This document shows, piece after piece, positions 1 to 64,000 of a stretch of DNA of 64,000 nucleotides (positions are counted from its first letter, which is position 1; every line of letters begins with the position of its first letter). The notes beneath the pieces are model-generated. The model saw only the letters and a list, made by a program, of their open reading frames with translations, did not search any database and was not told the origin of the DNA. A program made the translations under genes and the position numbers. The stretch is taken from the NCBI RefSeq assembly GCF_053078305.1, contig NZ_CP166879.1, one strand, 5' to 3'.

Positions 1-148
1 CTTCAGTATAAGCATTCATTTTTCATATGATTTGTGCGCTTGACCGCAAACTGGCATCACACTTGCGGGAAATTCGATAAATAGCACATATGATTAAAAC
101 TCAGACCCAAGTGGTCGGATCACCTGCATATCATAAGAAGGAAACACC

Positions 149-703
149 ATGACCCTACGCAAGATTCTGGCACTCACCTGCCTGCTGTTGCCGATGATGG
201 CTTCCGCACATCAGTTCGAAACCGGTCAGCGAGTGCCGCCGATTGGCATTACCGATCGTGGCGAGTTGGTGCTTGATAAAGATCAGTTTAGCTACAAAAC
301 CTGGAACAGCGCGCAGTTAGTGGGAAAAGTGCGAGTACTGCAACATATTGCTGGTCGCACCTCTGCAAAAGAGAAAAACGCGACGCTGATTGAAGCGATT
401 AAATCAGCGAAGTTACCGCACGATCGTTACCAGACCACCACCATTGTTAACACCGACGACGCGATTCCGGGTTCAGGGATGTTTGTGCGCAGCAGTCTGG
501 AGAGTAATAAAAAGCTTTATCCCTGGTCGCAGTTTATTGTCGATAGCAATGGCGTCGCGCGCGGTGCCTGGCAGCTGGATGAAGAAAGTTCCGCTGTAGT
601 GGTGCTGGATAAAGACGGTCGCGTGCAATGGGCCAAAGACGGGGCGCTCACACCGGAAGAGGTGCAGCAAGTGATGGATCTGCTGCAAAAGTTGCTCAAA
701 TAA
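149..703 (+). CDS. ytfJ: YtfJ family periplasmic protein (signal peptide present)
   Basis: 184-aa ORF with N-terminal signal-peptide-like segment (LALTCLLLPMMASA); sequence recognised as E. coli YtfJ; synteny with ytfI/cysQ/cpdB. Confidence 0.85.
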   Translation: MTLRKILALTCLLLPMMASAHQFETGQRVPPIGITDRGELVLDKDQFSYKTWNSAQLVGKVRVLQHIAGRTSAKEKNATLIEAIKSAKLPHDRYQTTTIVNTDDAIPGSGMFVRSSLESNKKLYPWSQFIVDSNGVARGAWQLDEESSAVVVLDKDGRVQWAKDGALTPEEVQQVMDLLQKLLK

Positions 704-729
704 TGGCAATAACATAAATTCTGGAAAAA

Positions 730-765
730 TAATTTTCCCCTATCGTTATCTATGGGATAGGGGAA
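730..765 (-). terminator. Hairpin terminator downstream of ytfI
   Basis: Inverted repeat CCCCTATC...GATAGGGG at 737-763, A/T-rich flank on minus strand. Confidence 0.45.
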
Positions 766-1704
766 TTAAGTCTCTGAGTTCTTACACCGAACTAATACTG
801 GTAACGCTAGTTGCTCTTTTTTAAACGCCTCAATGGTCGATTTATATTTCTCGCAAATCTTTTCTTTGGTAATATCACTATCTGCGGCCAGATTCGCACT
901 TACTATCGCATCCACTTGTTCGGCTAATTCGACTTGTTGGCAACCTGCATTAACCAGAAAATTATAAATAAGAGAGTAATCTTCATCCTCCAAAACAACA
1001 AAGGAACCATTACGAAAACGTTCATCCCCTCCATAGATTTTAAGCGCAAAGCCCAAAGATTCTATAACTATGGCAAAATCATCATCAATTATTTTTTCGT
1101 AAATATACCATCCATCGCATTCTTTAATTCCACCTCCTGGTATTTGGAGTTCAAATTTACCCCGTTTTAATTTACTTACTATATCCTCCAATAAGGCATA
1201 ACCTAAAGACACGTCACCAATCGCCTGGTGAATATAACCTTTAATCCTTTTCGGTATGTCAGACTGTTTTTTCTGCAGAATATCCCAGGCATACAATCGT
1301 CTGTTTTGTTCTAACGGAAATTCACGGTTTTTGAAATCCATGAATGAGTTATACTCATTTATTGTTATGGGGGTTTCTTCGTATTCAAATCCACTGCCTC
1401 GCAATGTCATTGTATATTCGGCACCGTTATCTTTAAGGCTGAAACTGATAAGAAACTTATCCATAGCGTTAACAGTTCCATTTTTTGATGAAAGCACTTG
1501 ATAACTATCTTTATCAATCTGAGTTGCGCAACGAAAGAACTCCCTCAAAGTTAACAGGCTATCATAATTCGAAATCCAATCTTTTTTCTTAAATGCATGC
1601 TGAATATTATTAAAAAAATTGTTTGAATGTGTTTTTGTATGCGATGATTTTACAAATAACTCCACCGCACCAATAAAATTATTGTGTCTGATCCTGGGTA
1701 ACAT
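766..1704 (-). CDS. ytfI: Uncharacterised protein YtfI (AT-rich gene)
   Basis: 312-aa ORF, strongly AT-rich relative to neighbours; position between ytfJ and cysQ matches K-12 ytfI. Confidence 0.6.
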   Translation of the reverse strand: MLPRIRHNNFIGAVELFVKSSHTKTHSNNFFNNIQHAFKKKDWISNYDSLLTLREFFRCATQIDKDSYQVLSSKNGTVNAMDKFLISFSLKDNGAEYTMTLRGSGFEYEETPITINEYNSFMDFKNREFPLEQNRRLYAWDILQKKQSDIPKRIKGYIHQAIGDVSLGYALLEDIVSKLKRGKFELQIPGGGIKECDGWYIYEKIIDDDFAIVIESLGFALKIYGGDERFRNGSFVVLEDEDYSLIYNFLVNAGCQQVELAEQVDAIVSANLAADSDITKEKICEKYKSTIEAFKKEQLALPVLVRCKNSET

Positions 1705-1915
1705 ATGGCTACCTTATTTTATTAGGTTATTTTATGTCGCCATTAAATATCTCATTATAGAAGTAAACTATCAAAAAACGCTCATTATTAAAATGTAACT
1801 TATTAGCAATTGAATTTTTGCACTTTAAATACAATCTCTTTTTATTTATAACTTATTAGGTTGGGATAAATCAGGATGGCAGAATCAGGAAATACACTGT
1901 TTCTGCCATCTGAAT

Positions 1916-2656
1916 TTAGTAAATAGACACTCTGAACCCCGGATTCAGGAACGACTCGCGCGGAGTGTAATCCAGCGGTTTACCCTGCCAGTCGTGAACG
2001 TGCGCTCCGGCAGCTGCAGCCACAGCATGTCCAGCGGCGGTGTCCCAAATATTCGTTGGTCCGAAGCGCGGGTACAGCTGCGCCTGTCCTTCCGCCACCA
2101 GGCAGAATTTCAGCGAAGAGCCGATGGACGTGGTCTGATGTTCGCCAAGCTGTTGCAGATACTCTTTCAGCTCCGCATCTGCATGGGAACGGCTGATAAC
2201 CACCAGCGGCGGGCGCGCATCGCGGACCTGAATCTGCTTGCGCACACCGCACTCTTCTTTCCAGGCCTTGCCTTCTGCCGCGCTGTACATTACGTTCATT
2301 ACCGGCGCATACACCACACCTAAAATCGGTTTGCCATGATCAATGAGCGCAATGTTAACGGTGAATTCGCCATTACGTTTAATAAACTCTTTAGTACCAT
2401 CCAGTGGGTCTACCAGCCAGTAACGCTGCCAGTGCTGACGGACTTCCCAACCGGGAGGATCTTCTTCAGAAAGGACCGGAATATCCGGTGTCAGCGTACG
2501 TAAACCGTCCATGATAACGGTGTGTGCGGCAATATCCGCTGCCGTTACCGGAGAATTGTCCGCTTTGCTGACGACGTCCATCGGTTTCGTCCCGTCGTAG
2601 ACCTGCATAATGGCATCGCCTGCATTCCGTGCAAGCTGGCATACTTGATCTAACAT
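1916..2656 (-). CDS. cysQ: 3'(2'),5'-bisphosphate nucleotidase CysQ
   Basis: 246-aa ORF, inositol-monophosphatase-family motifs ([17 protein letters not shown]); recognised as CysQ. Confidence 0.95.
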
Positions 2657-2845
2657 TTCTCCACCTCGTCTCTGTGAGCGGTGTTAACTTATTGTTTTAC
2701 TTATACCCTATCGTTAATGAATGCGCCAACTGTGATAGTGTCATCATTTTCAAAGCGTAAAATTGTGGCATTCTTCACTGTTCTATAAGTAAGGCGTTTA
2801 TTCTCCCTTTTCTTTCGTATTCCCGATGATAAAAGGATGTCCCTG

Positions 2846-4789
2846 ATGATTAAGTTTAGCGCAACGCTCCTGGCCACGCTGATTGCCGCCAGTGTGAATG
2901 CAGCGACGGTCGATCTGCGTATCATGGAAACCACTGATCTGCATAGCAACATGATGGATTTCGATTATTACAAAGACACCGCCACGGAAAAATTCGGACT
3001 GGTACGTACGGCAAGCCTGATTAACGATGCCCGCAATGAAGTGAAAAACAGCGTACTGGTTGATAACGGCGACTTGATTCAGGGGAGTCCGCTGGCAGAT
3101 TACATGTCGGCGAAAGGATTAAAAGCAGGCGATATTCACCCGGTCTATAAGGCATTAAATACGCTGGACTATACCGTCGGAACGCTTGGCAACCACGAGT
3201 TTAACTACGGTCTGGATTACCTGAAAAATGCGCTGGCAGGAGCGAAATTCCCTTATGTAAATGCCAACGTCATTGACGCCAGAACCAAACAGCCAATGTT
3301 TACACCGTATTTAATTAAAGACACCGAAGTGGTCGATAAAGACGGAAAAAAACAGACGCTGAAGATTGGCTATATTGGCGTCGTGCCGCCACAAATCATG
3401 GGCTGGGATAAAGCTAATTTATCCGGGAAAGTGACGGTGAATGATATTACCGAAACCGTGCGCAAATACGTGCCTGAAATGCGCGAGAAAGGTGCCGATG
3501 TCGTTGTCGTTCTGGCGCATTCCGGGCTATCTGCCGATCCGTATAAAGTGATGGCGGAAAACTCAGTTTATTACCTCAGTGAAATTCCGGGCGTTAACGC
3601 CATTATGTTTGGCCATGCTCACGCCGTTTTCCCGGGTAAAGATTTTGCTGATATCGAAGGGGCTGATATCGCCAAAGGCACGCTGAATGGTGTTCCGGCG
3701 GTAATGCCAGGCATGTGGGGCGATCATCTTGGTGTGGTCGACTTACAACTCAGTAATGACAGCGGTAAATGGCAGGTGACGCAAGCGAAAGCGGAAGCAC
3801 GACCGATTTACGACATCGCTAATAAAAAATCCCTCGCGGCGGAAGACAGCAAGCTGGTAGAAACACTCAAAGCCGATCACGATGCCACACGCCAGTTCGT
3901 CAGCAAGCCAATCGGTAAATCTGCCGACAATATGTATAGCTATCTGGCGCTGGTGCAGGACGATCCGACCGTGCAGGTGGTGAACAACGCGCAAAAAGCG
4001 TATGTCGAGCATTACATTCAGGGCGATCCCGATCTGGCAAAACTGCCGGTGCTTTCAGCTGCCGCACCGTTTAAAGTTGGTGGTCGCAAAAATGACCCGG
4101 CAAGCTATGTAGAGGTGGAAAAAGGTCAGCTGACTTTCCGTAATGCCGCCGATCTTTATCTCTATCCCAATACGCTGATTGTGGTGAAAGCCAGCGGTAA
4201 AGAGGTGAAAGAGTGGCTGGAGTGCTCCGCCGGACAGTTTAACCAGATTGATCCCAACAGCACGAAACCACAGTCACTCATCAACTGGGACGGTTTCCGC
4301 ACCTATAACTTTGATGTTATTGATGGTGTGAATTATCAGATTGATGTTACCCAGCCCGCCCGTTATGACGGCGAGTGCCAGATGATTAATGCCAATGCGG
4401 AAAGGATTAAGAACCTGACCTTTAATGGCAAGCCGATTGATCCGAACGCTATGTTCCTCGTTGCCACCAATAACTATCGCGCTTACGGCGGCAAATTTGC
4501 CGGTACGGGCGACAGCCATATCGCTTTTGCTTCACCGGATGAGAACCGCTCGGTGCTGGCAGCGTGGATTGCTGATGAGTCGAAACGTGCGGGGGAAATT
4601 CACCCGGCGGCAGATAACAACTGGCGTTTAGCACCGATAGCTGGCGATAAGAAACTGGATATCCGTTTCGAAACTTCCCCGTCAGATAAAGCCGCAGCGT
4701 TTATTAAAGAGAAAGGGCAGTATCCGATGAATAAAGTCGCGACCGATGATATCGGGTTTGCGATTTATCAGGTGGATTTGAGTAAGTAA
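2846..4789 (+). CDS. cpdB: 2',3'-cyclic-nucleotide 2'-phosphodiesterase / 3'-nucleotidase CpdB
   Basis: ORF 2837-4789; start placed at MIKFSATLL (signal peptide) giving 647 aa; metallophosphoesterase motifs (GNHEF, GHAH). Confidence 0.93.
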
Positions 4790-4804
4790 AACACTTCTTT
4801 TTCG

Positions 4805-4905
4805 GCCTATAAATCATCAATCGCATCCGGCATTTATTGGCGGATGCGATGCTGGCGCATCTTATCCGCCCTACAAGTCATACACCGTAGGCCGCGCATC
4901 CGGCA
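4805..4905. repeat. REP (repetitive extragenic palindromic) elements
   Basis: GCATCCGGCA / GCCGGATGCG-type palindromic units between cpdB and ytfH. Confidence 0.6.
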
Positions 4906-4906
4906 G

Positions 4907-5287
4907 TTATGCCGCACGTTCATCCCGCACCGCTAACACCTCGGGCAAATTCAACTCAATCCAGTCCGCCAGTGCAGCAACCTTTTCGCTCACCTGCTCG
5001 CCCAGCGGCGTGAGGCTATATTCCACATGCGGCGGCACCACCGGATACGCGATACGGTTAAGAAAACCATCCTGCTCTAGCGCCTGTAACGACTGCGCAA
5101 GCATCTTTTCACTCACCCCGCCCATTTTGCGCCGCAGGTCGCTAAAGCGATGAGTACCTTCGCGTAGCGCCACCAGAATCAACACCCCCCAACGGCTGGT
5201 GACGTGTTTCAACACCTCGCGCGACGGGCACTGTTCCGCAAAGAGATTACCCTCTTTCAGTTGTTGCGACAGGCTAACCTGACTCAT
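4907..5287 (-). CDS. ytfH: HxlR-family transcriptional regulator YtfH
   Basis: ORF track 4907-5398 is a 5' over-extension; start set at MSQVSLSQQ (126 aa); HxlR-type winged-helix sequence; divergent from qorB. Confidence 0.88.
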   Translation of the reverse strand: MSQVSLSQQLKEGNLFAEQCPSREVLKHVTSRWGVLILVALREGTHRFSDLRRKMGGVSEKMLAQSLQALEQDGFLNRIAYPVVPPHVEYSLTPLGEQVSEKVAALADWIELNLPEVLAVRDERAA

Positions 5288-5375
5288 TTCATACTTACCT
5301 TTTTGTACGTACTTACTAAAAGTAAGTTTAGGTGTTAGCGTATTTAAACTCAAGACAAAACGATGGAGACTTCCC

Positions 5376-6236
5376 ATGATCGCTATTACTGGTGCCACTG
5401 GCCAACTTGGTCACTATGTTATTGAATCCTTGATGAAAACGGTTCCTGCCAGCCAAATAGTGGCTATCGTTCGTAATCCGGCAAAAGCCCAGGCCCTGGC
5501 AGCACAAGGCATTACCTTGCGTCAGGCTGACTACGGCGATGAAGCCGCACTGACATCTGCACTTCAGGGAGTGGAAAAACTACTGCTGATCTCTTCCAGC
5601 GAAGTGGGTCAACGTGCCCCGCAGCATCGTAATGTTATTAATGCCGCAAAGGCGGCTGGCGTGAAATTTATCGCTTATACCAGCCTGCTTCACGCGGATA
5701 AATCTCCGCTCGGCCTCGCCGATGAGCACATCGAGACGGAGAAAATGCTGGCTGATTCTGGCATCGTTTACACCCTACTGCGCAACGGCTGGTACAGCGA
5801 AAACTACCTCGCCAGCGCCCCGGCAGCACTGGAACACGGCGTATTTATCGGTGCGGCGGGCGATGGCAAAATCGCCTCAGCAACGCGGGCAGATTATGCG
5901 GCAGCTGCGGCACGCGTGATTAGCGAAGCCGGTCACGAAGGCAAGGTTTACGAACTGGCGGGCGATAGTGCCTGGACGTTGACACAGTTAGCGGCAGAGC
6001 TAACCAAACAGAGCGGCAAACAGGTTACCTATCAAAATCTGAGCGAAGCCGATTTCGCCGCGGCACTGAAAAGCGTCGGACTGCCCGACGGACTGGCGGA
6101 TATGCTGGCGGATTCTGACGTTGGCGCATCGAAAGGCGGTCTGTTTGATGACAGCAAAACGCTTAGCAAACTGATTGGCCGCCCAACGACAACGTTAGCC
6201 GAAAGCGTAAGCCATCTTTTTAATGTTAATAAATAG
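5376..6236 (+). CDS. qorB: NAD(P)H:quinone oxidoreductase QorB (NmrA-like)
   Basis: 286-aa ORF, N-terminal Rossmann motif ITGATGQLG; recognised as QorB/YtfG. Confidence 0.93.
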   Translation: MIAITGATGQLGHYVIESLMKTVPASQIVAIVRNPAKAQALAAQGITLRQADYGDEAALTSALQGVEKLLLISSSEVGQRAPQHRNVINAAKAAGVKFIAYTSLLHADKSPLGLADEHIETEKMLADSGIVYTLLRNGWYSENYLASAPAALEHGVFIGAAGDGKIASATRADYAAAAARVISEAGHEGKVYELAGDSAWTLTQLAAELTKQSGKQVTYQNLSEADFAAALKSVGLPDGLADMLADSDVGASKGGLFDDSKTLSKLIGRPTTTLAESVSHLFNVNK

Positions 6237-6334
6237 TTAATTAAAGTGGCATCCTCCCGCATCCTCTCTGATAATGACGGGATGCCGGGAGCAATCATGT
6301 CTGCTTCCTGAACTTTCTTCTGACAGATCAATGG

Positions 6335-7309
6335 ATGCCAGTAATGATTAGCGGCGTGCTGTACGCCCTGTTAGCAGGGTTGATGTGGGGGCTTATCTTT
6401 GTCGGGCCGTTGATCGTGCCGGAATACCCGGCGATGTTGCAGTCGATGGGGCGTTATCTGGCGTTAGGGTTAATTGCGCTACCCATCGCCTGGCTGGGAC
6501 GCGTGCGTCTGCGTCAGTTGGCGCGTCGCGACTGGCTTACCGCCTTGATGCTCACTATGATGGGCAACCTCATCTATTACTTCTGCCTTGCCAGTGCCAT
6601 TCAACGTACTGGCGCGCCTGTTTCCACGATGATTATCGGCACCCTGCCGGTGGTCATTCCTGTCTTTGCCAATCTGCTTTATAGCCAGCGCGACGGCAAA
6701 CTCGCGTGGGGAAAACTCGCCCCGGCACTGATTTGTATTGGCATCGGCCTGGCGTGTGTGAATATTGCTGAGTTAAACCACGGACTCCCCGATTTTGACT
6801 GGGCACGTTATACCTCTGGCATCGTGCTGGCGTTAGTTTCCGTGGTCTGCTGGGCGTGGTATGCCCTGCGCAACGCCCGCTGGCTGCGGGAAAATCCCGA
6901 CAAACATCCGATGATGTGGGCAACGGCGCAGGCGCTGGTCACACTGCCGGTTTCTCTCATCGGCTATCTCGTCGCTTGTTACTGGCTGAATACGCAAACG
7001 CCGGACTTCTCCCTACCCTTTGGCCCCCGTCCGCTGGTGTTTATTAGTCTGATGATTGCGATAGCCGTGCTTTGCTCATGGGTCGGCGCACTCTGCTGGA
7101 ACGTCGCCAGCCAGCGATTACCGACCGTGATTCTCGGGCCGCTGATTGTTTTCGAAACGCTGGCAGGTTTGCTGTACACCTTTTTACTCCGCCAGCAAAT
7201 GCCGCCGCTAATGACGCTGAGCGGTATCGCGCTGTTAGTGATTGGCGTGGTCATCGCGGTCAGAGCAAAACCAGAAAAACCTTTAACTGAATCTGTCTCA
7301 GAAAGTTGA
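6335..7309 (+). CDS. ytfF: EamA/DMT-family inner membrane transporter YtfF
   Basis: 324-aa ORF, very hydrophobic multi-TM protein; synteny. Confidence 0.85.
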   Translation: MPVMISGVLYALLAGLMWGLIFVGPLIVPEYPAMLQSMGRYLALGLIALPIAWLGRVRLRQLARRDWLTALMLTMMGNLIYYFCLASAIQRTGAPVSTMIIGTLPVVIPVFANLLYSQRDGKLAWGKLAPALICIGIGLACVNIAELNHGLPDFDWARYTSGIVLALVSVVCWAWYALRNARWLRENPDKHPMMWATAQALVTLPVSLIGYLVACYWLNTQTPDFSLPFGPRPLVFISLMIAIAVLCSWVGALCWNVASQRLPTVILGPLIVFETLAGLLYTFLLRQQMPPLMTLSGIALLVIGVVIAVRAKPEKPLTESVSES

Positions 7310-7416
7310 CACGCTGGCAGTGAGTTAAATAAGCCTCTGCTACGTAAGGGTTATAGCTTTTGCCTTAAAGATGCATTTAGAATACATCTTATCTTATTAA
7401 GAATGAGGTATCAGCT

Positions 7417-8079
7417 ATGGCTTATCGCGACCAACCTTTAGGTGAACTGGCGCTCTCTATCCCTCGCGCTTCGGCTCTGTTTCGTAAATATGATATGGAT
7501 TACTGCTGCGGCGGTAAGCAAACGCTGGCGCGTGCGGCGGCACGTAAAGAACTGGATGTTGAGGTCATTGAAGCTGAGCTGGCAAAGCTTGCTGAACAAC
7601 CGATTGAGAAAGACTGGCGTAGCGCCCCGCTGGCAGAAATCATCGACCATATCATCGTGCGCTACCACGATCGTCACCGCGAGCAACTGCCGGAGCTGAT
7701 CCTGCAAGCGACTAAAGTCGAGCGCGTTCACGCCGACAAACCGAGCGTGCCAAAAGGGCTGACAAAATACCTGACTATGCTGCATGAAGAGCTTTCCAGC
7801 CACATGATGAAAGAAGAGCAGATCCTCTTCCCGATGATCAAACAAGGCATGGGCAGCCAGGCAATGGGGCCAATCAGCGTAATGGAAAGCGAGCACGATG
7901 AAGCGGGCGAACTGCTGGAAGTGATCAAACACACTACCAATAACGTCACACCGCCGCCGGAAGCCTGCACCACCTGGAAAGCGATGTATAACGGCATTAA
8001 TGAACTGATTGATGACCTGATGGATCACATCAGCCTGGAAAACAATGTACTGTTCCCACGCGCGCTGGCGGGTGAGTGA
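7417..8079 (+). CDS. ytfE: Iron-sulfur cluster repair di-iron protein YtfE (RIC)
   Basis: 220-aa ORF; ScdA_N motif DMDYCCGG and hemerythrin-like His/Glu residues; recognised as YtfE. Confidence 0.95.
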
Positions 8080-8086
8080 TCTAAAA

Positions 8087-8111
8087 GCTGGATGGCATTG
8101 CGCCATCCAGC
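8087..8111 (-). terminator. Hairpin terminator between ytfE and cycA
   Basis: GCTGGATGGC-ATTGC-GCCATCCAGC perfect inverted repeat, T-run on minus strand. Confidence 0.55.
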
Positions 8112-8123
8112 ATGATAATGCGG

Positions 8124-9536
8124 TTATTTCCGCAGTTCAGCAGCCCGCTTCTTACCAATAAACAACCAGCCCAGCCCCAGTGCGATAAACCACAGCGGGG
8201 TGACCAACAGCGCCTGGCGAGTGTCATCTTCCAGTGTCAGCAACACGACCACGAACACAAAGAACGCCATACATACCCAGCACATCAGCTTGCCGAGCGG
8301 CATCTTGTAGATCGACTTCTCATGCAGATGAGGACGCTGTTTGCGGTATACCAGGTACGAGCAAAGGATAATTGTCCAGACGAACATAAACAGAATCGCG
8401 GAAACGGTTGTAATCATCGTGAACGCGCCAATCACGCTAGGATTCACATACAACATCACCACGCCGCCGAGCAGACAGATACACGAGAAGGTCAACCCTT
8501 TCGCGGGTACTGCGCGCTTAGAAAGTTTAGCGAACGCTTTCGGTGCCACACCTTCCTGCGCCAGACCAAACAGCATACGGCTGGTAGAGAAGACGCCGCT
8601 GTTAGCGGAAGACGCCGCAGAGGTCAGCACCACAAAGTTGATCACGCTTGCGGCAGCAGGCAGACCCACCAACACGAACAGTTCAACAAACGGGCTCTTC
8701 TCCGGGACTACCGAACTCCACGGCGTCACGGACATAATCACAATCAGCGCGAAGACGTAGAACATAATGATACGGATCGGAATGGAGTTAATCGCGCGTG
8801 GCAGTGATTTCTCTGGATCTTTGGTTTCCGCAGCTGTTGTACCTACCAGCTCAATCCCCACGAAAGCGAAAACCGCTATCTGGAATCCGGCAAAGAAGCC
8901 ACTTAAACCTTTCGGGAACCAGCCGCCGTCATTCCACAAATGCGCGAATGACGCTTCCACACCAGTCGGTGACTGAAAGTGCATCGCCACCATGACCAGG
9001 CCGACGACAATCAGCGACACAATGGCGACGATTTTGATCATCGCAAACCAGAACTCCATCTCACCGAACATTTTCACGGTGGCGAGGTTAAGCGTCAGCA
9101 GCAGCACTATCACCGCCAGCGAGGCGACCCAGTCGGAGAGATCGGGGAACCAGAACTGAGCATAAGCCGTGATCGCCACCACGTCTGCCATACCGGTTAC
9201 AACCCAGCAGAACCAGTAAGTCCAGCCGGTGAAATATCCTGCCCACGGCCCGAGTAAATCGGAAGCGAAGTCACTAAAAGATTTGTATTCCAGATTCGAA
9301 AGCAGCAATTCCCCCATTGCCCGCATCACGAAAAAGAGCATAAAACCGATGATCATATAAACGAAAATGATCGACGGCCCGGCAAGGCTAATCGTTTTGC
9401 CGGACCCCATAAACAACCCCGTACCAATGGCACCGCCAATGGCAATAAGCTGAATATGTCGGTTTGTGAGATTGCGCCGTAGCGACTGTTCAGCCGGAGC
9501 CTGATCATCGGCAACGACTTTTACCTGATCTACCAT
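8124..9536 (-). CDS. cycA: D-serine/D-alanine/glycine APC-family transporter CycA
   Basis: 470-aa ORF, amino-acid permease family; recognised as CycA. Confidence 0.95.
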   Translation of the reverse strand: MVDQVKVVADDQAPAEQSLRRNLTNRHIQLIAIGGAIGTGLFMGSGKTISLAGPSIIFVYMIIGFMLFFVMRAMGELLLSNLEYKSFSDFASDLLGPWAGYFTGWTYWFCWVVTGMADVVAITAYAQFWFPDLSDWVASLAVIVLLLTLNLATVKMFGEMEFWFAMIKIVAIVSLIVVGLVMVAMHFQSPTGVEASFAHLWNDGGWFPKGLSGFFAGFQIAVFAFVGIELVGTTAAETKDPEKSLPRAINSIPIRIIMFYVFALIVIMSVTPWSSVVPEKSPFVELFVLVGLPAAASVINFVVLTSAASSANSGVFSTSRMLFGLAQEGVAPKAFAKLSKRAVPAKGLTFSCICLLGGVVMLYVNPSVIGAFTMITTVSAILFMFVWTIILCSYLVYRKQRPHLHEKSIYKMPLGKLMCWVCMAFFVFVVVLLTLEDDTRQALLVTPLWFIALGLGWLFIGKKRAAELRK

Positions 9537-9844
9537 GTTTTTTTCTTCCTGTACCTGTCTGTGTTGTTCAGGCTCTACGGCCTTTAGTCAGTCTATGATA
9601 CGACGAATCTGTATCGGGACTCATCGATATTAGGTAACAATACGCGGGATGAATACTAAGATTTAGATCTAATGTTAATTTTATGTTTAAAGTGAGTGTC
9701 ATATCACGGTGATAACGCGAAACAGCTCACAAAAATACACGCTTACGGGGTCTTTGCAACACAAAATAGCGCCGTTTGGCAAACTGAAGGGTTTATTGCT
9801 GAATGCCTGCTCCCCTCTGGTTCGAGGGGAACAGAATGCGCTGC

Positions 9845-10465
9845 TTAGAGGATTTCCAGCAGTTCGACTTCAAACACCAGGGTGCTGAACGGAGGGATGG
9901 ATGCGCCTGCGCCACGCTCGCCATATGCCAGTTCCTGCGGGATAGTCAGTTCCCATTTAGAACCTAGCGGCATCAGAGTCAGTGCTTCAATCCAGCCAGG
10001 GATCACGCCATTAACCGGGAATTCAGCGGGTTCACCACGAGCAACGGAGCTGTCAAACACGGTGCCGTCGATCAGTTTACCGGTGTAATGAACACGAACG
10101 CGGTCGGTACGTGCCGGAATTGCGCCTTCACCCTGGTTGATCACGCGGAATTGCAGGCCAGATTCGGTGCTATTCACACCTTCTTTTTTGGCGTTTTCTT
10201 CCAGGTATTTCACACCTTCAGCAGCCATCGCCTGGAAACGCTGACGACGAACGGCATCGGCGCGCTCGTGGATTTCACGCAGCGCGCGATGCACCACATC
10301 AACCGGAACAGCCGGATGTTTGCCTTCCAGCGCATCGGCAATACCTGCAACCAGTGCTTCTGGCAGCAGCCCTTCCAGGCCAGATTCACTCAGTTGTTGC
10401 CCTACCTGCAAACCAATGCCGTAGCTTGCTTGCGCTTCGATGGTGTCAAAAGTTGGGGTGGTCAT
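9845..10465 (-). CDS. fklB: FKBP-type peptidyl-prolyl cis-trans isomerase FklB
   Basis: ORF track 9845-10624 is over-extended; start set at MTTPTFDT (206 aa); FKBP domain. Confidence 0.93.
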
Positions 10466-10682
10466 CGTATTTCCTTTCTTAGGGTATAAAGTAGCGGGCA
10501 GCATATCAGCCACACTTCTTTGGGTAAAACTTTGTCGCGGGAATGATGACAAATCCCGGGGAAAAAGAAACAATAGCAATATCCCGTATGAATATAATAA
10601 AGGCGGGTTTACCACGGACATCATAGCGTTAGCTTATTCATAGGCTATGATTGAGGAACAAGACGCGGAGCAGGAGGAAACC

Positions 10683-11321
10683 ATGCCCGGGCGCTTTGAA
10701 CTAAAACCAACCCTGGAGAAAGTCTGGCACGCGCCGGACAATTTTCGCTTCATGGACCCGCTGCCGCCGATGCATCGTCGGGGGATCATTATTGCCGCCA
10801 TTGTATTGGTGGTCGGATTTCTGCTTCCATCTGATGATACGCCCAACGCGCCGGTGGTGACGCGTGAAGCGCAGTTAGATATTCAGTCGCAATCACAACC
10901 GCCGACAGAAGAACAGCTGCGGGCGCAATTAGTCACACCACAAAATGATCCTGATCAGGTGGCTCCGGTCGCTCCAGAACCTATACAGGAAGGCCAGCCA
11001 GAAGAGCAGCCGCAAACTTCCCAAACGCAACCATTCCAGCCAGATAGCGGAATTGATAATCAATGGCGCTCTTACCGTGTCGAACCCGGTAAAACGATGG
11101 CGCAGCTGTTCCGCGACCACGGACTGCCCGCTACCGATGTCTATGCAATGGCGCAGGTAGAAGGCGCGGGTAAACCGCTGAGTAATTTGCAAAATGGGCA
11201 GATGGTGAAAATCCGCCAGAACGCCAGCGGCGTGGTGACGGGCTTAACCATTGATACGGGGAATAATCAACAGGTCCTGTTTACCCGCCAGCCGGATGGC
11301 AGTTTTATTCGCGCGCGGTAG
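10683..11321 (+). CDS. ytfB: Cell-division protein YtfB (OapA/LysM-like)
   Basis: ORF 10647-11321; start set at MPGRFELKP (212 aa); Pro/Gln-rich linker and OapA-like C-terminus. Confidence 0.82.
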
Positions 11322-11455
11322 ATGAAGGGTCAACCAGAAGCCAGCTAAGGATTGTCTCTTTGATGACCTTACGTCTGGCTTCCAGTGCCTGGGGTGAAAT
11401 CATACTGATGTGTTGACATCCTCCACGCCCTGAAGGACGTGGATCCCTGCTACGT

Positions 11456-12664
11456 TCAGGCTGTCGCCTGAATCATTTCGGTGGGTTCCTGCTTCAACGG
11501 GCGGCCTGACTGCACCATCTCTCCACAGGCAAGAACGGCGTGCCCCGCCGCTAAAATGTTACGAGCGCCATTTACATCAGCGTTCGCTGTATATCCACAT
11601 GCCTGGCATCTGAATTTACTTTGTGACAGGCGATTTTCTTTCGCTGTATGACCACAGCACGCGCAACGCTGGCTTGTGTACGCTGGCGGAACAGCAAGCA
11701 CCTGACCGCCACGCCAGAGCTGCTTGTACTCAAGCTGGCGGCGCATTTCATACCAGCCCTGATCCAGTATCGAACGGTTTAAACCTGATTTTGCCCGGAC
11801 ATTGCGCCCCGGCTGGCTGACCGTACCCGCTGCTGACTTTGACATGTTGCTGACCTTCAAATCCTCAATGACTATCATTGCGTGGTTTTTGCTGACGGTC
11901 GTTGTGACTTTGTGAAGGTAGTCCCTGCGGATATTTGCGATACAGGAATGCAGTCGCTGTATTTTGCGTTTCTGCTTCTGCCAGTTGTTGCTGAATTTGA
12001 CCTTGCGGCTTAACTGTCGCTGAAGTCTCGCCAGCGTCTTCTGGTTTTTCTGAAAACTGTTTACAGGCCCAAAAACTGTGCCATCTGACAGCGTGGCGAG
12101 TTTAGCCACGCCAGCATCCAGTCCGACCATTAATGCTGAAGGATGAACCGGAGTTGATACTTCATTTTCAGTCTGAATACTGATGTACCACTTACCGCAG
12201 GACTGGCTGACAGTGACATTTTTCACAACACCCGTGACCTGACGGCTATTCCGGTAGCGCATCCAGCCAAGTTTCGGCAGAAAAATACGGCTGTTTTCCT
12301 GATCGAGCTTAACGCCCTGCGGGTAGCGGAATGCATCATTCTGTCCCCGCTTTTTGAATCGGGGAAAAGCAGCCCGCTTCCGGAAGAAGTTTTTGTAAGC
12401 CCGCTCAAGGTCTTTCAGTGACTGTTGCAATGGCTGTGACGGGGCATCTTTAAGCCATTGCGTTTCAGTGGCATTTTTCCACTCAACCAGCCAGGAAGCC
12501 ATTTTCCCGTAAGGGATGTATTTATTACCGGCCTCATGATTCTCATTCTGACGTGCCAGAGCACGATTGAAAACGAAACGACATGCGCCTGCGAAGCGCC
12601 TCATTTCACGCTCCTGTTGACCACCGGGTCTTAACTGGAATTTAAATGCCTGTAGTCGTTTCAC
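11456..12664 (-). CDS. tnpB: IS200/IS605-family TnpB (OrfB, RuvC-like RNA-guided nuclease with C-terminal zinc finger)
   Basis: 402-aa ORF; C-terminal CxxC...CxxC (CACCGH...CQACGY) and RuvC-like motifs typical of TnpB. Confidence 0.9.
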
Positions 12665-12671
12665 AGGCCAA

Positions 12672-13103
12672 ATGATACTTTGGTCTGTGAAAAAAGAAAC
12701 CGATATCCGGCGTGGAAGGCATTGTGTTTTCCTGATGCATGTTCACCTGGTCTTTGTCACCAGATACCGACGCCAGATTTTTGACCATGACGCGACAGAA
12801 AAACTACGCACTTACTTTTCAAAGGTATGTGCTGATTTTGAAGCTGAACTGGTTGAAATGGATGGCGAACCAGATCACGTCCATTTGTTAATTAACTATC
12901 CTCCCAAACTGGCGATATCCAGTCTGGTAAACAGCCTCAAAGGCGTATCGGGTAGGTTACTGCGACGAGATCGACCAGATATTGCAGTCAGGTATTACTA
13001 CAAAGGCGTTTTGTGGAGTCCTGGCTATTTTGCCAGTAGCTGCGGAGGTGCGCCAATATCCGCCATCCGTCAATACATTGAACAACAGCAAACACCTGGT
13101 TAG
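12672..13103 (+). CDS. tnpA: IS200/IS605-family Y1 HUH transposase TnpA
   Basis: 143-aa ORF with HUH motif (HVHLLI) and catalytic Tyr region ([12 protein letters not shown]). Confidence 0.85.
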
Positions 13104-13304
13104 GTGGAAAACCGCGCCGTATATCCCCGCCCTGAAGGACGGGGTTTTACGGCGCACCGGATAAACCAGGCCAAGCGTATGCTGGTTGATCAAATAATAT
13201 CCCCTAAGCGCAGCAATATTAATATTCACCTGCAATGGGTCGATATCTGGCTTAAAAATATTGTATTTTTTCCCTTCATCCAATAAGGATTCCATTAACT
13301 GCAA
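13104..13304 (-). pseudogene. 5' fragment of an ORF (possibly ytfA-like) running into the IS200/IS605 end
   Basis: Minus-strand ORF 12957-13304 starts outside the IS and continues into tnpA-coding IS sequence; only the first ~60 codons are non-IS. Confidence 0.3.
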
Positions 13305-13725
13305 GTGCGCATGGTTATTTCTAAGAGACGCTGTGATTTTGCATAATGCACACCTTTACTTTGATTTTCACTATGCACAATTTTTAAAAACCAGGGGTTA
13401 GCAATATAATAATCCCATGTAAAATCAATAATTTTCTCAATGGCTTTTTGTGGCTGGTTAACCTGCTGATTAACGAATACACCGATACCGACAGCGTAGA
13501 ATAATTACATACCGCACAACAAGAATGTACGGTGTAAGGCGTGGAAGTCATTTTCTCCCCGGGTGCATCGTTATATCCATAATGAGCGATTTTTGATATT
13601 AATATCTTTCACCATCCGCTATTTTCACCACTTCAGAAAACAAACTTATTTTTATTAATATCAATTCTTTTTCTTTGAACATTCAGCTGCGATATTTGTA
13701 AAAATATTAAACAGGTAACATTACA

Positions 13726-14520
13726 ATGACATTACCAACCACTATTTATTCATTTCCTGCATATTTATCTCGTTTTTCGTCCACCGACAAACCAGTAAAA
13801 TTAAAATTTCATCAATACGCACGCGCTACATTACTTTCAAATCGTGGAAGAGATCATAATTGCGATGGCAGACGTACTGTTGAGATCCACAAACTAGATC
13901 TCTCAGACTGGCAAGCATTCAATAAGTTAGCGACGAGGTGTAATGCTTACGATGGAATAACAATGAAGGGTGATAATTCTTTTGGATGGAACCATGAAGC
14001 TACATTAGATAATATTCACGCCCAGAAATACAATAAAGCTTACACGGGTGCGAGGTTAACCGCAGAACTGAAATATTTATTGCAAGATGTCGAATCCTTC
14101 GAACCCAATAGTAAATACACAATACACGAAGTGGTTTTGGGACCTGGTTATGGTACTCCAGACTATACCGGCCAAACGATAGGATACGTTGTAACCCTTC
14201 CTGCCCAAATGCCTAATTGCTGGTCATCTGAACTACCAACAATCGATCTTTATATCGACCAACTTCGCACTGTTACAGGCGTTTCTAATGCCCTCGGATT
14301 CATCATTGCTGCATTGCTAAACGCGTATTCTGATTTACCCCATGATTTGAAAATTGGTCTGCGTTCCTTATCAAGTTCAGCCGCAATCTACTCGGGTTTG
14401 GGTTTCGAGCGAGTGCCGCAGGAGCGAGACATCAGTTGCGCTCGTATGTATCTAACGCCAGCAAACCATCCTGACTTATGGACACAAGAGAATGGTGAAT
14501 GGATCTACTTGCGAAACTAA
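13726..14520 (+). CDS. yjfZ: DUF2686-family protein YjfZ
   Basis: 264-aa ORF, AT-rich; position next to rplI matches K-12 yjfZ. Confidence 0.75.
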   Translation: MTLPTTIYSFPAYLSRFSSTDKPVKLKFHQYARATLLSNRGRDHNCDGRRTVEIHKLDLSDWQAFNKLATRCNAYDGITMKGDNSFGWNHEATLDNIHAQKYNKAYTGARLTAELKYLLQDVESFEPNSKYTIHEVVLGPGYGTPDYTGQTIGYVVTLPAQMPNCWSSELPTIDLYIDQLRTVTGVSNALGFIIAALLNAYSDLPHDLKIGLRSLSSSAAIYSGLGFERVPQERDISCARMYLTPANHPDLWTQENGEWIYLRN

Positions 14521-14542
14521 TACCTGACGAAAAATAGAAAGC

Positions 14543-14570
14543 AAAACGCCGACCAATGGTCGGCGTTTTT
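14543..14570. terminator. Bidirectional rho-independent terminator (yjfZ / rplI convergent)
   Basis: ACGCCGACC-AAT-GGTCGGCGT hairpin followed by TTTTT; A-run upstream serves the opposite strand. Confidence 0.75.
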
Positions 14571-14590
14571 ACGTCTCGTTGAATAACGAA

Positions 14591-15052
<462 letters not shown>

Positions 15053-15081
15053 TCAAAGTCGTATTAATGGACCGTGACCGA

Positions 15082-15628
<547 letters not shown>

Positions 15629-15634
15629 CAGAAA

Positions 15635-16048
<414 letters not shown>

Positions 16049-16356
16049 TTATTCAGCCTCCTGTCTGGGTCAGCCGAATCCCGGGGAGGCAAGGAACGTG
16101 TTAAAGGTCGGCTGAAAAATGACGCGTTATAGTACTGACATACCCCGCTAAACTCAAGGCCAGCCGACAAATAAATCTCATCTTTCACCAAAGTGGACTA
16201 ACACGCTGATTTGAAGTTCATCACACTTCATCATGGTGTTTTTTTGAACAACTGCATCAGAAATGGTCACCATCAACTTCTTTATCATTGATTAAAATTA
16301 AATCAGAAGTTCATCACAGAGGAGAGCACACAAAGTCAGCCGTCGAGGAGGTATCT

Positions 16357-16632
16357 ATGTTCAGTCGTGTTTTAGCCCTTCTGGCTGTGCTTTTGCTAAG
16401 TGCAAATACATGGGCAGCCATTGAAATTAATAACCACCAGGCCAGAAATATGGACGATGTGCAAAGCTTAGGCGTGATTTATATCAATCATAATTTCGCC
16501 ACTGAAAGCGAAGCACGTCAGGCATTAAATGAAGAAACAGATGCGCAAGGCGCAACGTACTACCACGTAATTCTGATGCGGGAACCGGGGAGTAACGGCA
16601 ATATGCACGCCAGCGCGGATATTTATCGCTAG
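16357..16632 (+). CDS. yjfY: DUF1471 (YdgH/BhsA/McbA-like) periplasmic protein YjfY
   Basis: ORF 16288-16632; start set at MFSRVLALL with signal peptide (91 aa). Confidence 0.8.
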   Translation: MFSRVLALLAVLLLSANTWAAIEINNHQARNMDDVQSLGVIYINHNFATESEARQALNEETDAQGATYYHVILMREPGSNGNMHASADIYR

Positions 16633-16670
16633 CACCAGGTATAACCAACGAAACATTGCCATAGTTTGCT

Positions 16671-16698
16671 TTGCCCCCTTCGCAGGGGGCTTTTTTTG
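16671..16698 (+). terminator. Rho-independent terminator after yjfY
   Basis: GCCCCCT-TCGC-AGGGGGC hairpin followed by TTTTTTT. Confidence 0.8.
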
Positions 16699-16760
16699 AA
16701 AAACGGCTGCGGAATTAGACCAGTTATCTCCCGAGGAAGGAAATTTCCGCAGCGCGTGTT

Positions 16761-17447
16761 CTACTTCTGCCCGTAATAAGCGTTAGGACCGTGTTTACGC
16801 ATGAAGTGTTTATTCATCAGGAAGCTGTCGATGTGATTCAGTTGTGGGTTAATGCCGCGCGCAATCCACGCCATTTTCGCCACTTCTTCCATCACCACCG
16901 CGTTATGCACCGCATCGTGGGCATCTTTCCCCCAGGCGAACGGTCCGTGCTGATACACCACAATTCCCGGCGTATGCAGCGGCTCGGCGTTGCCCAGCGT
17001 TTCGATAATCACTTTGCCGGTGTTCAGTTCATACTCGCCCTGCACCTCTTCTTCGCTTAACCCGCGCGTACACGGAATGTCGCCAAAGAAGTAGTCAGCG
17101 TGCGTGGTGCCTAACGCCGGGATCGCCAGCCCCGCCTGCGCCCATGCGGTGGCATGAGTGGAGTGGGTATGGACAATGCCGCCAAGCGACGGGTAACGAC
17201 GGTAGAGTTCGAGATGCGTCGCAGTGTCGGAAGATGGGCGATACTCCCCTTCCACCACCTTGCCGCTCATATCAACCACCACCATATCGGCCGCTTTCAT
17301 GGTTTCGTAGGCAACGCCGCTGGGCTTGATCACCACCAGCCCGCGTTCGCGGTCGATAGCGCTGACGTTGCCCCAGGTAAAGGTCACCAGCCCGTAGCGC
17401 GGCAGCTCCATGTTGGCTTCAAATACCTGCTGTTTTAGCTTTTGCAT
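16761..17447 (-). CDS. ulaF: L-ribulose-5-phosphate 4-epimerase UlaF
   Basis: ORF 16761-17495; start set at MQKLKQQVF (228 aa); class II aldolase/epimerase fold; start overlaps ulaE stop. Confidence 0.9.
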
Positions 17448-18259
17448 TATGCCGCCTCCACCATGCCCGCTTTCGCCATGCGCGCTTTCACCCAATCACG
17501 CGCTTTCGCCACTTCTGCCGCCGGGTCTTCCGCCGTTTCGCTCCACATCTCAATCAGGTACGGCCCGCAATAGCCACTCTGTTTGAGCGTTTCGAAACAA
17601 CGTTCGAAATCCACTACACCTTCGCCAAACGGCACGTTTTTGAAGACGCCAGGTTTGGTGTCTTTCACATGTACCGCGACGATATGCCCGATTCCGGCCT
17701 GCAACTCCATCTGCACATCGTTGTCCCACGCCGACAGGTTGCCGATATCCGGGTAGAGCTGGAACCACGGATTGTTGAGATAGTGCGCGTAGCCCAGCGC
17801 CTTGCTGATGGAGTTCATCAACGGATAATCCATGATCTCCATCGCCAGCGTCACCTGCGCGCGGCTCGCCATCTCAACGCTCTCTTTCAGGCCGTCACGG
17901 AAACGACGACGCGTTTCGTTATTGGCTTCCTGATAATAAACGTCATAGCCCGCCAGCTGGATCACGCGAATACCAACGTCCTGGGCGAACTGGATAGCTT
18001 TACGCATAATCTCCAGCCCCTGCGCCCGCACCGCGTCATCTTCGCTACCCAGTGGGAAACGACGATGAGCAGAAAGGCACATGGACGGCACGCGCACGCC
18101 GGTTTCAACAATCGCATTGACCAGCGCCAGACGCTGCTCGCGGCTCCAGTCGAGGCGCGACAGGCGCTCGTCCGTTTCATCTACCGACATCTCGACAAAA
18201 TCGAAGCCCAACGTTTTTGCCAGTTGCAGGCGTTCCAGCCAGCACTCCCCAGCGGGGAG
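17447..18259 (-). pseudogene. ulaE: L-ribulose-5-phosphate 3-epimerase UlaE, 5'-truncated (first ~14 codons and start missing)
   Basis: Frame matches UlaE from ...[24 protein letters not shown] onward; upstream the frame hits a stop and island sequence begins. Confidence 0.85.
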
Positions 18260-18436
18260 GATTTATTAAGCCCTGTTTATTTCCACTGATTTCAACAGAA
18301 CTCTCTCCACCCCCTTTAACTCACTTTAAAATAAGGTATTATCATAAATTCTTTTACTCTGGACGTAAACCATCCTCCATGATCATCAATATAATTTTGG
18401 GGGCTACTCTGGGGGCTACTTTTCGGAGTTAACATC

Positions 18437-19618
18437 ATGCCACTTACTGTTCGGCAAATTGAGTCGGCCAAACCTGCTGACAAGGATTACAAACTTTCTG
18501 ATGGTCAAGGACTTTACCTTCTTATCAAGAAATCTGGCGCTCGTTACTGGAATCTGAAGTATCGATTTGCGGGTAAAGAAAAGAAATTGGTGATTGGTGT
18601 CTATCCAGGTATATCACTGGCTCTGGCGCGTCAGAAACGGGATGAAGCACGTAAACTCCTCGCTGAAGGAAAAGATCCTTCATATGAAAAACAGGCAAGT
18701 AAACATGCACTAAGAGAAAGTATTGCATGCACATTTTGTACTCTTGCAGAAGAGTTGTTCACACATATGGCTTGTCGTTGGACTGCGGGTTATTTAGCGG
18801 ACCAGCGTGCAAGATTCGAGAATCATATTAATCCCATGCTAGGGAAACGTCCTGTGGCTGATATTCGCCCCTTGGAAATATTGAATGCACTGAGGGTTAT
18901 AGAAAAGAATGGCAAACTTGAAGCGTTACGTAAGACTCGTCAGCTCTGTTCTCAAATATTTGATTACGCCATTGCGACGGGGCGCGCCACTATTAACCCA
19001 GCATCGACTCTCAACAGTGTTGTTCTTCATCCAGAAAAACAGCAGAGACGGATGCTATCTGAAGAACAGTTAGGCGCTTTCATGTACCAAATGAAAGTTT
19101 CAGGCAATTTTATGTCTCTGGTAACGCAAATACTGGTTCTAACTGCTGTTAGAACGGGAGAATTACGCCTTGCTACTTGGGATGAAATTGATTTTACCAA
19201 TGCCTTATGGGTAATCCCAAAAGAGAGAATGAAAATGCGAAGGCCGCATGTTGTTCCACTTTCTCATCAGACTCAAATGTTATTGAAAGAGATAAAAATA
19301 ATCACAGCTCCCCGTAACTCCGAGCTGGTTATTCCTGGTGTATACAGAGATAATCAACCTCGTGGTCGCGGTTGCATCAACGAGTTTCTTCAACAAGTTG
19401 GCTGGCATACATTCACTACAGCTCATGGTTTTCGGCATACTTTCAGTACCATTCTCCATGACCATGATTTCAGCTCTGCCTGGATTGAACTCCAGCTTGC
19501 CCATGTTGATAAAAACATCATGCGCGGCACCTACAACCACGCACAGTATCTCGATGGTCGTCGTGAAATGATGCAATGGTACGCTGACTACATTGATTCA
19601 CTTTCTGAGCAGGCCTGA
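18437..19618 (+). CDS. int: P4-type (phage) tyrosine integrase
   Basis: 393-aa ORF; N-terminal DUF4102-like MPLTVRQIESAKP...KDYKLSDGQGLYL and C-terminal catalytic region (HGFRHT...Y). Confidence 0.9.
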   Translation: MPLTVRQIESAKPADKDYKLSDGQGLYLLIKKSGARYWNLKYRFAGKEKKLVIGVYPGISLALARQKRDEARKLLAEGKDPSYEKQASKHALRESIACTFCTLAEELFTHMACRWTAGYLADQRARFENHINPMLGKRPVADIRPLEILNALRVIEKNGKLEALRKTRQLCSQIFDYAIATGRATINPASTLNSVVLHPEKQQRRMLSEEQLGAFMYQMKVSGNFMSLVTQILVLTAVRTGELRLATWDEIDFTNALWVIPKERMKMRRPHVVPLSHQTQMLLKEIKIITAPRNSELVIPGVYRDNQPRGRGCINEFLQQVGWHTFTTAHGFRHTFSTILHDHDFSSAWIELQLAHVDKNIMRGTYNHAQYLDGRREMMQWYADYIDSLSEQA

Positions 19619-19653
19619 TGAATGAAAGTTCAGTGATGCAGAAATAATGAATA

Positions 19654-19688
19654 ACCATCCGGCTTTGGAGGCCGGATGGTTTTATTTA
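19654..19688 (+). terminator. Rho-independent terminator after int
   Basis: ACCATCCGGC-TTTGGAG-GCCGGATGGT hairpin followed by T-run. Confidence 0.75.
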
Positions 19689-19900
19689 TGTTTTCTTTTT
19701 TATTTGCTCACATCTTCTGAACTGCCCCTGCAGACAATAATCTGAACACCAGATATAGAGCCACTCATGAAATAAAGCATAATTATATTGAATAACCAAT
19801 TACATTTTTTGTTACATCCATTCCATATCTGTCGCTGGTTGATTGCCAGCGACGCGTCGTGATGCATGATAGGAGAATGAGATAATAAGAGAAGAAAAGT

Positions 19901-20530
19901 ATGATTCGGGTTGTGCTGGTGGATGACCATGTGGTGGTGCGCTCTGGTTTCGCACAGTTACTCTCTCTGGAAGACGATCTGGAGGTCATTGGTCAGTACA
20001 GTAGTGCCGCACAGGCATGGTCGGCATTAATCTGTGATGACGTCAATGTTGCCGTCATTGATATTGCTATGCCGGACGAAAACGGCCTCAGTTTGGTTAA
20101 GCGCCTGCGTGCACAAAAACCGCAATTCCGCGCCATTATTCTTAGCATTTATGACACGCCAACCTTTGTACAAAGCGCTCTGGATGCTGGTGCCAGTGGC
20201 TATTTGACCAAACGCTGTGGGCCGGAAGAGTTAGTGCAGGCGGTGCGCTCTGTCGGTATGGGAGGGCATTATCTCTGCGCCGATGCAATTCGGGCTTTAC
20301 GCGGCGGCGGGCAACCCGCCCAGGCACTGGAAATTCTCACCCCACGAGAACGTGAAGTGTTTGATTTATTAGTCAAAGGCGACAGTGTAAAAGAGATTGC
20401 CTTTAAGCTCGAACTCAGCCATAAAACGGTACATGTACATCGCGCCAACGTGCTGGGAAAACTGAACTGTCATAGCACCATTGAGCTGGTGCATTTTGCA
20501 CTCAACCACCATCTGCTGGCGGGGCATTAA
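19901..20530 (+). CDS. UhpA-like NarL/LuxR-family response regulator (paralog, not core uhpA)
   Basis: 209-aa ORF; receiver domain (VVLVDDH...D) plus LuxR HTH; ~50% similar to UhpA by eye. Confidence 0.85.
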   Translation: MIRVVLVDDHVVVRSGFAQLLSLEDDLEVIGQYSSAAQAWSALICDDVNVAVIDIAMPDENGLSLVKRLRAQKPQFRAIILSIYDTPTFVQSALDAGASGYLTKRCGPEELVQAVRSVGMGGHYLCADAIRALRGGGQPAQALEILTPREREVFDLLVKGDSVKEIAFKLELSHKTVHVHRANVLGKLNCHSTIELVHFALNHHLLAGH

Positions 20531-22071
20531 TGTCGCGTAACCTTCGTCATTGGGTGATTTCGCTGTTTATTGTGCTGGCCTGGGGAAGCGGCTGGCTGAT
20601 GTTGTGGACGCTCAGCTTTTATCTGACCAATAACGGTCAACAGGCAGTGTTATTTCTGCCGCACGGAGTTTACCTCGCTTTTCTTATTTTGCACTCTCGC
20701 CGTTACTGGCCTGCGTTGGTGCTCCCCCCTTTGCTGATGATGTTCTGGCTGCACAGCGAGCAACTGTTGAACGGCTATCTCATGCTGGCAACGCCGGTTA
20801 TTAGCCTGCTTCCTGCCATCATTGCACAAAACGTCTGGCACCGTTTTCCACTTTACTGGCAGCGTCTGACGTTGCTGTTAGCCTCAGTAACAGCAGCTTC
20901 ATTGCTGAATACAGCCATGCTAACCCCTTTTATGTCAGGCCCAATAATGCTGCCCGGTCTGACCTCATTTACCGGCGGCGTATTGTTGACGCCGTTTGTC
21001 TATCTTATCTTTGAGTTTCTGCGCCAGCAGCATCGCTATCAGCTTCTGAGACTCGATACGCATAATCCCCCCTTGCGAACCTCTTTAATCATCTGGTGTA
21101 GCCTATTTTTTATTATTGGTATCGGCACCCAGATGGTGTTGTCGCCTGAAATCGAACGCCTACTGCTGATCGTGGTATTTCTACCCAATGTAGTCATGGC
21201 CTGGAAATTTGGCTGGCAAGGGGGCGTACTCTCGGGGCTTTTGGGCAGCATGATGATCACTATTGCCCGCCAGATTGGTGTGGGCTTTAGTAACCTGGTG
21301 GAACTGGAGATTTTTCTCGCAACCCAGGCATTGCTGGGAATTGGCCTGGGCATTGCCATTAGTCGGCAGCAACATCTGGCGCTAAACCTGCATCATTACC
21401 GTCAGCGACTGGAGGCAGAACTGGCAGCACGGCGGGCATTGGCTGAAAAGCTGATCCATACCGAGGAAGACACGCGTAAAAGCCTGGCTCGCGAGCTGCA
21501 CGACGAAATCGGTCAGAACATTACCGCCATTCAGATCCAGTCGCAACTGGTGACGCGGGCACGCGATCCGGCGCAAGTTCATTCCGCAGCCAGCCAAATC
21601 AACGAACTCGCCCGCCGCATTCATCTCTCCACCCGCCAGTTGCTGCGCCAGTTGCGGCCCCCCGCGCTTGATGAACTGACATTCCGCGAAGCATTACTTC
21701 ATCTGATTAATGAATTTGCCTTTAGTGAACGCGGCATTCATTGCCAGTTTACCTATCAACTAACCACCACGCCAGAAAACGAAACGGTTCGCTTTACACT
21801 GTATCGGTTATTGCAGGAGTTACTCAATAACGTCTGTAAACACGCTGAAGCCAGCGAAGTGACGATTATTCTGCGCCAGCAGGGAGAGATATTGCACCTG
21901 GAGGTCAGCGACAACGGTATAGGAATCGCCAGCGGGAAAATGACCGGATTTGGCATTCAGGGGATGCGTGAACGCGTCAGTGCCCTGGGCGGCGACTTAA
22001 CGCTCGAAAAACATAACGGTACGCGGGTAATTGTTAACCTGCCCACATTTTTGCAACAAATCGCCGGATAA
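20530..22071 (+). CDS. UhpB-like membrane sensor histidine kinase
   Basis: 513-aa ORF; N-terminal multi-TM domain, H-box (LARELHDEIGQ) and HATPase region; start overlaps upstream stop (TAATG). Confidence 0.85.
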   Translation: MSRNLRHWVISLFIVLAWGSGWLMLWTLSFYLTNNGQQAVLFLPHGVYLAFLILHSRRYWPALVLPPLLMMFWLHSEQLLNGYLMLATPVISLLPAIIAQNVWHRFPLYWQRLTLLLASVTAASLLNTAMLTPFMSGPIMLPGLTSFTGGVLLTPFVYLIFEFLRQQHRYQLLRLDTHNPPLRTSLIIWCSLFFIIGIGTQMVLSPEIERLLLIVVFLPNVVMAWKFGWQGGVLSGLLGSMMITIARQIGVGFSNLVELEIFLATQALLGIGLGIAISRQQHLALNLHHYRQRLEAELAARRALAEKLIHTEEDTRKSLARELHDEIGQNITAIQIQSQLVTRARDPAQVHSAASQINELARRIHLSTRQLLRQLRPPALDELTFREALLHLINEFAFSERGIHCQFTYQLTTTPENETVRFTLYRLLQELLNNVCKHAEASEVTIILRQQGEILHLEVSDNGIGIASGKMTGFGIQGMRERVSALGGDLTLEKHNGTRVIVNLPTFLQQIAG

Positions 22072-22143
22072 CCAGGAAAAAGTCTTAGTCATCCCGGATT
22101 TTCTCTCATCCTCTTTCACTTTCATTTTCATATAGTCAGCAAC

Positions 22144-23460
22144 ATGGAGACGACCATGCACGCGCGTTCAGCGAGAGAGATTAATCAATGCTACCGGACA
22201 TTACGTCCACGATTGCTGATGTGCATGATTATTGGCTACGCCGCATTTTATCTGACGCGAAAAAGCGTGAATTACGTCCTTCCGGCGCTGCAAACCGACC
22301 TCGGACTGGATAAAGGCGACATTGGCCTGCTGGGTTCACTGTTTTATCTCAGCTACGGATTGTCGAAATTTACCGCCGGACTGTGGCATGACAGCCACGG
22401 ACAACGCGGTTTTATGGGTATCGGCTTGTTCGCCACTGGGCTATTGAACGTGGTGTTTGCCTTTGGCGAATCACTTACGCTTCTGCTTGTGGTCTGGACA
22501 CTGAACGGATTTTTTCAAGGCTGGGGGTGGCCACCGTGTGCCCGCTTACTGACCCATTGGTATTCCCGTAATGAACGTGGTTTCTGGTGGGGCTGCTGGA
22601 ATATGTCGATCAACATTGGCGGAGCGATTATTCCGCTGATTAGCGCCTTTGCCGCCCACTGGTGGGGCTGGCAGGCCGCGATGCTGACACCGGGGATAAT
22701 CAGCATGGCATTAGGGATCTGGTTAACGCTACAACTCAAAAGCACGCCCCAGGAAGAGGGATTACCGACAGTTGGTCACTGGCGTCACGATCCGCTGGAG
22801 TTACGTCAGGAACAACAAAGTCCGCCGATGGGGCTGTGGCAAATGTTGCGCACCACCATGCTGCAAAATCCGCTGATCTGGCTACTGGGTGTCTCTTATG
22901 TACTTGTTTATGTGATCCGGATTGCGCTAAACGACTGGGGCAATATCTGGCTGACGGAAAGCCACGGCGTCAACCTGCTCAGCGCCAACGCCACGGTAAT
23001 GCTGTTTGAAGTAGGCGGCTTACTCGGCGCGTTATTTGCCGGATGGGGTTCGGATTTGCTGTTTAGCGGGCAGCGAGCCCCCATGATTTTGCTGTTTACC
23101 CTTGGGTTGATGGTTTCGGTCGCTGCACTCTGGTTGGCACCGGTTCATCACTATGCCCTTCTGGCTGTGTGCTTTTTTACTGTGGGCTTTTTTGTCTTTG
23201 GCCCGCAAATGCTGATTGGACTTGCGGCAGTGGAATGTGGACACAAAGCTGCGGCGGGTTCAATCACCGGATTTCTCGGCCTGTTCGCCTATCTCGGTGC
23301 GGCGCTGGCAGGCTGGCCGTTGTCGCTGGTTATCGAACGCTACGGCTGGTCGGGAATGTTCAGTTTACTCTCGGTCGCCGCAGTACTTATGGGTTTACTG
23401 CTGATGCCGTTACTGATGGCGGGCATCACCACCACTCACGCTCGAAGGATAAAACAATGA
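22144..23460 (+). CDS. UhpC-like MFS sugar-phosphate sensor/transporter
   Basis: 438-aa ORF clearly homologous to UhpC/UhpT MFS proteins (FFQGWGWPPCARLLTHWYSRNERG). Confidence 0.85.
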   Translation: METTMHARSAREINQCYRTLRPRLLMCMIIGYAAFYLTRKSVNYVLPALQTDLGLDKGDIGLLGSLFYLSYGLSKFTAGLWHDSHGQRGFMGIGLFATGLLNVVFAFGESLTLLLVVWTLNGFFQGWGWPPCARLLTHWYSRNERGFWWGCWNMSINIGGAIIPLISAFAAHWWGWQAAMLTPGIISMALGIWLTLQLKSTPQEEGLPTVGHWRHDPLELRQEQQSPPMGLWQMLRTTMLQNPLIWLLGVSYVLVYVIRIALNDWGNIWLTESHGVNLLSANATVMLFEVGGLLGALFAGWGSDLLFSGQRAPMILLFTLGLMVSVAALWLAPVHHYALLAVCFFTVGFFVFGPQMLIGLAAVECGHKAAAGSITGFLGLFAYLGAALAGWPLSLVIERYGWSGMFSLLSVAAVLMGLLLMPLLMAGITTTHARRIKQ

Positions 23461-24488
23461 AAATGCCCCTTACCTCTACTCTGATTGCTTCTGCCGTTGC
23501 GCTGGCAACCTTAACGGGTGCCGCGCAGGCAAAAGGCCGGCTGGTGGTCTATTGCAGCGCCACTAATGAAATGTGTGAGACCGAAACCAAAGAGTTTGGC
23601 GAGAAATATGATGTGAAAACCTCGTTTATCCGCAACGGCTCCGGTAGCACCCTGGCAAAAGTCGATGCTGAAAAGAAAAACCCACAGGCTGACGTCTGGT
23701 ACGGCGGCACTTTAGACCCGCAGTCGCAGGCCGGCGAGATGGGCCTGTTACAGGCATATAAATCGCCTAACCTTGAACAGATCATGGAAAAATTCCGCGA
23801 TCCGGCAAAAGTGAAAGGAAACCTTTCCTCCGCCGTTTATGTGGGGATCCTCGGGTTTGGCGTCAACACAGAGCGTCTGAAAGAGAAAAACCTGCCTGTG
23901 CCGAAGTGCTGGAAAGATCTCACCAAACCTGAATATAAAGGCGAAATTCAGATTGCCGATCCACAAAGTTCCGGTACCGCCTACACCGCGCTGGCTACCT
24001 TTGCGCAGCTGTGGGGGGAAGATCAGGCCTTTGATTATCTAAAACAACTTAACGCCAACGTCTCCCAGTACACCAAATCAGGCATTGCCCCGGCACGTAA
24101 CGCCGCCCGCGGCGAAACGGCGATTGGTATTGGTTTCCTGCATGACTACTCGCTGGAAAAAGAACAGGGCGCACCACTGGAGTTGATTTCCCCGTGTGAA
24201 GGTACGGGCTACGAAATAGGCGGCGTCAGCATTCTGAAAGGTGCGCGCAACCTCGACAACGCCAAACTGTTCGTGGACTGGGTATTATCAAAAGAAGCTC
24301 AGGAACTGGCGTGGAAGAAAGGGAAATCTTATCAGATCCTGACCAATACCACCGCCGAAACGTCGCCAAATTCGCTGAAGCTCGACGACCTGAAATTAAT
24401 CAACTACGACATGGATAACTACGGTTCAACTGATGTTCGTAAGGCATTAATTAATAAATGGGTCAGCGAAGTGAAGATGGGTAAATAA
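23457..24488 (+). CDS. afuA: AfuA/FbpA-type periplasmic substrate-binding protein
   Basis: ORF 23169-24488 over-extended; start at MKMPLTSTL (signal peptide) overlapping uhpC-like stop (ATGA); 343 aa. Confidence 0.88.
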   Translation: MKMPLTSTLIASAVALATLTGAAQAKGRLVVYCSATNEMCETETKEFGEKYDVKTSFIRNGSGSTLAKVDAEKKNPQADVWYGGTLDPQSQAGEMGLLQAYKSPNLEQIMEKFRDPAKVKGNLSSAVYVGILGFGVNTERLKEKNLPVPKCWKDLTKPEYKGEIQIADPQSSGTAYTALATFAQLWGEDQAFDYLKQLNANVSQYTKSGIAPARNAARGETAIGIGFLHDYSLEKEQGAPLELISPCEGTGYEIGGVSILKGARNLDNAKLFVDWVLSKEAQELAWKKGKSYQILTNTTAETSPNSLKLDDLKLINYDMDNYGSTDVRKALINKWVSEVKMGK

Positions 24489-24556
24489 ACCCGTATTGTG
24501 TGCACTTGCCGGGTGCAGCACAGACGCCTGCCCCGGCCAACCATACCGGAACTGCT

Positions 24557-26635
24557 ATGTCACAGACACTTGCACTCCATCCCGCGAAAAAGCGGGATGC
24601 GATTTTCCTTTGGGTTTTGCTGGGCTGGCTGGCATTTATCCTGTTGCCGAGCTGGAGCCTCGATTATGGTCTGCTGGAGTCCACGAGTGATGAGATCCTC
24701 GAGGCGTACAGCTGGTCGCATTTTAATATCAGCTGGCTGTGGTATTTACTCCCGAGTTTGCTGCTGGTTCGCCCGTTTAATGAGGCCAAACGCGAGCAGC
24801 GTAGCCGTCATTATTTTGATGCCGGCTGGGCATTGCTTTGTATAGCGTTTATGGTCATCAGTGCCACCATCGTTGGCCGCGGTCTAGGCTACGCCGCCAT
24901 CGTGCTGTTTATCGAATTAAGCGCGATAATGACGCTGGCCTTAACCCGCCTCGAATGGCTGGGTGGCGACCGCTTTGTGATCGGCTCGCTGATTGCGATT
25001 GTGGCGCTGATTGGCATTTTTATCGTCTGGCCGAGCATCGCCATTTTTATCCCGATGTTCGCCAACGACGCGGGAGAGTTCGCCCCACTGGCGTTTATGA
25101 ATGTGCTCTCGCAGGCCCATATCATTCAGGTGATCGTCAACTCTATCGTCTTATCGATAGCGGTGGGTATTGGCTGCACTTTCTTCGGTCTGGTGCTGGC
25201 GATATATACCACGCGCATCGCTAAACGCAGCGCCGTAATCGGCCGCATCTTTTCCATTCTGCCAATTGTCACGCCACCGTTTGTGGTCGGCTTAGGCGTT
25301 ACGCTCATGATGGGGCGCTCCGGCTACATAACGGAATTTATGGTGGAGTGGTTTGGGCTGACCAACACCAACTGGCTGTATGGTTTTACCGGGATCTGGC
25401 TGGCACAGGTCCTGGCATTTACGCCAATGGCTTTTATGATCCTCGATGGGGCCATTAAAACCATTCATCCCTCGCTGGAAGAAGCCTCCTACACCCTGCG
25501 CGCCAGCCGCTGGCAAACCTTTAGCGGTGTGTTTGTGCCGTTGTTAAAGCCCGCGCTTGCCAATGCCTTTTTAATCGTCGTGGTGCAGTCACTGGCTGAC
25601 TTCAGTAACCCGCTGGTGCTTGGCGGCAACTTCGACGTACTGGCGACGCAAATTTACTTCTACATTACCGGCTCGCAGCTGGATTATCAGGCCGCCAGCA
25701 CCCTTGGCGCTTTCCTGCTGCTGTTCTCGCTACTGGTGTTCTGCGTCCAGTATATGTGGATTGGTAAACGCTCTTACGTCACGGTTTCCGGAAAGTCCTA
25801 CCGCGGCGATGTCCAGCCACTACCGGTCACCCTGGTGTGTAGCGTGGTCGCCATACTTGCGATATGGATTGCCTTTAACGCCCTGCTCTATGGCAGCATT
25901 TTCTACGGCAGCTTCACCGTGAACTGGGGCGTGGACTACACCCTAACGCTGGATAACTTTATCAAGTTATTTGGTCAGGGGATGAGCGACGGCGCGTGGC
26001 CTTCACTGTTAGATACCTTGCTCTACGCCGGGATTGCCGCACCCATTACCGCTATTTTTGGCCTGCTCATCGCCTGGGTGGTGGTGCGCCAACAATTCAA
26101 AGGCAAAAAGACCATCGAGTTCACCACCATGTTGTGCTTTGCCGTACCGGGTACAGTGGCGGGTGTCTCGTATATTCTTGCCTTTAATAGCGCCCCAGTC
26201 TATCTCACCGGAACGGCAGCAATTGTGATTATCTCGATGGTGATGCGTAACGTTCCGGTGGGTATTCGCGCCGGGATTGCAGGTCTGGGGCAGATCGACA
26301 AATCGCTGGATGAAGCCTCACTTAGCCTGCGTGCAGGTTCCCTGCGAACCATTACGCACATTTTACTGCCGTTATTACGCCCAGCTATTCTCTCGGCCCT
26401 GATTTACAGCTTTGTGCGGGCTATCACGACGGTCAGCGCCATCGTCTTTCTCGTCACGCCGGACACCCGCGTGGCAACCGCCTACATCCTTAACCGCGTA
26501 GAAGACGGCGAATATGGCGTAGCCATCGCCTACGGTTCGATTCTGATCGTGGTGATGCTGGCGATTATTTTCCTCTTTGACTGGCTGATCGGTGAAGCAC
26601 GTATTTCCCGTTCTAAAGCCAAAAACCAGGCGTAA
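24557..26635 (+). CDS. afuB: AfuB ABC transporter permease (two fused permease domains)
   Basis: ORF 24500-26635; start at MSQTLALHP gives 692 aa; duplicated ABC permease domains. Confidence 0.88.
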
Positions 26636-26646
26636 TGGAGCGCACT

Positions 26647-27693
26647 ATGAGTCAGAAAAATTTTGTGGAACTGCGCAACGTCACTAAACGATTCGGCAGT
26701 AATATGGTTATCGACAATATCAATCTCACCATCCCACAAGGGCAAATGGTGACGCTGCTCGGTCCTTCCGGATGCGGCAAAACCACCATTCTGCGTCTGG
26801 TTGCCGGGCTGGAAAAACCGAGCGAAGGGCAAATTTTTATAGATGGCGAAGATGTCACGCATCGTTCCATTCAGCAACGCGATATCTGCATGGTGTTTCA
26901 GTCATACGCTCTGTTCCCACATATGTCGCTGGGCGAAAACGTTGGCTATGGGCTGAAAATGCTTGGCGTGTCGCGTAATGAAGTGAAGCAGCGGGTGAAA
27001 GATGCGCTGGCAATGGTGGATCTGGAAGGATTCGAAGACCGCTATGTCGATCAGATTTCCGGCGGTCAGCAACAGCGTGTGGCTCTGGCCCGTGCGTTGA
27101 TCCTCAAGCCAAAGGTGCTGCTGTTTGATGAGCCGTTAAGTAACCTCGATGCCAACCTGCGCCGCAGTATGCGCGATAAGATCCGCGAGCTGCAAAAGCA
27201 GTTTAATATCACGTCGCTCTACGTGACTCACGATCAAAGTGAAGCTTTCGCGGTGTCCGACACTGTACTGGTGATGAATAAAGGTCACATCATGCAGATC
27301 GGTTCACCGCAGGAGCTCTATCGTCAGCCCGCCTCCCGCTTTATGGCAAGTTTTATGGGCGACGCCAACCTGTTCCCGGCGAACTTTAGCGAAGAGTATG
27401 TCGATATCTACGGTTATCGCCTGCCGCGCGCGGCGTATTTCCCGGTGCAAGGTAGAGGCACCGTCGGCGTTCGCCCGGAAGCCATCACCTTAAGCAATCA
27501 CGGCGAAGAGAGTCAGCGTTGTGTTATTCGCCATGTCGCTTACATGGGGCCGCAGTACGAAGTGACCGTAGAATGGCATGGTCAGGAGATTTTATTGCAA
27601 GTCAACGCCACTCGTTTACAGCCCGATACTGGTGAGCACTATTACCTCGAAATCCATCCTTACGGGATGTTTGTTTTAGCGGATTCGGCATAA
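26647..27693 (+). CDS. afuC: AfuC ABC transporter ATP-binding protein
   Basis: ORF 26635-27693; start at MSQKNFVEL (348 aa); Walker [10 protein letters not shown], signature LSGGQQQR, Walker B LLFDEP. Confidence 0.9.
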
Positions 27694-27725
27694 AAATAGC
27701 GCATAAAAGGTCCCCTCCAGCTCAG

Positions 27726-27744
27726 CTGTCTCTTATACACAAAT
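27726..27744. repeat. 19-bp sequence resembling an IS50/Tn5-type terminal inverted repeat (solo)
   Basis: CTGTCTCTTATACACAAAT matches the IS50 outside end / mosaic end at 17 of 19 positions; no partner end found in window. Confidence 0.35.
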
Positions 27745-28477
27745 AACCAGCCGGAGATTTGTGATGTCTGTCAGCCTGCTTTAGGGGGGACTCTTTCCAT
27801 CCGGTCACCCGCAGCCATTTTTTGAACTTTTCTTCACCCGTTGCTCTTCTCTTATATTTCATTTTCTTGTAAGCGCCCCATCAGCGACGTCTTGTGAAAA
27901 TTGTCCTGTCTGGCAACAATCGCGCCCATCTATATTGATGGGCTCGAACGATGAACTCTCAAACAACACTAGATATCACCGGCTTTCGCACTTATTTTCC
28001 AGACGCATTACGTCTCAGATTTGACGAGCAATTATCTGTCCGGGCAATCGCACAGCAGTTAAGACTCAGTTATTCCCCCATTCACAATCTCTTTCAACGA
28101 ATTAACGCCTCAGGTATTGTCTGACTATGACCCGAGTCCCTTTCATTCGCCCAACCGATACCATACTTTATGCCAACAGAAAGAATGAATGAACCGCGCC
28201 TAAAATCAGTGAAGACACATGGCACAAAGCGCGACATGTCTCACATTTAACCCCTGAGGGGGCAACAAGTATAAAACCGTTTTTTGATTAAGTGGTCGGA
28301 TATGAAAAAGGGAAGGTTTATGTGAAAAATACCTGTGTTTTCTTTGAAAACACACAACAGTATCAGGTTATTTATGTTTATACAGGGCGTTCCAAACTGA
28401 CCTGAATAATTACGCAAGTTGCAACAATAAAAACATTTTTGCCGTAGTGTGAGGTACTCCGGTAAATTGCTTTCCAG

Positions 28478-28675
28478 GTGCAGACAATGACTAACGAAGA
28501 ACTACAGGCAATCGCATTATCCATGCTTGAGCGCCAGCGCGAAAAAGTACACCAGCAACGAGAGTCTTTGCTTAACCCATCTCCATTCACCAGGCCAAAA
28601 CGATTGGAGCTTGAAGCATTCTTGGACAAATACCCACGGCGGCTTAAATCAGGCAAAACCAGACCACCAGGCTGA
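28478..28675 (+). CDS. Hypothetical small protein (weak call)
   Basis: 65-aa ORF in degraded AT-rich region; no recognisable motif. Confidence 0.2.
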   Translation: MQTMTNEELQAIALSMLERQREKVHQQRESLLNPSPFTRPKRLELEAFLDKYPRRLKSGKTRPPG

Positions 28676-29002
28676 TAGCTCACAGTTTGTTCTCCTATTC
28701 AATAAAGCGGATAAGAACCATCAGCGCGGTAGCGTAAGGCATTACTGCGCATTGCTTTACGAGTAATAACAATGGATTTATCACCAGAAGACGCAAAGTT
28801 TTTACGAGAACTGCAACACCGTATGCTCTGAGAAGCCATTATCGAACAGCAAACGGGCATGAGCGCCATAGACCCATTGCGATAAAAACGGGCCTCATCT
28901 CCTTTAGTTGACGACAATTCCAATGCGGATAAAACACGTCCACCACACTGATTACATTTTTCATTAGCACAGTGGTGTAATGCAGCATACGAGGAAAACC
29001 GG

Positions 29003-29197
29003 ATGAATGAGAACAGAATAAAAAGGCTGGAGCAACTGTTACAGGCACGCCAACGGGAGTTTGCCACTAAATGGGGACGTGCCGCGTTGCCACATGAACG
29101 CCTAACCTATTTTCCACTTGAAGACCTCATTAAAAATAATGGCAAAAAAATCAGGCCTGATAAGAAACACTTTTTAGAATGCAATGAAGACAAATAA
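29003..29197 (+). CDS. Hypothetical small protein (weak call)
   Basis: 64-aa ORF preceded by GAGGA ribosome-binding-like motif; no recognisable family. Confidence 0.3.
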   Translation: MNENRIKRLEQLLQARQREFATKWGRAALPHERLTYFPLEDLIKNNGKKIRPDKKHFLECNEDK

Positions 29198-29299
29198 CAA
29201 CAATCTGCATATTGCCACCAACCACAGATGTGGCATCGTTATCAGCGCGCTTGATTTTCTTTATATCCACTGACGAGCTTACCGGGGCACCTTTGTTTG

Positions 29300-29900
29300 C
29301 CGGTCATTCTGGTATCATGCAGATATTTACGGCGTACAAGCCCACTAGCATGACATTGTAATAAGGCCTGAGCCTAACGCTTTAATGTGTGTCATACACT
29401 CAGTGGCGTAATCGTTGACAATATGGTGCATGTAATCGTAAGTGTCCAGCGAAATCCATCTGGTCATAATCTGAAGCATCCGACAAAGTGGTGTCCACCA
29501 AATAAGTGATCTGCGCCCAATATCCTGAGCCGGAACTTTGACGAAGGCCAACGAAAAATGGGGGCGGATGTTACAGAGTTCTCGGTACAGGGGAAAAGTG
29601 GTACCTGTCGCCAGTTCTCCGATCTGTTTAACCGGGAAATTATCTCCTACAGCTTGTCAGAAAGGTCGGTGATGGAGCATCGTTAATACGATTCTGTACG
29701 ATGCATTCACAGTGCCCGGCCAGAGGATGCCCCGTCGCTGCATACGGATCAGGGTTGGCAATATCGAATCGCAGGCTATAGGCAAAGTTAAAAGCCCCAT
29801 GGAGTAACACAAAATATGCCGCACAAAGGAAACGGTCTGAATAACGCAGTGATGGAGAACTTCTTCGGCACACAGCTAAAGCGCATAGTGATCGAGCGCT
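29300..29900 (+). pseudogene. IS3-family transposase OrfB remnant (multiple frameshifts/stops)
   Basis: Frameshifted plus-strand translation gives PNILSRNF...ADVTEF, ...HTDQGWQY... and ...GNGLNNAVMENFFGT..., matching the IS3-family DDE-region consensus. Confidence 0.6.
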
Positions 29901-30744
29901 GATTCTGGCGAACAACTGAACTAACACATCAGAATCTGCATTATGTTAAATAAATATGAAAAGATGGTTTAAATACCCCGTTACTTTTGACTTACACTAT
30001 ACGGTATCGCTCGTTTAATATTCGCACCGGCCAGATTTTTATTTCTATTAGTTGTCACAATACTGAATGCGTACGACCACAGTATTCTGGCTCCTGTGTG
30101 GTCATGCTTTAATTCTGCGTTCCGGGCAGATAAGCAGTTGCTTGCAGGAATCCTTCTTGTGTTAATATCAGTTCCCCTTTTTACCAGTGCTGATTTCCAC
30201 ATTCCGTCCAACAGAGCTTATAGCCTTTCCCTGGATTATAGCATTGTCCGGCTGAAGTTCTTTTTGAATAATAATAGAAGCACTGCTGGCAGATCCAGTC
30301 CGTTTTTCATAACCAACTGTACTGATAACCATAATCTAATCAGTAGAAATTGAGTCGAAAATAAGCACTACTCCATACAGGATAATTAGAGGTCAGTTTG
30401 ATTATTCACAATTCATCATCAGCATTTTCTGTTTCTGACGAAATCAACATGAAAAGAACCATATATGATAATTATTATAATAACGGCTTTAATTGGAATA
30501 CATATATTACAACGTATTATATATAATTGGTATTCTGGGAACTATATTCTCAAAATACAGTAGAAACGAGGTATGTTTCTGGTGGAAAGGACAGTGGGAT
30601 TAAAAAGTAAGAATTGATAAAAAAAACGCCAGCAACACATAGTGCCGACGGAGGGAATACCCCATGGAGAAAATGTGATGCCTAGAGCATCATGAATATA
30701 TAATTAAAAATAGTTGGCGTTGTCAATACTTTCACAAAAATAAT

Positions 30745-30808
30745 TTTCGTAGTTTCGTAGTTTCGTAGTTTCGTAGTTTCGTAGTTTCGTAGTTTCGTAG
30801 TTTCGTAG
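30745..30808. repeat. Perfect tandem repeat (TTTCGTAG) x 8
   Basis: Eight head-to-tail copies of an 8-bp unit, directly visible in sequence. Confidence 0.95.
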
Positions 30809-32692
30809 TATAGAAAGATATTTTTATGCATGACCTACCTGAATTTGCTCCGGGTAGAGGTTATAAATAAAAATTGAATCACGACAAACACAATATTCAT
30901 AGTGTGGCGATGCCTACGCCAGCAAAAATAGCGCCAATAATGTTGGGAATATAATAGACACCAGACACACAGGCATCTCACTCCTTAACAAACAATAATC
31001 ATGATGTTTACTTTTACTTCACTAACTGTTTGCGCCTAAAGTGCGCACACTTAACCATTCAATAACAAATGGCAATATCCATAGCCATACGACTTTACCT
31101 TGTAATGTTCGGTATTTCTTTATAATTATTCTGGGAAATCTATCATTTATTTTTAAAATCAAATTATCTTGTTGTTTAAAAATAAGTTCACATACTTTAT
31201 CATCTTCTTCCACCATCAACATCTCTGCACACTTAAACATTTCAGAACATTCCTTTAGCACAGAAGAGTGATTATATGTCCAGTTCCCAGGCAATAATGC
31301 TTATGGATATTTAATTCATAATTTAGAGAATATTTTGTAATAATATTTGGCAGTATTCAGAAATACCTGAAAAATCATACTATACAGCCCCAGGGAATAG
31401 ATGAAGATTCTAAAAAAGCATTTCAACAATATATGCTTGTTAAAAATCCATATCGAAATGCCGTTGCAGCATTAATATATGCCTCATTCATAAAATGTAA
31501 AAGAGCAAGCTCGTACCAGTAGGGGGAAAATTCATTGATATGTCCTGTCAATACGTACAGAGCCCTGTCATGCTTGCCAGCACGTAACAATTCCGTCCCC
31601 AGTAACCAGCGTGTCCCCTGATTATTCTCAGGGTTATATGTTAGTATTTTATCAATGAGTATAACGGCATCCTGATGACGCTGTAAATGAACATTCGCCA
31701 GAATTGCAGCATAAAGAGCGCAAATGCATATGCCAGATAAGCGTGAATATCAATGATGTCAGGAGCATGTCAGGCAAGACGCCTGAGTTTGTTGACGTAA
31801 TTTGTTTCGTTTATTTCATCACTATCGTATGCGTCAAGAGTTTTTTCAAACTCATCCCGAAATGAGCCAAGCCTGGTTTCAGGAAATAAGAAATACCCCT
31901 GGTTATTGTTCACTTAAAAGTATAATTTGTAATTCAAATCCTGAGCCTGTAAAACGGGGAGTAACATATTCTACTCTGAAGAGAATAAAAGTCGTGATGC
32001 GATGTATCAAGCCCGGATTGTAATCCCAGATTAACATAGATCACAAAACAACTTATTCTTCACTAACGTCAAGATAAATATCGTTGTATGCCCTATCACG
32101 ACTACGAATACCAGCAAGATACAACTGACATACGGAAAGATACCACGTTTTTTACTCCCGAAAATAACGCTAAAAAGCTACTTCCCCATCGTTTGTCCTT
32201 AGTATTGTCAGCGCCAACAATGTGGGCTGGCATGATAAAGCTGTCTAGGAAATCGTTCACCTCCTCAGCGGACAATCCAAATGGTGATTGTCTCTGTTAA
32301 ACGTTTATTTTGAAGGTCGACTGAATAAGGTGATGACGCTGTAGAATTTTTCACGTGACACAGAATTTTGAACGCTTTCTCTTACAATATTTCAATGTTT
32401 CTATCAGTATTCGCCGGAAGAAGTCATCGACCAAATCATCCCAGTCGTCTCGCACCACTGACCATTCATGGTTGACATGTGGTGGAAATCCGCTTCTACA
32501 GAAACCATTTTTTATTCGCAAAACCGAACACGCCATACGGATAGCTGTTAACTGGCATGCCGAGGCAGTCGTTATTTATATTTAGTTTTGTCAATAATCT
32601 TTATTTTTTGTAAAAGGTAAATATAAATTATTCTCATTATTGTTTGTATTTGTGTATTGTCTTGCCGGTTAACATGATCGGAGATTAGTAAT

Positions 32693-34783
32693 ATGCGAAT
32701 AACCACTCTGGCTTCCGTAGTCATTCCCTGTCTCGGATTTTCAGCCAGCAGCATAGCTGCTGCAGAGGATGTGATGATTGTCTCGGCATCCGGCTATGAG
32801 AAAAAGCTGACTAACGCAGCCGCCAGTGTTTCTGTGATTAGCCAGGAGGAATTGCAGTCCAGCCAGTACCACGATCTGGCGGAGGCTCTGAGATCAGTAG
32901 AGGGTGTGGATGTTGAAAGTGGTACGGGTAAAACCGGTGGGCTGGAAATCAGCATCCGAGGAATGCCAGCCAGTTACACGCTGATACTGATTGATGGTGT
33001 TCGTCAGGGCGGAAGCAGTGACGTGACTCCCAACGGTTTTTCTGCCATGAATACCGGGTTCATGCCCCCTCTGGCCGCCATTGAGCGTATTGAGGTTATC
33101 AGGGGGCCGATGTCCACACTGTATGGCTCTGATGCGATGGGCGGTGTGGTGAATATCATTACCAGAAAGAATGCAGACAAATGGCTCTCTTCCGTCAATG
33201 CAGGGCTGAATCTGCAGGAAAGCAACAAATGGGGTAACAGCAGCCAGTTTAATTTCTGGAGCAGTGGTCCCCTTGTGGATGATTCTGTCAGCCTGCAGGT
33301 ACGCGGTAGCACACAACAGCGTCAGGGCTCATCGGTCACATCACTGAGCGATACAGCAGCCACGCGTATTCCTTATCCCACGGAGTCACAGAATTATAAT
33401 CTTGGTGCACGTCTTGACTGGAAGGTGTCGGAGCAGGATGTGCTCTGGTTTGATATGGATACCACCCGGCAGCGTTATGATAACCGGGATGGGCAACTGG
33501 GGAGTCTGACGGGGGGATATGACCGGACCCTGCGCTATGAGCGAAACAAAATTTCAGCTGGCTATGATCATACTTTCACCTTCGGAACATGGAAATCGTA
33601 TCTGAACTGGAACGAGACAGAAAATAAAGGTCGTGAGCTCGTACGCAGTGTACTGAAGCGCGACAAATGGGGGCTTGCCGGTCAGCCGCGGGAGCTTAAG
33701 GAATCGAACCTTATCCTGAATTCATTACTGCTTACCCCTCTGGGAGAATCTCATCTGGTTACGGTGGGGGGCGAGTTTCAGAGCTCGTCCATGAAAGACG
33801 GAGTTGTCCTTGCCAGCACAGGTGAAACTTTCCGGCAGAAAAGCTGGTCGGTATTTGCTGAGGATGAGTGGCATCTCACGGATGCACTTGCGCTGACTGC
33901 GGGCAGCCGCTATGAACATCATGAGCAATTCGGGGGACACTTCAGTCCGCGTGCATATCTGGTCTGGGATGTGGCAGATGCCTGGACGCTGAAAGGCGGT
34001 GTGACCACGGGATATAAGGCACCCAGAATGGGGCAGCTACATAAAGGGATTAGTGGTGTGTCCGGGCAGGGAAAAACAAATCTACTTGGTAACCCCGACC
34101 TGAAGCCGGAAGAGAGCGTCAGTTATGAGGCTGGGGTGTATTACGATAACCCCGCCGGTCTGAATGCCAATGTCACAGGTTTTATGACTGACTTCTCCAA
34201 CAAGATTGTCTCTTATTCCATAAATGATAACACCAATAGCTATGTAAACAGCGGAAAGGCCCGGTTGCACGGTGTGGAATTTGCCGGCACATTGCCGCTG
34301 TGGTCAGAGGATGTCACGCTGTCACTGAATTACACCTGGACCCGAAGTGAACAACGTGATGGTGATAACAAAGGTGCGCCGCTGAGTTATACCCCTGAAC
34401 ACATGGTGAATGCGAAACTGAACTGGCAGATCACCGAAGAGGTGGCATCATGGCTGGGTGCCCGTTATCGCGGGAAAACACCACGTTTCACCCAGAATTA
34501 TTCGTCACTGAGCGCTGTACAGAAGAAAGTGTATGATGAGAAAGGAGAATACCTGAAAGCCTGGACGGTGGTGGATGCAGGTCTGTCGTGGAAGATGACG
34601 GATGCCCTGACGCTGAATGCTGCGGTGAATAACCTGCTCAACAAGGATTACAGTGACGTGAGCCTGTTCAGTGCCGGTAAGAGTACGCTGTATGCCGGTG
34701 ATTACTTCCAGACGGGATCATCAACAACGGGATATGTGATACCTGAGCGAAATTACTGGATGTCGCTGAACTATCAGTTCTGA
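32693..34783 (+). CDS. iha: TonB-dependent outer-membrane receptor, Iha-like (IrgA homologue adhesin / siderophore receptor)
   Basis: 696-aa ORF; signal peptide, TonB box (DVMIVSAS), plug domain and C-terminal aromatic beta-barrel terminus (NYQF); length and sequence recalled as Iha. Confidence 0.7.
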   Translation: MRITTLASVVIPCLGFSASSIAAAEDVMIVSASGYEKKLTNAAASVSVISQEELQSSQYHDLAEALRSVEGVDVESGTGKTGGLEISIRGMPASYTLILIDGVRQGGSSDVTPNGFSAMNTGFMPPLAAIERIEVIRGPMSTLYGSDAMGGVVNIITRKNADKWLSSVNAGLNLQESNKWGNSSQFNFWSSGPLVDDSVSLQVRGSTQQRQGSSVTSLSDTAATRIPYPTESQNYNLGARLDWKVSEQDVLWFDMDTTRQRYDNRDGQLGSLTGGYDRTLRYERNKISAGYDHTFTFGTWKSYLNWNETENKGRELVRSVLKRDKWGLAGQPRELKESNLILNSLLLTPLGESHLVTVGGEFQSSSMKDGVVLASTGETFRQKSWSVFAEDEWHLTDALALTAGSRYEHHEQFGGHFSPRAYLVWDVADAWTLKGGVTTGYKAPRMGQLHKGISGVSGQGKTNLLGNPDLKPEESVSYEAGVYYDNPAGLNANVTGFMTDFSNKIVSYSINDNTNSYVNSGKARLHGVEFAGTLPLWSEDVTLSLNYTWTRSEQRDGDNKGAPLSYTPEHMVNAKLNWQITEEVASWLGARYRGKTPRFTQNYSSLSAVQKKVYDEKGEYLKAWTVVDAGLSWKMTDALTLNAAVNNLLNKDYSDVSLFSAGKSTLYAGDYFQTGSSTTGYVIPERNYWMSLNYQF

Positions 34784-35429
34784 TAATAACAAAACGCTAT
34801 CACTGACGGTAGAATACGTTGCCACTGCAACTCCTGGCGGAACAGTGGCAACGTATTAGGTTAAGTGCATTTCCGATCCGCTAATGAGATTTCGTTACCA
34901 ACAACTAATATCGTCACAGGAAATGCACGGATTATTTTTAACTTATCATTTACATACTTGTCCAGAGTGTAAGCGCACCGTGAAGGACGAGGGGTAAAAA
35001 TTAGTTTACAGAGAGAGTGACGTTCCAGGGCAACAACTCTTTCATGCGGTTGGCAGGCCAGGTGTTGATTACACTGATCACGTGGCGTAGCCACGTTTCC
35101 GGCTCGATTCCGTTAAGTTTTGCAGCTACCGATCAGGCTGTACATCACTGCCGCACTATCGCTCGTCATCTCAAAGTCCGGTCTCGTCAGCAGGAAGGTA
35201 TCATTCTCTCCCGCCATTTTTCCGGAAGCCCGGTCAGATAAGTCCCTTTGTCTATCGCTGACTCCTGGCTCATAACCCGGTTAGCAGAATGCAGGGTCAC
35301 CACCTCGCCACGACCGAATCCGGATAAGTCAATTGCACCTTCTCAATCGCCATTTTGTCACAATTAAGTTTGATAAAGCAGGTCACTGAGGTGTACTGGC
35401 AATAGCGGACACTACCATTTGTTCTTTTT

Positions 35430-36248
35430 TTAAGCAGCCATCTGATGATATTTTTCCCTGAAGGCTGCCGGGGAGATATTCCCCAGACGAGAGTGACGAC
35501 GCTGACGATTGTAGAAAATCTCAATGTATTCCCGTATTACTGAGATGGCCTCATCCCGGCTCTTAAAACGATAGTGGCTCAGGCTCTCATTTTTCAGCGT
35601 TCCCCAGAAGCTTTCCATCGGAGCGTAGTCGTAACAGTTACCTTTACGCGACATTGATGTTTTCAGACCAAACTGCTCCTGTATGACCCGGTAATCGTAT
35701 GCGCAGTACTGTGAACCTCGATCGGAGTGGTGGATTAGCCCGGCAGGTGGGCGCTGGCTCCTGAGCGCCATAAACAGGGCTTTACCTGTCAGCTCTTTTG
35801 TCATGCGCTCTCCCATGGCGTAGCCGACAATTTCGCACGTATAAACATCTTTGATGCCAGCGAGGTACAACCATCCCTCCTGTGTGGCAACATACGTCAG
35901 GTCCGCCACCCAGACCTGATTTGGTGCTGTAGGAGCGAACGTCTGGTTCAGCAGATTTGGCGCAACTGGCAGATTGTGGTTCGAGTTCGTAGTCGCTCTG
36001 AACTTGCGTTTATGCTTACAGCGTAGCCTTAGCTCCTTACGAAGACGTGCCAGTCGGTCACGACCAACGATGATGCCATTCTCTGCCAGCTCCGTCTGGA
36101 GCCGCCGGGTTCCATATGTTTCGCGAGTGCGGATATGTGCCACCTTAATCTCCAGTTTTAGCCGCTCATCACTTTGTTTTCTGTCTGAGGGTTCATGCTG
36201 TACCCGGTTGTAATAACCGCTCCTGGATACACCAAATACCTGACACAT
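35430..36248 (-). CDS. IS600 OrfB (DDE integrase-core transposase; expressed as OrfAB by frameshift)
   Basis: 272-aa ORF with HSDRGSQY and SMSRKGNCYDYAPMESFWGTLKNE motifs. Confidence 0.88.
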   Translation of the reverse strand: MCQVFGVSRSGYYNRVQHEPSDRKQSDERLKLEIKVAHIRTRETYGTRRLQTELAENGIIVGRDRLARLRKELRLRCKHKRKFRATTNSNHNLPVAPNLLNQTFAPTAPNQVWVADLTYVATQEGWLYLAGIKDVYTCEIVGYAMGERMTKELTGKALFMALRSQRPPAGLIHHSDRGSQYCAYDYRVIQEQFGLKTSMSRKGNCYDYAPMESFWGTLKNESLSHYRFKSRDEAISVIREYIEIFYNRQRRHSRLGNISPAAFREKYHQMAA

Positions 36249-36283
36249 CGCTTCAATGGGAAATTGTTGTCGCCATTGTTCGA

Positions 36284-36586
36284 TTAACGCGTATTTTTCA
36301 GCGACTCCTGTGCAAAATACGCTGTTGCTTTTTTTAATATATCTCGCTCAAGGCGAGCTTCATTTAACGCCTTACGCAGTTGCAGAATTTCAGATTCCAG
36401 TTCAGCCACCGTGCGGGAACCAGGAGTACCGAGCCCTTTTCTGGCGGCGGTAACCCATTGTCCTAAAGTGCCTTCAGGAAGAGATAATCGGGAAGCGCCT
36501 TCACTGATCGAAAGTTGATTTTCAAGAACCGTTCTGACAGCTTCGGCTTTGAACTCTTTAGAGTAACGTTGGGTTTTTCTGCTCAT
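36284..36586 (-). CDS. IS600 OrfA (HTH transposase subunit)
   Basis: 100-aa ORF, HTH plus leucine-zipper-like region typical of IS3 OrfA. Confidence 0.85.
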   Translation of the reverse strand: MSRKTQRYSKEFKAEAVRTVLENQLSISEGASRLSLPEGTLGQWVTAARKGLGTPGSRTVAELESEILQLRKALNEARLERDILKKATAYFAQESLKNTR

Positions 36587-37071
36587 TATTAGCTCCTTCT
36601 GATGCCATTCTATTTCAGGAAGGAGTGTCCGTTAAACTCAGGCTACCTCACATCAGATGCCAACGCAACATTCCCTGCCATAAGCGCAGCCAGAACGCCT
36701 GTTACAACTAAACTATTCCTGGTGATATTGCTCATTCTCTTTCTCCATTTGTCGAGGATTTGGGCGTTGATTTTCGACGAGCTCCAGTTGCAACTCCAGT
36801 CTTAAGGTTATATCGGGATAGCACACAAGTGTTACACGCATAAACAAAAAATACCCAAAAAGTATTATTTCATAACATTTATTCATGGAAGATAACAATG
36901 AAACGATTCAGCTATATTTTTTAAACTAAAAAATACTTTATAAGAACATCCCAATTTTGGAGGCGATACTCATTCTCCCCCTGATAAATAAACACTCTCG
37001 TCCGACAGGGCGTGGAAACTATCAATAACCACAGTAATGATGCTGACTTTGTTTTCGTTTAAGGAAATGAC

Positions 37072-38628
37072 ATGCACGATTACCTGCTTTTTTTACTGGG
37101 ACTTACCCCCCTTCTGGCGATGATCATTTTGATTCTGAAAGTCAAAATGCCCATACACTATTCTGTGCTTAGCACTCTCCTGCTCACGCTAATCCTTGGA
37201 GGGGTTTTCTGGCAGACGCCAGTTATGGATATGGGATCTGCTGTGGTATACGGCGCAATCAAAGGTTTGTGGCCGATTGTGATTGTCATCCTTGCTGCCA
37301 TTTACAGCTATAACCTGATGAATGCGACAAAAAGCATGGATATTCTGAGAAATGTTCTAGCCAGCGTGAGCGATGATAAACGTATCCAGGTTCTTCTTAT
37401 CTCATGGTGTTTTGGCGGATTTCTTGAGGCGGCCGCCGGATACGGTACAGCGGTAGCAATCCCCATAGGTATACTCATTGCACTGGGCTTTAACCCACTA
37501 AAAGCAGCGATTGCATCACTGGTTGCTAATACAGTCCCTACAGCGTTTGGGGCAGTCGGTATACCTGTCTCCGTGCTTGCTGAACAAGTTAATTTACCTG
37601 TAACCACACTCAGCGGGACGATTATTCTTCAGCTGGCACTGTTCAACATTCTGCTCCCCTTCGTTATCGTCACGATTATCGGTGGAGGTATGAAAGCTAT
37701 ACGAGGCGTAGGGTTAATTACCCTGATGTGCGGTATTAGCACATTGATACCTCAGTATCTGGTGGCTGTTAATCTTGGCGCAGAGCTCCCGGCTTTCGCA
37801 GGAAGTCTTGTCAGTCTGATCGTTATAGTCTTTATGGCAAAAAACCGTAAAGAAAAAACAGAACCTGAATTTCTTATTGAGAGTTCAGCAGATAGCGCCA
37901 GCGCACTTTCATACTCTCGTGGGGCGTTGTTACGTGCGTGCTCAATCTACATTCTGATCTTTCTGTTCATTCTGCTTTGCTCTCCACTGTTCCCGACGAT
38001 AAAAAGTGCAGTGTCTCAGATTGCCTCGTCACTCACCTTCTCTCTGAGTAACGGCAGCAATCTGTCGATGAAAATTGAATGGATCGCAACCCCCGGTGTT
38101 CTGATTATCATTGCCAGTGTTATTGGCGGCTTGATACAGAAAGCATCCCTGTCATGCCTGTTAAACGTATTTGTCAGCACGGTAAAACAACTTAAAAACT
38201 CCATTATTGCCATTTCTGCGATTGTTGCCATGGCAACGGTAATGGATGTCTGTGGGTTGATTGGCACTCTGGCACAGAGCCTTGTGGATCTGACTGGTGG
38301 GGCCTACCTCTTCATTGCTCCGGTTATCGGCGCTCTTGGTACATTTGTTACTGGTAGTGACACAAACTCCAACATTCTGTTTGGTAAATTGCAGACTACT
38401 GCGGCTGAAAAATTGCATGTGGACCCGCTCTGGCTGGCTGCCGCAAATACATCTGGCGCAACAGGCGGCAAAATGATTTCTCCTCAGAGTATTGCTATCG
38501 CTGTTTCAGCCACCCGTATGGATGGTCAGGGCAGCGTAATCATGTCAGGAACACTGAAGTACTGCTTTGCTTATATTGTTATTCTTGGACTGAAAGTAGG
38601 CCTTGTCTACCACCTGTTCATGGCCTGA
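37072..38628 (+). CDS. lctP: L-lactate permease family (LctP) transporter
   Basis: 518-aa polytopic membrane protein with LctP-family features. Confidence 0.8.
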   Translation: MHDYLLFLLGLTPLLAMIILILKVKMPIHYSVLSTLLLTLILGGVFWQTPVMDMGSAVVYGAIKGLWPIVIVILAAIYSYNLMNATKSMDILRNVLASVSDDKRIQVLLISWCFGGFLEAAAGYGTAVAIPIGILIALGFNPLKAAIASLVANTVPTAFGAVGIPVSVLAEQVNLPVTTLSGTIILQLALFNILLPFVIVTIIGGGMKAIRGVGLITLMCGISTLIPQYLVAVNLGAELPAFAGSLVSLIVIVFMAKNRKEKTEPEFLIESSADSASALSYSRGALLRACSIYILIFLFILLCSPLFPTIKSAVSQIASSLTFSLSNGSNLSMKIEWIATPGVLIIIASVIGGLIQKASLSCLLNVFVSTVKQLKNSIIAISAIVAMATVMDVCGLIGTLAQSLVDLTGGAYLFIAPVIGALGTFVTGSDTNSNILFGKLQTTAAEKLHVDPLWLAAANTSGATGGKMISPQSIAIAVSATRMDGQGSVIMSGTLKYCFAYIVILGLKVGLVYHLFMA

Positions 38629-38677
38629 GAAAAAACAACAAAAGGACGTGGAATATTAATCAACAGGAGAAATTTCT

Positions 38678-39397
38678 GTGAATGTTAACTTTTTCGTCAC
38701 CTGCATTGGTGATGCGTTTAAATCCCGGATGGCACAAAAGAGTGTGCTGTTACTGGAGCAATTGGGTTGCAATGTCCATTTCCCCGAAAAGCAGGGATGT
38801 TGTGGTCAGCCAGCGATAAATGGCGGTTATGTTCGTGATGCCATCCCGGGCATGAAAAATCTCATATCTTCGCTGGAAGAGAATGACTGGCCGGTAGTAT
38901 CTCCTGCCGGGTCATGCACTTACACGATAAAAAATTACGCTCGCTATCTCAGTGAAGAACCTGAGTGGGCGGCACGAGCTGAAAAAGTGGCTGAACGCCT
39001 GCATGATTTGACATCATTTATAGTAAATCATCTTGGCATCACAGATGTTGGGGCAAAACTCAATGGTCGCGCTGTGTACCATCCCTCCTGCAGCCTTTCC
39101 CGTAAGCTGGGTGTAACCAGAGAGCCGCTTTTGCTACTTGAGAATGTACAGGGGCTTGAGCTACTGCCGTTTCACGCTCAGGAAACGTGCTGCGGGTTTG
39201 GCGGCACATTCTCTGTAAAAATGGCGGAGATCTCTGGTGAAATGGTGAAAGAGAAAGTCGGGCATATTATGGATGTTAAACCTGATTTTCTTATCGGGGC
39301 TGACGCCAGTTGCCTGCTAAACATCGGCGGTCGGCTTAACCGTGAAGGGCATCCTGTAAAAGTGATGCATATTGCTGAAGTCCTGATGCACAGATGA
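38678..39397 (+). CDS. lutA: Lactate utilisation protein A (LutA/YkgE-like, cysteine-rich CCG-domain Fe-S oxidoreductase)
   Basis: 239-aa ORF, GTG start with AGGAGA RBS; two CCG-type cysteine motifs (CCGQPA, CCGFGG). Confidence 0.82.
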   Translation: MNVNFFVTCIGDAFKSRMAQKSVLLLEQLGCNVHFPEKQGCCGQPAINGGYVRDAIPGMKNLISSLEENDWPVVSPAGSCTYTIKNYARYLSEEPEWAARAEKVAERLHDLTSFIVNHLGITDVGAKLNGRAVYHPSCSLSRKLGVTREPLLLLENVQGLELLPFHAQETCCGFGGTFSVKMAEISGEMVKEKVGHIMDVKPDFLIGADASCLLNIGGRLNREGHPVKVMHIAEVLMHR

Positions 39398-39407
39398 GGT
39401 AAACAGA

Positions 39408-40823
39408 ATGTCTTTGAAAACAAGTGATATCAGGTTTAAAGAGCGTATCCGTATTCAGATTCAGGACCCGATCATGCGAAAAGCTGTGGCTAACGCACAG
39501 GAGCGCATAGGGACTAATCGACAGAAAATGGTTGATGAACTGGGACACTGGGAGGAATGGCGTTCACGAGCTGAACAGATTCGTCGGCATGTTCTGGAAA
39601 ATCTTGATGCTTATTTGTATCAATTGTCCGAAAAGGTTACTGCGAATGGCGGGCATGTATATTTTGCCCGTACCAGAGAGGATGCAACCAGTTACATACT
39701 GAAGGTGGCGAAAGAAAAAAACGCCAGGAAGGTTGTTAAATCCAAATCAATGGTGACTGAGGAAATTGGCATGAATGCCGTTCTTCAGAAAGCCGGGATA
39801 CCCGTGATTGAAACGGACCTTGGGGAATATATTCTTCAGCTAGCACATGAGCCACCATCGCATGTGGTTGTGCCGGCAATACATAAAGATCGCCATCAAA
39901 TCCGCAGAGTTTTACATGAACATCTGGGGTATGACGGGCCTGAAACTCCAGAAGCAATGACATTGTTCATCCGTGAGAAAATCAGACAAGATTTTCTGAG
40001 TGCTGAAGTTGGCGTAACGGGGTGTAACTTTGCCGTTGCAGAAACAGGGTCAGTCTGCCTTGTTACAAACGAAGGCAACGCACGGATGTGCACCACATTA
40101 CCTAAAACACATATTGCTGTTATGGGTATGGAGCGTATTGCTCCGACATTCCAGGAGGTGGATGTTCTGATTACCATGCTTGCAAGGAGTGCTGTCGGGG
40201 CGAGACTGACAGGTTATAACACCTGGCTTACAGGCCCCAGAGAAGAAGGACATGTTGATGGTCCGGAAGAGTTCCATCTCGTTATTGTTGACAATGGGCG
40301 TTCAGAGATTCTCGGCTCAGAATTCAGCGATGTATTGCGATGTATCCGCTGCGGTGCCTGCATTAATACCTGCCCGGCTTATCGTCAGATTGGTGGGCAT
40401 GGTTATGGTTCAATCTACCCGGGGCCAATCGGCGCGGTTATTTCCCCATTGCTTGGTGGATATGAAGACTTTAAGGATTTACCCTATGCCTGCTCATTGT
40501 GCACTGCCTGCAATGGGGTATGTCCTGTAAAAATACCTCTGGCAACGCTAATACAAAAACATCGCCAGGTTATGGCAGAGTCTGAAATCACACCATTAAC
40601 GGAACGCCGTATAACCAGAGCATTCAATTACATAAACAGCCATCCGGCGTTGTGGAAGGTAGGTATGGTTGCTGGGGCCAAAACAGCCCGTCTGTTCATC
40701 AGGAAAGGAAAAACGCCGATTAGTGTTGGGGCGATAAAAGAATGGACTGAAGCCAGAGACCTGCCATCACCTGATGGAGAAAGCTTCCGTAGTTGGTTCA
40801 AGCGACATAAGAAGGAGGGGTAA
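39408..40823 (+). CDS. lutB: Lactate utilisation protein B (LutB/YkgF-like, 4Fe-4S ferredoxin + LUD domain)
   Basis: 471-aa ORF with two CxxCxxCxxxCP ferredoxin motifs (CIRCGACINTCP, CSLCTACNGVCP). Confidence 0.85.
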   Translation: MSLKTSDIRFKERIRIQIQDPIMRKAVANAQERIGTNRQKMVDELGHWEEWRSRAEQIRRHVLENLDAYLYQLSEKVTANGGHVYFARTREDATSYILKVAKEKNARKVVKSKSMVTEEIGMNAVLQKAGIPVIETDLGEYILQLAHEPPSHVVVPAIHKDRHQIRRVLHEHLGYDGPETPEAMTLFIREKIRQDFLSAEVGVTGCNFAVAETGSVCLVTNEGNARMCTTLPKTHIAVMGMERIAPTFQEVDVLITMLARSAVGARLTGYNTWLTGPREEGHVDGPEEFHLVIVDNGRSEILGSEFSDVLRCIRCGACINTCPAYRQIGGHGYGSIYPGPIGAVISPLLGGYEDFKDLPYACSLCTACNGVCPVKIPLATLIQKHRQVMAESEITPLTERRITRAFNYINSHPALWKVGMVAGAKTARLFIRKGKTPISVGAIKEWTEARDLPSPDGESFRSWFKRHKKEG

Positions 40824-40826
40824 TTT

Positions 40827-41525
40827 ATGGAAAACAGAGAGGAATTTCTCGTTGCGATCGCCAGAAAGCTTGGCAGACCAGTAAGACATATTCCCGAAGC
40901 AATGCCGGAGCCTGTAAATACGCTGGCTACGACACGTTTAACAGAGTTGACATCAGACCAACGCTGTGAGGCGTTTATTAAATTTGCCTCGGAAGTGATG
41001 CTTGCCGAGTGTGTTCTGGTGTCGCCTGAGAACGCACCATCAACAGCCTTAGACATCTGTTGGAAGTTCGGTTCCGGGCCAGTCATTATCAGCAACGATC
41101 AACGACTGGTCGATACAGGGATTACGCCATTGCTACAAAAAGAAATGGACGCTGCTCTGTGGGATCCGGAGAAGGGCGATGAAAATATCCATCTTGCTGA
41201 AAAGGCAAAAACTGGTGTCGTTTTCGCTGAGTATGGGCTGACAGAATCAGGAGGCATTGTCTTATTCTCCGCACCAGAACGTGGGCGCTCAGTAAGCCTT
41301 TTGCCTGAAGCATCATTATTTGTTTTACGTAAAAGCACCATTCTCCCCAGAGTGGCGCAGCTTGCGCAAAAACTTCATGATATGGCTCAGGAAGGACAAC
41401 GGATGCCGTCCTGTATAAATCTGATTGGAGGCCCAAGTTCTACTGCAGATATAGAACTGATCAAAGTTGTTGGCGTACATGGTCCTGTACATGCAACCTA
41501 TTTGATCATTGATGATTGCGATTAA
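40827..41525 (+). CDS. lutC: Lactate utilisation protein C (LutC/YkgG-like, LUD domain)
   Basis: 232-aa ORF immediately after lutB; operon context. Confidence 0.78.
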   Translation: MENREEFLVAIARKLGRPVRHIPEAMPEPVNTLATTRLTELTSDQRCEAFIKFASEVMLAECVLVSPENAPSTALDICWKFGSGPVIISNDQRLVDTGITPLLQKEMDAALWDPEKGDENIHLAEKAKTGVVFAEYGLTESGGIVLFSAPERGRSVSLLPEASLFVLRKSTILPRVAQLAQKLHDMAQEGQRMPSCINLIGGPSSTADIELIKVVGVHGPVHATYLIIDDCD

Positions 41526-41618
41526 CGATTGCTAATAAAAAAATGGCCTTAAGGTGATATTTCGTCTTGTGAAAAGGCAACAATAGACTAAAGGTTAGGC
41601 ATAATTGTGTTTCTTTAT

Positions 41619-41648
41619 GCCTCCGCAGCAATTTGTGGAGGCTTTTTT
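41619..41648 (+). terminator. Rho-independent terminator after lutC
   Basis: GCCTCCGCA...TGTGGAGGC hairpin followed by TTTTTT. Confidence 0.7.
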
Positions 41649-41728
41649 GCTTACTCCAAACAGTTTGGCTTCTTGAAAAAGTCATATCCCAAACCTATTG
41701 ACGCTTATAAAAAAGTAAAGAATGGTGA

Positions 41729-41957
41729 GTAAGCGTAAACTGACCACCGTATGTAGCCATGATGCCAGTATTGGTAACGTAGGTGCACCCCTATCTATTT
41801 TTGTAGAACCGGAGGAAACAGACCAGATAGTTTAAATGAGCTGGTTATACGTAACATAATTGTAAGCGTAAACTGACCGCCGTATGTAGCCATCAGACGA
41901 AAATTGGTAACTTAGACGCCCATCTGATATAGACGGACATCTAAGTATGGAATTACA
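41729..41957. repeat. Two tandem solo copies of an IS66-family terminal inverted-repeat segment
   Basis: GTAAGCGTAAACTGACC(A/G)CCGTATGTAGCCAT at 41729 and 41863, near-identical to the end of the IS66 element at 53769-53798. Confidence 0.65.
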
Positions 41958-41985
41958 TGAACCGCCCCGGAAATCCTGGAGACAT

Positions 41986-42211
41986 CTGGCCACCCTGATT
42001 CCTTCCCGTAACAACTGACGCCAGACTTTACGCACATCGTATACGCACGGTATCTTTTTCTTCAGCCAGTCATCACGCTGCGCACGGGCATTGCGTTTAT
42101 CAGGATGATGTCGCTGTTGCTGACAGTGGTAATACGTTGACGGGGCAATATGCAGTTCACTGCATACCGGTCCGATCCCGTACTGCTCACGCGACTTATC
42201 CAGCAGTGGCA
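41986..42211 (-). pseudogene. IS629 OrfB, truncated after ~75 codons
   Basis: MPLLDK...HIAPSTYYHCQQQRHHPDKR matches IS629 OrfB N-terminus then runs into the terminal IR. Confidence 0.7.
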
Positions 42212-42538
42212 TTATTTTTTCCAGGGGCGGTCGAACTCCGCCTTCGCAAAATAAGTGGAAGCCTGGCGAAGGATATCGTTACTGCGGCTCAGTTCACGAT
42301 TTTCACGTTCCAGCTCTTTCAGACGCTGACGTTCAGTGGTGGTGAAACCACCATCACCGCCCCCAATATCCTGCTCATGCTGGAGTACCCAGACGTGCAG
42401 AGTCTCCGGTGTACAGCCAATCTTAGGGGCAATAGAACAAATTGCTGTCCATTGTGAGTCATATTCGCCCTGACTTTCCAGAACCATACGAACTGCCCGT
42501 TGACGGACTTCGGGGGAAAAACGTGTATTTTTAGTCAT
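42212..42538 (-). CDS. IS629 OrfA
   Basis: 108-aa ORF MTKNTRFSPEVRQRAVRMV... recognised as IS629/IS1203 OrfA. Confidence 0.85.
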   Translation of the reverse strand: MTKNTRFSPEVRQRAVRMVLESQGEYDSQWTAICSIAPKIGCTPETLHVWVLQHEQDIGGGDGGFTTTERQRLKELERENRELSRSNDILRQASTYFAKAEFDRPWKK

Positions 42539-42752
42539 CCTGTTTACCTCTTTCTCAGGGAGTTTAGTCTCCAGGATTTCCGGGGCGGTTTAACGTTTAT
42601 AACAACTCCGACCATTCAAAATGGCCGGCGGGGTATAAATCCCTATCAATTTAACATTATCTCATTTGACATGAATAACGCCGTTTATCTATTTGTTGCC
42701 CTTTAGCTAGTTCATAGCAACCTAGAAAAATTTATTCGTTGCAATATAAATG

Positions 42753-44300
42753 CTACTTGCGTAGCGATAAAATTGCCCGTGCGGTTTCAGCACGGTTATA
42801 GATCTGCATTTTTTTTATTGCAGCATCCACATCTTCACCGCTTTTCTTATTCAGTTTAATCAGAAACTCAACAGGTAATAGCGAAGCTAAATTTTCAAAT
42901 TTTGATTCAGACCAAGTAATGGTTGCAACAGCCCCTTCAGTTCTCTTAATCATTAGTTTTTTAAGTAATTCTAAACGCTCTGGCTCAACAGTTATATAAC
43001 CAATCGGCAGGGTTAATGCACTATCAGAATTAGGTTGACCGTGGTATTGCACCAAAGCAATCACATCAGGAATTAAGAGGATCTCCAAACGATCAAATTT
43101 AGCCTCTGAAGTAAGGCCAATACCGGTAGGAAAACGACCTAAGTGCCGCTTACGCTCTTGACGTTTTTCACCTTCATCTGCACTTGAGTGTAAAAGCGAA
43201 ATGCGAGCAATCTTATCATCGGCATAATTGCCAAGTATATCGCCTAGAGCGCGAGTAAAACGCGAAAGTTGACTACCATTAGCTCCCCACAGTGGTACTT
43301 TACTGCTATACCACAGCGCTTTTGGAGCTGTTTTACCTATATAATCACGTAATGCATTATGCAACATACTAATGAACAGCTTAGAATTGTGCGGCAAATA
43401 AACAGCCCCTAACATGCCGGTAGTCAATGAAGTACCGTAGCCAGTTTTACGTTGTTCACGAGCCTCTATCCAGCCGGAATAGTTGAACTTATAACCATTA
43501 GCAAATTGTAACAACACTTTATCATTTGCTAGTTTACAGAAATCTTCACAGTCGATACCGAATTCATCTAGTTTATGTTCTCCCAAAAAATCTGCGATAT
43601 GAGCTTCCAGCTCGTTTGAAAGCGGCAGCCGGGTGTTACCTAAATATTCATAGGAACGAGTAAATTTCTGCGGCTCAATGCTCCCAGCAGAAACACCGTA
43701 GCTAACCTCTATCTCTATTGGGAGCTGCACCATCTCATGCGAACTACAGCCCATTATCTTATATAATTTAGTCCGTTGACGCTCATACTCGCTGTTGCGG
43801 CTGAGCAAAAGATGGTGCCGAAACTGGGAACTAAAAGCCTCTGTTACCGCAGCAGCATCTCCCCCGATCTGATGCCGCGGCAATAGCTCTGGCAGTCCAG
43901 AAGTAAAACGACGATTTGGTTGCGGTTTACATATCGAAAGAGTTAGTAGATCGAATGCAACTTCCTCCGTACATTCTTGATATTTAACTAAACTTGGCTT
44001 CCCACCATTATTAGCTGCATGCTTACGTAGGAATGAGCTAGCCTCAATATGCCCATCAGGATTAATGTTGATCAGTCTGTTAGCCAGCAACCCATCAAGC
44101 AATACCTCTCGCTCACGATCAGTTAGACCAAAGTAATTCTGTAACTCGCTGGGATAGAGTTGATCAAAAATCAGCAGCAAGCGACATGCAAACTGTTCAA
44201 TTCCAGGCATCAGTTTTTCAGTGGTCAAAGCGCAGTTGATCTTGTAACTACGCGCAGGTAGTAAAACGGTAATCAGATTACCCAGACGTGGTTCTGACAT
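42753..44300 (-). CDS. Hypothetical 515-aa protein, translationally coupled partner of the NERD-kinase-helicase gene
   Basis: Long ORF with start ATG overlapping upstream TAA (TAATG); no recognisable motif by eye. Confidence 0.8.
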   Translation of the reverse strand: MSEPRLGNLITVLLPARSYKINCALTTEKLMPGIEQFACRLLLIFDQLYPSELQNYFGLTDREREVLLDGLLANRLININPDGHIEASSFLRKHAANNGGKPSLVKYQECTEEVAFDLLTLSICKPQPNRRFTSGLPELLPRHQIGGDAAAVTEAFSSQFRHHLLLSRNSEYERQRTKLYKIMGCSSHEMVQLPIEIEVSYGVSAGSIEPQKFTRSYEYLGNTRLPLSNELEAHIADFLGEHKLDEFGIDCEDFCKLANDKVLLQFANGYKFNYSGWIEAREQRKTGYGTSLTTGMLGAVYLPHNSKLFISMLHNALRDYIGKTAPKALWYSSKVPLWGANGSQLSRFTRALGDILGNYADDKIARISLLHSSADEGEKRQERKRHLGRFPTGIGLTSEAKFDRLEILLIPDVIALVQYHGQPNSDSALTLPIGYITVEPERLELLKKLMIKRTEGAVATITWSESKFENLASLLPVEFLIKLNKKSGEDVDAAIKKMQIYNRAETARAILSLRK

Positions 44301-47300
44301 TAGTTGTTATCTCCAAGCAGACTTTGACCACACAGGATTTGGTAGTTGGGTTCATCTACTGCAACCTGTTTACTAATAAATTCATGAACGTTTCCAAGTG
44401 CTGAATCATTATTGGTCTTTGACCACATACGCCTTGCTCCCAGAATCAATAACCTTTCTTGAGCTCGCGAAATAGCAACGTTTATTCGCGGCGCGTCGCG
44501 CAGGAAACCTTGTAGTTTGTTGGGATTATCGCGAACCAGACTGAGGATAATTATCTTGTTTTCCTGGCCCTGATATGAATCAACGGTATCGATCTTGATC
44601 AAACCACGTAACGATGCAGCCCATTCAGCCCGACTGATAGCATTGTCAATTTCCTCTTTTTGCTGACGATACATTGTGATTATACCAATAGGATATGGCT
44701 GTTCTGTGGTAATAGTTTGCTCAAGCTGTGCAATGCAGCCATCACTCGACAATGACTGCAAAGCCTCTAGCAGTAGCCGGACTTCTCGTTGATTATAGTA
44801 ACGACCATTACCCTTATGTTCTTCTGCACCTGCTTCATTAGGGCTCGAACTATCGATCCAAGTAACAGTTTTGTTCCAAGGGATTGGTAACTTGGAATAC
44901 CAATCTGGCGAGACTTTCCTCGATGAATGCAGTTTACCGATATCTTGAGCGTAAAAGCACTCCGATACTAACTCGCCAATTGGTTCTACCATTCGATATT
45001 GAGTATCGAGTGTTACGCCGCCTGTTGCTTTAAAAGCACGTTCAAAATCAGACTCATAAAAGATCCCTTTCCCGAGTTCTAATTTCTTAGAGGCTAACTT
45101 AAGATGCTGTTGATGATAGAATGGTGGCAATTGTTTATGATCCCCTACCAACAGCACCCGCTTGCCTGATTGCAGCGCTACCATCAATTCAGCAGCTTGT
45201 GCTCGGCCAGCCTCATCAACTATTACCCAATCAAAGCTGGACTCAGCTAGTTCTAGTCGACGATTCCCAACACCAACAAGAGTTCCACAAACCAATCGCT
45301 TACTTTTGAACATAAATCGATCAAATCCAGCCTCGCCGCCGCGTAATACATCCATCCACTCTTGGCTCATTTCCAATAGCTGCATAAAACGTTCAAGGTT
45401 CTCTGGATTGTTATAATTGTATTGTATGGCAACTTGCTCAGCCAACTGTCTTATCAAGGTTTCATCATAGACAAGAGTTTTCAGCAAGCTGTCATCGAAT
45501 ATTGAGTTAATAATTTCTTGTGTTCGCAGTTTAAGCTGATTGCTTTGTTCTAATAATTCAGCCAGTCGCTCTTGATGACTAATACTACTACTCTTTATTT
45601 GTTCTACTTTATCCAGCTCACGGCTATATTGGCCATATGTCACCATCAAGGGATTCAGCGTACGATGTAACTGACATAACTGTTGGACTAATAATGGGGC
45701 CATCCCTAGGCGCTTTCCTAGGGAGCTAACTCGCAGATCATATTCACGGTGAAATTTATGCTGAATCTGTCGCTGAAGAGCTTTAGTTGCAACACTTAGC
45801 ATACCCTCATCAATCATAAGTTCATTACCAATACGTACTGTATCCAGTTCCATTCCTTTCGTATGGCAGAGCTCTCGAGCCTTGATGGCTACATTATCAA
45901 CAGAGGCATGGGATTGCCCGACCAAAAGAATGTTATTCACACCGCAATGTTGATACAGATAGTGAATAAATTTTGAAATAAATGTTGTTTTACCTGTTCC
46001 AGGTGGTCCCTGCAGAACTCCAACTGGTCCAAACTCGACCAACTGTTGAAATGCCATTAGCTGCTGTTCATTAAAACGTTGTCCAGGCTGATCATAAAGT
46101 GCGCGTAATGTCTCCGCGGATGGCCGCGGTTGCATTTGCTGCATGCAGGGTTTCTGGTGGTAATCAAAATACTGTGGCAGATGCTGGATCTCTGCTTTGT
46201 TTTCAATTACCCGTTGAAGGGCTCTTTGACGCAACTCTCTTGATGATTTGTCACGGATCGATTCCAATTGTAGCTGGCTGCCGCTACTAATTCGCTTACG
46301 AGCAGCATCAAAATCAAAGCGAATAGCCAATAGACTCGGCGTAGTCTCACTTAGCTGCAATTCCCCTAATTGCACTGATTCACGCTTATCTTTAATATAA
46401 ACAATGATCTTATCATCAAGTTCAAAGCTGAGGTCAGCACCGGATTCCGTAGTATATGGGTAGAGTAAGCAACCACTCGGTGATTCCTGAAAGTCAGTAG
46501 AGTCGATGTTGACTATATCTCGTAGGTCTACTTCTGTATCAGATAATGCCTGCCATAACTCAATTGGGCTTGACTCACTACTATCGAAGTCATCTTCATC
46601 CATCTCTTGATTAGGATTAGCTCGCTCAATGATGGCATCAATTACTGGCTCGAGGTTAAACAGTAGTTCAATAAAAGTATTACGCTGATTAAGTGAGCCA
46701 CGTTGTAATGAAAGTTGAGTATTAATTTTAGCCTGGGAATATTTACCAGCCTTTATACTTTCTTCGATCGATAATCCTTTTTCATACACTATTCTATTAA
46801 TAGTGCGATTATCAGGATCTAAGTCTATCAATAGCCGCTCTCCTAGGCCAGTGATGTAACAACGCAATTCATGCGCAAAGCGTGGGTTAGATGACCAGTT
46901 ACATTGAAAATAATAGATCCCATCATTTTGTTCTAGAAGCTTCACTTCTTGCGGCCAATCATCTGTGCCCCAGCAAACAGGAATTACCTTATCCTGTGAC
47001 TCAGACGCCACAACTTGATTAATCTCAGCTTGTTCCGGTGCTCGAATTGACTGCAGCAAAGGATCGAGCGCGATAGGTATACCGTCAACGGTTTGTTTTG
47101 CGCGTTCTAGCTCAGCCTGCACCAGTACTGGCATATCTTCACTAAATAGCTCCTCCACCATACGATATACTGCAAAGCAATCTCGCCCAAAAGCATCAGT
47201 ACTTTCGGGATTCTCTGGCTGGTAGCGATTATCTGCAGTTAATTCATCACTGAATTCAAGCAATCCAATCAGAGTAATTACTGTCTGCTCCCCGACTTGT

Positions 47301-49258
47301 ACCAGCAGTTTCTCTGGGCAAAGATCTCCATGAGGTAACTGCTTTTCATGAAAAGCATGAATGGTGTTGATCAACTTTTCCGCAATTGTAAAACGTTGGG
47401 ATTGTACTAACACGTTCTCAGCAATAAACTGTGACCACGGTAGGCCATCCACATACTCGCTCACTACATACAAGCCGCCTTGTCCTAATAGTCCATAGGA
47501 CTGCACCTTAGGAGTTGGCAGATTTATATGCGTAAGCTTATCGATCCGTTGCTTAAAAGCGTGGATACGGCGGTTAACACCAGGTTGTTGAGGGGTCAAA
47601 ATAACACCATCCCACAATTTTACCTGCAGAGCTTTCCCACCTTGTTCACAGTGATAACTGATGCTGCCAGTCGTAGCAATAGCAGCAAGAGCAGAGTAAA
47701 CCATAGACAACTGTTCAGGAAGTGGAGGAAACTCAATTAACACACCAACGCTGTTCATCCCTTCGCGAAAGAATTTGTTTTGCTTTAATTCTTGATAAAT
47801 CTGGTTAGCTTCATCAAATTCTTGGCTATGTTCCTTAGTAGCTGCATTAAACTCATTGAGCATTATGTCCGCACGTGGAAAGCGTTTACTTGGCTCAAGG
47901 TTAAGAGCTTGCTCAAACCAGCTATTTAGAATACCGCTAAAAGGATCAGTTAATGGAGCTCTCCATTCAGGCATCTGTCCAGGAGTCAGTAATGATTCAC
48001 CTGCAAAACAAATACGATAAGCAATTACAGCCAACATGAATACATCTAGGCGATAGGGCTCAACTGCTTCTTCAAAAGCATCTTCGGGCAAAATATATGG
48101 AGCACTTTGCAATGTCGGACGCAATGACTCTAGGCTATTATGTCCCTCCAGTGAGGCTGCGCCAAAGCCAGTAACGACAATGCTCTTCTGATCCCCTGCG
48201 TACCATAGATTGTGCGGGTCAATATCACAATGACTGATACCCAAGCTATGTAATTCCGAGAATGGAGCTAATAATGCACGAACGCGATCAATACGCTCAG
48301 ATTTACTCCATCCGTCAGCTTCGCTATCTAGAATCTCATCTAATCGGCTAAAACTACGGCGTAACTCATACAGCTCACGGGCATCATCAGTTATATCCTC
48401 CTCGGATAGTTCCCTTACAGCACGCAACATATAATCCTGCATAGTTGCGCTGCCATGACGAACTAGGCGACCGACTCGAGTCTCACGCAGAGCTATCTCA
48501 GCCCACAATGTTTGCATTGCGTTTGCTACACCCAAGGCATCAAAGTTCCACTGCCGTAGCAGACCTCTGTGTTGACTATTGTCTTTGTGGGTAGCCCTGA
48601 ATTCGTTGTAGACCATGTGAGGGTGACTAAAGAATGGCTTATCGTTCGCAAGATAACCGCTTTCTTTTAGTGGCAAAGGCCTGACTTTTGGTCCTTCAAA
48701 GAAGGACTTAATTATAGGTAATGCCTCATCAGAATTTGGTCGAGGCTTTCCCCCTTCAAAAAGATGAAAAAAGTTAGTGTGTTGCACCAGCTTTTCGTAA
48801 TTTTTTGGGTTACCTATAGTCAAGAATTCATCACGGGTATGAACATAGCGCCTCTCACTTAATGGCAAGTTTTCAGGACCAGCTGTGCCACACAGCACTA
48901 CATGAGCCTCAACATGCAAAAAGTAACCCAGCTTACGAGATAACTCTTCCTGCAACAAATCTTTTAGTCGCAGTGCATGCTCACGCTTGATCTGATAGGG
49001 ACTTTTGCCTCGTGACTTACCATTTTGCAGCCACTTCCCCCCTTCAAATGTGATGTTACCATTCCACTCTTTAAGCTCGACTAATAGCAGACGGTCAGCA
49101 GTAATAATTAGCATATCGATTTCCATCGACCCTTGGCTATCAGTAACAACTAAGCCAGCATAGCCAAACCAACTATCTGGTAACTGCTTAACCATCATAT
49201 CAACTGTTTTGGTTTCGCTGCGGTGCAGGCCAGCACCACCTACTATCTGATACTTCAC
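44300..49258 (-). CDS. 1652-aa multidomain protein: N-terminal NERD-like nuclease domain, two protein-kinase-like domains, C-terminal SF1 (Upf1/DNA2-like) helicase
   Basis: NERD-like D...ELK region (aa ~45-65); kinase catalytic-loop-like HCDIDPHN (aa 343-350) and HGDLCPEK (aa 643-650); Walker A GPPGTGKTT (aa ~1084), Walker B VIVDEAG, SF1 motif TVDSYQGQE. Confidence 0.85.
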   Translation of the reverse strand: MKYQIVGGAGLHRSETKTVDMMVKQLPDSWFGYAGLVVTDSQGSMEIDMLIITADRLLLVELKEWNGNITFEGGKWLQNGKSRGKSPYQIKREHALRLKDLLQEELSRKLGYFLHVEAHVVLCGTAGPENLPLSERRYVHTRDEFLTIGNPKNYEKLVQHTNFFHLFEGGKPRPNSDEALPIIKSFFEGPKVRPLPLKESGYLANDKPFFSHPHMVYNEFRATHKDNSQHRGLLRQWNFDALGVANAMQTLWAEIALRETRVGRLVRHGSATMQDYMLRAVRELSEEDITDDARELYELRRSFSRLDEILDSEADGWSKSERIDRVRALLAPFSELHSLGISHCDIDPHNLWYAGDQKSIVVTGFGAASLEGHNSLESLRPTLQSAPYILPEDAFEEAVEPYRLDVFMLAVIAYRICFAGESLLTPGQMPEWRAPLTDPFSGILNSWFEQALNLEPSKRFPRADIMLNEFNAATKEHSQEFDEANQIYQELKQNKFFREGMNSVGVLIEFPPLPEQLSMVYSALAAIATTGSISYHCEQGGKALQVKLWDGVILTPQQPGVNRRIHAFKQRIDKLTHINLPTPKVQSYGLLGQGGLYVVSEYVDGLPWSQFIAENVLVQSQRFTIAEKLINTIHAFHEKQLPHGDLCPEKLLVQVGEQTVITLIGLLEFSDELTADNRYQPENPESTDAFGRDCFAVYRMVEELFSEDMPVLVQAELERAKQTVDGIPIALDPLLQSIRAPEQAEINQVVASESQDKVIPVCWGTDDWPQEVKLLEQNDGIYYFQCNWSSNPRFAHELRCYITGLGERLLIDLDPDNRTINRIVYEKGLSIEESIKAGKYSQAKINTQLSLQRGSLNQRNTFIELLFNLEPVIDAIIERANPNQEMDEDDFDSSESSPIELWQALSDTEVDLRDIVNIDSTDFQESPSGCLLYPYTTESGADLSFELDDKIIVYIKDKRESVQLGELQLSETTPSLLAIRFDFDAARKRISSGSQLQLESIRDKSSRELRQRALQRVIENKAEIQHLPQYFDYHQKPCMQQMQPRPSAETLRALYDQPGQRFNEQQLMAFQQLVEFGPVGVLQGPPGTGKTTFISKFIHYLYQHCGVNNILLVGQSHASVDNVAIKARELCHTKGMELDTVRIGNELMIDEGMLSVATKALQRQIQHKFHREYDLRVSSLGKRLGMAPLLVQQLCQLHRTLNPLMVTYGQYSRELDKVEQIKSSSISHQERLAELLEQSNQLKLRTQEIINSIFDDSLLKTLVYDETLIRQLAEQVAIQYNYNNPENLERFMQLLEMSQEWMDVLRGGEAGFDRFMFKSKRLVCGTLVGVGNRRLELAESSFDWVIVDEAGRAQAAELMVALQSGKRVLLVGDHKQLPPFYHQQHLKLASKKLELGKGIFYESDFERAFKATGGVTLDTQYRMVEPIGELVSECFYAQDIGKLHSSRKVSPDWYSKLPIPWNKTVTWIDSSSPNEAGAEEHKGNGRYYNQREVRLLLEALQSLSSDGCIAQLEQTITTEQPYPIGIITMYRQQKEEIDNAISRAEWAASLRGLIKIDTVDSYQGQENKIIILSLVRDNPNKLQGFLRDAPRINVAISRAQERLLILGARRMWSKTNNDSALGNVHEFISKQVAVDEPNYQILCGQSLLGDNN

Positions 49259-49468
49259 GTTTTCTCCTGCACCACTAAATTTTTGTTGGTGGTAGTCCAG
49301 TAAAAATGGATGTAGTTATCTAAGACAGCGCATAGATTGTGCCTGCCTAACCCTAAAAAGTGTAATTATGAAAAGTAACGCTAGAAATTCTATACCGTTC
49401 GCAAAGAGAACACTTTTCAAAGATATATCATCATCTTGAACATGTCACTATAATGGTGAATCCATAAG

Positions 49469-49630
49469 ATGCGAACACCACATCTTGTGCCACTCAGCAA
49501 ACAGGCTGTAGCCATACTGATAAAACTTCAGACATGGGCAGTTGAAAATGGTCTGGTCTTTACGGGAGCACATGACCCGCGTAAACCAATCAGCGAAAAC
49601 ACCGTAAATAAGGCCCTTAGGTGCCCTTGA
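49469..49630 (+). pseudogene. Phage-type integrase fragment (internal ~53 codons only)
   Basis: MRTPHLVPLSKQAVAILIKLQ...GLVFTGAHDPRKPISENTVNKALR resembles the central region of P4-type integrases (compare intact int at 18437). Confidence 0.5.
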
Positions 49631-49725
49631 ACCACTATATCCAGACAGCCGTTGAGCTTAAGTTAACGTTACCGAGTGACGTTGATATTCCCTCGGTGAG
49701 AGATAACCAAGGCACCATGAGGATG

Positions 49726-50353
49726 CTATTCGTTATAGTGTTCGAACGCCTCCGCAAGGTTTTTTACTGCCGTTAACACGTCCGGTTTAGGTATGATACT
49801 GATGTAATCGCTCTTCATCGTTTTCACGAACCGTTCTCTCATTCCATTACTCTGAGGGCTACTGACTGCCGTCGTGCAGAGCTCCAGATTCAACTCTCTG
49901 GCGAACTGCCGTGTTTCATGAGTTGTATAAGCCGAACCGTTATCGGTCAGCCACTGGATGGGCCATCCCGGTCTATCGCCAAAGCGTTTTTCTATCGCTC
50001 CTGACATGACATCCTGCACCGTTGCTTTGCCATAACCTCCCGTGCTTGCGGCCCAGTCTATGGATTCAAGATCGCAACAGTCCAGTGCGAACGTGACACG
50101 CAGTTTTTCGTCATCATCACAACCGAACTCAAAGCCATCGGCACACCAGCGCGGGTCGCTTTCCTTCACCGATATTCGGGCCTTTATGTTCCCTCTGCGG
50201 TCGTGAAGGTTTGTCATGTAATAACAACAGGTTATTCTCGCTCATTATTCGATAAACGCGATTTGCATTCACGAACTGCAGTCCTTCGTTAAGACTGCCG
50301 TCTGAGAATAGCCCAGACACGACGATAGCCATCGAATCGCTGAACAGCGTCAT
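49726..50353 (-). pseudogene. IS2-like (IS3 family) transposase OrfB remnant, frameshifted
   Basis: ORFs 49726-50217 and 50129-50353 together resemble IS2 InsD (NANRVYRIM..., [34 protein letters not shown]) in two frames. Confidence 0.6.
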
Positions 50354-50459
50354 TCGGCAGGCGATAAAGAAGGTGTCGTTACGGGGAAGTCATCTTCACA
50401 GAGATTTTCAGTCAGTTAGCATTACCGACATTCATTCACCAACTTACCGGAGATAATCA

Positions 50460-50789
50460 ATGTCAAAACCCCGATGGACCATTGAACAGAAAAGGCAGCA
50501 CGTTGCTGCCTGGCGCGCCAGTGGTCTTACACGTCAGCAATACTGTGAACTCAACGATATTCCCTTCACATCACTTCGCGAATGGCCGCAGGATGTCGCA
50601 AAAGCTGAACGCCGGGCAAATGAACCGACCGTTCTTCCCGTTCATATTGCGCCACCACTGCATGCTGATGTACCACAGCCCGTCACGAATGAGCCAGTCA
50701 CGCTCTTCCTTCCCGGCGGAGTACGGATGTGCTGTCAGCCGTCACAACTTACCGATGTCTTCAGGGCGCTCAAATATGCTCAGTCCTGA
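50460..50789 (+). CDS. IS66-family TnpA (orf1) of outer element
   Basis: 109-aa ORF followed by overlapping tnpB and tnpC in the canonical IS66 order. Confidence 0.7.
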   Translation: MSKPRWTIEQKRQHVAAWRASGLTRQQYCELNDIPFTSLREWPQDVAKAERRANEPTVLPVHIAPPLHADVPQPVTNEPVTLFLPGGVRMCCQPSQLTDVFRALKYAQS

Positions 50790-51168
50790 TAATGTCTTCA
50801 TCGCGATTAAACCTGTTGACATGCGCCGGGGCATCGACACACTGACGCAGTATATACAGGATGAACTCCGGTCGACATGGCATGAGGGAGCCGCCTTCGT
50901 CTTTGTTAACAAAGTCCGTTCGCGTATCAAAGTTCTCCGGTGGGATAAACACGGGGTGTGGTTGTGTACCCGCCGTCTGCACAAAGGCAGCTTCCGCTGG
51001 CCACGTGCAAATGATGCTGCCTGGCACCTCACTCCCGACGAGTTTAACTGGCTGATTGCCGGTGTTGACTGGCAGCAGGTTAAGGGACATGACCTGACGA
51101 AATGGGGCTGGCAGAATGAACCTGAACTGCGCCCTGAAAACACGCAAAATACACTGCTAACTCAGTGA
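50776..51168 (+). CDS. IS66-family TnpB (orf2) of outer element
   Basis: ORF 50482-51168; start set at MLSPDNVFIAIKPVDMRRG, paralogous to the TnpB at 52940-53290. Confidence 0.7.
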   Translation: MLSPDNVFIAIKPVDMRRGIDTLTQYIQDELRSTWHEGAAFVFVNKVRSRIKVLRWDKHGVWLCTRRLHKGSFRWPRANDAAWHLTPDEFNWLIAGVDWQQVKGHDLTKWGWQNEPELRPENTQNTLLTQ

Positions 51169-51174
51169 AAAATA

Positions 51175-51265
51175 ATGAATATCCGTATCCGGAGTGGTAT
51201 ACTCCCCTGTATGGATATCTCCGCTCTCAACACCACGAATGACATCGAAAAACTGCGTGCTATGG
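51175..51265 (+). pseudogene. IS66-family tnpC of outer element, 5' part (interrupted by nested IS66 insertion)
   Basis: ATG at 51175; reading frame continues exactly across the insertion into 53807-55320 when one copy of the 8-bp duplication is removed. Confidence 0.7.
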
Positions 51266-51295
51266 GTAAGCGTCAACGGAGCACCGTATTGACGC

Positions 51296-52909
51296 TTATT
51301 TATTGGTGAGTACTACGTTCCATGGCAGGAGTTCATCAACTCGGTTGGAAGGCCATTCTGGCAGTACGCTCAGGATATGGCGCAGATACGCTTCCGGATC
51401 GATACCGTTCAGACGGCAGGTGCCGATCAGCCCGTACAACAGTGCTCCACGCTCGCCGCCGTGATCGCTGCCAAAGAACATAAAGTTTTTCTTTCCGAGA
51501 CAGACTGCACGAAGCGCTCTTTCCGCAGCATTATTATCCGCCTCCGCCAGACCGTCATCACTGTAATAACAGAGGGCATCCCACTGATTCAGTACATAGC
51601 TGAACGCTTCGCCCAGTCTGGATTTTTTCGACAGCGTACCATTCTTCTCCACCATCCATTCATGCAGTGACGTCAGTAACACTTTGCTTCGCTGCTGCCT
51701 GACGGCAAGACGCTCTGACTCCGGTAATCCCCGTATTTCATCCTCGATGGCGTACAGTTCACTGATTCGCTTCAGGGCTTCTTCTGCCGTCGCACTTTTG
51801 CTGCTGATGTATACATCGTGGATTTTTCGCCGGGCATGGGCCCAGCACGCAACTTCTGTCAGTGCACCACCTTCACGTTCTGCACTGAACAGCCGATCGT
51901 AACCGCTGAACGCATCCGCCTGCAGGATACCCCGGAAGGGACGAAGGTGTTGTACCGGATGTTTTCCCTGCCTGTCTGGTGAGTAGGCGAACCAGACCGC
52001 CGGTGGCTCTGATGAGCCCGCATTCCGGTCATCCCGGACATACGTCCAGATGCGTCCTGTTTTTGCCTTTTTTCTGCCCGCTGCCAGCACTTTTACTGGT
52101 GTGTCGTCAGTGTGAACCTTGCGGGTGTTCATCACGTAACGGTACAGGGTATCATTCAGCAGAGTCATTAACTGACAACATGCGTCAACCCAGTTGGAGA
52201 GTAATGCCCGGCTCAGTTCGATGCCCTGGCGGGCAAAGATTTCACTCTGACGATACAGTGGCAGGTGTTCGCAGTATTTTCCCGTTAACACGCGGGCAAG
52301 TAATCCGGAGCCCGCGATGCCGCGCTCTATCGGGCGGGACGGCGCTGGCGCTTCAACTATACAGTCACATTTTGTACAGGCTTTTTTTACCCGAACAGTG
52401 CGGATCACTTTCAGGGCGCTACTCACCAGTTCCAGCTGCTCAGCACTGACTTCCCCCAGATAATCCAGCTCACTGCCACACTCCGGGCAACAACTTTCTT
52501 CAGGCTCCAGACGGTGTATTTCACGGGGAAGATGTGCCGGTAACGGACGACGATGACGTGACTGTCGCAACTGGCGGGGAACCTGCGGGTCATCCTCACG
52601 CCCACTGTAACGATCGCTTTCCTGTTCGCGTTGTTTCAGTTGGGCCTCAGCCTGTTCAACCTCACGCTGCAGTTTTTCAGAACGGGTACCGAACAACATC
52701 CGGCGCAGTTTTTCTATCTGGGCCCTCAGATGTTCTATTTCCCGCTCCTCCTCTTCGATCTTTTCCTCGGCACGTGCCAGTGCAGAGCGCAGGAAGGCCT
52801 CCGTCTCTTCAACCAGACTCAGTTGCTGATCTTTCTGACGGAGGGCTTCAGCCTGCTCAGAGAGCAGCCTTTCCAGCTCAGTGATACGAATGAGGTATTT
52901 CCGACTCAT
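51296..52909 (-). CDS. IS66-family transposase TnpC
   Basis: 537-aa ORF with N-terminal coiled-coil, CPECG zinc-finger-like motif and DDE region. Confidence 0.9.
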   Translation of the reverse strand: MSRKYLIRITELERLLSEQAEALRQKDQQLSLVEETEAFLRSALARAEEKIEEEEREIEHLRAQIEKLRRMLFGTRSEKLQREVEQAEAQLKQREQESDRYSGREDDPQVPRQLRQSRHRRPLPAHLPREIHRLEPEESCCPECGSELDYLGEVSAEQLELVSSALKVIRTVRVKKACTKCDCIVEAPAPSRPIERGIAGSGLLARVLTGKYCEHLPLYRQSEIFARQGIELSRALLSNWVDACCQLMTLLNDTLYRYVMNTRKVHTDDTPVKVLAAGRKKAKTGRIWTYVRDDRNAGSSEPPAVWFAYSPDRQGKHPVQHLRPFRGILQADAFSGYDRLFSAEREGGALTEVACWAHARRKIHDVYISSKSATAEEALKRISELYAIEDEIRGLPESERLAVRQQRSKVLLTSLHEWMVEKNGTLSKKSRLGEAFSYVLNQWDALCYYSDDGLAEADNNAAERALRAVCLGKKNFMFFGSDHGGERGALLYGLIGTCRLNGIDPEAYLRHILSVLPEWPSNRVDELLPWNVVLTNK

Positions 52910-52939
52910 GACCGTTTTTATAATCCGGCCATGACATTT

Positions 52940-53290
52940 TTACAACATTGTCAGTGCATTAAGGCGGGATGTTTTGGGCTGACGCCAGTCCAGTTTATCG
53001 AGGAGCATTGCCAGCTGCGAGCGGGTAATGGATACCTTACCGTCACGCACCGCAGGCCAGATAAACTGGCCTTCCTCCAGACGTTTGGTGAACAGGCACA
53101 GACCATCAGCATCAGCCCACAGAATTTTAATCGTGTCACCCCGTCGGCCGCGAAAGATAAACAGGTGACCGGAGAAGGGGTTCTCATCCAGCACATGTTG
53201 TACCTGTTCTCCCAGACCGTTGAAGGATTTACGCATATCAGTAACGCCGGCAACCAGCCAGATTCGAGTGCCTGATGGGAGCGAGATCAT
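52940..53290 (-). CDS. IS66-family TnpB (orf2)
   Basis: 116-aa ORF MISLPSGTRIWLVAGVTDMRKSFNGL..., typical IS66 orf2. Confidence 0.88.
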   Translation of the reverse strand: MISLPSGTRIWLVAGVTDMRKSFNGLGEQVQHVLDENPFSGHLFIFRGRRGDTIKILWADADGLCLFTKRLEEGQFIWPAVRDGKVSITRSQLAMLLDKLDWRQPKTSRLNALTML

Positions 53291-53712
53291 CGTCCCCTCC
53301 CGGTCAGTTCACGGATCAACACCGTGAGCAGCTCTGGTGAAGGATTTTCCAGCGTCATGTTACCGTGGCGGAACTCAACTTTACAGGAACTGGCACTGAC
53401 TGTGCTTTGTGAAGGAGTGGATAAAAGCGGAGTAAGAGCCGCCACAGGCTCTTTCTGCTCATCAGGCGTTATCTCAACAGGTAATAATTCAACGCCAGCG
53501 CCAGAAGAGGTTGTTACCGGAAGACGCCGCGATATACGCCCTTCGTTCTGCCAGAGCCTGAGCCATTTGAACAGGAGGTTATCATTGATATCGTGTTCCC
53601 GGGCAATACGGGCAACAGAGGCTCCTGGTTGTGAAGCCAGTTTAACCATTTGAAGTTTAAACTCATTTGAAAATGATCTGCGGGGTTCTGAGGATAATAT
53701 TTTCTGTTCCAT
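53287..53712 (-). CDS. IS66-family TnpA (orf1)
   Basis: 141-aa ORF overlapping tnpB start by 4 nt. Confidence 0.85.
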   Translation of the reverse strand: MEQKILSSEPRRSFSNEFKLQMVKLASQPGASVARIAREHDINDNLLFKWLRLWQNEGRISRRLPVTTSSGAGVELLPVEITPDEQKEPVAALTPLLSTPSQSTVSASSCKVEFRHGNMTLENPSPELLTVLIRELTGRGR

Positions 53713-53798
53713 AACAGGTGTCCACTAGTTGAAAAGGTGGGCACCTACGTTACCAATACTGGCTTAATGGCTACATACGGCGGTCAGTTTACGCTTAC

Positions 53799-55320
53799 TG
53801 CTATGGCACTTACCATGGTACAAAAAGTCATGTCGGAGAATGCCGAAAAAGAGCGGGAATTACTGGAGAAAAGCCGGCGCATCCAGCTTCTGGAAGAAAT
53901 GCTGAAACTGGTTCGTCAACAGCGCTTCGGTAAAAAATGTGAAACGCTGGCTGGTATGCAACGCTCCCTGTTCGAAGAGGATGTTGATGTCGATATCGCC
54001 GCGCTTACCGCACATCTGGATAAACTGCTCCCGCAATCCCCTGAAGAAGACGAAAAAGCGTCCCGTTCACGCCCGATACGCAAACCCTTACCGGCTCATC
54101 TTCCACGGGTGGAAAAAATTATCCAGCCGGACACTGACCATTGCCCTGAATGTGACGAGCCGCTGCACTATATCCGTGATGCGGTGAGTGAAAAGCTGGA
54201 GTATATTCCCGTTCACTTCGTGGTGAACCGTTATGTCCGTCCGCAATACAGTTGTCCCTGTTGCCAGAAGGTGTTCAGCGGTGAAATGCCGGCACATATC
54301 CTCCCGAAAAGTGCCGTTGAGCCATCAGTCATCGCACAGGTGATCATCAATAAATACGGTGACCACCTGCCTCTGTATCGCCAGCAGCACATTTTCTCCC
54401 GAATGGGGGTGGAGCTCCCCGTCAGTACAATGGCGGATAGGGTCGGTGTTGCTGGCGCTGCACTGGCCCCGCTGGCAAAATTGTTACGCCACGAGCTTCT
54501 GACACGGGATGTTATTCATGCCGATGAAACGTCCCTGAGGCTCCCTGATACCCGGAAAGGCGGTAAATCCTGCTCCGGCTGGCTGTGGGCTTACGTCAGC
54601 GGAGAAAGAAGCAGTCCGCCGGTCGTCTGTTTTGACTCGCAGACCGGACGGGCCCTCAGATATCCTGAGGCCTGGCTGCAGGGCTGGTGTGGCGGTACGC
54701 TGGTGAGTGACGGATACAGCGTGTACAAATCTCTGGCGGATAATGACCCCGGTATTACATCTGCCTGTTGCTGGAGCCACGCAAGGCGCGGTTTCGCAAA
54801 TCTGTATAAGGCCAGCAGGGAGCCCCGTGCAGCCATGGCGCTGAGAAAAATCGCGGGTCTTTATCGCATTGAGAAGTTCATCCGTGAACGTCCTGTGGAA
54901 AAAATACGGCAATGGCGACAACGGTATTCCCGGCCGATAGTGAATGACCTGTTTGCCTGGCCTGAAGAGCAGGAGCCGTGCTGTCCGCCCGACGGACCAC
55001 TAAACAAAGCGATTAATTATATCCTGAACCGGCGCGATGAACTGAGCTGCTTCCTGAGTGACGGAGCCGTGCCCCTGGACAACAATATCTGCGAGCGTGC
55101 TATCCGCCCGGTCGTTATGGGACGAAAGGCCTGGTTGTTCGCCGGTTCACTGATGGCCGGAAACCGCGCGGCACAGATAATGAGCCTTCTGGAAACGGCA
55201 AAACGTAATGGTCTGGAGCCACATGCCTGGCTGACAGACGTCCTGGCGCGTCTGCCGGAATGGCCAGAGGAGCGACTGGCAGAGTTGCTGCCTCTTGAGG
55301 GATTTACCTTCTCCGGGTGA
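53799..55320 (+). pseudogene. IS66-family tnpC of outer element, 3' part
   Basis: ORF 53737-55320 in frame with 51175-51265 across the nested insertion; CPECDEP zinc-finger-like motif and DDE region. Confidence 0.75.
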
Positions 55321-55921
55321 GTGATACCTGCCGTCAGGTGTTCGTGCACCGGGCCATAACCTGCAGTCGGGAGTTGAACTCCTGACGACAGGAAATGAGC
55401 CAGACCAGCAACCACACGGGCTGACAGCGAATAAGAACCTGAATCAGCCCGGAGTCATTCCCGGGTCAGTACATCATCACCTGCCATTAATCCCCGAGTC
55501 AGTACTTCGCGGCCTGACGCGATCACCCTACTCAGTACTTCAGAGCCCGCCTCCGGTACCTGCCTGGCGATCGCCCCTGTGCAACAAAATAAATCAACCG
55601 TTATCAGACCACGATCGTTCGTATGCGCCGCCGATGACGCGCGCCTGAAAAACGCGTCAATATGAGTTCCCCGGAAGCTTACGGAAAAGTTGAAGATCAT
55701 GCTGTTTATTTTCATCTGTATTGTCACCAGTCAGCATATGCCCCGGTCCCCGATTAGGTTGCGTGTTTTCATGGAAGGAGAGCGCCCAATAACCTCTATT
55801 GAGATTGGAGTTACTCACCGATCACTTCCACAGTAATACGCACATTACCATCATTCCTGATGGCATTGACCAGGAACATAACTACCAATAAAAATTCCCC
55901 AAAGTTGAAGTTACCGTAAGC

Positions 55922-56197
55922 CTATTTTTTATCTTCTTTTCTTTCTTGTAACTTTGCTTTTATCCAAATACCAATCCCTGCTAACATACCAGCCCCTCCC
56001 CCCACCTTTAAAGAATAAATAATATCTGCCCTCCAATCAAAAAATAAAACTTGAGTTTTAGAAAAAACTATCAGTCTACCAAGAATAGTACCTAACATTG
56101 CCATAAAAAAGATGCAAGCTATGCAGCGCATTATTAGTATGATAAGAATGTAAAAGTTGACACTCTTATTTATTTTTAATGGATTTATCAGCTTCAT
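55922..56197 (-). CDS. cdiI: Putative CdiI immunity protein (small polytopic membrane protein)
   Basis: 91-aa hydrophobic ORF immediately downstream of and overlapping the cdiA 3' end; start may be an internal Met. Confidence 0.6.
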   Translation of the reverse strand: MKLINPLKINKSVNFYILIILIMRCIACIFFMAMLGTILGRLIVFSKTQVLFFDWRADIIYSLKVGGGAGMLAGIGIWIKAKLQERKEDKK

Positions 56198-59100
56198 CTA
56201 GTGTTCCTTTTGTTACATTCCCGATAGCTTCACCAGTAATTGTTCCCCCAATATTACCAATAATATCAGATGTTCCCTCTTTGACAGTAGAGCCCATTGA
56301 CCCCGAGATGACTTTCCCTATACCGCCACCAAATACTGAACCTAATCCTGTCCCAATAACTGAATTTGTCGGATCCTCGCCTTTAATACTACTACCAATT
56401 GCCGCGCCGCTCATGTTGATAGGAGTTGAGACGATGATGCCTTTACCGGTTGTAGCTGCAGCTGTCACCCCAGCCATTATCGCATCCACATAACTGAAAG
56501 GACCTTTTCCAGCAAGCTGAGCAGCTGAGTTTACGCTGATACCAATTGCTGCATTAGTCGCCATACCTTTCACTGTTAACCCCAGTACGCTTCCTCCAAA
56601 CAACAAAGGAGCATCACCAATACTTGCATTAGATTTATGATACCCCCAGGTATTCATAATGCTTTGAGCCTTTGCCATTGCTTCAGTATCAGGGTTACGT
56701 TTTATATAGTCCTGTCCTGACAGTAACCCGGTAACAAGCTCCTGTGCCACCGCTGTACCGTACTCCTTTTCCATTTCTGAAGCATATACACGCAAGTAAG
56801 CTGCCAGTTCAGCACGTTCTGCGCTGTTTAATTGTGAAGGATCTTTATTAAATTTGGATACCAGAGCATCACTACGTTTATCTGCATTTTCCAGCTTAAT
56901 CAGCTCATTAGCAGTGGCTAATGTCTTATCGCCGTTCCTGATTTTCTCAATGGCTTTATCCAGTTTGTCAGAAGATGTCGCTCCCAGAAAGTTATTCTCA
57001 ACAGTCGTCTTACCTGACTGTGCGCCGGCTACCGCTGAAGCCCCCGAGTTGCCCACCAGACCACCGGCCAGGCCGGCAGCAACCGTTGCCAGTGTCGAGA
57101 CCGTCTGCTTCTCTGTCTCGCTCAGTTCACTCACCGGCTTACCGTACATCTGTGTGGCTATCATTCCCACCACCTCGCCGGTGGCAGCCCCTGCGGCACC
57201 GGCAAGGGCATTATTTCCCTGTGCCACCGCCAGCGCGGCATTCACAACCGCATGGGCGGCCACACGCCCCGCACCGTCCGGGGTGTTATTTTTGATTATT
57301 TCTGCAATGTACGGCGCAGCACCACCTGCCAGGGCTGCACTCAGATTACCACCGGCCAGTCCCTGTACCGCTGCCGTTGCAGCCTGTATCGCCTGCTGGT
57401 ATTTGCCTCCCGTTCCAAAACCGGAGGCTGCCATACCGTTATTGTAGGCCCGCTGTGCCACATCCTGTTCCGTGAACGGTTTTCCTGCTGCCTCAAGCTC
57501 CGCACGGGCCTGATTCAGTGCTGCCGGGTCCCGCTTCGCTTTCTCACCGGCTATCTGTCCTTCCGTTCTGGCAATATCTGCCACCTGGTTACCAATCTCA
57601 CCAATGAGTTGCGCCTGCTGCAGTCGCTGCTGCTCTTTTTCCCTGTCAAAGATGGGGGACAGCGTCTGATTTGCATGTGCTGCGTCACGGTTCAGGTCTG
57701 CCACATCCTGTTTCTGGCTCTGCGTATCCCGGATGGTGATATTCCCGGCAGACACTGCCGACTGCGTGGTACTGTCCGCATGGCCTTCATGATTTGCACC
57801 GACCAGCAGATTGTTTGCCATGTTCCCCAGGAAATTTCCAGCAACACTGCCACCGGTACTGAGCCCTGTACTCTGATGTTCCGTTTTAAAGTCGGCCCGG
57901 TTTTCAATGTCACTGAAGCCCAGTGTGCCGGTATCCAGCCTGTTTTTATCTGCCGTTGCCGTGGACGCAATCACCGCACCGTTCAGTTGCGTATGCTGTC
58001 CGGTGGTGACATCAAACCCGCCCCTGCCGGCAAAAATCCCCGTCTGCTCCTGTACACTGTCGTAGTTACTGTGCATTTTATCCCGGCTGAGGTTCACACT
58101 CGCCGAACCGCTCATGGACCCGAAAATGAAGCTGCCTCCGGCGCTGGCATTCTGCTGCTTACTGTCATAACGGTCACTGTCCTGCTCACTGGTCAGTGTC
58201 AGATGACGACCGGCATCCACTTTCACCGTTTCACCGCCAGCCTGCGCGCCGGTAAGCGTGGTGTCCCGCCCGCTGATAATGGTCAGCCGGTTTCCCGCAT
58301 CCACCGTGGTTTCTGTATGGGTGGTACCGTTGCCTTTTTCACTGCCCTTACCCTGGTTTGCGCTGGCTGAAACACTGATACCCCAGCCTCCGGAGCCCAC
58401 ACCAACACCGACACCCACGCTGCCACCACTGGATGTGTTCTTTCCTTCCAGCTTTGACGTGTTTTCTGCTGATACCAGATTCACGTCACGGTTTGCCTGC
58501 AGCAGAACGTTGTTCCCGGCCTTTATCTGACTGCCCTGTATCGTCAGGTCACCATCCACGCCCTTCACGCCGGAGCCGGTGGCCTGAATACTGAGGTTAT
58601 TACCTGCGGTCAGTGTACTGCCCTTCGCCACCGTCTGCTCTGACTGCTGTTCTGATTTCGAAGACTGGCTGCCGTAAGAGAGGCTGATGCCCACCGTGTT
58701 ATTATTTCCGGCATCGGCTCCCTGCGCGTCTGCCAGTCGTCCGGCCTGCACGGCCTGAGCCCCCGAGAGCGCGGCCTTCACCCCCTGCAGGGCTTCAAGC
58801 CGGCTGTTTCCGGCAGATTTCGCCGCCTGTACGGTCTCCACCGTCGTATTCAGGGCGCTGCCCGCTGTGCCGGACAGGGCAAGCGTCAGACCGGAGGTTT
58901 TCTGCTCCACCGTATGTGTCTGTACATGCTGGTCTGTGGCGGCGGTAATGCTGACCTCCTTACCGCTGAGTGCCATGTCCCTGCCGGCAATCAGGTCAGA
59001 GCCGTTGACGGTCAACCGGTTACCTGCCTGAAGGGAAACATCACCGTGAACACTCCCCACCGTGCTGCCTTTCTGTGTGGTGTCTGTTGCGGTGTCCGTG

Positions 59101-62100
59101 ACTTTCAGACTCTGGCTGCCCATGCTGAATCCCACACCTCCGGAGCTCATCAGCCCAGATTTTTTCTCCTGTTTCAGGTGTGTTTCACGGTTGCTTTCTG
59201 TCAGCGTGCCGATACTCAGGTCATTTCCGGCAGCCAGGGAGACACGGTTATCCCCGGCCACACTGCTGCCCGTGACGTTCAGATTATGTCCGGCACTGAT
59301 ACTGACCGTATCCCCGTTCAGTTCACTGCCCGTCATGGTCCGGCGGTCAGTGACATCATGCGTGGTTGTGGTGGTTTTCGATAACATCCCGCTGCTGCCG
59401 GTCACTTTATGGTATTCATCCAGCGAGCGGGTATTCTGTGCACCGGTCAGCGTCACGTCATGACCTGCCATCAGGGCCAGGCCTTTCTGAGCTGACAGCG
59501 ATGCCGCCTGTGACGTCATATCCCGTCCGGCGGTCAGCGTGACATCACCGTTACCGGCAAGCGTGCTGCCCGTACTCTGTGTGACGCCCTGCGACAGACG
59601 ATTATTTTTATCCCAGATAATATTGTCCTGCGCGGAAGTGGTCACAGTGGAAAGCGTCATATCCCTGCCCGCACTGAGTTGCGTCAGGCTGTCCTTACCC
59701 TGATTCACCACCGTTGCAGCCGTCAGATTCATATCCCGTCCGGCCTGCAGCACCAGTCTTCCCTGGTCGTTCTGCACATACACGCCGGCCACACTGTCGA
59801 TACTGGTACGTTCAAAATGGTTCTGTCCGGCGTCGCGCTGTGCCGTACGGGTGGTGGTGGTCAGACTGATATCCCGTCCGGCCATCGCCAGCAGGCTGTC
59901 CGTGGCCTGCAGCAGCCCGCCGGTACTGTTAATATCCGTCCGGGCCGTCAGGCTGACATTTGCTCCCTGAATGGAGCCGGCCTGGTTGTGAATGTTTTCT
60001 GCACTGAGCTGCACGGTCTGCTTCCCGGCCAGTTTACCGCTGTTAAACAGGTCACCATCCAGCTTCATCACCATGTCCCTGCCGGCAATCAGCGCACCGG
60101 CGCTGTTCACATCACCGGGTTTTACACGGGCATACACCTGAGGTACCTGAACCGTCTGCGTGCTGCCGTCCGGCAGTGTCACCGTGGTGTTAACCAGCCA
60201 GACAATATCACCGGTCAGTAACGCCATCTGCTCAGCAGTCAGCGCCACACCTGGTGTCAGGTTGTATTGCTTACCAAATGCAATACCCGCATCCATTAAC
60301 GCCTTAAACTGCTCTTCATCATTACTGTATCCGTCCAGGTACCGTTGCCCGGTCAGAGCGACAACCTGCTCACGAATCAGACGCTGTTCGTAAAAACCAT
60401 CCCCCAGGCGTTTGAGCATGTTATCCCCGTTCTGAGAAAACGCCTTCTGCATGTAATCACTGCCCAGCCACGTCTTCTGGTTCGTAAAACGCGGGTCCGT
60501 TTCAACCAGATATGGCACATTCACTGCCGGGTTTGTTTTAAACAGGCTGCTGTCCGGCAGACGGGTATCCGGCCCGGCAACATGGATACTGCCCTGAGGT
60601 GCGCTGACTTCAAACTGCTGCCCCGGCAACAGAATGACCGGTTCACCGGCAGACACCACCGGGCGAAGCGGTATCCGGTCAGTAGCGGCTACTGCCGCAT
60701 CCACATTTCCGGCCTGTCCTGTCTGTACATCCGTTCCCTGTGGCTTCAGAGGAGAAAGCGTGACCTGGCTGCCCTGAATCTGTCCGTGGCTGGTGAGCTC
60801 TCCCGGCTTCAGCGTAATGCTCTGAATTACAGTGGGCGGAGTGTACTGAGAGGTTTTCTCCCCCTGCTTATCCTTTCCTTTTTTCCTGATACGGTAATAA
60901 TACGTGGATGTTCCTGAGTCCGTAACATGCCGCTCGCCACTGACACTGACATTTTCCACGCTTCCTGACGGAATGGTCAGCAGGCCGCCTGCAACAACCT
61001 GACTCTTATCATTAAGCAGTTTGTCTGCCACAATCGTCATGCCGGCACCGGACAGAATTTTTCCCGGGTCGGAGTCTTTTACCCGGGTTTCTTCCACGGT
61101 ACGGGTGTAATCATACTGCGTGAATTTATCTCTGGCGCCTTCCGGTGTATGCAGTTTTTTCAGTGAGTTACTGGAATCGTTATCCACATAAACGCCCGGT
61201 TCACCGGCGCTCCAGCGTTTATCTGAGCCGCTGAGCTGATACTCAGTCACCTTTTCCGTGGAAACCACCACGCGCTCCGTGGTGAAATGGTCATTGACGT
61301 TATTGATTTGTCCGGCACTCAGTACCAGATATCCGGCGGCTTCAATAGTGGCACTGTGATTATTCAGTACACCGGCTTTCCCCGTGGCGGCACCATTCGC
61401 ATCCAGCATGCCACCAGTATGCATATCACCTGCACTGTAAATCAGGCTGTGCGTCCGGTTATTCAGGGTCTGTACCCCTAAGTCCACACGCTCACGCCCG
61501 GCCAGCGTCGCCGCCACGCCATTTTCTTCCAGATTATTAAATGTGGCAGCGCTGACACCAACAGCATCGCCGTAGATTCGCCCGGTACCGGAATTCGTCA
61601 GGGTGTTCGCCTGAAGATGCGTATATTTCCCGTCAATCAGCCCACGGTTCAGCAGTGTGTCCGTCACGTTAAGCCAGGTCTGCCCGGCACTGATTTCACC
61701 TTTCTCTGTGTTTTCAAGGCGGATGCTGTTCAGGTCAAGCCGGCTGCCTGCCAGCAGGCTGCCGGTATTAGAGACATCGCCATTAACGGAAAGCGTAAGG
61801 TTTCCGTTCGCAATAGTCTGACCACTGTTGCTGAACGTTGTGTTACTTTTCAGCGTCATATCGCCCAGCGAAAGCAGTTTCCCGTCACCACCGAGCTGAC
61901 CGGCATCCACAGATACTGACTGCCCGGCCTTAACCACGCCGTCACGGTTCGAAAACGCCAGCTGACGGCCACTGACAGACAATGTCGCGCCGGAAGAGAG
62001 GACGCCGTCATTATTACTGAGCGTCCTGTCTGCCATAACCGTAAGCGCCCTGTCTGCCAGAATACTGCCCTCCTGGTTATCAAGGTCCTGCGTCGTGATG

Positions 62101-64000
62101 TGTATTGTCTGCGCTTCCAGCCCCTGACCGGTATTCTGCGTGTGGCGATTGATAAACTGCAGGGCGTTCAGCGTAATGGCGGAACCACTGCGAATCAGAC
62201 CAGAGACGTTGTCCACAACGCCCCGTACACTGTTGAGCAACATGTCGCCCACAGACTGTATTTGTCCGTGGCTGTTCTGCAGACCTCCCGTATGCAGACG
62301 GAGTTCACCTTCACTGACCAGCCGGCCCCCCTCACGGTTATCCAGCGAGGTGGTGCTCAGGTCAGCTGTCGTTTTCGCCCCCACGGTCCCGCCCCGGTTA
62401 TCCATTGCTCCGGTACTGACAGTCAGTTCCTGCAGGCTGTTCAGCGTACCGCGTCTGTTATCCAGCGTCTGGCCTGCGGTATTAATGCTGATACCCCTCC
62501 CCTGAATAAGACCGGACTGATTGTTCAGCGCCTGGCTGTTCCAGCCGAGCAGACCGTTTGCCACCATCTGACCGGATGTATTGTTAACCACGCCTGCAGT
62601 CAGGGACAGAGCATCTCCCGACAAAAGCACACCGGCAGTGCTGTCCAGTGTGCCGGCATTCAGCGTCATCGGACCCTGACTGATAACCCCGCCCCGGTCA
62701 CCACTATTACGGTTACTCAGTGTGTCAGCACGGAGATTCAGCGATGCACCGCTCTGTATCAGGCCGCCGGCATCGTTGATGATATCCGTCGAGGAAAGTG
62801 TCAGTGACTGCTGTGCCACCAGTCTGCCGCCCTGATTATCAAACCGTGTGACATCCAGCCTGCTGTTACCGTTGCTGACCACCGTCCCCTGCTGATTTTC
62901 CAGCACACTCAGGTGCGTATTCAGGTCCCCGCCGGCGGCAAGCGCCCCTTCCTGATTACTGACATCACCACCACTCAGCAACATATCCGTCCCGGCCTTC
63001 AGTGCGCCTTTCTGGTTCATCAGCGTACCTGACGATATCTGTAATGACGTCTGACTCCCCAGCACGCCCTGACGGTTATCGAGCGTTCCGGCGTTCAGGG
63101 TCATATCCTTCTGACCCGCCATAAATCCCTGCTGGTTATTCAGCATACCGGCCCGCACTGTCAGGGTACCGGCGCTGCTGATACCACCCCGTGTTTTCGT
63201 GTTCCGGTTACTGAGTACCCCGTCCTGTACATCCAGCGTCATGTCACTGCCGGACTGAATCAGACCATCATCAGAGACCAGTTCGCTGCCTGACACAGAC
63301 AGCGTTTTCTGTGAAAGCAGTCTGCCGGACGTATTATCCAGCGCACCATCCAGCGTCACAGACAGCCCGTCAGCCACCACCGTACCCTGGTGGTTATTCA
63401 GATTCCCTGCCGAAATATCCAGCCTGCCGGCGGACTCCATTCGTCCCTCAGTATTGCTGACAGCCTGCTGTGTTTTTATCCTGCCCGTTCCGGCAGCAGC
63501 TGAAATCAGTCCGTTGTCGTTATTCAGCGCCTGTGTATTAATCAGGATGTCACGGCTGGCAAGCAGACGTCCCTGCTGGTTATCCACGGCGCCGGTTGTC
63601 CTCACCTGCAGACTGCCTGACTGCGCCGCCTGCACTTTCCCCCTGCGATTATCAAGGCTCAGTGCATCCAGACGCACCGCGCCATTTGCCGCAAACAGCC
63701 CTTCCCGGTTATCCACGCTTCCCGGCAGACTCAGCGAAAAATCCCCTGTTCCCGTCTGAGTCAGACTGCCTTTACGATTTGACAGGCTTTGTGCCGATAT
63801 CTGCAGTGTGTCGGCATTTATCGTGCCACCATTATTGCTGAAGTGCCCGACAGTCCGGGCGGAAAGCGTACCGGCACTCAGTTGCGCATTCTGTGTGGAC
63901 AGATTTCCACTGGTTGCATCCAGCTCAGTATGTTGTCCCTGTATCCGGCTGTTGCTTAAATCCAGCCCCTGCCCCTTCAGTTGCATGTCCCCACCGGACA
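56166..64000 (-). CDS. cdiA: CdiA contact-dependent inhibition exoprotein (two-partner secretion), 5'-partial; N-terminus lies beyond window end
   Basis: 2606+ aa ORF with filamentous-haemagglutinin-type repeats, VENN motif about 274 residues from the C-terminus, Gly-rich C-terminal toxin domain. Confidence 0.88.
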   Translation of the reverse strand, partial: SGGDMQLKGQGLDLSNSRIQGQHTELDATSGNLSTQNAQLSAGTLSARTVGHFSNNGGTINADTLQISAQSLSNRKGSLTQTGTGDFSLSLPGSVDNREGLFAANGAVRLDALSLDNRRGKVQAAQSGSLQVRTTGAVDNQQGRLLASRDILINTQALNNDNGLISAAAGTGRIKTQQAVSNTEGRMESAGRLDISAGNLNNHQGTVVADGLSVTLDGALDNTSGRLLSQKTLSVSGSELVSDDGLIQSGSDMTLDVQDGVLSNRNTKTRGGISSAGTLTVRAGMLNNQQGFMAGQKDMTLNAGTLDNRQGVLGSQTSLQISSGTLMNQKGALKAGTDMLLSGGDVSNQEGALAAGGDLNTHLSVLENQQGTVVSNGNSRLDVTRFDNQGGRLVAQQSLTLSSTDIINDAGGLIQSGASLNLRADTLSNRNSGDRGGVISQGPMTLNAGTLDSTAGVLLSGDALSLTAGVVNNTSGQMVANGLLGWNSQALNNQSGLIQGRGISINTAGQTLDNRRGTLNSLQELTVSTGAMDNRGGTVGAKTTADLSTTSLDNREGGRLVSEGELRLHTGGLQNSHGQIQSVGDMLLNSVRGVVDNVSGLIRSGSAITLNALQFINRHTQNTGQGLEAQTIHITTQDLDNQEGSILADRALTVMADRTLSNNDGVLSSGATLSVSGRQLAFSNRDGVVKAGQSVSVDAGQLGGDGKLLSLGDMTLKSNTTFSNSGQTIANGNLTLSVNGDVSNTGSLLAGSRLDLNSIRLENTEKGEISAGQTWLNVTDTLLNRGLIDGKYTHLQANTLTNSGTGRIYGDAVGVSAATFNNLEENGVAATLAGRERVDLGVQTLNNRTHSLIYSAGDMHTGGMLDANGAATGKAGVLNNHSATIEAAGYLVLSAGQINNVNDHFTTERVVVSTEKVTEYQLSGSDKRWSAGEPGVYVDNDSSNSLKKLHTPEGARDKFTQYDYTRTVEETRVKDSDPGKILSGAGMTIVADKLLNDKSQVVAGGLLTIPSGSVENVSVSGERHVTDSGTSTYYYRIRKKGKDKQGEKTSQYTPPTVIQSITLKPGELTSHGQIQGSQVTLSPLKPQGTDVQTGQAGNVDAAVAATDRIPLRPVVSAGEPVILLPGQQFEVSAPQGSIHVAGPDTRLPDSSLFKTNPAVNVPYLVETDPRFTNQKTWLGSDYMQKAFSQNGDNMLKRLGDGFYEQRLIREQVVALTGQRYLDGYSNDEEQFKALMDAGIAFGKQYNLTPGVALTAEQMALLTGDIVWLVNTTVTLPDGSTQTVQVPQVYARVKPGDVNSAGALIAGRDMVMKLDGDLFNSGKLAGKQTVQLSAENIHNQAGSIQGANVSLTARTDINSTGGLLQATDSLLAMAGRDISLTTTTRTAQRDAGQNHFERTSIDSVAGVYVQNDQGRLVLQAGRDMNLTAATVVNQGKDSLTQLSAGRDMTLSTVTTSAQDNIIWDKNNRLSQGVTQSTGSTLAGNGDVTLTAGRDMTSQAASLSAQKGLALMAGHDVTLTGAQNTRSLDEYHKVTGSSGMLSKTTTTTHDVTDRRTMTGSELNGDTVSISAGHNLNVTGSSVAGDNRVSLAAGNDLSIGTLTESNRETHLKQEKKSGLMSSGGVGFSMGSQSLKVTDTATDTTQKGSTVGSVHGDVSLQAGNRLTVNGSDLIAGRDMALSGKEVSITAATDQHVQTHTVEQKTSGLTLALSGTAGSALNTTVETVQAAKSAGNSRLEALQGVKAALSGAQAVQAGRLADAQGADAGNNNTVGISLSYGSQSSKSEQQSEQTVAKGSTLTAGNNLSIQATGSGVKGVDGDLTIQGSQIKAGNNVLLQANRDVNLVSAENTSKLEGKNTSSGGSVGVGVGVGSGGWGISVSASANQGKGSEKGNGTTHTETTVDAGNRLTIISGRDTTLTGAQAGGETVKVDAGRHLTLTSEQDSDRYDSKQQNASAGGSFIFGSMSGSASVNLSRDKMHSNYDSVQEQTGIFAGRGGFDVTTGQHTQLNGAVIASTATADKNRLDTGTLGFSDIENRADFKTEHQSTGLSTGGSVAGNFLGNMANNLLVGANHEGHADSTTQSAVSAGNITIRDTQSQKQDVADLNRDAAHANQTLSPIFDREKEQQRLQQAQLIGEIGNQVADIARTEGQIAGEKAKRDPAALNQARAELEAAGKPFTEQDVAQRAYNNGMAASGFGTGGKYQQAIQAATAAVQGLAGGNLSAALAGGAAPYIAEIIKNNTPDGAGRVAAHAVVNAALAVAQGNNALAGAAGAATGEVVGMIATQMYGKPVSELSETEKQTVSTLATVAAGLAGGLVGNSGASAVAGAQSGKTTVENNFLGATSSDKLDKAIEKIRNGDKTLATANELIKLENADKRSDALVSKFNKDPSQLNSAERAELAAYLRVYASEMEKEYGTAVAQELVTGLLSGQDYIKRNPDTEAMAKAQSIMNTWGYHKSNASIGDAPLLFGGSVLGLTVKGMATNAAIGISVNSAAQLAGKGPFSYVDAIMAGVTAAATTGKGIIVSTPINMSGAAIGSSIKGEDPTNSVIGTGLGSVFGGGIGKVISGSMGSTVKEGTSDIIGNIGGTITGEAIGNVTKGTLDEADKSIKNK

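What the first reader, a model, noticed from the sequence alone, without database searches (positions are those of the whole stretch)
44300..49258. Kinase-like domains of the giant protein carry non-canonical catalytic motifs
The first kinase-like domain has HCDIDPHN where Hanks kinases have HRDLKPxN (Asp replaces the catalytic-loop Lys) and VTGFG where DFG is expected (Thr replaces the Mg-binding Asp). The second has HGDLCPEK, closer to Kdo/aminoglycoside-phosphotransferase-type loops. This suggests a pseudokinase or atypical phosphotransferase pair acting as sensor/scaffold rather than two canonical Ser/Thr kinases, by analogy with tandem-kinase immune proteins.
Basis: inference. Interest (0 to 1): 0.65.

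Follow-up and report, generated by a model that had tools for sequence, protein, structure and literature searches.

The report
Mokosh defence protein with dead kinases
The giant gene is the MkoA protein of a known anti-phage system (type I Mokosh), and its two kinase-shaped domains both lack the aspartate that holds magnesium. It is a local variant of a nuclease, dead-kinase, live-kinase module already described in other defence proteins, not a new kind of system.

Summary
ORF 44300-49258 (-) encodes a 1652-aa E. coli protein that matches PADLOC MkoA end to end. The next ORF matches MkoB. This is a type I Mokosh anti-phage cassette.

MkoA reads NERD nuclease, kinase-fold domain KD1, kinase-fold domain KD2, middle region, Upf1-like helicase. 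Both KDs are confident Hanks-type folds.

- **KD1:** degenerate in all 187 full-length relatives examined. The beta3 lysine is always Arg and the DFG aspartate is never Asp.
- **KD2:** canonical in 151 of 187 relatives. A 19-member clade that includes this protein has lost both magnesium ligands (N650K in 16 of 19, D665G in 19 of 19). The domain is still under purifying selection, with no relaxation relative to KD1.
- **KD2 fold:** its nearest solved folds are Hanks kinases, not Kdo or APH.

NERD + inactive kinase + active kinase is already published for PglW (BREX type 2) and DndF. I found no paper describing it for Mokosh.

Verdict: observation confirmed with corrections, and the pseudokinase reading is supported by sequence only. 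It is a new variant of a known kind, of modest interest.

The parts
44300..49258 (-). mkoA: 1652-aa NERD / KD1 / KD2 / middle region / SF1 helicase protein of type I Mokosh
   Evidence: PADLOC MkoA PDLC03921: E = 0, 1305 bits, aa 2-1642 against profile 2-1598 of 1607. Pfam finds NERD, Pkinase, Kdo, AAA_11 and AAA_12. 100% identical copies lie on the chromosome of 69 complete E. coli genomes, where RefSeq calls it 'AAA domain-containing protein'.
48893..49219 (-). NERD (PD-(D/E)xK) nuclease domain, aa 14-122, catalytic residues intact
   Evidence: Pfam NERD 53.4 bits. D48, E61 and K63 are kept in 98 of 99 relatives. It is the most conserved domain: pN 0.07, 89% aa identity within the clade.
47789..48658 (-). 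KD1, aa 201-490: Hanks-type kinase fold, degenerate in the whole family (pseudokinase)
   Evidence: AF2 pLDDT 91.8. Foldseek matches CaMKII, PknB and the STK40 pseudokinase, TM up to 0.70. PDB profile hits Stk1 and PknB at E 1e-16. Across 187 relatives: beta3 Arg 187, alphaC Glu 187, HRD Asp 186, DFG Asp 0.
48554..48556 (-). Arg235 of KD1, at the beta3 (VAIK Lys) position
   Evidence: It lies in predicted strand 34-40 of the model, which is aa 231-237. Invariant Arg in 187 of 187 relatives. Coordinates verified.
48209..48232 (-). KD1 catalytic loop HCDIDPHN (aa 343-350)
   Evidence: Aligns with HRDIKPQN of S. aureus Stk1. Among 99 close relatives H343 and D345 are invariant, Arg344 is the family norm (91 of 99) with Cys only in the query's close relatives, and Asn350 is kept in 94. 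In the wider set of 187 the Asn is replaced by S, C or R in other branches.
48161..48175 (-). KD1 'VTGFG' (aa 362-366), with Gly364 at the DFG-Asp position
   Evidence: The profile alignment to Stk1 and PknB places DFG Asp on G364. This column is G, S, H, N and a few other residues, never D, in 187 relatives.
47024..47773 (-). KD2, aa 496-745: compact Hanks-type kinase fold; canonical in most relatives, Mg ligands lost in this clade
47618..47620 (-). Lys547 of KD2, the beta3 ATP-binding lysine (retained)
   Evidence: Aligns with the VAVK lysine of StkP. Lys in 176 of 187 relatives and in 18 of 19 clade members.
47309..47332 (-). KD2 catalytic loop HGDLCPEK (aa 643-650): Asp645 kept, Asn replaced by Lys650
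   Evidence: The family consensus HGDLxPxN aligns with HRDLKPQN. K650 aligns with KD1 N350. The position is N in 163 of 187 relatives. In the query clade it is K in 16 of 19.
47252..47269 (-). KD2 'IGLLEF' (aa 664-669): Gly665 at the DFG-Asp column and Glu668 for a second conserved Asp
   Evidence: hhalign puts G665 on KD1 G364. D665 is found in 166 of 187 relatives and G in all 19 clade members. D668 becomes E in 19 of 19.
46109..47023 (-). Middle region aa 746-1050, not characterised here
   Evidence: No significant Pfam hit. pN 0.19. It was not modelled.
44432..46075 (-). Upf1/DNA2-like SF1 helicase, aa 1062-1609, motifs intact
   Evidence: AAA_11 at 2e-46 and AAA_12 at 5e-45. Walker A GPPGTGKT at aa 1084-1091 and VIVDEAG at aa 1345-1351.
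42753..44300 (-). mkoB: 515-aa partner protein of the 'HTH' type, without a PLD motif; its ATG overlaps the mkoA stop by one base
   Evidence: PADLOC MkoB PDLC03923 at 1e-61. No Pfam or NCBIfam hit, and no HxK tripeptide anywhere in the protein. A homologue follows mkoA in all 9 relatives examined. It is 22.6% identical (E 7e-14) to the MkoB of the verified SEC470 system.

Best explanation
**Identity (shown).** This is a type I Mokosh anti-phage cassette. MkoA is a single chain with a NERD nuclease, a pseudokinase (KD1), a second kinase-fold domain (KD2), a middle region and an Upf1-like SF1 helicase. MkoB is an HTH-type partner without a PLD nuclease. The N-terminal 750 aa have the same tripartite layout (NERD, inactive kinase, active kinase) as PglW of BREX type 2 and some DndF proteins. 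The NERD + KD1 part is demonstrably homologous to PglW.

**State of the two domains (shown from sequence).** KD1 is a permanent pseudokinase. The whole family has Arg for the beta3 Lys and no DFG Asp, yet keeps a strictly conserved fold and pocket (R235, E259, H343, D345). KD2 is a competent-looking Hanks kinase in about 80% of relatives. In the E. coli / Shewanella / Pantoea / Vibrio clade it has lost both Mg-binding residues (N650K, D665G). It keeps the ATP-binding Lys547 and Asp645.

**How it works (inferred).** In this clade the tandem kinase module acts as a non-catalytic coupling and regulatory element, possibly one that still binds nucleotide. I propose that it links sensing by the helicase (phage RNA or replication intermediates) to the intact NERD nuclease and to MkoB. 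In relatives with a canonical KD2, phosphotransfer probably adds a signalling or effector step, as in PglW, where the kinase mutation K677A abolishes both autophosphorylation and defence.
For: **System identity**
- PADLOC MkoA E = 0 and MkoB 1e-61.
- The two-gene pair is conserved in nine unrelated genomic contexts.
- A distant relative with the same architecture, E. coli SEC470 SG199 (MkoA 1652 aa, MkoB labelled 'HTH'), is marked verified in Table S2 of the Millman 2022 preprint.

**Kinase folds**
- AF2 pLDDT 91.8 and 94.6.

**Motif register**
-.

**Family pattern**
- KD1: R187 / E187 / D186 of 187, and no DFG Asp in any.
- KD2: complete catalytic set in 151 of 187; G665 in all 19 clade members.

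**KD2 is maintained, not decaying**
- ORFs are intact across four or more genera.
- pN 0.20 against saturated pS 0.77.
- KD2/KD1 divergence ratio is 1.47 in the degenerate clade and 1.53 in the canonical clades.
- Clade-specific substitutions cluster in the KD2 active site: D665G, D668E, G670S, G680Q, R694C.

**Other enzymatic domains are intact**
- NERD D48/E61/K63 in 98 of 99 relatives.
- Helicase Walker A and B present.

**Homology and published precedent**
- NCBIfam BREX_PglW 79 bits on aa 14-417 and MAD6 132 bits on aa 10-486.
- PglW domain map: NERD 12-130, atypical kinase 195-490, Hanks kinase 530-816, with the K677A result (PMC4365076).
- 'Inactive pseudo-kinase and active S/T/Y-kinase' described in PglW and DndF (PMC12839542 and PMC10853773).

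**A verified Mokosh I with a non-canonical kinase**
- ETEC H10407 MkoA reads HRHLDENA and LTGFEW, and is marked verified. Its register rests only on a weak hhalign match.
Against: - No biochemical data exist for this protein, and lack of activity cannot be read from sequence. CASK lacks the DFG Asp yet phosphorylates without a cation. KD2 keeps Lys547 and Asp645, so residual or atypical activity is possible.
- The coupling of helicase, kinase module and NERD is inferred from domain order and from PglW. It is not shown.
- I could not model the full-length protein or MkoA-MkoB, so no interface evidence exists.
- Synonymous sites are saturated, so dN/dS values are only qualitative.
- The alphaC acidic partner of K547 is not firmly assigned. 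Position 573 is E or D in only 117 of 187 relatives.
- The SEC470 system that was tested is only about 27-29% identical to this MkoA, and its closest relative in my set has a canonical KD2. Defence has therefore not been shown for the degenerate clade.
Confidence: 0.55

Rival explanations
1. KD2 of this clade is still an enzyme: an atypical, cation-independent (CASK-like) protein kinase. Lys650 may supply the positive charge normally given by Mg2+. Phosphorylation would remain part of the defence mechanism.
For: - Lys547 (beta3) is kept in 18 of 19 clade members and Asp645 (catalytic base) in 18 of 19.
- The domain evolves under the same relative constraint as canonical KD2s.
- The active-site changes are concerted rather than random: N650K, D665G, D668E, G670S, G680Q, R694C.
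- CASK has a DFG Asp-to-Gly change and is active without cations (PMC4718504).
- In PglW the kinase is essential for defence (PMC4365076).
Against: - There is no Gly-rich loop, which the pseudokinase review cites as a good predictor of activity in CASK-type cases.
- N650 is not uniformly replaced: K in 16, N in 2, M in 1 of the 19. One member also has D645N and another K547T. That looks more like tolerance of loss than a new fixed mechanism.
- Other lineages degenerate KD2 independently and in different ways, for example P0223, P0236, P0191, P0237 and P0165.
Confidence: 0.25
2. The kinase-fold domains, KD1 in particular, are integrated decoys or sensors that phage proteins bind or modify, as proposed for the pseudokinase domains of plant tandem-kinase resistance proteins. 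Binding would release the NERD nuclease.
For: - KD1 keeps a strictly conserved pseudo-active site (R235, W237, E259, H343, D345 invariant in the 187-relative set, and D405 and R459 nearly so). That argues for a conserved ligand or partner rather than a mere spacer.
- The same NERD + KD1 unit recurs in three or four different defence systems: MkoA, PglW, MAD6 and DndF. This is what one expects of a portable sensor-effector unit.
Against: - Sensors facing phage proteins usually evolve fast. KD1 is among the slower domains (pN 0.14, 77-78% identity), and the fastest parts are KD2 and the middle region.
- No phage partner is known.
- The resemblance to plant TKPs is an analogy, not homology, and rests on my own knowledge.
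Confidence: 0.12
3. The non-canonical motifs mark a decaying, non-functional gene or domain, a relic in an IS-ridden island.
For: - The cassette is flanked by IS3 and IS66 fragments.
- A 686-aa truncated homologue is common in Salmonella (P0015).
Against: - The 1652-aa ORF is intact and 100% identical in 69 complete E. coli genomes.
- Its 90% cluster holds 1090 member sequences.
- Intact orthologues exist in Shewanella, Pantoea, Vibrio and Photobacterium at saturated synonymous divergence, with pN/pS of 0.09-0.26 in every domain.
- There is no relaxation in KD2.
Confidence: 0.03

Closest known systems
Type I Mokosh (MkoA/MkoB), NERD-containing subtype; verified example E. coli SEC470 SG199 (Millman et al. 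2022 preprint)
   Same: - Two-gene cassette.
- MkoA of 1652 aa with NERD, two kinase-fold domains and a COG1112/Upf1-like helicase.
- MkoB without a PLD, labelled 'HTH'.
- KD1 carries the same degenerate signature (ALLRVW, AHRD, LSNF).
   Different: - Only about 27-29% identity in MkoA and 22.6% in MkoB.
- The nearest sampled relative of SEC470 MkoA (P0167) has a canonical KD2 (HGDLHPEN, LIDIPDF), whereas this clade has HGDLCPEK and LIGLLEF.
- Published descriptions mention a single 'STK domain', not a pseudokinase-kinase tandem.
PglW of BREX type 2 / Pgl (S. coelicolor)
   Same: - N-terminal NERD (12-130), atypical kinase without an ATP site (195-490) and Hanks kinase (530-816). The domain boundaries are almost the same as in MkoA (14-122, 201-490, 496-745).
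- NERD + KD1 is homologous: NCBIfam BREX_PglW 79 bits and PADLOC PglW 1e-22.
- Described as 'inactive pseudo-kinase and active S/T/Y-kinase'.
   Different: - The C-terminal half of PglW is wHTH modules plus an inactive STAND ATPase, not an SF1 helicase.
- PglW works within a methyltransferase-based system.
- The second kinase of PglW is active and required (K677A). Here it lacks both Mg ligands.
DndF variants and MAD6 (MADS) that carry the NERD + kinase module
   Same: - A subset of DndF has wHTH, NERD, inactive and active S/T/Y kinase domains fused to its core (PMC10853773).
- The NCBIfam MAD6 model matches aa 10-486 at 132 bits.
   Different: - Their C-terminal cores and system partners differ.
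- I did not examine their catalytic residues.
CASK and other eukaryotic pseudokinases / atypical kinases; JAK JH2-JH1 tandems
   Same: - Kinase folds that lack the DFG Asp (GFG in CASK) and may still bind nucleotide.
- A pseudokinase placed N-terminal to a kinase in one chain.
- The JAK2 and TYK2 pseudokinases and STK40 appear among the structural hits.
   Different: No specific evolutionary relationship. CASK keeps a Gly-rich loop, which these domains lack. This is an analogy only.
Plant tandem kinase proteins
   Same: Immune proteins built from two kinase-fold domains, one of them degenerate.
   Different: They are not homologous beyond the kinase superfamily, and have no nuclease or helicase fused. 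The comparison rests on my general knowledge and was not tested here.

Membership tests
Type I Mokosh | MkoA with a COG1112 / Upf1-like SF1 helicase | tested here: met
   AAA_11 at 2e-46 and AAA_12 at 5e-45. PADLOC MkoA PDLC03921 E = 0 over the full length. Walker A and B present.
Type I Mokosh | Kinase (STK) domain in the helicase protein | tested here: met
   Two kinase-fold domains. The fold is met. The catalytic motifs are not canonical.
Type I Mokosh | Adjacent mkoB gene | tested here: met
   PADLOC MkoB PDLC03923 at 1e-61. Its start overlaps the mkoA stop. It is conserved next to mkoA in 9 relatives.
Type I Mokosh | PLD (HKD) nuclease in MkoB | tested here: not met
   No HxK(x)4D motif, no HxK tripeptide and no Pfam hit. 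The same holds for the verified SEC470 system, whose MkoB is labelled 'HTH'. The subtype is therefore accepted as Mokosh I in the source paper despite lacking a PLD.
Type I Mokosh | Protects against phage | not testable with these tools
   Only distant relatives (SEC470, H10407) were tested by Millman et al..
Hanks-type (eukaryotic-like) protein kinase, catalytically competent | Bilobal protein-kinase fold | tested here: met
   KD1 and KD2 AF2 models against the PDB.
Hanks-type (eukaryotic-like) protein kinase, catalytically competent | beta3 (VAIK) lysine | tested here: not met
   This row scores the two domains as a pair. KD1 fails: Arg235, which is Arg in 187 of 187 relatives. KD2 meets the criterion on its own: Lys547.
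Hanks-type (eukaryotic-like) protein kinase, catalytically competent | Catalytic-loop Asp (HRD) and Asn | tested here: inconclusive
   Asp is present in both domains (D345, D645). Asn is present in KD1 (N350) but is Lys650 in KD2.
Hanks-type (eukaryotic-like) protein kinase, catalytically competent | DFG aspartate (Mg ligand) | tested here: not met
   Gly364 in KD1 and Gly665 in KD2.
Hanks-type (eukaryotic-like) protein kinase, catalytically competent | Phosphotransfer activity | not testable with these tools
   Needs biochemistry.
Pseudokinase (sequence definition: lacks at least one of VAIK Lys, HRD Asp, DFG Asp) | One or more of the three residues missing in a kinase fold | tested here: met
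   KD1 lacks two of the three. KD2 lacks the DFG Asp and also the loop Asn. The definition is taken from PMC4718504.
NERD + inactive kinase + active kinase module (PglW / DndF type) | N-terminal NERD REase with intact D...ExK | tested here: met
   Pfam NERD. D48/E61/K63 conserved.
NERD + inactive kinase + active kinase module (PglW / DndF type) | First kinase copy inactive | tested here: met
   KD1 pattern in 187 of 187 relatives. Homology to the PglW N-terminus.
NERD + inactive kinase + active kinase module (PglW / DndF type) | Second kinase copy with a full catalytic set | tested here: not met
   Met in 151 of 187 relatives but not in this protein or its 19-member clade (K650, G665).
- The best PDB profile hits are Stk1 and StkP.
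- Pfam on 30 KD2 sequences: Pkinase 27, Kdo 22, APH 20.
- The query's KD2 alone scores Pkinase 16.9, Kdo 16.1, both below cut-off.

The most novel reading that the evidence does not exclude
A widespread gammaproteobacterial clade of type I Mokosh works with no canonical kinase at all. Both kinase folds would then be nucleotide- or ligand-binding switches or decoys. They would gate a NERD nuclease in response to an Upf1-like helicase. That would be a bacterial double-pseudokinase immune module, showing that the NERD-kinase-kinase unit shared with BREX type 2, MADS and DndFGH signals by conformation rather than by phosphorylation.
Probability: 0.3. Interest if true: 0.6.

Novelty: new variant of a known kind. 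Interest (0 to 1): 0.35.

Why it matters
The mechanism of Mokosh is still unknown. Published accounts treat the kinase part of MkoA as a single 'STK domain'. Three points from this analysis give a concrete experimental handle:

- MkoA carries the same NERD / pseudokinase / kinase unit as PglW, DndF and MAD6.
- The first copy is never catalytic by canonical criteria.
- One natural clade, present in about 1.3% of complete E. coli genomes, has also lost the Mg ligands of the second copy without any relaxation of selection.

Comparing the E. coli protein with a canonical relative such as Yersinia rohdei P0021 would test whether phosphotransfer is needed for this recurrent defence module. The practical gain is also one of annotation: RefSeq currently names these genes 'AAA domain-containing protein' and 'hypothetical protein'.

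Tried and rejected
1. **PLD/HKD motif in MkoB.** None found. The PLD-effector model of Mokosh does not apply to this subtype.
2. **Quantitative dN/dS.** Synonymous sites are saturated (pS 0.75-0.84). I used only pN/pS and relative amino-acid divergence.
3. **Which Asp of 'LIDLLD[FY]G' is the Mg ligand.** I considered D668-F-G670 as the true DFG, which would make the query's E668 a conservative change. I rejected this. hhalign aligns column 665 with the KD1 DFG column, and 665 sits 2 residues after the predicted beta8 strand against 5 for 668. The HMMER alignments to Stk1 and StkP left this stretch unaligned, so some uncertainty remains.
4. **A compensating Lys or Asp elsewhere in KD1** (WNK-like relocation). 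No other invariant Lys in the N-lobe and no invariant Asp near the DFG column.
5. **Register of the ETEC H10407 MkoA kinase.** phmmer against the PDB gave nothing. hhalign against A1 gave only 4% probability, although the alignment looks sensible. I treat this as weak evidence.
6. **Literature.** No paper in the library combines Mokosh with pseudokinase, and I found no mechanistic Mokosh study.
7. **First MAFFT run on the full-length set.** It timed out. I repeated it on the N-terminal 1050 aa.

Full report
**1. What is at the coordinates**

Window 44300-49258 (minus strand) is one ORF of 1652 codons with a GTG start.
- HCDIDPHN at aa 343-350 (window 48209-48232)
- VTGFG at aa 362-366 (48161-48175)
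- HGDLCPEK at aa 643-650 (47309-47332)

Pfam finds the following on the protein:
- NERD, aa 14-122
- Pkinase, best stretch aa 317-418, 36.5 bits, above the 31.7 cut-off
- Kdo, aa 617-665, 23.2 bits, cut-off 21.3
- The SF1 helicase pair AAA_11 and AAA_12, aa 1062-1609

The DNA is E. coli. 71 of 5426 complete genomes carry it on the chromosome, 69 of them at 99% identity or more. RefSeq annotates it as 'AAA domain-containing protein' followed by 'hypothetical protein'.

**2. Identity of the system**

PADLOC's MkoA model PDLC03921 matches the protein end to end (E = 0, 1305 bits). The 515-aa ORF immediately downstream (42753-44300, start overlapping the mkoA stop) matches MkoB model PDLC03923 at 1e-61. 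This is type I Mokosh. Millman et al. [quoted passage not shown]

Their Table S2 lists three type I candidates:
- **SG199, E. coli SEC470, verified.** MkoA is 1652 aa and begins with a NERD domain. MkoB is 478 aa and labelled only 'HTH'.
- **SG202, ETEC H10407, verified.** MkoA is 1215 aa. MkoB is labelled HTH-PLD.
- **SG156, Bacillus, not verified.** Its kinase is fully canonical (HRDLKPSN, DFG).

The window's MkoB has no HxK(x)4D motif, not even an HxK tripeptide, and no Pfam or NCBIfam hit. It is homologous to the SEC470 MkoB (22.6% identity, E 7e-14). A homologue follows mkoA in all nine relatives whose DNA I fetched, in unrelated genomic contexts. The window therefore holds the NERD-containing, PLD-less subtype of type I Mokosh.

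**3. Are the two segments kinase folds?**

Yes, both. I built family alignments for KD1 (aa 198-492, A1) and KD2 (aa 496-745, A2) from 30 diverse relatives.

| | KD1 | KD2 |
|---|---|---|
| Best solved relatives by profile | S. aureus Stk1/PknB and M. tuberculosis PknB, E 1e-16 | Stk1 and StkP, E 7e-16 |
| AF2 mean pLDDT | 91.8 | 94.6 |

No Kdo, RIO or APH structure appears among the listed KD2 hits. On Pfam, 27 of 30 KD2 sequences hit Pkinase, 22 hit Kdo and 20 hit APH.

**4. Register of the catalytic residues**

In KD1, the profile alignment to Stk1 pairs HRDIKPQN with H-R-D-i-g-e-h-s, and 'LKIFDFGIA' with 'illSGFiaA'. It follows that:
- Asp345 is the HRD aspartate.
- Asp347 sits at the Lys168-equivalent position.
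- Asn350 is the loop asparagine.
- The DFG aspartate column holds Gly364.
- The predicted beta3 strand (model 34-40, aa 231-237) carries Arg235 where the VAIK lysine belongs. Glu259 opens the alphaC helix.

In KD2:
- Lys547 aligns with the VAVK lysine of StkP, and HGDLxPxN aligns with HRDLKPQN.
- HMMER left the DFG stretch unaligned.
- Profile-profile alignment of A2 against A1 puts Gly665 on KD1 Gly364 and Lys650 on KD1 Asn350.

Both domains of this protein therefore have Gly at the Mg-binding DFG position. KD2 also has Lys in place of the Mg-binding Asn.

**5. Family-wide pattern**

I collected 113 homologues and 150 representatives at 50% clustering. I aligned the 187 that are 1500 aa or longer.

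KD1 across 187 relatives:

| Position | Residue found |
|---|---|
| beta3 | Arg 187 |
| alphaC | Glu 187 |
| HRD Asp | 186 |
| DFG Asp | 0 (Gly 122, Ser 20, His 18, Asn 14, others 13) |
| alphaF Asp405 | 187 |
| Arg459 | 181 |

The loop Asn is kept only in the query's wider branch. KD1 is thus an ancient, strictly conserved pseudokinase.

KD2 has the full Lys/Asp/Asn/Asp set in 151 of 187 relatives.

The exception that matters here is a 19-member clade at 63% identity or more to the query. It includes E. coli, Shewanella, Pantoea, Vibrio and Photobacterium. Within it:
- Asp665 is Gly in 19 of 19.
- Asn650 is Lys in 16 of 19.
- His647 is Cys or Ser.
- Asp668 is Glu in 19 of 19.
- Further clade-fixed changes (G670S, G680Q, R694C) cluster around the same site.

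A few other lineages degenerate KD2 independently: P0223, P0236, P0191, P0237 and P0165.

**6. Is the degenerate KD2 decaying?**

No. Codon alignments of the query with six clade members show saturated synonymous divergence (pS 0.75-0.84) and low non-synonymous divergence in every domain:

| Domain | pN |
|---|---|
| NERD | 0.07 |
| Helicase | 0.13 |
| KD1 | 0.14 |
| Middle region | 0.19 |
| KD2 | 0.20 |

KD2 is the fastest-evolving domain, but it is so in all clades. The ratio (1 - identity KD2) / (1 - identity KD1) is 1.47 within the degenerate clade and 1.53 within the canonical clades at matched overall divergence. Losing the Mg ligands did not relax constraint on the domain.

The other enzymatic parts are intact. 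NERD D48/E61/K63 are kept in 98 of 99 relatives. The helicase has GPPGTGKT and VIVDEAG.

**7. Relation to what is known**

NCBIfam's BREX_PglW model matches aa 14-417 (79 bits), and the MADS kinase MAD6 model matches aa 10-486 (132 bits). PADLOC's PglW model matches aa 12-419.

Hoskisson et al. mapped S. coelicolor PglW as follows (PMC4365076):
- NERD at 12-130
- An atypical kinase without an ATP site at 195-490
- A Hanks kinase at 530-816

These boundaries are nearly the same as in MkoA. They also showed that K677A abolishes autophosphorylation and phage resistance.

[quoted passage not shown] It notes the identical arrangement in some DndF proteins (PMC12839542 and PMC10853773). Neither paper mentions Mokosh. 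No paper in the library combines Mokosh with pseudokinase. One review table lists NERD among Mokosh I domains.

So the module is known and the system is known. Two points appear to be undescribed:
- MkoA carries this tandem module.
- One clade has lost the catalytic metal ligands of the second copy.

**8. Mechanism**

*Shown:* domain identities, motif states, conservation and purifying selection.

*Inferred:* in this clade the KD1-KD2 unit works as a non-catalytic coupling or regulatory element, possibly one that still binds nucleotide, between the sensing helicase and the NERD nuclease and MkoB. In canonical relatives KD2 probably adds (auto)phosphorylation, as in PglW.

The main rival is a CASK-like, cation-independent activity of KD2. 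Lys547 and Asp645 are retained, and CASK lacks the DFG Asp yet is active. Against it:
- There is no Gly-rich loop.
- The replacement at position 650 varies (K, N or M).
- Two clade members each carry a further change, one D645N and one K547T.

A decoy or sensor role for KD1 is possible but unsupported. Gene decay is excluded.

The verified ETEC H10407 MkoA also appears to carry a non-canonical kinase (HRHLDENA, LTGFEW). Its alignment is weak, however.

**9. Verdict**

The pseudokinase reading is supported at the sequence level. It rediscovers a published module inside a published defence system, and adds one clade-specific twist that can be tested by experiment. Novelty: new variant of a known kind. 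Interest: 0.35.

Noticed in passing
window 42753-44300 (-): The MkoB partner has no PLD/HKD motif and no recognisable domain apart from a weak N-terminal match (aa 8-126) to the PLD-type MkoB model. This Mokosh subtype lacks the nuclease that defines the family in reviews, so the NERD domain of MkoA is the only predicted nuclease.
   Followed up: partly
window 44298-44302: The mkoA stop codon and the mkoB ATG overlap by one base (TAATG on the coding strand). Overlapping or abutting gene ends are seen in the relatives too (L001-L006, L008, L009). This suggests translational coupling.
   Followed up: partly
window 35430-36586, 41832-42538, 49726-50217, 50460-52909: The cassette is bracketed by IS3-family and IS66-family transposase genes and fragments. 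In E. coli strain 222 the flanks differ: more IS copies, a group II intron reverse transcriptase and broken T6SS genes. The two genes therefore move as a unit within an IS-rich island.
   Followed up: partly
protein P0015: A 686-aa homologue, 97% identical over NERD + KD1 + part of KD2, is named 'nuclease, partial' in Salmonella enterica. Its cluster has 1288 member sequences. It may be a widespread truncated allele or an assembly artefact.
   Followed up: no
window 37072-41525 (+) and 32693-34783 (+): Upstream of the island lie a lactate permease-like transporter, a three-gene lutABC-like lactate-utilisation set and a TonB-dependent receptor. These identifications are by eye from the translations and appear unrelated to the finding.
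   Followed up: no
Millman 2022 Table S2, not in the window: The verified ETEC H10407 type I MkoA (1215 aa) has a kinase-like domain reading HRHLDENA and LTGFEW. That would mean no HRD Asp and no DFG Asp. The only type I candidate with a fully canonical kinase (Bacillus SG156) was scored as not defending.
   Followed up: partly
L001 13957-16899; L004 1-2506; L010 2501-3400: Relatives of the cassette sit next to other defence genes: TerB + BrxC-like ATPase (Shango-like) in a Shewanella-clade genome, dynamin-like proteins (Eleos-like) in L004, and a BrxR/WYL regulator upstream in L010. This fits a defence-island location.
   Followed up: no
window 46109-47023 (-), MkoA aa 746-1050: The roughly 300-aa region between KD2 and the helicase has no family match. 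It contains an acidic low-complexity stretch (about aa 895-915) and evolves about as fast as KD2. It could be the variable sensing part.
   Followed up: no

Follow-up and report, generated by a model that had tools for sequence, protein, structure and literature searches.

In a stretch of 64,000 nucleotides from contig NZ_CP166879.1 (hereafter the window), the gene of a very large helicase protein is followed by a gene for a protein of 515 amino acids, and the question raised by this locus is what the smaller protein does. The first-pass annotation described it as an orphan with no recognisable motif, start/stop-coupled to the helicase gene, and suggested that it could be the effector, a sensor or an antitoxin-like regulator of its large neighbour. 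The protein can be named as the MkoB component of a type I Mokosh anti-phage system, in the long-MkoA subtype that resembles the system of E. coli SEC470.

That mkoB is a genuine gene under selection is easy to illustrate. RefSeq carries its product as an intact 'hypothetical protein' (WP_001294844.1), and of 5426 complete E. coli genomes 69 carry the ORF at 95% identity or more. Two findings had been named in advance as refuting the first-pass reading, homology to a housekeeping enzyme family and decay into a pseudogene, and neither turned up: a housekeeping enzyme is ruled out by the absence of a match in any library, a pseudogene by an ORF that is intact and conserved. The frame had been drawn to end at 44302; the ORF itself stands, but its upper coordinate is 44300, the figure of 44302 having included the TAA with which the upstream gene stops. 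The coupling was seen correctly. The TAA of mkoA shares one base with the ATG of mkoB (AACAACTAATGTCA), the ATG is preceded at about 10 nt by a GGAG, and equivalent stop/start overlaps recur in distant relatives (loci L002, L003, L007, L008 and L014). Indeed, at all loci with a complete upstream gene, the family member sits directly downstream of a gene for a 1625-1680-aa protein with NERD, kinase, AAA_11 and AAA_12 domains, the stop and start overlapping. The suggested pairing with a large helicase protein in a two-gene defence-type module is confirmed, with MkoB as an obligate, co-translated partner.

No third conserved operon gene was found across the loci, and membership of the adjacent lactate-utilisation operon is rejected, since that operon lies on the opposite strand with an IS3 remnant in between. 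Scans for promoters and terminators returned site numbers no higher than in shuffled sequence. Remnants of mobile elements mark both edges of the cassette (Table 1); at the upstream edge RefSeq also annotates pseudogenes in loci L001 and L018.

Table 1. Features of the mkoA-mkoB cassette and of its edges, in positions of the window
Feature	Position	Strand	Basis or detail
mkoB CDS, second gene of type I Mokosh, HKD-less subtype	42753..44300	-	515 aa + stop, ATG start
Stop/start overlap TAATG coupling mkoA and mkoB	44298..44302	-	sequence; equivalents in relatives
MkoB N-terminal module, residues 1-125	43926..44300	-	beta-hairpin 5-29, MarR-like winged helix-turn-helix 33-87, strand 104-117
MkoB middle domain, residues 126-290	43431..43925	-	helices and long beta-hairpins; model
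MkoB single PLD-like alpha/beta domain, residues 291-465	42906..43430	-	Foldseek; no HxK(x)4D / GSxN motif
mkoA CDS	44300..49258	-	1652 aa, GTG start; PADLOC MkoA PDLC03921, 1305 bits, residues 2-1642
MkoA NERD (PD-(D/E)xK-type) nuclease domain, residues 14-122	48893..49219	-	Pfam NERD 6.1e-14; D48, E61-L-K63
MkoA kinase-like domains 1 (~301-420) and 2 (~560-670)	47249..48358	-	Pfam, PADLOC, motif alignment
MkoA SF1 (UPF1/DNA2-like) helicase core, residues ~1021-1630	44369..46198	-	PADLOC PDLC03920 1021-1630; TIGR00376 1338-1638
IS3-family transposase remnant, downstream cassette edge past mkoB	41832..42538	-	NCBIfam transpos_IS3 fragments; RefSeq 'transposase, frameshifted'
ALIL frameshift pseudoknot inside the IS3 remnant	42141-42257		Rfam RF01497, 107 bits
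IS2/IS3-family transposase fragment, upstream cassette edge past mkoA	49726..50217	-	NCBIfam IS2 TnpB 2.2e-69, partial
Tyrosine-recombinase remnant	~49467-49622	+	

The pair is assigned to type I Mokosh because PADLOC recognises both of its genes, mkoA at 1305 bits and mkoB at E=1.1e-61 (model PDLC03923, residues 8-456 on profile positions 11-439 of 454). The word 'orphan' thus has to be given up, the more so since phage defence by the SEC470 relative has been demonstrated (Millman et al. 2022). The lack of a recognisable motif, on the other hand, is real at the sequence level: the mkoB product matches no Pfam family even at E<=10 and no NCBIfam family, and a profile search of PDB sequences with MkoB gave nothing even at E<=10. 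The family to which it belongs comprises at least 387 clusters at 50% identity (E<=1e-3), and the nearest relatives of the window protein are found in Salmonella, Pectobacterium, Pantoea, Photobacterium and Vibrio.

Table S2 of Millman et al. (2022) describes the verified SEC470 pair (SG199) as an MkoA of 1652 aa, called 'Kinase-Helicase', and an MkoB of 478 aa, for which 'HTH' is the sole label. The pair has the same gene order as the window and an MkoA of 1652 aa with an N-terminal NERD D...ELK, and the two MkoB proteins (~480-515 aa, both without the HKD motif) belong to one family. They are 23% identical (BLASTP E=5e-15, aligned residues 10-390); SEC470 MkoB shares 52% identity with P0142, which belongs to our family alignment and whose gene adjoins a NERD-bearing mkoA, and the SEC470-like clade falls inside the family. 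The window protein belongs to a separate clade, and it is for relatives that phage defence was shown. As for the features by which type I Mokosh was described, the co-oriented neighbour MkoA with its COG1112/UPF1-like SF1 helicase and Ser/Thr-kinase-like domain is present, and the HxK(x)4D PLD nuclease domain that the main text of Millman et al. gives for MkoB is not. Since 'HTH' is the sole label given even to the verified MkoB of SEC470, the HKD motif cannot be regarded as defining for this subtype.

What, then, is MkoB made of? A structural model could be obtained with AlphaFold2 from the family alignment (mean pLDDT 94.4, pTM 0.88), superseding a single-sequence run that was unusable (pLDDT 33). 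The N-terminal module is the sole part in common with the canonical HTH-PLD MkoB of E. coli ETEC H10407 (SG202), which shares its beta-hairpin and winged helix-turn-helix (hhalign, first ~120 columns; match to PDLC03922) and whose gene likewise directly follows that of an SF1-helicase MkoA. The middle domain is the most variable one, with the lowest mean pairwise identity (17.0%), and this fast evolution fits a recognition surface. The C-terminal domain has, in the model, the alpha/beta fold of the PLD superfamily, with the agreeing strand and helix order b-a-b-a-b-a-b-b-b-b-a-b. The first-pass annotation had proposed a remote-homology check on a predicted structure, and it was this check by Foldseek that brought the PLD-like fold to light where sequence libraries gave none. 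PLD proteins dominate the PDB matches: vaccinia F13 (E=2e-4), NucT (2.9e-4, target-normalised TM ~0.5), TrmBL2 (6.7e-4) and Nuc 1byr (3.4e-3), and further PS synthase, PLD, FAM83 (4urj) and Zucchini (4ggj). These matches are modest (top E 2e-4 to 4e-2, target-normalised TM 0.44-0.51 for single-lobe nucleases), and the search of AFDB50 returned only unannotated family members. Alignment of the trimmed C-terminal domain to either PLD lobe of canonical MkoB by hhalign was not significant, so it is the structure that carries the case for homology of this domain.

The catalytic motif of the PLD fold, HxK(x)4D(x)6G(S/T)xN, is absent from the window protein and from its family. The pattern H.K....D occurs in 1 of 126 family members, as against 27 of 27 canonical HTH-PLD MkoB proteins; Pfam PLD matches none of the 126, which gave just weak wHTH-type matches in Pfam scans. 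The earlier remark that no classical catalytic signature is visible was therefore accurate. What the family does conserve in this domain are G298, Y301, N305, W330, W338, E406, H420, P432, G434 and T/S437, with E406 kept in 99%, T/S437 in 98%, N305 in 90% and H420 in 82% of the 126 members; to judge from this conservation, the near-invariant polar residues of the degenerate domain may form a non-canonical catalytic or ligand-binding site. Canonical MkoB differs in that it has about 600 aa and two PLD lobes, each with HxK(x)4D (27/27, PF13091), where the window protein has a single HKD-less lobe and a different middle domain. The single-lobe fold of ~150-175 residues is that of Nuc, NucT and Zucchini/PLD6, but the His, Lys and Asp of their HKD motif are missing here.

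MkoA is laid out as NERD, two kinase-like domains and a UPF1-like SF1 helicase (RefSeq gives its CDS the same length, 1652 aa), and its NCBIfam matches are an IGHMBP2-family helicase (9e-44), MAD6 kinase (1.9e-38) and PglW (1.4e-22). In the NERD domain D48, E61, L62 and K63 are invariant across five long MkoA proteins; the helicase has a Walker A GPPGTGKT at 1084-1091 and a Walker B VIVDEAG from 1345. The first kinase-like domain (Pfam Pkinase 1e-4, 317-418) reads HCDIDPHN and has GFG instead of DFG; the second (Pkinase 0.056, 595-657) reads HGDLCPEK and LIGLLEF, where relatives have HGDLHPxN and (L/F)ID..DF; PADLOC kinase models of PD-T4-6/PglW also match. [quoted passage not shown] In contrast to those, the Mokosh module forms one protein with a UPF1-like SF1 helicase and has MkoB as its partner, and there is no methyltransferase or PglZ. 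In E. coli 2013C-3181 a frameshift breaks mkoA and mkoB is intact.

Among the 12 loci compared, the two subtypes of type I Mokosh carry the nuclease signature in opposite subunits: HKD-less MkoB goes with a NERD-bearing MkoA in 6/6, and HKD-bearing MkoB with a NERD-less MkoA of 1153-1249 aa (~1150-1250 aa in the canonical subtype) in 6/6. In the HKD-less subtype the NERD domain of MkoA is thus the sole intact nuclease signature. MkoB is called 'the PLD nuclease' in the literature, and mutation of the PLD site abolished defence, the text leaving unstated which system was mutated. In our opinion, the MkoB of the SEC470-like subtype is probably not the nuclease effector that is usually described.

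Among the three roles suggested for the smaller protein, our results favour that of a sensor or adaptor. With a probability of roughly 0.55, MkoB is a non-catalytic nucleic-acid-binding protein co-translated with MkoA, and the helicase and NERD of MkoA are the effector. We prefer this reading because the HKD motif is lost family-wide, the NERD domain of the partner is intact, the winged helix has been kept, and dsRNA-binding domains are fused to some relatives (P0088 / A0A7C9G4N5 bears two of them at its C-terminus). A contact between MkoA and MkoB is what we infer from coupling and synteny; formation of a complex, a sensor/adaptor role and NERD as the effector are the most likely arrangement. 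The two proteins would be made together through the TAATG overlap, and MkoB would bind nucleic acid or another infection cue by its winged helix, variable middle domain and degenerate PLD pocket. In this reading MkoB would target or license MkoA, and the damage would be done by the helicase motor and NERD nuclease, possibly also by the kinase.

A referee might object that MkoB is still an enzymatic effector, its PLD fold rebuilt around E406, H420, N305, Y301 and T/S437 and able to cleave nucleic acid or some other phosphodiester, perhaps in dimeric form as Nuc and Zucchini do. The PLD-like domain does retain near-invariant polar residues in an alignment of 126 divergent members, and in the model E406 opens the fifth strand and H420 closes the sixth, which is roughly where, going by Nuc, PLD enzymes carry HxK and GSxN. 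Single-lobe PLD nucleases do act as dimers, and NucT, Nuc and Zucchini are among the Foldseek matches. However, the PLD mechanism requires a histidine nucleophile and a lysine, neither of which is found at the equivalent motif; the HKD-less PLD folds among the matches, TrmB/TrmBL2 and FAM83, bind without catalysis; and the partner already has an intact NERD nuclease, which is confined to the HKD-less subtype. We therefore consider a catalytic MkoB unlikely. Loss of HKD also points to a binding role, and in another reading MkoB is an antitoxin-like brake that silences the NERD, kinase or helicase of MkoA as long as no infection displaces or alters it. Tight coupling and strict synteny of the two genes speak for such a brake, and FAM83 pseudo-PLD domains are kinase-binding scaffolds, while MkoA has kinase-like domains. 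Yet a protein of 515 aa, with three domains and a conserved winged helix of DNA-binding type, is large for this purpose, and the broken mkoA beside an intact mkoB in 2013C-3181 is the opposite of what addiction would be expected to favour, though it would also be compatible with loss of a toxin. Millman et al. list no Mokosh gene among untransformable deletions, and do not state whether deletion of mkoB was attempted. A brake is, on this evidence, distinctly improbable.

The third reading makes MkoB mainly a transcription factor for the operon or for host genes, its PLD-like domain binding a small-molecule signal. The winged helix is MarR-like, and the succession of a winged helix and an HKD-less PLD-like domain resembles the archaeal regulators TrmB/TrmBL2, where the Foldseek match extends across both domains. 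Against this, no sequence-level kinship with them is found (0/126 members match TrmB or Regulator_TrmB in Pfam), the window protein has an inserted middle domain of ~165 aa, and TrmB proteins act on their own in transcription or chromatin, whereas MkoB partners a helicase. Moreover, mkoB is the distal gene, translationally coupled to that of a 1652-aa enzyme, and is neither divergent nor promoter-proximal; in canonical MkoB active PLD lobes follow the N-terminal module that is found here too, which argues for targeting of nuclease machinery to nucleic acid; and the dsRBD fusions indicate RNA rather than operator DNA. We find such a regulator very hard to believe in.

Returning to MkoB as a sensor or adaptor, a more specific version can be put forward as a tentative proposal, which we would ourselves sooner doubt than accept. 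Type I Mokosh would come in two forms that place the nuclease in different subunits. Long-form MkoB would be a pseudo-enzyme whose dead PLD fold serves as a sensor pocket and which, together with the winged helix and the fast-evolving domain, reads an infection-specific nucleic acid (dsRNA, an RNA/DNA hybrid or modified DNA) and switches on the NERD and/or kinase of MkoA. If this is true, bacteria would have their own equivalent of FAM83 and similar pseudo-PLD scaffolds, working with a UPF1-like helicase.

Mokosh is among the commoner of the recently described anti-phage systems, and type I Mokosh resisted purification in one study. Reviews and annotation treat MkoB as the PLD nuclease, and the parallel drawn in the literature with the piRNA pathway, where Zucchini partners the UPF1-like helicase MOV10L1, was built on that. 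Given an MkoB without HKD and NERD as the only intact nuclease signature, the two Mokosh subtypes should be treated separately in mechanistic models. For annotation, the clusters of the HKD-less subtype, at least 387 at 50% identity and all 'uncharacterized' in UniProt and RefSeq, come within reach of a name: WP_001294844.1 and its relatives can be called MkoB (HKD-less). The conserved job of MkoB may be recognition, not cleavage.

The first-pass annotation described the 515-aa product as an orphan with no motif visible. The latter is true at the sequence level, since scans with Pfam (even at E<=10) and NCBIfam models gave zero matches, but the former is wrong: the PADLOC MkoB model PDLC03923 covers residues 8-456 (E=1.1e-61). 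PDLC03921, the PADLOC MkoA model, covers the upstream protein end to end (1305 bits). Judged by these profiles, mkoA and mkoB form a type I Mokosh anti-phage system, and existing tools already call both genes. Two such systems have been verified in E. coli (Millman et al. 2022): ETEC H10407 (MkoA 1215 aa; MkoB 602 aa, labelled 'HTH-PLD') and SEC470 (MkoA 1652 aa, 'Kinase-Helicase'; MkoB 478 aa, labelled 'HTH' only). SEC470 has the same architecture as the window pair and its MkoB aligns with residues 10-390 of the window MkoB at 23% identity (E=5e-15), whereas BLAST similarity to the ETEC H10407 MkoB was not found. The window pair adds a divergent new member to a system and subtype already known and verified in a relative.

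The earlier claim of start/stop coupling to the helicase gene stands, with one correction: its end coordinate of 44302 included the mkoA stop, and the ORF itself spans 42753..44300. In the window the mkoA TAA and the mkoB ATG overlap by one base (TAATG), with GGAG about 10 nt 5' of the ATG. A stop/start overlap is also present in relatives with sufficient contig, and in every relative whose contig extends far enough mkoB lies directly 3' of a 1625-1680-aa gene with matches to NERD (a PD-(D/E)xK-type nuclease domain), kinase, AAA_11 and AAA_12. Their surroundings are mobile or defence-related, with a type I R-M system, an integrase or plasmid-type genes adjoining. In AFDB entry A0A2W5JZK8 (Rhodanobacter, 817 aa) a 'DNA2/NAM7 helicase-like C-terminal domain' and a complete MkoB-like region (Foldseek query-normalised TM 0.84) lie in one protein. 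Either MkoA and MkoB are truly fused there, or gene calling has run through the stop/start overlap by mistake.

A word-indexed search returned 41 relatives, every one of them 'hypothetical' and lacking Pfam domains. With a full HMMER profile search the number rose to 387 clusters at 50% identity (E<=1e-3), nearly all 450-530 aa long and aligned over their whole length; the SEC470 MkoB is 52% identical to one member, P0142. Foldseek against AFDB50 gave 504 matches at E<=1e-3, the best 50 of which are nearly all named 'Uncharacterized protein'. Among complete E. coli genomes mkoB is rare and chromosomal (69 of 5426, at least 95% identity), 67 of the 69 copies being at least 99% identical, and E. 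coli GPEC1176 is 100% identical to window 40000-52000. In E. coli 2013C-3181 (L018:4300-9259) and SCU-106 (hit H21) mkoA is annotated as two CDS, one NERD/kinase and the other AAA, beside an identical MkoB (WP_001294844.1). The two-CDS form suggests a frameshift, and a fraction of the E. coli population may be losing Mokosh by decay.

IS3/IS2 debris, together with a recombinase remnant, flanks the window cassette (see table). In E. coli strain 222 the same cassette is surrounded by a group II intron, T6SS gene remnants and many IS copies, with a TIR-domain protein (L001:32008-32712) about 10 kb upstream of mkoA; thus it occupies different mosaic islands across strains. The lactate operon and TonB-dependent receptor are unrelated to the Mokosh finding. 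Near the window end lies a 2606-aa ORF (56166-63986, minus strand), where GC content is high and GC skew strongly negative. The whole window has zero tRNA genes.

Features of the window and domains of the two proteins
Feature	Position	Strand	Remarks
mkoB ORF	42753..44300	-	515 codons
mkoA ORF	44300..49258	-	1652 codons; immediately upstream of mkoB, same strand
MkoB middle domain	residues 126-290		helix + long hairpins; AlphaFold2 model
MkoB C-terminal alpha/beta domain	residues 291-465		order b-a-b-a-b-a-b-b-b-b-a-b; AlphaFold2 model
MkoA NERD	residues 14-122		Pfam, 6e-14
IS3-family transposase remnant	41832-42538	-	215 bp downstream of mkoB
ALIL frameshifting pseudoknot	42141-42257	-	within IS3 remnant; Rfam RF01497, 107 bits
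Recombinase remnant	~49467-49622		upstream of mkoA
IS2/IS3 fragment	49726-50217		upstream of mkoA
IS66 genes	50460-52909		upstream of mkoA
Lactate permease + LutA/LutB/LutC-type L-lactate oxidation operon	37072-41525	+	just past IS3 remnant
TonB-dependent receptor (PRK13486)	32693-34783
RpsF leader	16028-16112	-	Rfam gathering-level, 110 bits
ES239 sRNA	2723-2845	-	Rfam gathering-level, 154 bits

An AlphaFold2 model of MkoB, built with a 126-sequence family alignment, has mean pLDDT 94.4 and pTM 0.88. For its C-terminal domain (residues 291-465) the PDB Foldseek matches are almost all of the PLD superfamily: vaccinia F13 at the top (2e-4), H. pylori NucT (2.9e-4, target-normalised TM ~0.5), Nuc 1byr (3.4e-3, TM 0.50), and also phosphatidylserine synthase, the FAM83 pseudo-PLD and mouse Zucchini. 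For the middle domain a fold assignment was attempted and none reached. All 27 canonical HTH-PLD MkoB proteins examined have both the HxK(x)4D motif (HKD) and PF13091, whereas in the window family only 1 of 126 members has the motif, at a non-homologous position, and none of the 126 matches a PLD Pfam family. The catalytic HKD motif has been lost in this family. In a profile-profile comparison of both families only the first ~120 columns align (E=7.5e-4, probability 25%), and the trimmed C-terminal domain aligned without significance to either PLD lobe of canonical MkoB; therefore the shared MkoB signature is the N-terminal hairpin and winged helix-turn-helix (wHTH) module. Conservation within MkoB is highest in this module too (27.6% mean pairwise identity, against 17.0% in the middle domain and 20.7% in the PLD-like domain).

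In MkoA, D48 and E61-L-K63 of NERD are invariant among five long MkoA proteins. Two kinase-like domains resembling PglW and MAD6 follow, and then an SF1 helicase whose Walker A and Walker B motifs are intact. The N-terminal order is that of PglW and DndF, for which NERD-pseudokinase-kinase has been described (PMC12839542, PMC10853773). In the first kinase-like domain of the window MkoA GFG replaces DFG; the second (window 47249-47450, MkoA residues ~603-670) has HGDLCPEK and LIGLLEF, against HGDLHPxN and (L/F)ID..DF in four relatives. Going by this five-sequence alignment, both kinase modules may be catalytically dead.

We infer that the window MkoB has no catalytic role of its own and serves as a recognition or adaptor subunit, because of the HKD loss, the folds, the synteny, the NERD/HKD pattern described below and a natural fusion. 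In the latter, P0088 (997 aa, L002:8001-10994; also AFDB A0A7C9G4N5), an HKD-less MkoB is prolonged at its C-terminus by ~500 aa, in which Pfam recognises two dsrm (dsRNA-binding) domains (1.5e-10 and 9.6e-9); its gene directly follows a NERD-kinase-helicase MkoA, and a type I R-M system adjoins. MkoB and MkoA would be produced together by co-translation, MkoB would bind nucleic acid via its wHTH, variable middle domain and degenerate PLD pocket, and would go on to guide or license the MkoA helicase and NERD nuclease.

An active site could instead have been rebuilt in the PLD-like domain, where G298, N305, W330, W338, E406 (99%), H420 (82%), P432, G434 and T/S437 are nearly invariant; with the family's HKD motif gone, we find this unlikely. 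That MkoB is an antitoxin-like brake on the large protein is unlikely in our opinion, although the coupling would suit it. TrmBL2/TrmB, matched in the same Foldseek search, likewise have a wHTH followed by a PLD-like domain without HKD, yet a TrmB-like transcription factor seems very improbable for a distal gene whose translation is coupled to that of mkoA. As for the literature, evasion of one type I Mokosh system requires DNA glucosylation and the Alt ADP-ribosyltransferase, and type I Mokosh resisted purification in one survey; this is compatible with the adaptor reading but not decisive.

In the literature searched we found no statement that an 'HTH-only' MkoB keeps a dead PLD fold or that HKD loss tracks NERD presence, and we regard both as modest refinements of a known system. 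Wherever an HKD-less MkoB could be judged with its partner (6 of 6: the window, comparison loci L002, L003, L007 and L014, and SEC470), that MkoA bears NERD, and HKD-bearing MkoB goes with MkoA of 1153-1249 aa and zero NERD matches, also in 6 of 6 (L009/10, L011/12, L013, L016, L017 and ETEC H10407). The pairing is reciprocal; the sample, small but consistent, suggests one nuclease per Mokosh type I subtype, located in different subunits.

Follow-up and report, generated by a model that had tools for sequence, protein, structure and literature searches.

In the 64,000-nucleotide stretch of E. coli chromosome analysed here (the window), the large gene mkoA is preceded by fragments of an integrase and of a transposase. 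The locus raises the question of whether these fragments are the remains of the element that delivered mkoA and its partner gene mkoB, as was implied by a preliminary description that saw the two-gene module as cargo of a since-eroded integrative element.

The Mokosh type I module and its island

The module, earlier listed as a candidate defence module, is assigned by its sequence to the known Mokosh type I anti-phage system (Table 1). PADLOC profiles matched both MkoA (PDLC03921, E = 0 over 2–1642) and MkoB (PDLC03923, E 1.1e-61). Pfam detected in MkoA an N-terminal NERD domain, a Pkinase domain (E 4.5e-9) and AAA_11 together with AAA_12 (E 1e-45 to 1e-46); with an HxDxxPxN motif at 343 and a Walker A motif at 1084, the protein has the features of an Upf1-like helicase combined with a Ser/Thr kinase. 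Mokosh type I as published consists of two genes, in which MkoA carries a COG1112/Upf1-like helicase and a kinase and MkoB is expected to carry a PLD nuclease (Millman et al., 2022; bioRxiv 10.1101/2022.05.11.491447). The module resembles that system in its gene number, in the helicase and kinase of MkoA and in the strong PADLOC profile matches, and differs from it in the NERD domain of MkoA and in an MkoB that shows no PLD (HxK) motif. Nor was MkoB matched by any Pfam family, at thresholds up to E<=10, or by any PDB sequence. This mkoA lineage was absent from the phage and plasmid collections.

Table 1. Features of the window bearing on the origin of the sequence upstream of mkoA.
Feature	Position	Strand	Content or evidence
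Intact 393-aa P4-type integrase, left edge of the whole island	18437..19618	+	37% to the integrase fragment
IS629/IS1203-like IS3-family remnant, 5' ~610 bp, plus a 33-bp inverted IS end	41951..42593	-	90% to IS1203
Mokosh type I cargo unit	42604..49465	-	mkoB 42753-44300, mkoA 44300-49258, 207-bp upstream region 49259-49465
CP4-57-type island backbone remnant, ~58 bp	49410..49467	+	AW1.7, ET776 and LR-33 alignment; matches upstream of GTPase genes
Internal piece of a pheV-type P4-like tyrosine integrase	49466..49621	+	codons 277-328 of 421; blastn, blastp, PRK09692, PGAP
3' 53% of an IS3-family, IS2-group element (ISEc48-like)	49622..50332	-	Pfam, NCBIfam, DNA comparison
Internal piece (~40-56 bp) of an ISEc39-like IS256-family transposase gene	about 50317..50371/50372	+	94.6-96.4% identity
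Outer IS66-family element, left part	50372..51265	+	tnpA 50460-50789, tnpB 50776-51168, start of tnpC
Complete IS682-family (IS66-family) element	51266..53798	-	nested in tnpC of the outer IS66-family element

From 18259 onward the window belongs to a large mosaic genomic island whose insertion site is the 5' end of ulaE; chromosomal homology stops at 18259, and an intact integrase lies 180 bp inside this edge. A tRNA scan of the window found none, and the island is not tRNA-adjacent here. The ulaE-integrase junction is common to 63 of 5,426 genomes. With the mosaic, tandemly accreted tRNA-Phe islands and with defence islands the locus shares an integrase head, variable cargo, IS-rich decay, defence cargo and a GTPase...YeeU-CbtA backbone; we noted no substantive difference from them, and the junctions are resolved here to the nucleotide.

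The module was described at the outset as standing amid decayed mobile-element pieces on both sides, and it does. On one side is the reported IS629 remnant, the remnant proper spanning 41982–42593 and containing an ALIL pseudoknot (107 bits), besides which an Rfam scan of 40–57 kb returned nothing. This remnant forms the left edge (41983) of a block that is common to several strains. On the other side is the integrase and IS scar.

Composition of the scar upstream of mkoA

The integrase piece comprises 156 bp (52 codons), and its homology to pheV-type integrases ends sharply at 49466 and 49621. These integrases were matched at 94.9% identity by blastn (E 1e-69) and, over residues 277–328 of a 421-aa integrase, at 92% by blastp (E 1e-32); NCBIfam PRK09692 was matched over profile positions 276–326 (E 2.6e-5). 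Matching integrases with 92–95% DNA identity are found in 3,366 of 5,426 complete E. coli genomes, with the same two boundaries in every match, and the full-length counterpart adjoins the tRNA-Phe gene pheV. The internal fragment of a P4-type integrase reported near the large gene is thereby substantiated. The 53-codon ORF under which it had been noted (49469–49630) begins at the native Met278 and stops 9 nt inside the adjoining IS.

As to architecture, the full-length relative contains Arm-DNA-bind_3 (3–88), Phage_int_M (98–192) and Phage_integrase (211–383). The arm-binding and central (core-binding) domains are missing from the fragment. The fragment begins after the Arg of box I (before residue 277) and ends ahead of HGFR (HxxR) and the catalytic Tyr (...AAYIH region; both beyond residue 328), which leaves all three outside it; the region kept is that between the Lys hairpin and box II, so that of the catalytic parts the Lys-hairpin region alone is represented. 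For all its likeness to P4-type (CP4-57/pheV-island) integrases, the fragment, with 52 of 421 codons left, is a pseudogene piece rather than an integrase, and PGAP labels it 'tyrosine-type recombinase/integrase, missing N-terminus and C-terminus'. Neither the 3' part nor any further piece of this integrase was found in the window. A copy of the island's own 393-aa integrase was rejected as an explanation of the fragment at 37% identity.

The adjoining IS2-group remnant retains 711 bp of an element of ~1,330 bp. It contains a DDE rve domain (Pfam, E 4.3e-15) and matches NCBIfam PRK09409 'IS2 transposase TnpB' (E 2.2e-69) over profile positions 117–269, positions 81–116 falling in an upstream ORF in a different frame. 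Compared with an intact relative, it has suffered indels of -2, +1, -3, -1 and -1 and a TAG stop. OrfB codons ~81–301 are kept and the first ~80 are gone, together with OrfA, the orfA-orfB frameshift site and the left inverted repeat. At the other end the right inverted repeat survives; its first letters, TG at 49622, adjoin the integrase sequence without a gap (49621/49622), and this clean end indicates a true IS insertion after integrase codon 328. Searches for the other half of the element elsewhere in the window, and for an IS inside an otherwise intact integrase among the 5,426 complete E. coli genomes, found none.

The nearest named IS is ISEc48 (84–87% identity), and the best unnamed relative reaches 88.5%; annotated IS2 copies are matched at ~70% DNA identity, which is well short of near-identity. 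The remnant shares with the IS2 group of the IS3 family the rve domain, the TnpB profile match and an IS2-like right repeat starting with TG, but it is shortened, carries multiple lesions and stays under the level of identity usually taken for the same IS. The 'frameshifted IS2-like transposase' noted earlier is therefore apt as to the frameshifts and the IS2 group, and holds at the subgroup level only.

Between this remnant and the IS66-family element that follows we found an ISEc39-like piece that had been overlooked. A 16-bp imperfect microhomology (50317–50332) connects it with the IS3 remnant. The interval 49259–50353, described as integrase fragment and IS2-like pseudogene, has the content ascribed to it except in its final ~20–36 bp (50317/50333–50353), which belong to this IS256-family fragment.

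Sequence comparison confirmed the integrase and transposase pieces as real, with matches that lie far above chance. The 53-aa integrase ORF gave no Pfam match, the piece being so short, and this is the one observation in keeping with chance frames unrelated to integrases or transposases. We dismiss that reading, which had been named as what would undo the description, on the blastn and blastp matches to pheV integrases and the PRK09409 and rve matches given above.

On the mkoA side, the scar is preceded by a short stretch of island backbone. In CP4-57-type islands free of Mokosh (ET776, LR-33), sequence resembling positions 49410–49467 immediately precedes yfjP-family GTPase genes. The similarity breaks off inside the loop of a terminator-like hairpin, of which the left arm and the loop are kept in the window. 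The intact hairpin with its T-run (...GGYGAATCCATAAGGATTCRCC...) folds at -21.4 kcal/mol in AW1.7 (z -7) and at -17 kcal/mol in ET776 (z -4.8); in the window the hairpin is lost. At the junction between backbone and integrase, AAG is the sole sequence common to both parents, which points to an illegitimate, microhomology-mediated joining and not to an IS end.

Just 5' of yfjP-family GTPase genes in CP4-57-type islands we observed a conserved motif (ATATATCAT..TGAAC) and, after it, a strong hairpin with a T-run (window 49410–49467; loci L010, 13910–14014; L014, ~4000–4105; L015, ~4000–4100). Motif and hairpin may serve the island backbone in regulation or as a terminator; their left half alone survives in the window.

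A promoter-like site on the minus strand (49447–49475) was also observed, with a -35 TTCGCA (49475–49470) in the integrase fragment and a -10 TATAGT (49452–49447) in the native sequence 5' of mkoA; this is a match to consensus alone, at 9 of 12 positions, and five such matches occur in 1.4 kb where 2.4 are expected by chance. That the scar has gained a function here, the junction giving mkoA a new -35 and removing the backbone hairpin beside its promoter region, strikes us as very improbable. The corresponding place in AW1.7 reads GCGAAT, a poor -35, and the junction is kept at 99.9% in 68–69 genomes, but recent common ancestry of the entire block accounts for this conservation, the match is weak and no rarity by the above count, and a second candidate, GTGACA/TATCTT (49448–49420), lies entirely within the conserved upstream region.

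Relatives of the locus and the source of the integrase piece

Across isolates, mkoA of this type is present in 71 of 5,426 complete E. coli genomes, two AW1.7 assemblies included. The same mkoA-int junction occurs in 69 genomes and the entire scar, at 99.9% identity, in 68; both pseudogenes are already annotated by PGAP, with the same coordinates, in 68 RefSeq genomes. The conserved unit is the block 41983–51265, which is 99.9% identical and found in different islands, namely a pheV island (strain 222), a pheU island (Ec-FL1-1X) and the ulaE island (GPEC1176 and the window). Most likely this block travels between islands by homologous recombination through IS and int homology patches. The phage and plasmid records contained nothing comparable. 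The left island parts differ between these strains (pheV, pheU, ulaE) and so do not point to one original site.

The sole divergent E. coli copy of the module is that of AW1.7, with 95.8% nucleotide identity over exactly 42604–49465. It belongs to a CP4-57-type island with the order ssrA-int...Qat-MkoB-MkoA-GTPase-DUF932-antirestriction-RadC-YeeU-CbtA, in which the module sits between the Qat system and the GTPase...CbtA backbone and the integrase is at the island's far end. The cargo of AW1.7 is thus placed between the integrase end and the backbone, and the window keeps the 58-bp relic alone of the latter. Taken together, the AW1.7 arrangement and the relic indicate that the module once held the same position in the window's lineage, and they support the reading that it was once cargo of an integrative island. 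In this respect the earlier proposal of cargo on an eroded integrative element stands; the larger island is not fully eroded, though, as its intact 393-aa integrase is still in place at its left edge.

In AW1.7 the ssrA-island integrase gene has in turn been interrupted by a true copy of IS2 (locus L011, 39002–41579), an independent landing of an IS2-group element in a P4-type integrase gene.

Ec-FL1-1X (NZ_CP066836.1) has a left junction identical to the nucleotide and no IS, and its int extends from codon 277 to the stop. After the int stop comes a 1,171-aa type II Mokosh gene (MkoC), and this int-MkoC stretch and the pheV-int-MkoC head of KMS2005 share 99.95% identity. Heads of this kind, in which a type II Mokosh gene directly succeeds a pheV-type integrase (for example at L005, 3173–8156), are common: 714 of 5,426 complete E. 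coli genomes have one, the type strain ATCC 11775 among them. Because int runs to its stop and on into type II Mokosh in Ec-FL1-1X, we assign the piece to a neighbouring pheV-type island. Divergent Mokosh I and II systems with just the 5'-truncated integrase (435 nt) between them were observed in Ec-FL1-1X (locus L026, 22261–33375), inside a pheU island.

Against this continuation into the native 3' end and the cargo of a different, common head, and against the ssrA-type enzyme that AW1.7, the sole intact context, carries at its far island end (35% protein identity to the fragment), it appears improbable that the fragment is what remains of the integrase of the element that delivered the Mokosh module, eroded around its cargo. 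Such an origin would fit the fragment's position abutting the module's upstream region, and E. coli defence systems typically ride integrase-bearing islands at integration hotspots (Hochhauser et al., 2023; PMC10121019). The backbone end and int would also become neighbours in an excised circle, or in a tandem duplicate of one element, so that a deletion running from the backbone into int within a single element type is conceivable. The fragment lies, however, on the backbone side of the cargo. Judged from these alignments, the integrase piece is a putative in-situ relic of the integrase of a neighbouring pheV-type island and not of the carrier's, and the initial view of it as a trace of the module's carrier is not supported.

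In strain 222 the right-hand island module consists of int', AlpA/YfjJ/Gp2-type genes on the opposite strand and then GTPase...CbtA, and the fragment stands where the integrase of this module would be expected, in the matching orientation; an intact pheV integrase is located 37 kb to the left of the fragment.

Relative to the window fragment, the integrase allele of Ec-FL1-1X carries 11 differences, none of them in the first 55 bp, so that at least one homologous exchange must have taken place inside the fragment after the junction had formed. Ec-FL1-1X may accordingly have arisen by secondary recombination and be neither a true intermediate nor a direct ancestor. It is possible, if rather doubtful, that the truncated integrase acts as a passive docking handle by which host homologous recombination puts the Mokosh I block into a resident island head, an idea that arises from its being identical over the first 55 bp, and 92–95% identical over the rest, to the pheV/pheU-type head integrase in ~60% of E. 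coli genomes. Entry of the Mokosh I block would then need no site-specific recombinase, and the allele switch in Ec-FL1-1X would be the trace of one such event, by which the two Mokosh systems came to stand back to back.

Assembly of the scar and its right flank

We consider it likely that 49466–50372 is a non-functional recombination scar of the composition int'/ISEc48-like'/ISEc39', with the following assembly history. Going by AW1.7 and the 58-bp relic, Mokosh I would at first have been the last cargo pair of a CP4-57-type island, 5' of the yfjP-type GTPase backbone. This island would have come to lie in tandem with, or to adjoin, a pheV-type island headed by int. The event at the AAG microhomology then fused the backbone hairpin loop to codon 277 of the neighbour's integrase, at the junction now observed, and would have deleted the backbone together with the attachment site and the 5' two-thirds of the integrase (its first 276 codons); Ec-FL1-1X would preserve this stage. 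For the deletion itself we rely on inference, since no undeleted Mokosh I-backbone-att-int tandem was found among the 5,426 complete E. coli genomes and the AW1.7 backbone lies at ssrA with no pheV-type integrase after it. An IS2-group element next entered the truncated integrase after codon 328, as its clean end records, and was subsequently cut through the 16-bp microhomology with the ISEc39 piece, which abuts the IS66-family element. With the integrase so reduced, and the transposase lacking OrfA and the left end and bearing frameshifts and a stop, nothing in 49466–50372 is predicted to encode a working product, and the fragments themselves appear to be without function.

The scar is ordinary, already-annotated mobile-element debris beside a known defence system, and beyond bookkeeping it is of little value except as a record of island assembly. 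It provides a small worked example, at the nucleotide level, of the fusion and decay of E. coli tRNA-Phe islands, in which three types of junction are represented: a hairpin-loop break at 3 bp of microhomology, a clean IS end, and two IS fragments joined across 16 bp of microhomology. An integrase relic beside a defence system need not be that of the integrase which delivered it, and here would be the neighbouring island's; this calls for caution in pipelines that attribute cargo to a mobile element through the nearest integrase gene.

To the right of the scar, the outer IS66-family element continues at 53799, and its tnpC extends to 55320. No left repeat of the GTAAGCG type was seen at 50372. 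The element nested in it has 24-nt terminal inverted repeats (GTAAGCG...) at 51266–51289 and 53775–53798 and an 8-bp target duplication, TGCTATGG. With Pfam matches to TnpB_IS66 and DDE_Tnp_IS66, this nested element possesses the tnpA-tnpB-tnpC genes, repeats and duplication of the IS66 family. Its insertion into the IS66 tnpC was a later event, visible in this window. A 527-aa ORF (53737–55320) is a chimera that starts inside the end of the nested IS682-type element.

Among the complete E. coli genomes of the collection, none covered >=80% of window positions 41000–64000, and GPEC1176 is identical over 41000–53584 only; the IS66 nest combined with the locus to its right appears to be specific to the source strain. 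At that locus (55922–63986, minus strand), a CdiA-type contact-dependent inhibition protein is encoded that extends beyond the window. The 2,606 aa that are visible include haemagglutinin repeats, PT-VENN (2285–2335) and a C-terminal region of ~270 aa with no Pfam match. An overlapping hydrophobic ORF of 91 aa (55922–56197) after the CdiA-type gene is a possible immunity gene.

Follow-up and report, generated by a model that had tools for sequence, protein, structure and literature searches.

IS679 is the functionally characterised prototype of the IS66 family of insertion sequences (ISs), with three open reading frames (ORFs), of which tnpA and tnpB overlap, between terminal inverted repeats (IRs) of ~25 bp. 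Its transposition reportedly generates 8-bp target duplications and is said to require all three ORFs. Another member, IS682, has been described as a mobile element common in the pathogenicity islands of E. coli (PMC8386418). In ~507 of 5,426 E. coli genomes, a copy of IS682 interrupts tnpC of a related IS66 element within the EHEC tellurite-resistance (Ter)/urease island, and with >500 EHEC-type genomes carrying it, nests of this type are already known.

Here we describe a nest in a window of 64,000 nucleotides from contig NZ_CP166879.1 (assembly GCF_053078305.1), in which a complete IS682 lies in the tnpC of an ISEc49-like element. The nest is a genuine, lineage-restricted and fairly recent transposition. 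It is a real and cleanly documented but ordinary event, and its significance is small and mostly a matter of bookkeeping.

Structure of the two elements

The nest sits in a genomic island laden with ISs, with a NERD/helicase gene on one side and a cdiA locus on the other. To its left lies a degraded IS3-family (rve) transposase remnant (49658-50330, minus strand; Pfam rve and rve_3 on the ORF 49726-50217), which in the identical GPEC1176 sequence is annotated as a frameshifted, partial DDE recombinase. A short remnant recognised by alignment (50310-50372) adjoins the left end of the outer element; the same ~60 bp abut an ISEc49-like element in strain ZYB39 and there represent the truncated end of an ISEc39 (IS256-family) gene.

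The inner element occupies 2,533 bp of the minus strand (51266-53798) and encodes TnpA (141 aa, 53712-53287; Pfam HTH_Tnp_1, E 7.1e-15), TnpB (116 aa, 53290-52940; TnpB_IS66, E 7.8e-37) and the DDE transposase TnpC (537 aa, 52909-51296; LZ_Tnp_IS66, zf-IS66, DDE_Tnp_IS66 and DDE_Tnp_IS66_C, with E 2.8e-95 for DDE_Tnp_IS66, PF03050). All three ORFs are intact; the tnpB start and the tnpA stop overlap as ATGA (53287-53290), and 30 nt separate tnpB from tnpC. The 24-nt terminal IRs, one tnpC-proximal (51266-51289) and its partner tnpA-proximal (53775-53798), are imperfect (83% complementary), with GTAAGCGTCAACGGAGCACCGTAT and the reverse complement of ATACGGCGGTCAGTTTACGCTTAC matching at 20 of 24 positions, and both ends start with GTAAGCGT. 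The element accordingly has the marks of the IS66 family, namely an IS66-type DDE TnpC with overlapping tnpA and tnpB upstream, imperfect IRs of ~20-30 bp starting GTAAGCG, and an 8-bp target-site duplication. Over all 2,533 bp it is 99.8-99.9% identical to copies named ‘IS66-like element IS682’ by NCBI PGAP, with 3-4 nt differences from the Ter-island copies and none from those at L017, L019 and L024; judged by nucleotide identity and length against the PGAP-named copies, it is IS682. An initial annotation of this DNA had described a complete 2,533-bp minus-strand IS66-family element within the tnpC of a second one, and the coordinates, the three ORFs and their Pfam matches bear this out.

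Exact direct repeats of 8 bp (TGCTATGG) abut the IR ends of IS682 on both sides (51258-51265 and 53799-53806), and, with both positions set by the IRs, an exact 8/8 match has a probability of 4^-8 (~1.5e-5) by chance. IS682 is oriented antisense to the outer tnpC, which is interrupted after nucleotide 55, at codon 18/19. Excision in silico of IS682 and one repeat copy yields a single continuous tnpC ORF reading ...NDIEKLRAMALTMVQKVMSENAEK..., of 522 aa (from ATG 51211) or 534 aa (from ATG 51175), whose product contains all four IS66 TnpC Pfam domains (E 1.3e-88 for DDE_Tnp_IS66).

The outer element is on the plus strand and measures 5,310 bp with the insert and 2,769 bp without it (50373-55682); its ends were set by alignment to the ISEc49 copy in L003, and direct checks place the right end at 55682. 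The left IR (50373-50399, GTGTCGTTACGGGGAAGTCATCTTCAC) and the right IR (55656-55682, ...CCCCGGAAGCTTAC) match at 19 of 27 positions and start with GTGTCG and GTAAGC, respectively, both as in ISEc49 itself. By alignment, ISEc49 and the O157-type element have this same left-end sequence. The outer tnpA (50460-50789, 109 aa) and tnpB (50776-51168, 130 aa) are intact; the product of tnpA has no Pfam match and carries the RefSeq annotation IS66 accessory protein TnpA (WP_000042910.1) in GPEC1176, where the sequence is identical, while that of tnpB matches TnpB_IS66 (E 1e-34) and carries a tnpB annotation in GPEC1176. The tnpC gene is divided into a 5' stub of 18 codons plus 1 nt (51211-51265, with the alternative in-frame ATG at 51175), translating to MDISALNTTNDIEKLRAM, an N-terminus shared with annotated ISEc49 TnpC, and a 3' part (53807-55320) that holds codons 19-522 and all four TnpC domains. 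The order tnpA-tnpB-tnpC, the IS66 DDE transposase and the terminal IRs are those of the IS66 family. Inner and outer proteins share ~31% (TnpC) and ~30% (TnpB) aa identity, so the nest consists of IS682 in an ISEc49-like element, and not of two copies of one IS. Across the nest, Rfam at the gathering threshold gave no RNA family, and Tandem Repeats Finder reported no repeats in the outer element's long 3' untranslated portion.

End to end, the outer element is about 89.5-90% identical in nucleotides to annotated ‘IS66-like element ISEc49’ copies, with an overall figure of about 89.6%. Sliding identity and runs of informative sites delimit an 845-bp patch in its tnpC (54387-55231, plus strand) that is 98-100% like the EHEC Ter-island IS66-type element and 66-72% like ISEc49, and on this pattern of identity the outer element is best described as an ISEc49-derived recombinant. 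Its flanks, TAAAGAAG and GGAAAAGT, form no target-site duplication of its own, an absence that fits later recombination and is no argument against IS66-family membership. Being mosaic and without its own duplication, the outer element had therefore already recombined, and any mobility it had before the insertion is putative.

Empty and occupied sites and the age of the insertion

A natural empty site is present in E. coli strain 222, where tnpC is uninterrupted, the 8-mer occurs once, and window positions 49000-51265 and 53799-54386 both map to a single unbroken segment, where their alignments overlap by exactly 8 bp. The perfect duplication and the restoration of the tnpC frame, which the initial annotation had put forward from the window itself, are both confirmed by such natural sites. 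Among 5,426 complete E. coli genomes, the uninterrupted site is found in 323 (78 records at at least 99% identity), the left junction in one (GPEC1176, where IS682 is truncated) and the right junction in none. The possibility that every lineage with the outer element carries the insert, leaving no true empty site, is contradicted by strain 222 and by these 323 uninterrupted sites. In E. coli the outer element is mostly truncated, as in strain 222, or present as canonical ISEc49.

Assembly GCA_000736735.1 contains the full nest in a 9.6-kb stretch of 100% identity, and it also carries a second IS682 copy that is 100% identical to the insert. GPEC1176-type genomes share the left junction and have since lost 215 nt from the start of IS682 together with the flank on its right. 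Exact-match scans of metagenome contigs for the left and right junctions found nothing, and a plasmid search for the right junction gave no spanning match. Public genomes hold three states of the site (empty, full nest, and nest with a later deletion), and the nest, being structurally clean and datable, can serve to mark a narrow E. coli lineage.

The left junction common to GPEC1176-type genomes, which later lost part of IS682, shows that the insertion predates at least one rearrangement and a lineage split. It could be argued on this ground that the insertion is old and merely inherited, and that the clean duplication is uninformative on recency. We regard this as unlikely, since the flanking island is 99.9-100% identical between carriers, the insert has no differences from its sibling copy in the same assembly or from the L017 copy, no IS682 ORF has decayed, and empty sites outnumber occupied ones by >300 to 1 among complete genomes (323 versus 1). 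The ‘recent’ transposition of the initial annotation holds in this relative sense, for an event that is not private to one isolate.

The best overall explanation, and one in which we have high confidence, is that IS682 transposed into the tnpC of a resident ISEc49-like element in a narrow E. coli lineage, leaving an outer element that is probably immobile alone. An active IS682 copy would have used the ordinary DDE-transposase pathway to enter the ISEc49-like tnpC at codon 18/19, in the opposite orientation and inside the IS-laden island, and a staggered cut of the target followed by repair would have duplicated the 8 bp (TGCTATGG). The insert, still intact, is presumably mobile, and the outer element would retain both ends, tnpA and tnpB, with its transposase gene severed from them. 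The order of steps at this site is ISEc39 remnant, ISEc49-like insertion, recombination with a Ter-island-type element, IS682 insertion and, in relatives, IS682-adjacent deletion, which makes the nest one more example of the stepwise reshaping of IS-rich islands.

Target choice and the fate of the interrupted element

The exact IS682 transposase protein occurs in seven or more different genomic contexts, and four other IS682 sites have perfect 8-bp duplications (GCAGATTT, GAATCATA, CGTTATTC and GATCTAAA). That identical copies occupy several loci and are flanked by separate duplications suggests that IS682 is active, and the nest points to current activity in the lineage that carries it. Two loci involve IS682 itself as the target: in L021 the tnpA of an IS682 copy is interrupted by a 91%-identical relative (8-bp overlap) and adjoined by another IS682 copy, and in L010 an IS682-like end adjoins position 128 of an IS682 copy. 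A scan of contigs from one genome per species with a 30-nt IS682 end returned nine loci, including the L010 nest, most of them IS682 relatives sharing the IR or probably misbinned MAG contigs; none of the flanks of the nine matched ISEc49-type sequence.

The nest might not be random if the IS682 group prefers IS66-family targets (e.g. because the target DNA is transposase-bound or structured) as a form of IS competition, and the L021 and L010 cases would speak for this, as would the second, independent IS682 insertion in the related tnpC of the Ter island, at another position and in the same antisense orientation. We nevertheless consider it quite unlikely. The six duplicated 8-mers have no shared consensus, the other sampled contexts (a CP4-like island, a Mu-like prophage, a sulfatase locus, a tra region and a sugar-transporter locus) are not IS66 elements, and the sample is small and was ascertained from nests outward. 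Moreover, nested ISs are commonplace, an insertion into a dead IS of an island is neutral and preferentially kept, and local hopping clusters ISs. It is likewise very unlikely that the antisense insertions at two independent positions of ISEc49-group tnpC, together with those in IS682 tnpA (L021) and at its left end (L010), reflect a real bias of the IS682 group for IS66-family targets; if they did, nesting would be targeted interference between related ISs and not neutral accumulation.

The preferred reading, transposition of IS682 into a resident ISEc49-like tnpC, also bears on the fate of the outer element. The insertion puts 2.5 kb of antisense DNA between the outer tnpC and tnpA-tnpB with their promoter; with tnpC cut off from the ends, tnpA and tnpB, autonomous movement has probably been lost, and the outer element is very probably disabled. 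The initial annotation had stated its inactivation outright, of which the split tnpC and the 2.5-kb antisense insert are observed, while loss of function is a probable consequence, although an ORF with all domains survives downstream. This ORF (53737-55320, plus strand, 527 aa) is a hybrid that begins with a GTG inside the IS682 end and keeps every TnpC domain, and the 3' part of tnpC also has in-frame ATGs at 53815 and 53830. For annotation, the two tnpC pieces are to be treated as one gene, and the 527-aa ORF as a hybrid and not as a new transposase.

A hybrid TnpC, or a shortened one from either ATG, could conceivably act with tnpA and tnpB to move the 5.3-kb composite, given that the first 18 (or 30) codons alone are removed, upstream of all four Pfam domains, and that the outer element still has both IRs, tnpA and tnpB undamaged. 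Such continued activity is most improbable, however. Expression of the hybrid ORF from IS682 was considered and dropped, since the promoter scan found no sigma-70-like plus-strand site at the IS682 end reading into the ORF; the scanned region has a single plus-strand promoter-like site, at 50395-50422, which is the putative promoter of the outer element itself. Genes of the IS66 family are reportedly coupled in translation, and with tnpC 2.5 kb from tnpB across an antisense element this coupling would be broken. In addition, searches of complete genomes, metagenome contigs and plasmids yielded no further copy of the entire 5.3-kb composite. Lastly, an origin in faulty assembly or in homologous recombination, which might be entertained with IS copies being classic misassembly sites and the outer element itself recombinant, has a negligible probability and is already effectively refuted by the perfect 8-bp duplication exactly at the IR ends, by the identical left junction in an independent complete genome and the full nest in another assembly, and by the ~31% aa identity between inner and outer elements, which are too divergent for homologous recombination with each other.

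Comparison with known elements and nests

By analogy with IS679, the inserted IS682 would follow the prototype's plan, with three ORFs, the tnpB start over the tnpA stop and a short gap before tnpC; the IRs of ~25 bp and the 8-bp duplication known for IS679 have counterparts in the sequence here. The annotated IS682 copies have the same length (2,533 bp), ORFs (141/116/537 aa) and IRs as the inner element, which differs from a Ter-island copy by A277P and F436C in TnpC and by G58R and V90M in TnpA, and occupies a new insertion site relative to known copies.

ISEc49 (~2,766 bp, compared with 2,769 bp for the outer element) has the same ends and the same tnpA-tnpB-tnpC layout. Identity between the two is 97-100% across element coordinates 1-1460 and 94-99% across the final ~430 bp, whereas it is 66-72% in the central patch of ~850 bp, Ter-island-like in the outer element, and the TnpC proteins share 82% aa identity. 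The ISEc49 copy in L003 is flanked by its own 8-bp duplication (GCATTAAC), unlike the outer element.

The closest counterpart of the whole arrangement is the Ter-island nest (in O157:H7, O26, O103, O111, O145 and others), where IS682 is also inserted antisense in the tnpC of a three-gene IS66 element, with 8 bp perfectly duplicated; the 8-mer is GAGAAAGA in that nest and TGCTATGG in the present one. Over its first 1.7 kb, the element hosting the Ter-island nest is 78% identical in nucleotides to the outer element, and IS682 entered it at about element coordinate 1696, compared with 893 here. The Ter-island nest lies in a different island and is widespread, whereas the nest described here is rare.

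An IS682 insertion in an outer tnpC

The inner element (51266-53798, minus strand) lies between two copies of the direct repeat TGCTATGG (51258-51265 and 53799-53806), the perfect 8-bp duplication reported in the initial annotation; with two positions set by the IR ends, the chance of an 8/8 match is ~1.5e-5. The 2,533-bp insert has imperfect terminal inverted repeats (20/24 positions matching, both opening GTAAGCGT) and encodes, on its minus strand, three intact ORFs arranged in the usual IS66-family order: a 141-aa HTH_Tnp_1 protein (53712-53287; ORF and domain match), a 116-aa TnpB_IS66 protein (53290-52940), whose start codon shares the sequence ATGA with the preceding stop codon, and, after a gap of 30 nt, the 537-aa transposase TnpC (52909-51296; LZ_Tnp_IS66, zf-IS66, DDE_Tnp_IS66 with E 2.8e-95, and DDE_Tnp_IS66_C). 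With IS66 domains in all three ORFs and inverted repeats at both ends, the insert is the complete 2533-bp IS66-family element originally described. In-silico removal of the insert and one 8-mer copy joins the flanks into a single ORF reading ...NDIEKLRAMALTMVQKV..., which confirms restoration of the outer tnpC frame; the restored product of 522 aa (ATG 51211) or 534 aa (ATG 51175) contains the same four TnpC domains.

By sequence, the insert is assigned to IS682, as it is 99.8-99.9% identical over its full length to annotated E. coli copies of 'IS66-like element IS682'. It differs by four and three substitutions from two copies in the EHEC tellurite-resistance/urease (Ter) island (L001 and L002, respectively), which change two amino acids each in TnpC and TnpA and leave TnpB unaltered. 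Its exact TnpC protein occurs in many assemblies and at least seven distinct genomic contexts, copies without a single nucleotide difference are present at three loci (L017, L019 and L024), and perfect 8-bp duplications border IS682 at four other sites (GCAGATTT, GAATCATA, CGTTATTC and GATCTAAA). Judging from these identical copies, varied contexts and duplications, IS682 is probably active. The L019 copy (GCA_000736735.1, JPQG01000003.1, 3104-5652), 100% identical to that in the window, is located within a Mu-like prophage, beside a gene for a resolvase/invertase; the direct repeat shared by its flanks (ACGAAAAT and GAAAATTT) is just 6 bp long, not the usual 8 bp.

The mosaic outer element and its surroundings

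The outer element (plus strand) ends at 50373 and 55682, as defined by alignment to ISEc49 copies and by its own inverted repeats (19/27), and measures 2,769 bp without the insert. An ISEc49 copy in strain HSP425 has the same ends and is bordered by its own 8-bp duplication, GCATTAAC. Both tnpA (109 aa) and tnpB (130 aa; TnpB_IS66, E 1e-34) are intact ORFs. Alignments identify the element as a recombinant mosaic: ISEc49 is 94-100% identical to element coordinates 1-1460 and 2341-2769 but just 66-72% identical at 1474-2318 (window 54387-55231, ~845 bp, in tnpC), where an IS66-family element of the EHEC Ter island is 98-100% identical. The tnpC reading frame is unbroken despite this patch, and the restored TnpC is 82% identical to that of ISEc49, 87% to the Ter-island type and only 31% to that of IS682. 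The label 'IS66-in-IS66' thus holds at the family level, the partners being only distantly related. No target duplication flanks the outer element itself (TAAAGAAG at 50365-50372 versus GGAAAAGT at 55683-55690); this, together with the mosaic structure, points to earlier recombination.

The nest lies in an IS graveyard within a genomic island. The ~60-bp remnant on its left (about 50310-50372) recurs in strain ZYB39 directly beside an ISEc49-like element; there it is the terminal part of a truncated ISEc39 gene, and the element is likewise near a cdiI/cdiA locus. Further left are the decayed remains of an IS3-family gene and a fragment of a tyrosine recombinase, and a cdiA locus lies to the right of the outer element. 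The cdiA-type gene (55922-63986 region, minus strand; at least 2,606 aa) has haemagglutinin repeats and a glycine-rich C-terminus and runs toward the window end. Next comes a 91-aa hydrophobic ORF (55922-56197, minus strand) that overlaps the cdiA-type gene and is possibly its immunity gene; 240 bp downstream of this ORF is the end of the outer IS. Immediately left of the IS cluster, a 1,652-aa ORF (44300-49258, minus strand) with NERD, weak kinase-like and superfamily-1 helicase (AAA_11/AAA_12) domains, together with a 1.5-kb hypothetical gene upstream, may represent a defence-type gene pair. A third IS66-family trace (35010-35123, minus strand), a 38-aa fragment from a TnpC C-terminus with 60% identity to IS682 TnpC, adjoins an IS600 copy and lies downstream of iha.

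By collinearity with strain GPEC1176, the island starts at a tyrosine integrase directly after ulaE/ulaF (~18450-19630), and its cargo includes a two-component system, uhpC, an iron ABC transporter, iha and lutABC; the segment at ~11.4-14.5 kb (11410-14537) is unaligned with GPEC1176. Rfam matches in the window (an ALIL pseudoknot, the IS3-family frameshift element, at 42141-42257 on the minus strand inside a decayed transposase; ES239 sRNA, 2723-2845; RpsF leader, 16028-16112) all lie outside the nest, and none was found inside it.

Age and effect of the insertion

E. coli strain 222 provides a true empty site: window segments 49000-51265 and 53799-54386 map there onto a single continuous stretch (99.8-99.9% identity), and their alignments share exactly 8 bp. 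A 240-bp empty-site probe built in silico (counted at coverage ≥80%) matches 323 of 5,426 complete E. coli genomes, with 78 records at ≥99% identity. Among the same genomes, the left junction is spanned in just one, GPEC1176, while the right junction is spanned in no complete genome, plasmid record or metagenome contig. Assembly GCA_000736735.1 contains the full nest, both junctions included, at L024, which is 100% identical to window 47296-56909; the assembly is thus probably the window's source or very closely related to it. GPEC1176 (L005, from 24584) is identical to the window as far as 53583 and then diverges: its IS682 lacks the tnpA-proximal 215 nt, and all window DNA rightward is gone. 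In this derivative, also found at L018 and L025, DUF4222 and YagK/YfjJ genes replace the 3' part of outer tnpC and the cdi region, the outcome of a subsequent deletion or rearrangement that has one of its ends within IS682.

The best-supported reading is that IS682 inserted by the standard DDE-transposase route with an 8-bp staggered target cut, in a narrow lineage after the spread of the ISEc49-like element. The recent date first proposed is supported, in a relative sense, by an undiverged insert, empty sites far outnumbering occupied ones and an identical sibling copy; however, the insertion is older than the split from GPEC1176-type genomes, which then underwent the IS682-adjacent deletion.

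We infer the proposed inactivation of the outer element from its structure: tnpC is cut after nucleotide 55, and 2.5 kb of antisense DNA separates tnpB from the remainder of tnpC. The prototype IS679 reportedly needs all three ORFs, which are probably translationally coupled. However, a 527-aa ORF (53737-55320) starting inside the IS682 end keeps every TnpC domain; a promoter scan found no promoter-like site reading into it. With its two ends preserved, the outer element might conceivably be mobilised in trans by an intact ISEc49.

Comparison with known nests

Recurrent nests could hint at a targeting bias of IS682 toward IS66-family elements. At L021 (GCA_023518355.1, CP067426.1, 151-5644), a relative with 91% identity interrupts an IS682 tnpA at position 237, overlapping by 8 bp, and another full IS682 follows at position 421; at L010 (1-1279), an IS682-like end adjoins an IS682 copy at position 128 of the latter, the two being inversely oriented. 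Such a bias is nevertheless very improbable, given that the sample is small and ascertained from nests, that the six duplicated IS682 8-mers have nothing in common (no target consensus was seen), and that a simpler explanation is at hand, namely that insertions into mobile DNA which is already dead are retained.

The nest is real and was correctly read at the outset, and it is of practical use for marking a lineage and for keeping annotation tidy. IS682, ISEc49 and the IS66 family are already catalogued, and the event is of an ordinary, already-known kind: in the Ter/urease island of O157:H7, O26, O103, O111, O145 and other strains (about 507 of the 5,426 complete genomes), IS682 likewise lies antisense in the tnpC of a related IS66 element, at a different position and with the duplication GAGAAAGA.

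Follow-up and report, generated by a model that had tools for sequence, protein, structure and literature searches.

The three TCAGTAC-centred repeats that lie beside the cdi locus are almost certainly an old and diverged tandem triplication of a 33-bp unit, which forms part of an IS66-family insertion sequence and lies in the non-coding segment at its right end; they travel with the insertion sequence and are unrelated to the cdi locus. The window, i.e. the whole stretch of 64,000 nucleotides that was analysed, carries this element as an outer copy interrupted by a second IS66-family element (Table 1). An earlier note had described three imperfect repeats of about 30 bp between the end of an IS66 element and cdiI. 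The repeats are present as placed, and the self-match of the tail at a lag of 33 bp exceeds that of shuffled sequences. Their location has to be revised: the insertion sequence ends at 55682 and not at the tnpC stop codon at 55320, and the repeats are part of the element itself.

Table 1. Features of the outer IS66-family element and of the adjoining cdi-locus DNA (window coordinates)
Feature	Coordinates	Strand	Basis or remark
Left inverted repeat (IRL) of the outer element, GTGTCGTTACGGGGAAGTCATCTTCAC	50373-50399	+	Homology to independent copies starts here and flanks differ before; pairs with the right end
Outer tnpA, 109 aa	50460-50789	+	ORF; annotated IS66 TnpA in E. coli RM8082 (L001); weak HTH_Tnp_1
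Outer tnpB (IS66 Orf2-like accessory protein)	50776-51168	+	Coordinates mapped from L001 4000-4392
5' stub of outer tnpC	51175-51265	+	Cut by the nested IS682-like element
Nested IS682-like IS66-family element (tnpA/tnpB/tnpC)	51266-53798	-	8-bp duplication TGCTATGG at 51258-51265 and 53799-53806
3' part of outer tnpC (DDE_Tnp_IS66)	53799-55320	+	Stop codon 55318-55320; mosaic of two deep clades
Non-coding tail of the outer IS, 362 bp	55321-55682	+	From the tnpC stop to the IRR tip
Hairpin just 3' of the tnpC stop	55327-55392	+	17-nt arms, 88% complementary; RNA fold z = -3.25
Repeat unit 1 (U1)	55459-55491	+	Core TCAGTAC at 55466
Repeat unit 2 (U2)	55492-55524	+	Core TCAGTAC at 55499; best-conserved 15-nt window in the tail (0.96)
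Repeat unit 3 (U3)	55525-55557	+	Core TCAGTAC at 55532; conservation 0.91
Nearly invariant AT-rich block CAAAATAAATCAACC	55585-55599	+	Followed by an invariant GATC at 55612-55615
Right inverted repeat (IRR), true right end of the outer IS, GTCAATATGAGTTCCCCGGAAGCTTAC	55656-55682	+	Reverse complement begins GTAAGC
Native cdi-locus intergenic DNA, 3' of cdiI	55683-55921	.	98.5% identity over 518 bp in 34 genomes (together with cdiI)
Putative cdiI, 91 aa, membrane-like	55922-56197	-	Directly downstream of cdiA

Boundaries and identity of the outer element

The right boundary was established by comparison with independent copies. In a megablast search of 55321-55921 against complete Escherichia coli genomes, only the first 362 bases matched, at up to 100% identity. 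These bases are 100% identical to positions 6001-6362 of the E. coli RM8082 locus (L001), where they lie directly 3' of an intact tnpA-tnpB-tnpC operon annotated by PGAP as IS66 family and where the element ends with ...CCCCGGAAGCTTAC, followed by unrelated DNA. More than ten independent copies are homologous precisely up to ...TTAC at 55682, and their flanks differ from the next base on. The region thus matches a known IS end, an outcome that the earlier note had named as refuting its observation. One of its candidates, the unidentified right end of the outer element, holds for 55321-55682, which is identical to the tail of the intact element and is closed by an inverted repeat, and fails for 55683-55921, which is cdi-locus DNA.

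The terminal inverted repeats of IS66-family elements measure about 20-30 bp and begin with GTAAGC(G/A). The IRL matches the IRR, read as its reverse complement GTAAGCTTCCGGGGAACTCATATTGAC, at 17 of 26 positions. It starts with GTGTCG in this lineage, off the canonical start, and with GTAATG in the copy from the ETEC4063 plasmid (L003). The tail was also considered as an internal duplication or as captured DNA of the window, and only the IRL/IRR pairing was found.

When the intact RM8082 element is blasted against the window it falls into two pieces, 50373-51265 (97.5% identity) and 53799-55682, which overlap by 8 bp; the outer element was therefore split by the nested IS682-like element. The latter belongs to the same protein family as the nested element annotated IS682 in O157/O145 genomes.

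The outer element is a member of the IS66 family by its genes, its protein domains and its inverted repeats. The tnpA and tnpB genes precede tnpC, a trio annotated by PGAP in RM8082. The intact tnpC orthologue of that genome (L001 4399-5997) confirms the DDE transposase (PF03050, E=1.9e-88) and also matches the zf-IS66, LZ_Tnp_IS66 and DDE_Tnp_IS66_C domains of Pfam, and its tnpB orthologue matches TnpB_IS66 (E=3.4e-34). The outer TnpA matches HTH_Tnp_1 with E=0.0043 and 17.7 bits, below the Pfam cutoff of 24.1. Intact copies of elements of this type measure about 2.77 kb, and the one of RM8082 spans 2766 bp (L001 3597-6362). PGAP names the outer element only 'IS66 family'; IS683 is no more than a guess at its name. 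Plasmid pHNSHP45 (KP347127) is said to carry IS683.

No 8-bp target-site duplication was detected around the four copies inspected (window, L001, L003 and L088). In the window, the flanks TAAAGAAG (50365-50372) and GGAAAAGT (55683-55690) do not match. The missing duplication may reflect a rearrangement that followed insertion, e.g. an adjacent deletion, and does not disprove membership of the family.

Several observations were made in passing on the neighbourhood of such elements. In O157:H7 and O145 genomes (L089 and L090), IS682 interrupts an outer element of this kind at another position, so IS66-type elements seem to land in one another repeatedly. In the ter island of the same loci (3334-3510; O157:H7 TR01 and O145 RM11626-C1), an outer-type right end ...GGAACAATAC is directly followed by a second, partial tail that begins exactly at the unit-3 core (CTCAGTTCTTCAG...) and extends to an IRR of its own. 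As the DNA to the left of the insertion sequence is from the terW side, this arrangement is not a simple nested insertion. In the window, positions 53720-53811 gave a sub-threshold Rfam match to the AfaR sRNA (34.8 bits against a gathering threshold of 100, E=0.0025), which covers the left end of the IS682-like element and its junction with outer tnpC. To the left of the outer element, an ORF of 1652 aa on the minus strand (44300-49258) has a NERD/kinase-like region at its N-terminus and, at its C-terminus, a superfamily-1 helicase-like region carrying a GPPGTGKT motif. It adjoins an IS3-type integrase fragment (49726-50217) and could be a defence-type gene.

The repeat array

A repeat search returned three copies of the TCAGTAC core, whose start-to-start spacing is exactly 33 and 33 bp. 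The sequences around the cores are CCCGGGTCAGTACATC (55460-55475), CCCCGAGTCAGTACTTC (55492-55508) and CCCTACTCAGTACTTC (55526-55541). Taken over their full 33 bp, the units are identical to one another at 19-20 of 33 positions (58-61%). A lag of 33 gives the best 66-nt self-match in the tail, with 43 matches of 66. Among 1000 dinucleotide-preserving shuffles the mean was 30.5 (sd 1.4) and the maximum 37, so that none of the 1000 reached 43. TRF does not detect the array, as its units fall short of 70% identity.

Paralogous units differ by about 40%, orthologous units by at most about 14%. Since the paralogous units are far more diverged than the orthologous ones, the triplication is older than all sampled tails, most of which keep the three-unit state.

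Distribution and variation of the tail

In a distant-mode search, matches to the tail were found in 2826 of 5426 complete E. coli genomes, with some 4000 copies in all, and the tail is also present in Escherichia and Shigella plasmids. The same array thus occurs away from any cdi context in thousands of genomes, including K-12, plasmids and the ter island. In K-12 (L086 3671-4293), a 293-bp remnant of the tail with a single unit lies behind a decayed TnpC C-terminus (109-aa ORF), between an eptA-like pseudogene and insG/IS4, and the tail is unannotated in RefSeq. The 109-aa ORF is presumably yjgZ.

The number of units varies from three in most copies to two (L005 and L091, by a clean deletion of one unit) and one (K-12). 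The two-unit variant occupies different sites, on chromosomes and on plasmids, in about ten genomes, and one strain has it both on a plasmid and on its chromosome, which makes a requirement for three units improbable. Spacing and cores vary as well. A 7-bp insertion between U2 and U3 in L004 and L092 breaks the 33-bp phase, and the intact L003 copy retains a perfect TCAGTAC in just one core out of three.

In sister elements the distance from the tnpC stop to the end of the insertion sequence is only about 20-30 bp (about 30 bp for the IS682-like element of the window; ISEc8 in L002), and the outer-type subgroup carries some 330 extra non-coding bp by comparison with IS682 and ISEc8. A scan of species representatives returned only two close relatives, the others being about 25% identical. 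The long tail characterises a narrow Escherichia/Shigella subgroup. Strong repeats 3' of tnpC were found at two of 56 distant IS66-family loci, possibly outside the insertion sequence. These loci come from a Fibrobacteria MAG and an unclassified MAG (L084, about 3458-3560, and L080, about 3287-3390); their direct repeats have periods of 46 and 42 bp (z 17.5 and 7.5) and sit 150-240 bp 3' of tnpC.

Constraint and mosaicism

The tnpC genes of these elements form two deep clades that differ at four-fold sites by p of about 0.48-0.52, and the tails compared across these clades differ by only 0.11-0.14. As the inverted repeats differ by 0.11-0.26, the tail is equally or more conserved than the ends themselves. 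Along a 15-nt conservation profile, the peaks fall on the cores of U2 and U3 and on the AT-rich block CAAAATAAATCAACC / AAATAAATCAACC (0.93), and the IRR scores 0.74-0.83. The mean score is 0.883 in the core columns and 0.763 in the other columns of the tail (Mann-Whitney p=0.0004); of 5000 randomly drawn triples of windows, 44 scored as high as the cores. This pattern would suggest that selection acts on the unit cores.

Without L087 and L093, the two most divergent tails, the enrichment is lost (0.885 against 0.828, p=0.07). In the most divergent tails U2 and U3 are nearly intact and the 5' halves have drifted. The elements are also mosaic. The outer tnpC of the window (53799-55320) is a recombinant in which the first 230 or so aligned codons are of the RM8082 type (pS 0-0.16) and the rest is of the ETEC4063-plasmid type (pS 0-0.07), the two parental clades differing at pS of about 0.65-0.75; the tail is again identical to that of RM8082. 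Divergence of the tail is consequently decoupled from that of tnpC, as is seen between the window and L003, which differ by 0.024 at four-fold sites of tnpC and by 0.123 in the tail. Because of this mosaicism, the low divergence of the tail could reflect recombination and not selection; given also the loss of core enrichment without L087 and L093, selection on the cores is at most suggested.

The cdi-locus side

Beyond the insertion sequence, the DNA up to cdiI is the native spacer of the cdi locus. In strain SMN013SH2 (L002), the equivalent of 55683-55921 separates a small immunity-like ORF from a DUF2569 gene, which is followed by the orphan pair cdiA-o11/cdiI-o11. A related IS66 right end lies about 35 bp past cdiI-o11 in that strain, in the same orientation (L002 2099-2747). 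Given this right end and the outer insertion sequence devoid of a target duplication, an IS-adjacent deletion is plausible, through which the genome of the window would have lost the DUF2569 gene together with the orphan pair cdiA-o11/cdiI-o11. The putative cdiI corresponds to a 91-aa ORF in both the window and L002 (5239-5514), and RefSeq annotates only a 60-aa version (5239-5421) in SMN013SH2.

The earlier note had also proposed that the repeats belong to a degraded orphan cdiA-CT/cdiI module. This reading, extended to any other feature of the cdi locus, has next to no chance of being right. It has in its favour the position of the array beside cdiI and the orphan modules that related strains carry further downstream. 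The IS boundary at 55682 refutes it: the repeats fall within the insertion sequence and are present in thousands of genomes outside any cdi context, and the other 239 bp are the normal spacer 3' of this cdiI. Similarity searches for CDI remnants agree, as tblastn of CdiA, CdiI, CdiA-o11, CdiI-o11 and the DUF2569 protein against 55321-55921 returned only chance matches of 11 residues, and the local ORFs of this stretch have no Pfam match.

Coding and RNA signals in the tail

A small or antisense protein gene could in principle account for the array, the 33-bp period corresponding to an 11-residue peptide repeat (EVLSRVIASGR / EVLTRGLMAGD). Some copies of the tail contain open frames of 107-119 codons on both strands, PGAP calls 'hypothetical proteins' of 47-75 aa in it, and the deletion of a unit in L005 is in frame. 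Nevertheless, substitutions among the copies have no codon periodicity (chi-square p 0.17-0.97) and the stops differ: the one at 55452-55454 is shared by the window, L001 and L088 and is absent from L003 and L089. Other copies of the tail carry indels of 7, 11, 2 and 1 nt that break the frame, the minus-strand frame of the window has no start codon inside the insertion sequence, and the tail frames have no Pfam match. Coding was thus rejected for either strand, in line with the earlier note, which had seen no convincing ORF in the repeat region. The small-protein reading is already largely refuted and is very improbable.

An RNA element appears improbable too, though less so. Under this reading the tail, repeats included, would act as RNA, either as the structured 3' UTR of the tnpC mRNA or as an antisense RNA or sRNA. 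Some other IS families have right-end RNAs, and the position of the tail may be likened to theirs. The hairpin that directly follows the tnpC stop is conserved, its stem being kept with a different loop in L004 and L092, and is possibly an RNA or DNA structure. By contrast, the predicted folding of the repeats is no better than that of shuffled sequences, with z of -0.35 and 0.04 for the two strands, RNAalifold yields a positive covariation term (+3.69), i.e. covariation support is absent, and a Rfam search of 50300-56300 gave no match apart from one that is unrelated and below threshold. Nor were promoter-like or terminator-like sites found in the tail. The array was therefore rejected as an RNA structure as far as the repeats are concerned.

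Terminal-site signals

By eye, the CCCCG-N6-TAC pattern of the units resembles the tip of the IRR, which would make of them pseudo-ends. Scored with a PWM built from 12 variants of the inverted repeat, U1 and U2 rank 9-10 among chance-level matches and U3 is unscored, and this candidate was rejected. No conserved counterpart of the array was found at the left end, where the only similarity is TCAGTCAGT in one lineage, absent from L003, and where there is no conserved shared 8-mer. An IHF site near AAATCAACC, also considered by eye, was discarded as an imperfect match that is not conserved.

A cis-acting array or a neutral passenger

The reading that is tentatively preferred, at somewhat less than an even chance, is that the array is a phased, right-end-specific, cis-acting DNA element bound by a protein of the insertion sequence or by a host factor. 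As 33 bp correspond to about three helical turns, the three sites would lie roughly on one face of the helix. The binder might be the IS-encoded HTH protein TnpA, the zinc-finger/leucine-zipper N-terminus of TnpC or a host factor, and binding would help to mark, assemble or regulate the right end during transposition. This cis-acting reading is favoured because the subgroup keeps a long tail that is absent in its relatives, because the three-unit state predates the sampled tails and because the cores are best kept in the most divergent copies. The exact phasing of the units, a tail that is conserved at least as well as the inverted repeats, and the absence of coding signals and of RNA signals in the array also count in its favour. 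A protein-binding array had been among the candidates of the earlier note as well, and such binding is putative here. A narrower version, in which the array and the AAATAAATCAACC/GATC block form an undescribed, right-end-specific candidate binding platform for TnpA/TnpB or for the N-terminus of TnpC, is rather unlikely. In the searchable literature on the ends, tails and binding sites of IS66 elements no description of such an array was found. Against a cis-acting array stand the fragile core enrichment, the mosaicism, the variable number of units, the mutated cores of the intact L003 copy, the broken phase of L004 and L092, the lack of likeness to the inverted repeats and of a left-end counterpart, and the rarity of arrays 3' of tnpC in the family at large (two of 56 distant loci).

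Most of these facts also speak for a neutral passenger, which comes out nearly tied with the cis-acting array and slightly behind it. The triplication would have arisen once, by slippage or unequal crossover, in an ancestral tail with which it has hitch-hiked since, its conservation being due to recent spread and recombination. A copy number that is polymorphic (3, 2, 1) through deletions placed exactly between units, a two-unit variant present at several genomic sites, cores mutated in intact copies and a tolerated 7-bp insertion are all as expected from such a passenger, as are the core enrichment that vanishes with L087 and L093, the extensive mosaicism and the decoupling of tail from tnpC divergence, and units that match neither the inverted repeats nor the left end. 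It accounts less well for the persistence of a 362-bp tail with three units in tnpC clades whose synonymous sites are saturated, in insertion sequences that are compact and whose sister elements are almost tail-less, or for the most divergent tails, where U2 and U3 are nearly unchanged despite drift in the 5' half.

Comparison with known systems and significance

The outer element shares its gene trio and domains with the IS66-family elements IS682, ISEc8 and IS679, and its right end GTAAGC... is like the GTAAGCG of IS682. It departs from IS682 and ISEc8 by the 362-bp tail that separates tnpC from the IRR and contains the hairpin and the array of three 33-bp units. It also differs by a left inverted repeat that starts with GTGTCG and by the lack of an 8-bp duplication at four copies, in contrast with the nested IS682-like element, which has one.

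The ends of Tn7, with the TnsB sites, and of phage Mu, with R1-R3 and L1-L3, carry several subterminal sites; the internal ones are similar to the terminal site, and both ends have them. The array may be compared with them in that it consists of several directly repeated short sites, regularly spaced inside one end in an end-asymmetric arrangement. In contrast with the Tn7 and Mu sites, its units resemble no inverted repeat and have no counterpart at the left end, and binding is only putative. With VNTRs that result from slippage or unequal recombination it shares a number of units of 3, 2 or 1 and breakpoints in register with the units; unlike them it is part of a mobile element and not of a host locus. 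The units are only about 60% alike, hence the array is old and mostly stable. With the orphan cdiA-CT/cdiI modules of CDI systems the array shares only its neighbourhood, downstream of cdiA-cdiI, and a CdiA-CT/CdiI coding remnant is absent.

For annotation, the repeats are to be read as cargo-free tail DNA of an insertion sequence and not as a remnant of a toxin or immunity gene. As the outer insertion sequence runs 362 bp past the stop codon of its transposase, the cdi locus ends at 55683. In thousands of E. coli genomes, K-12 included, the tail is unannotated or given spurious 'hypothetical protein' calls. Overall, it is ordinary and widespread IS DNA with a small undescribed detail. If the array is not a protein-binding platform, this detail is an ordinary decayed tandem repeat; if it is one, it would offer a cis-acting handle on the poorly understood end recognition and transposition of the three-gene IS66 elements.
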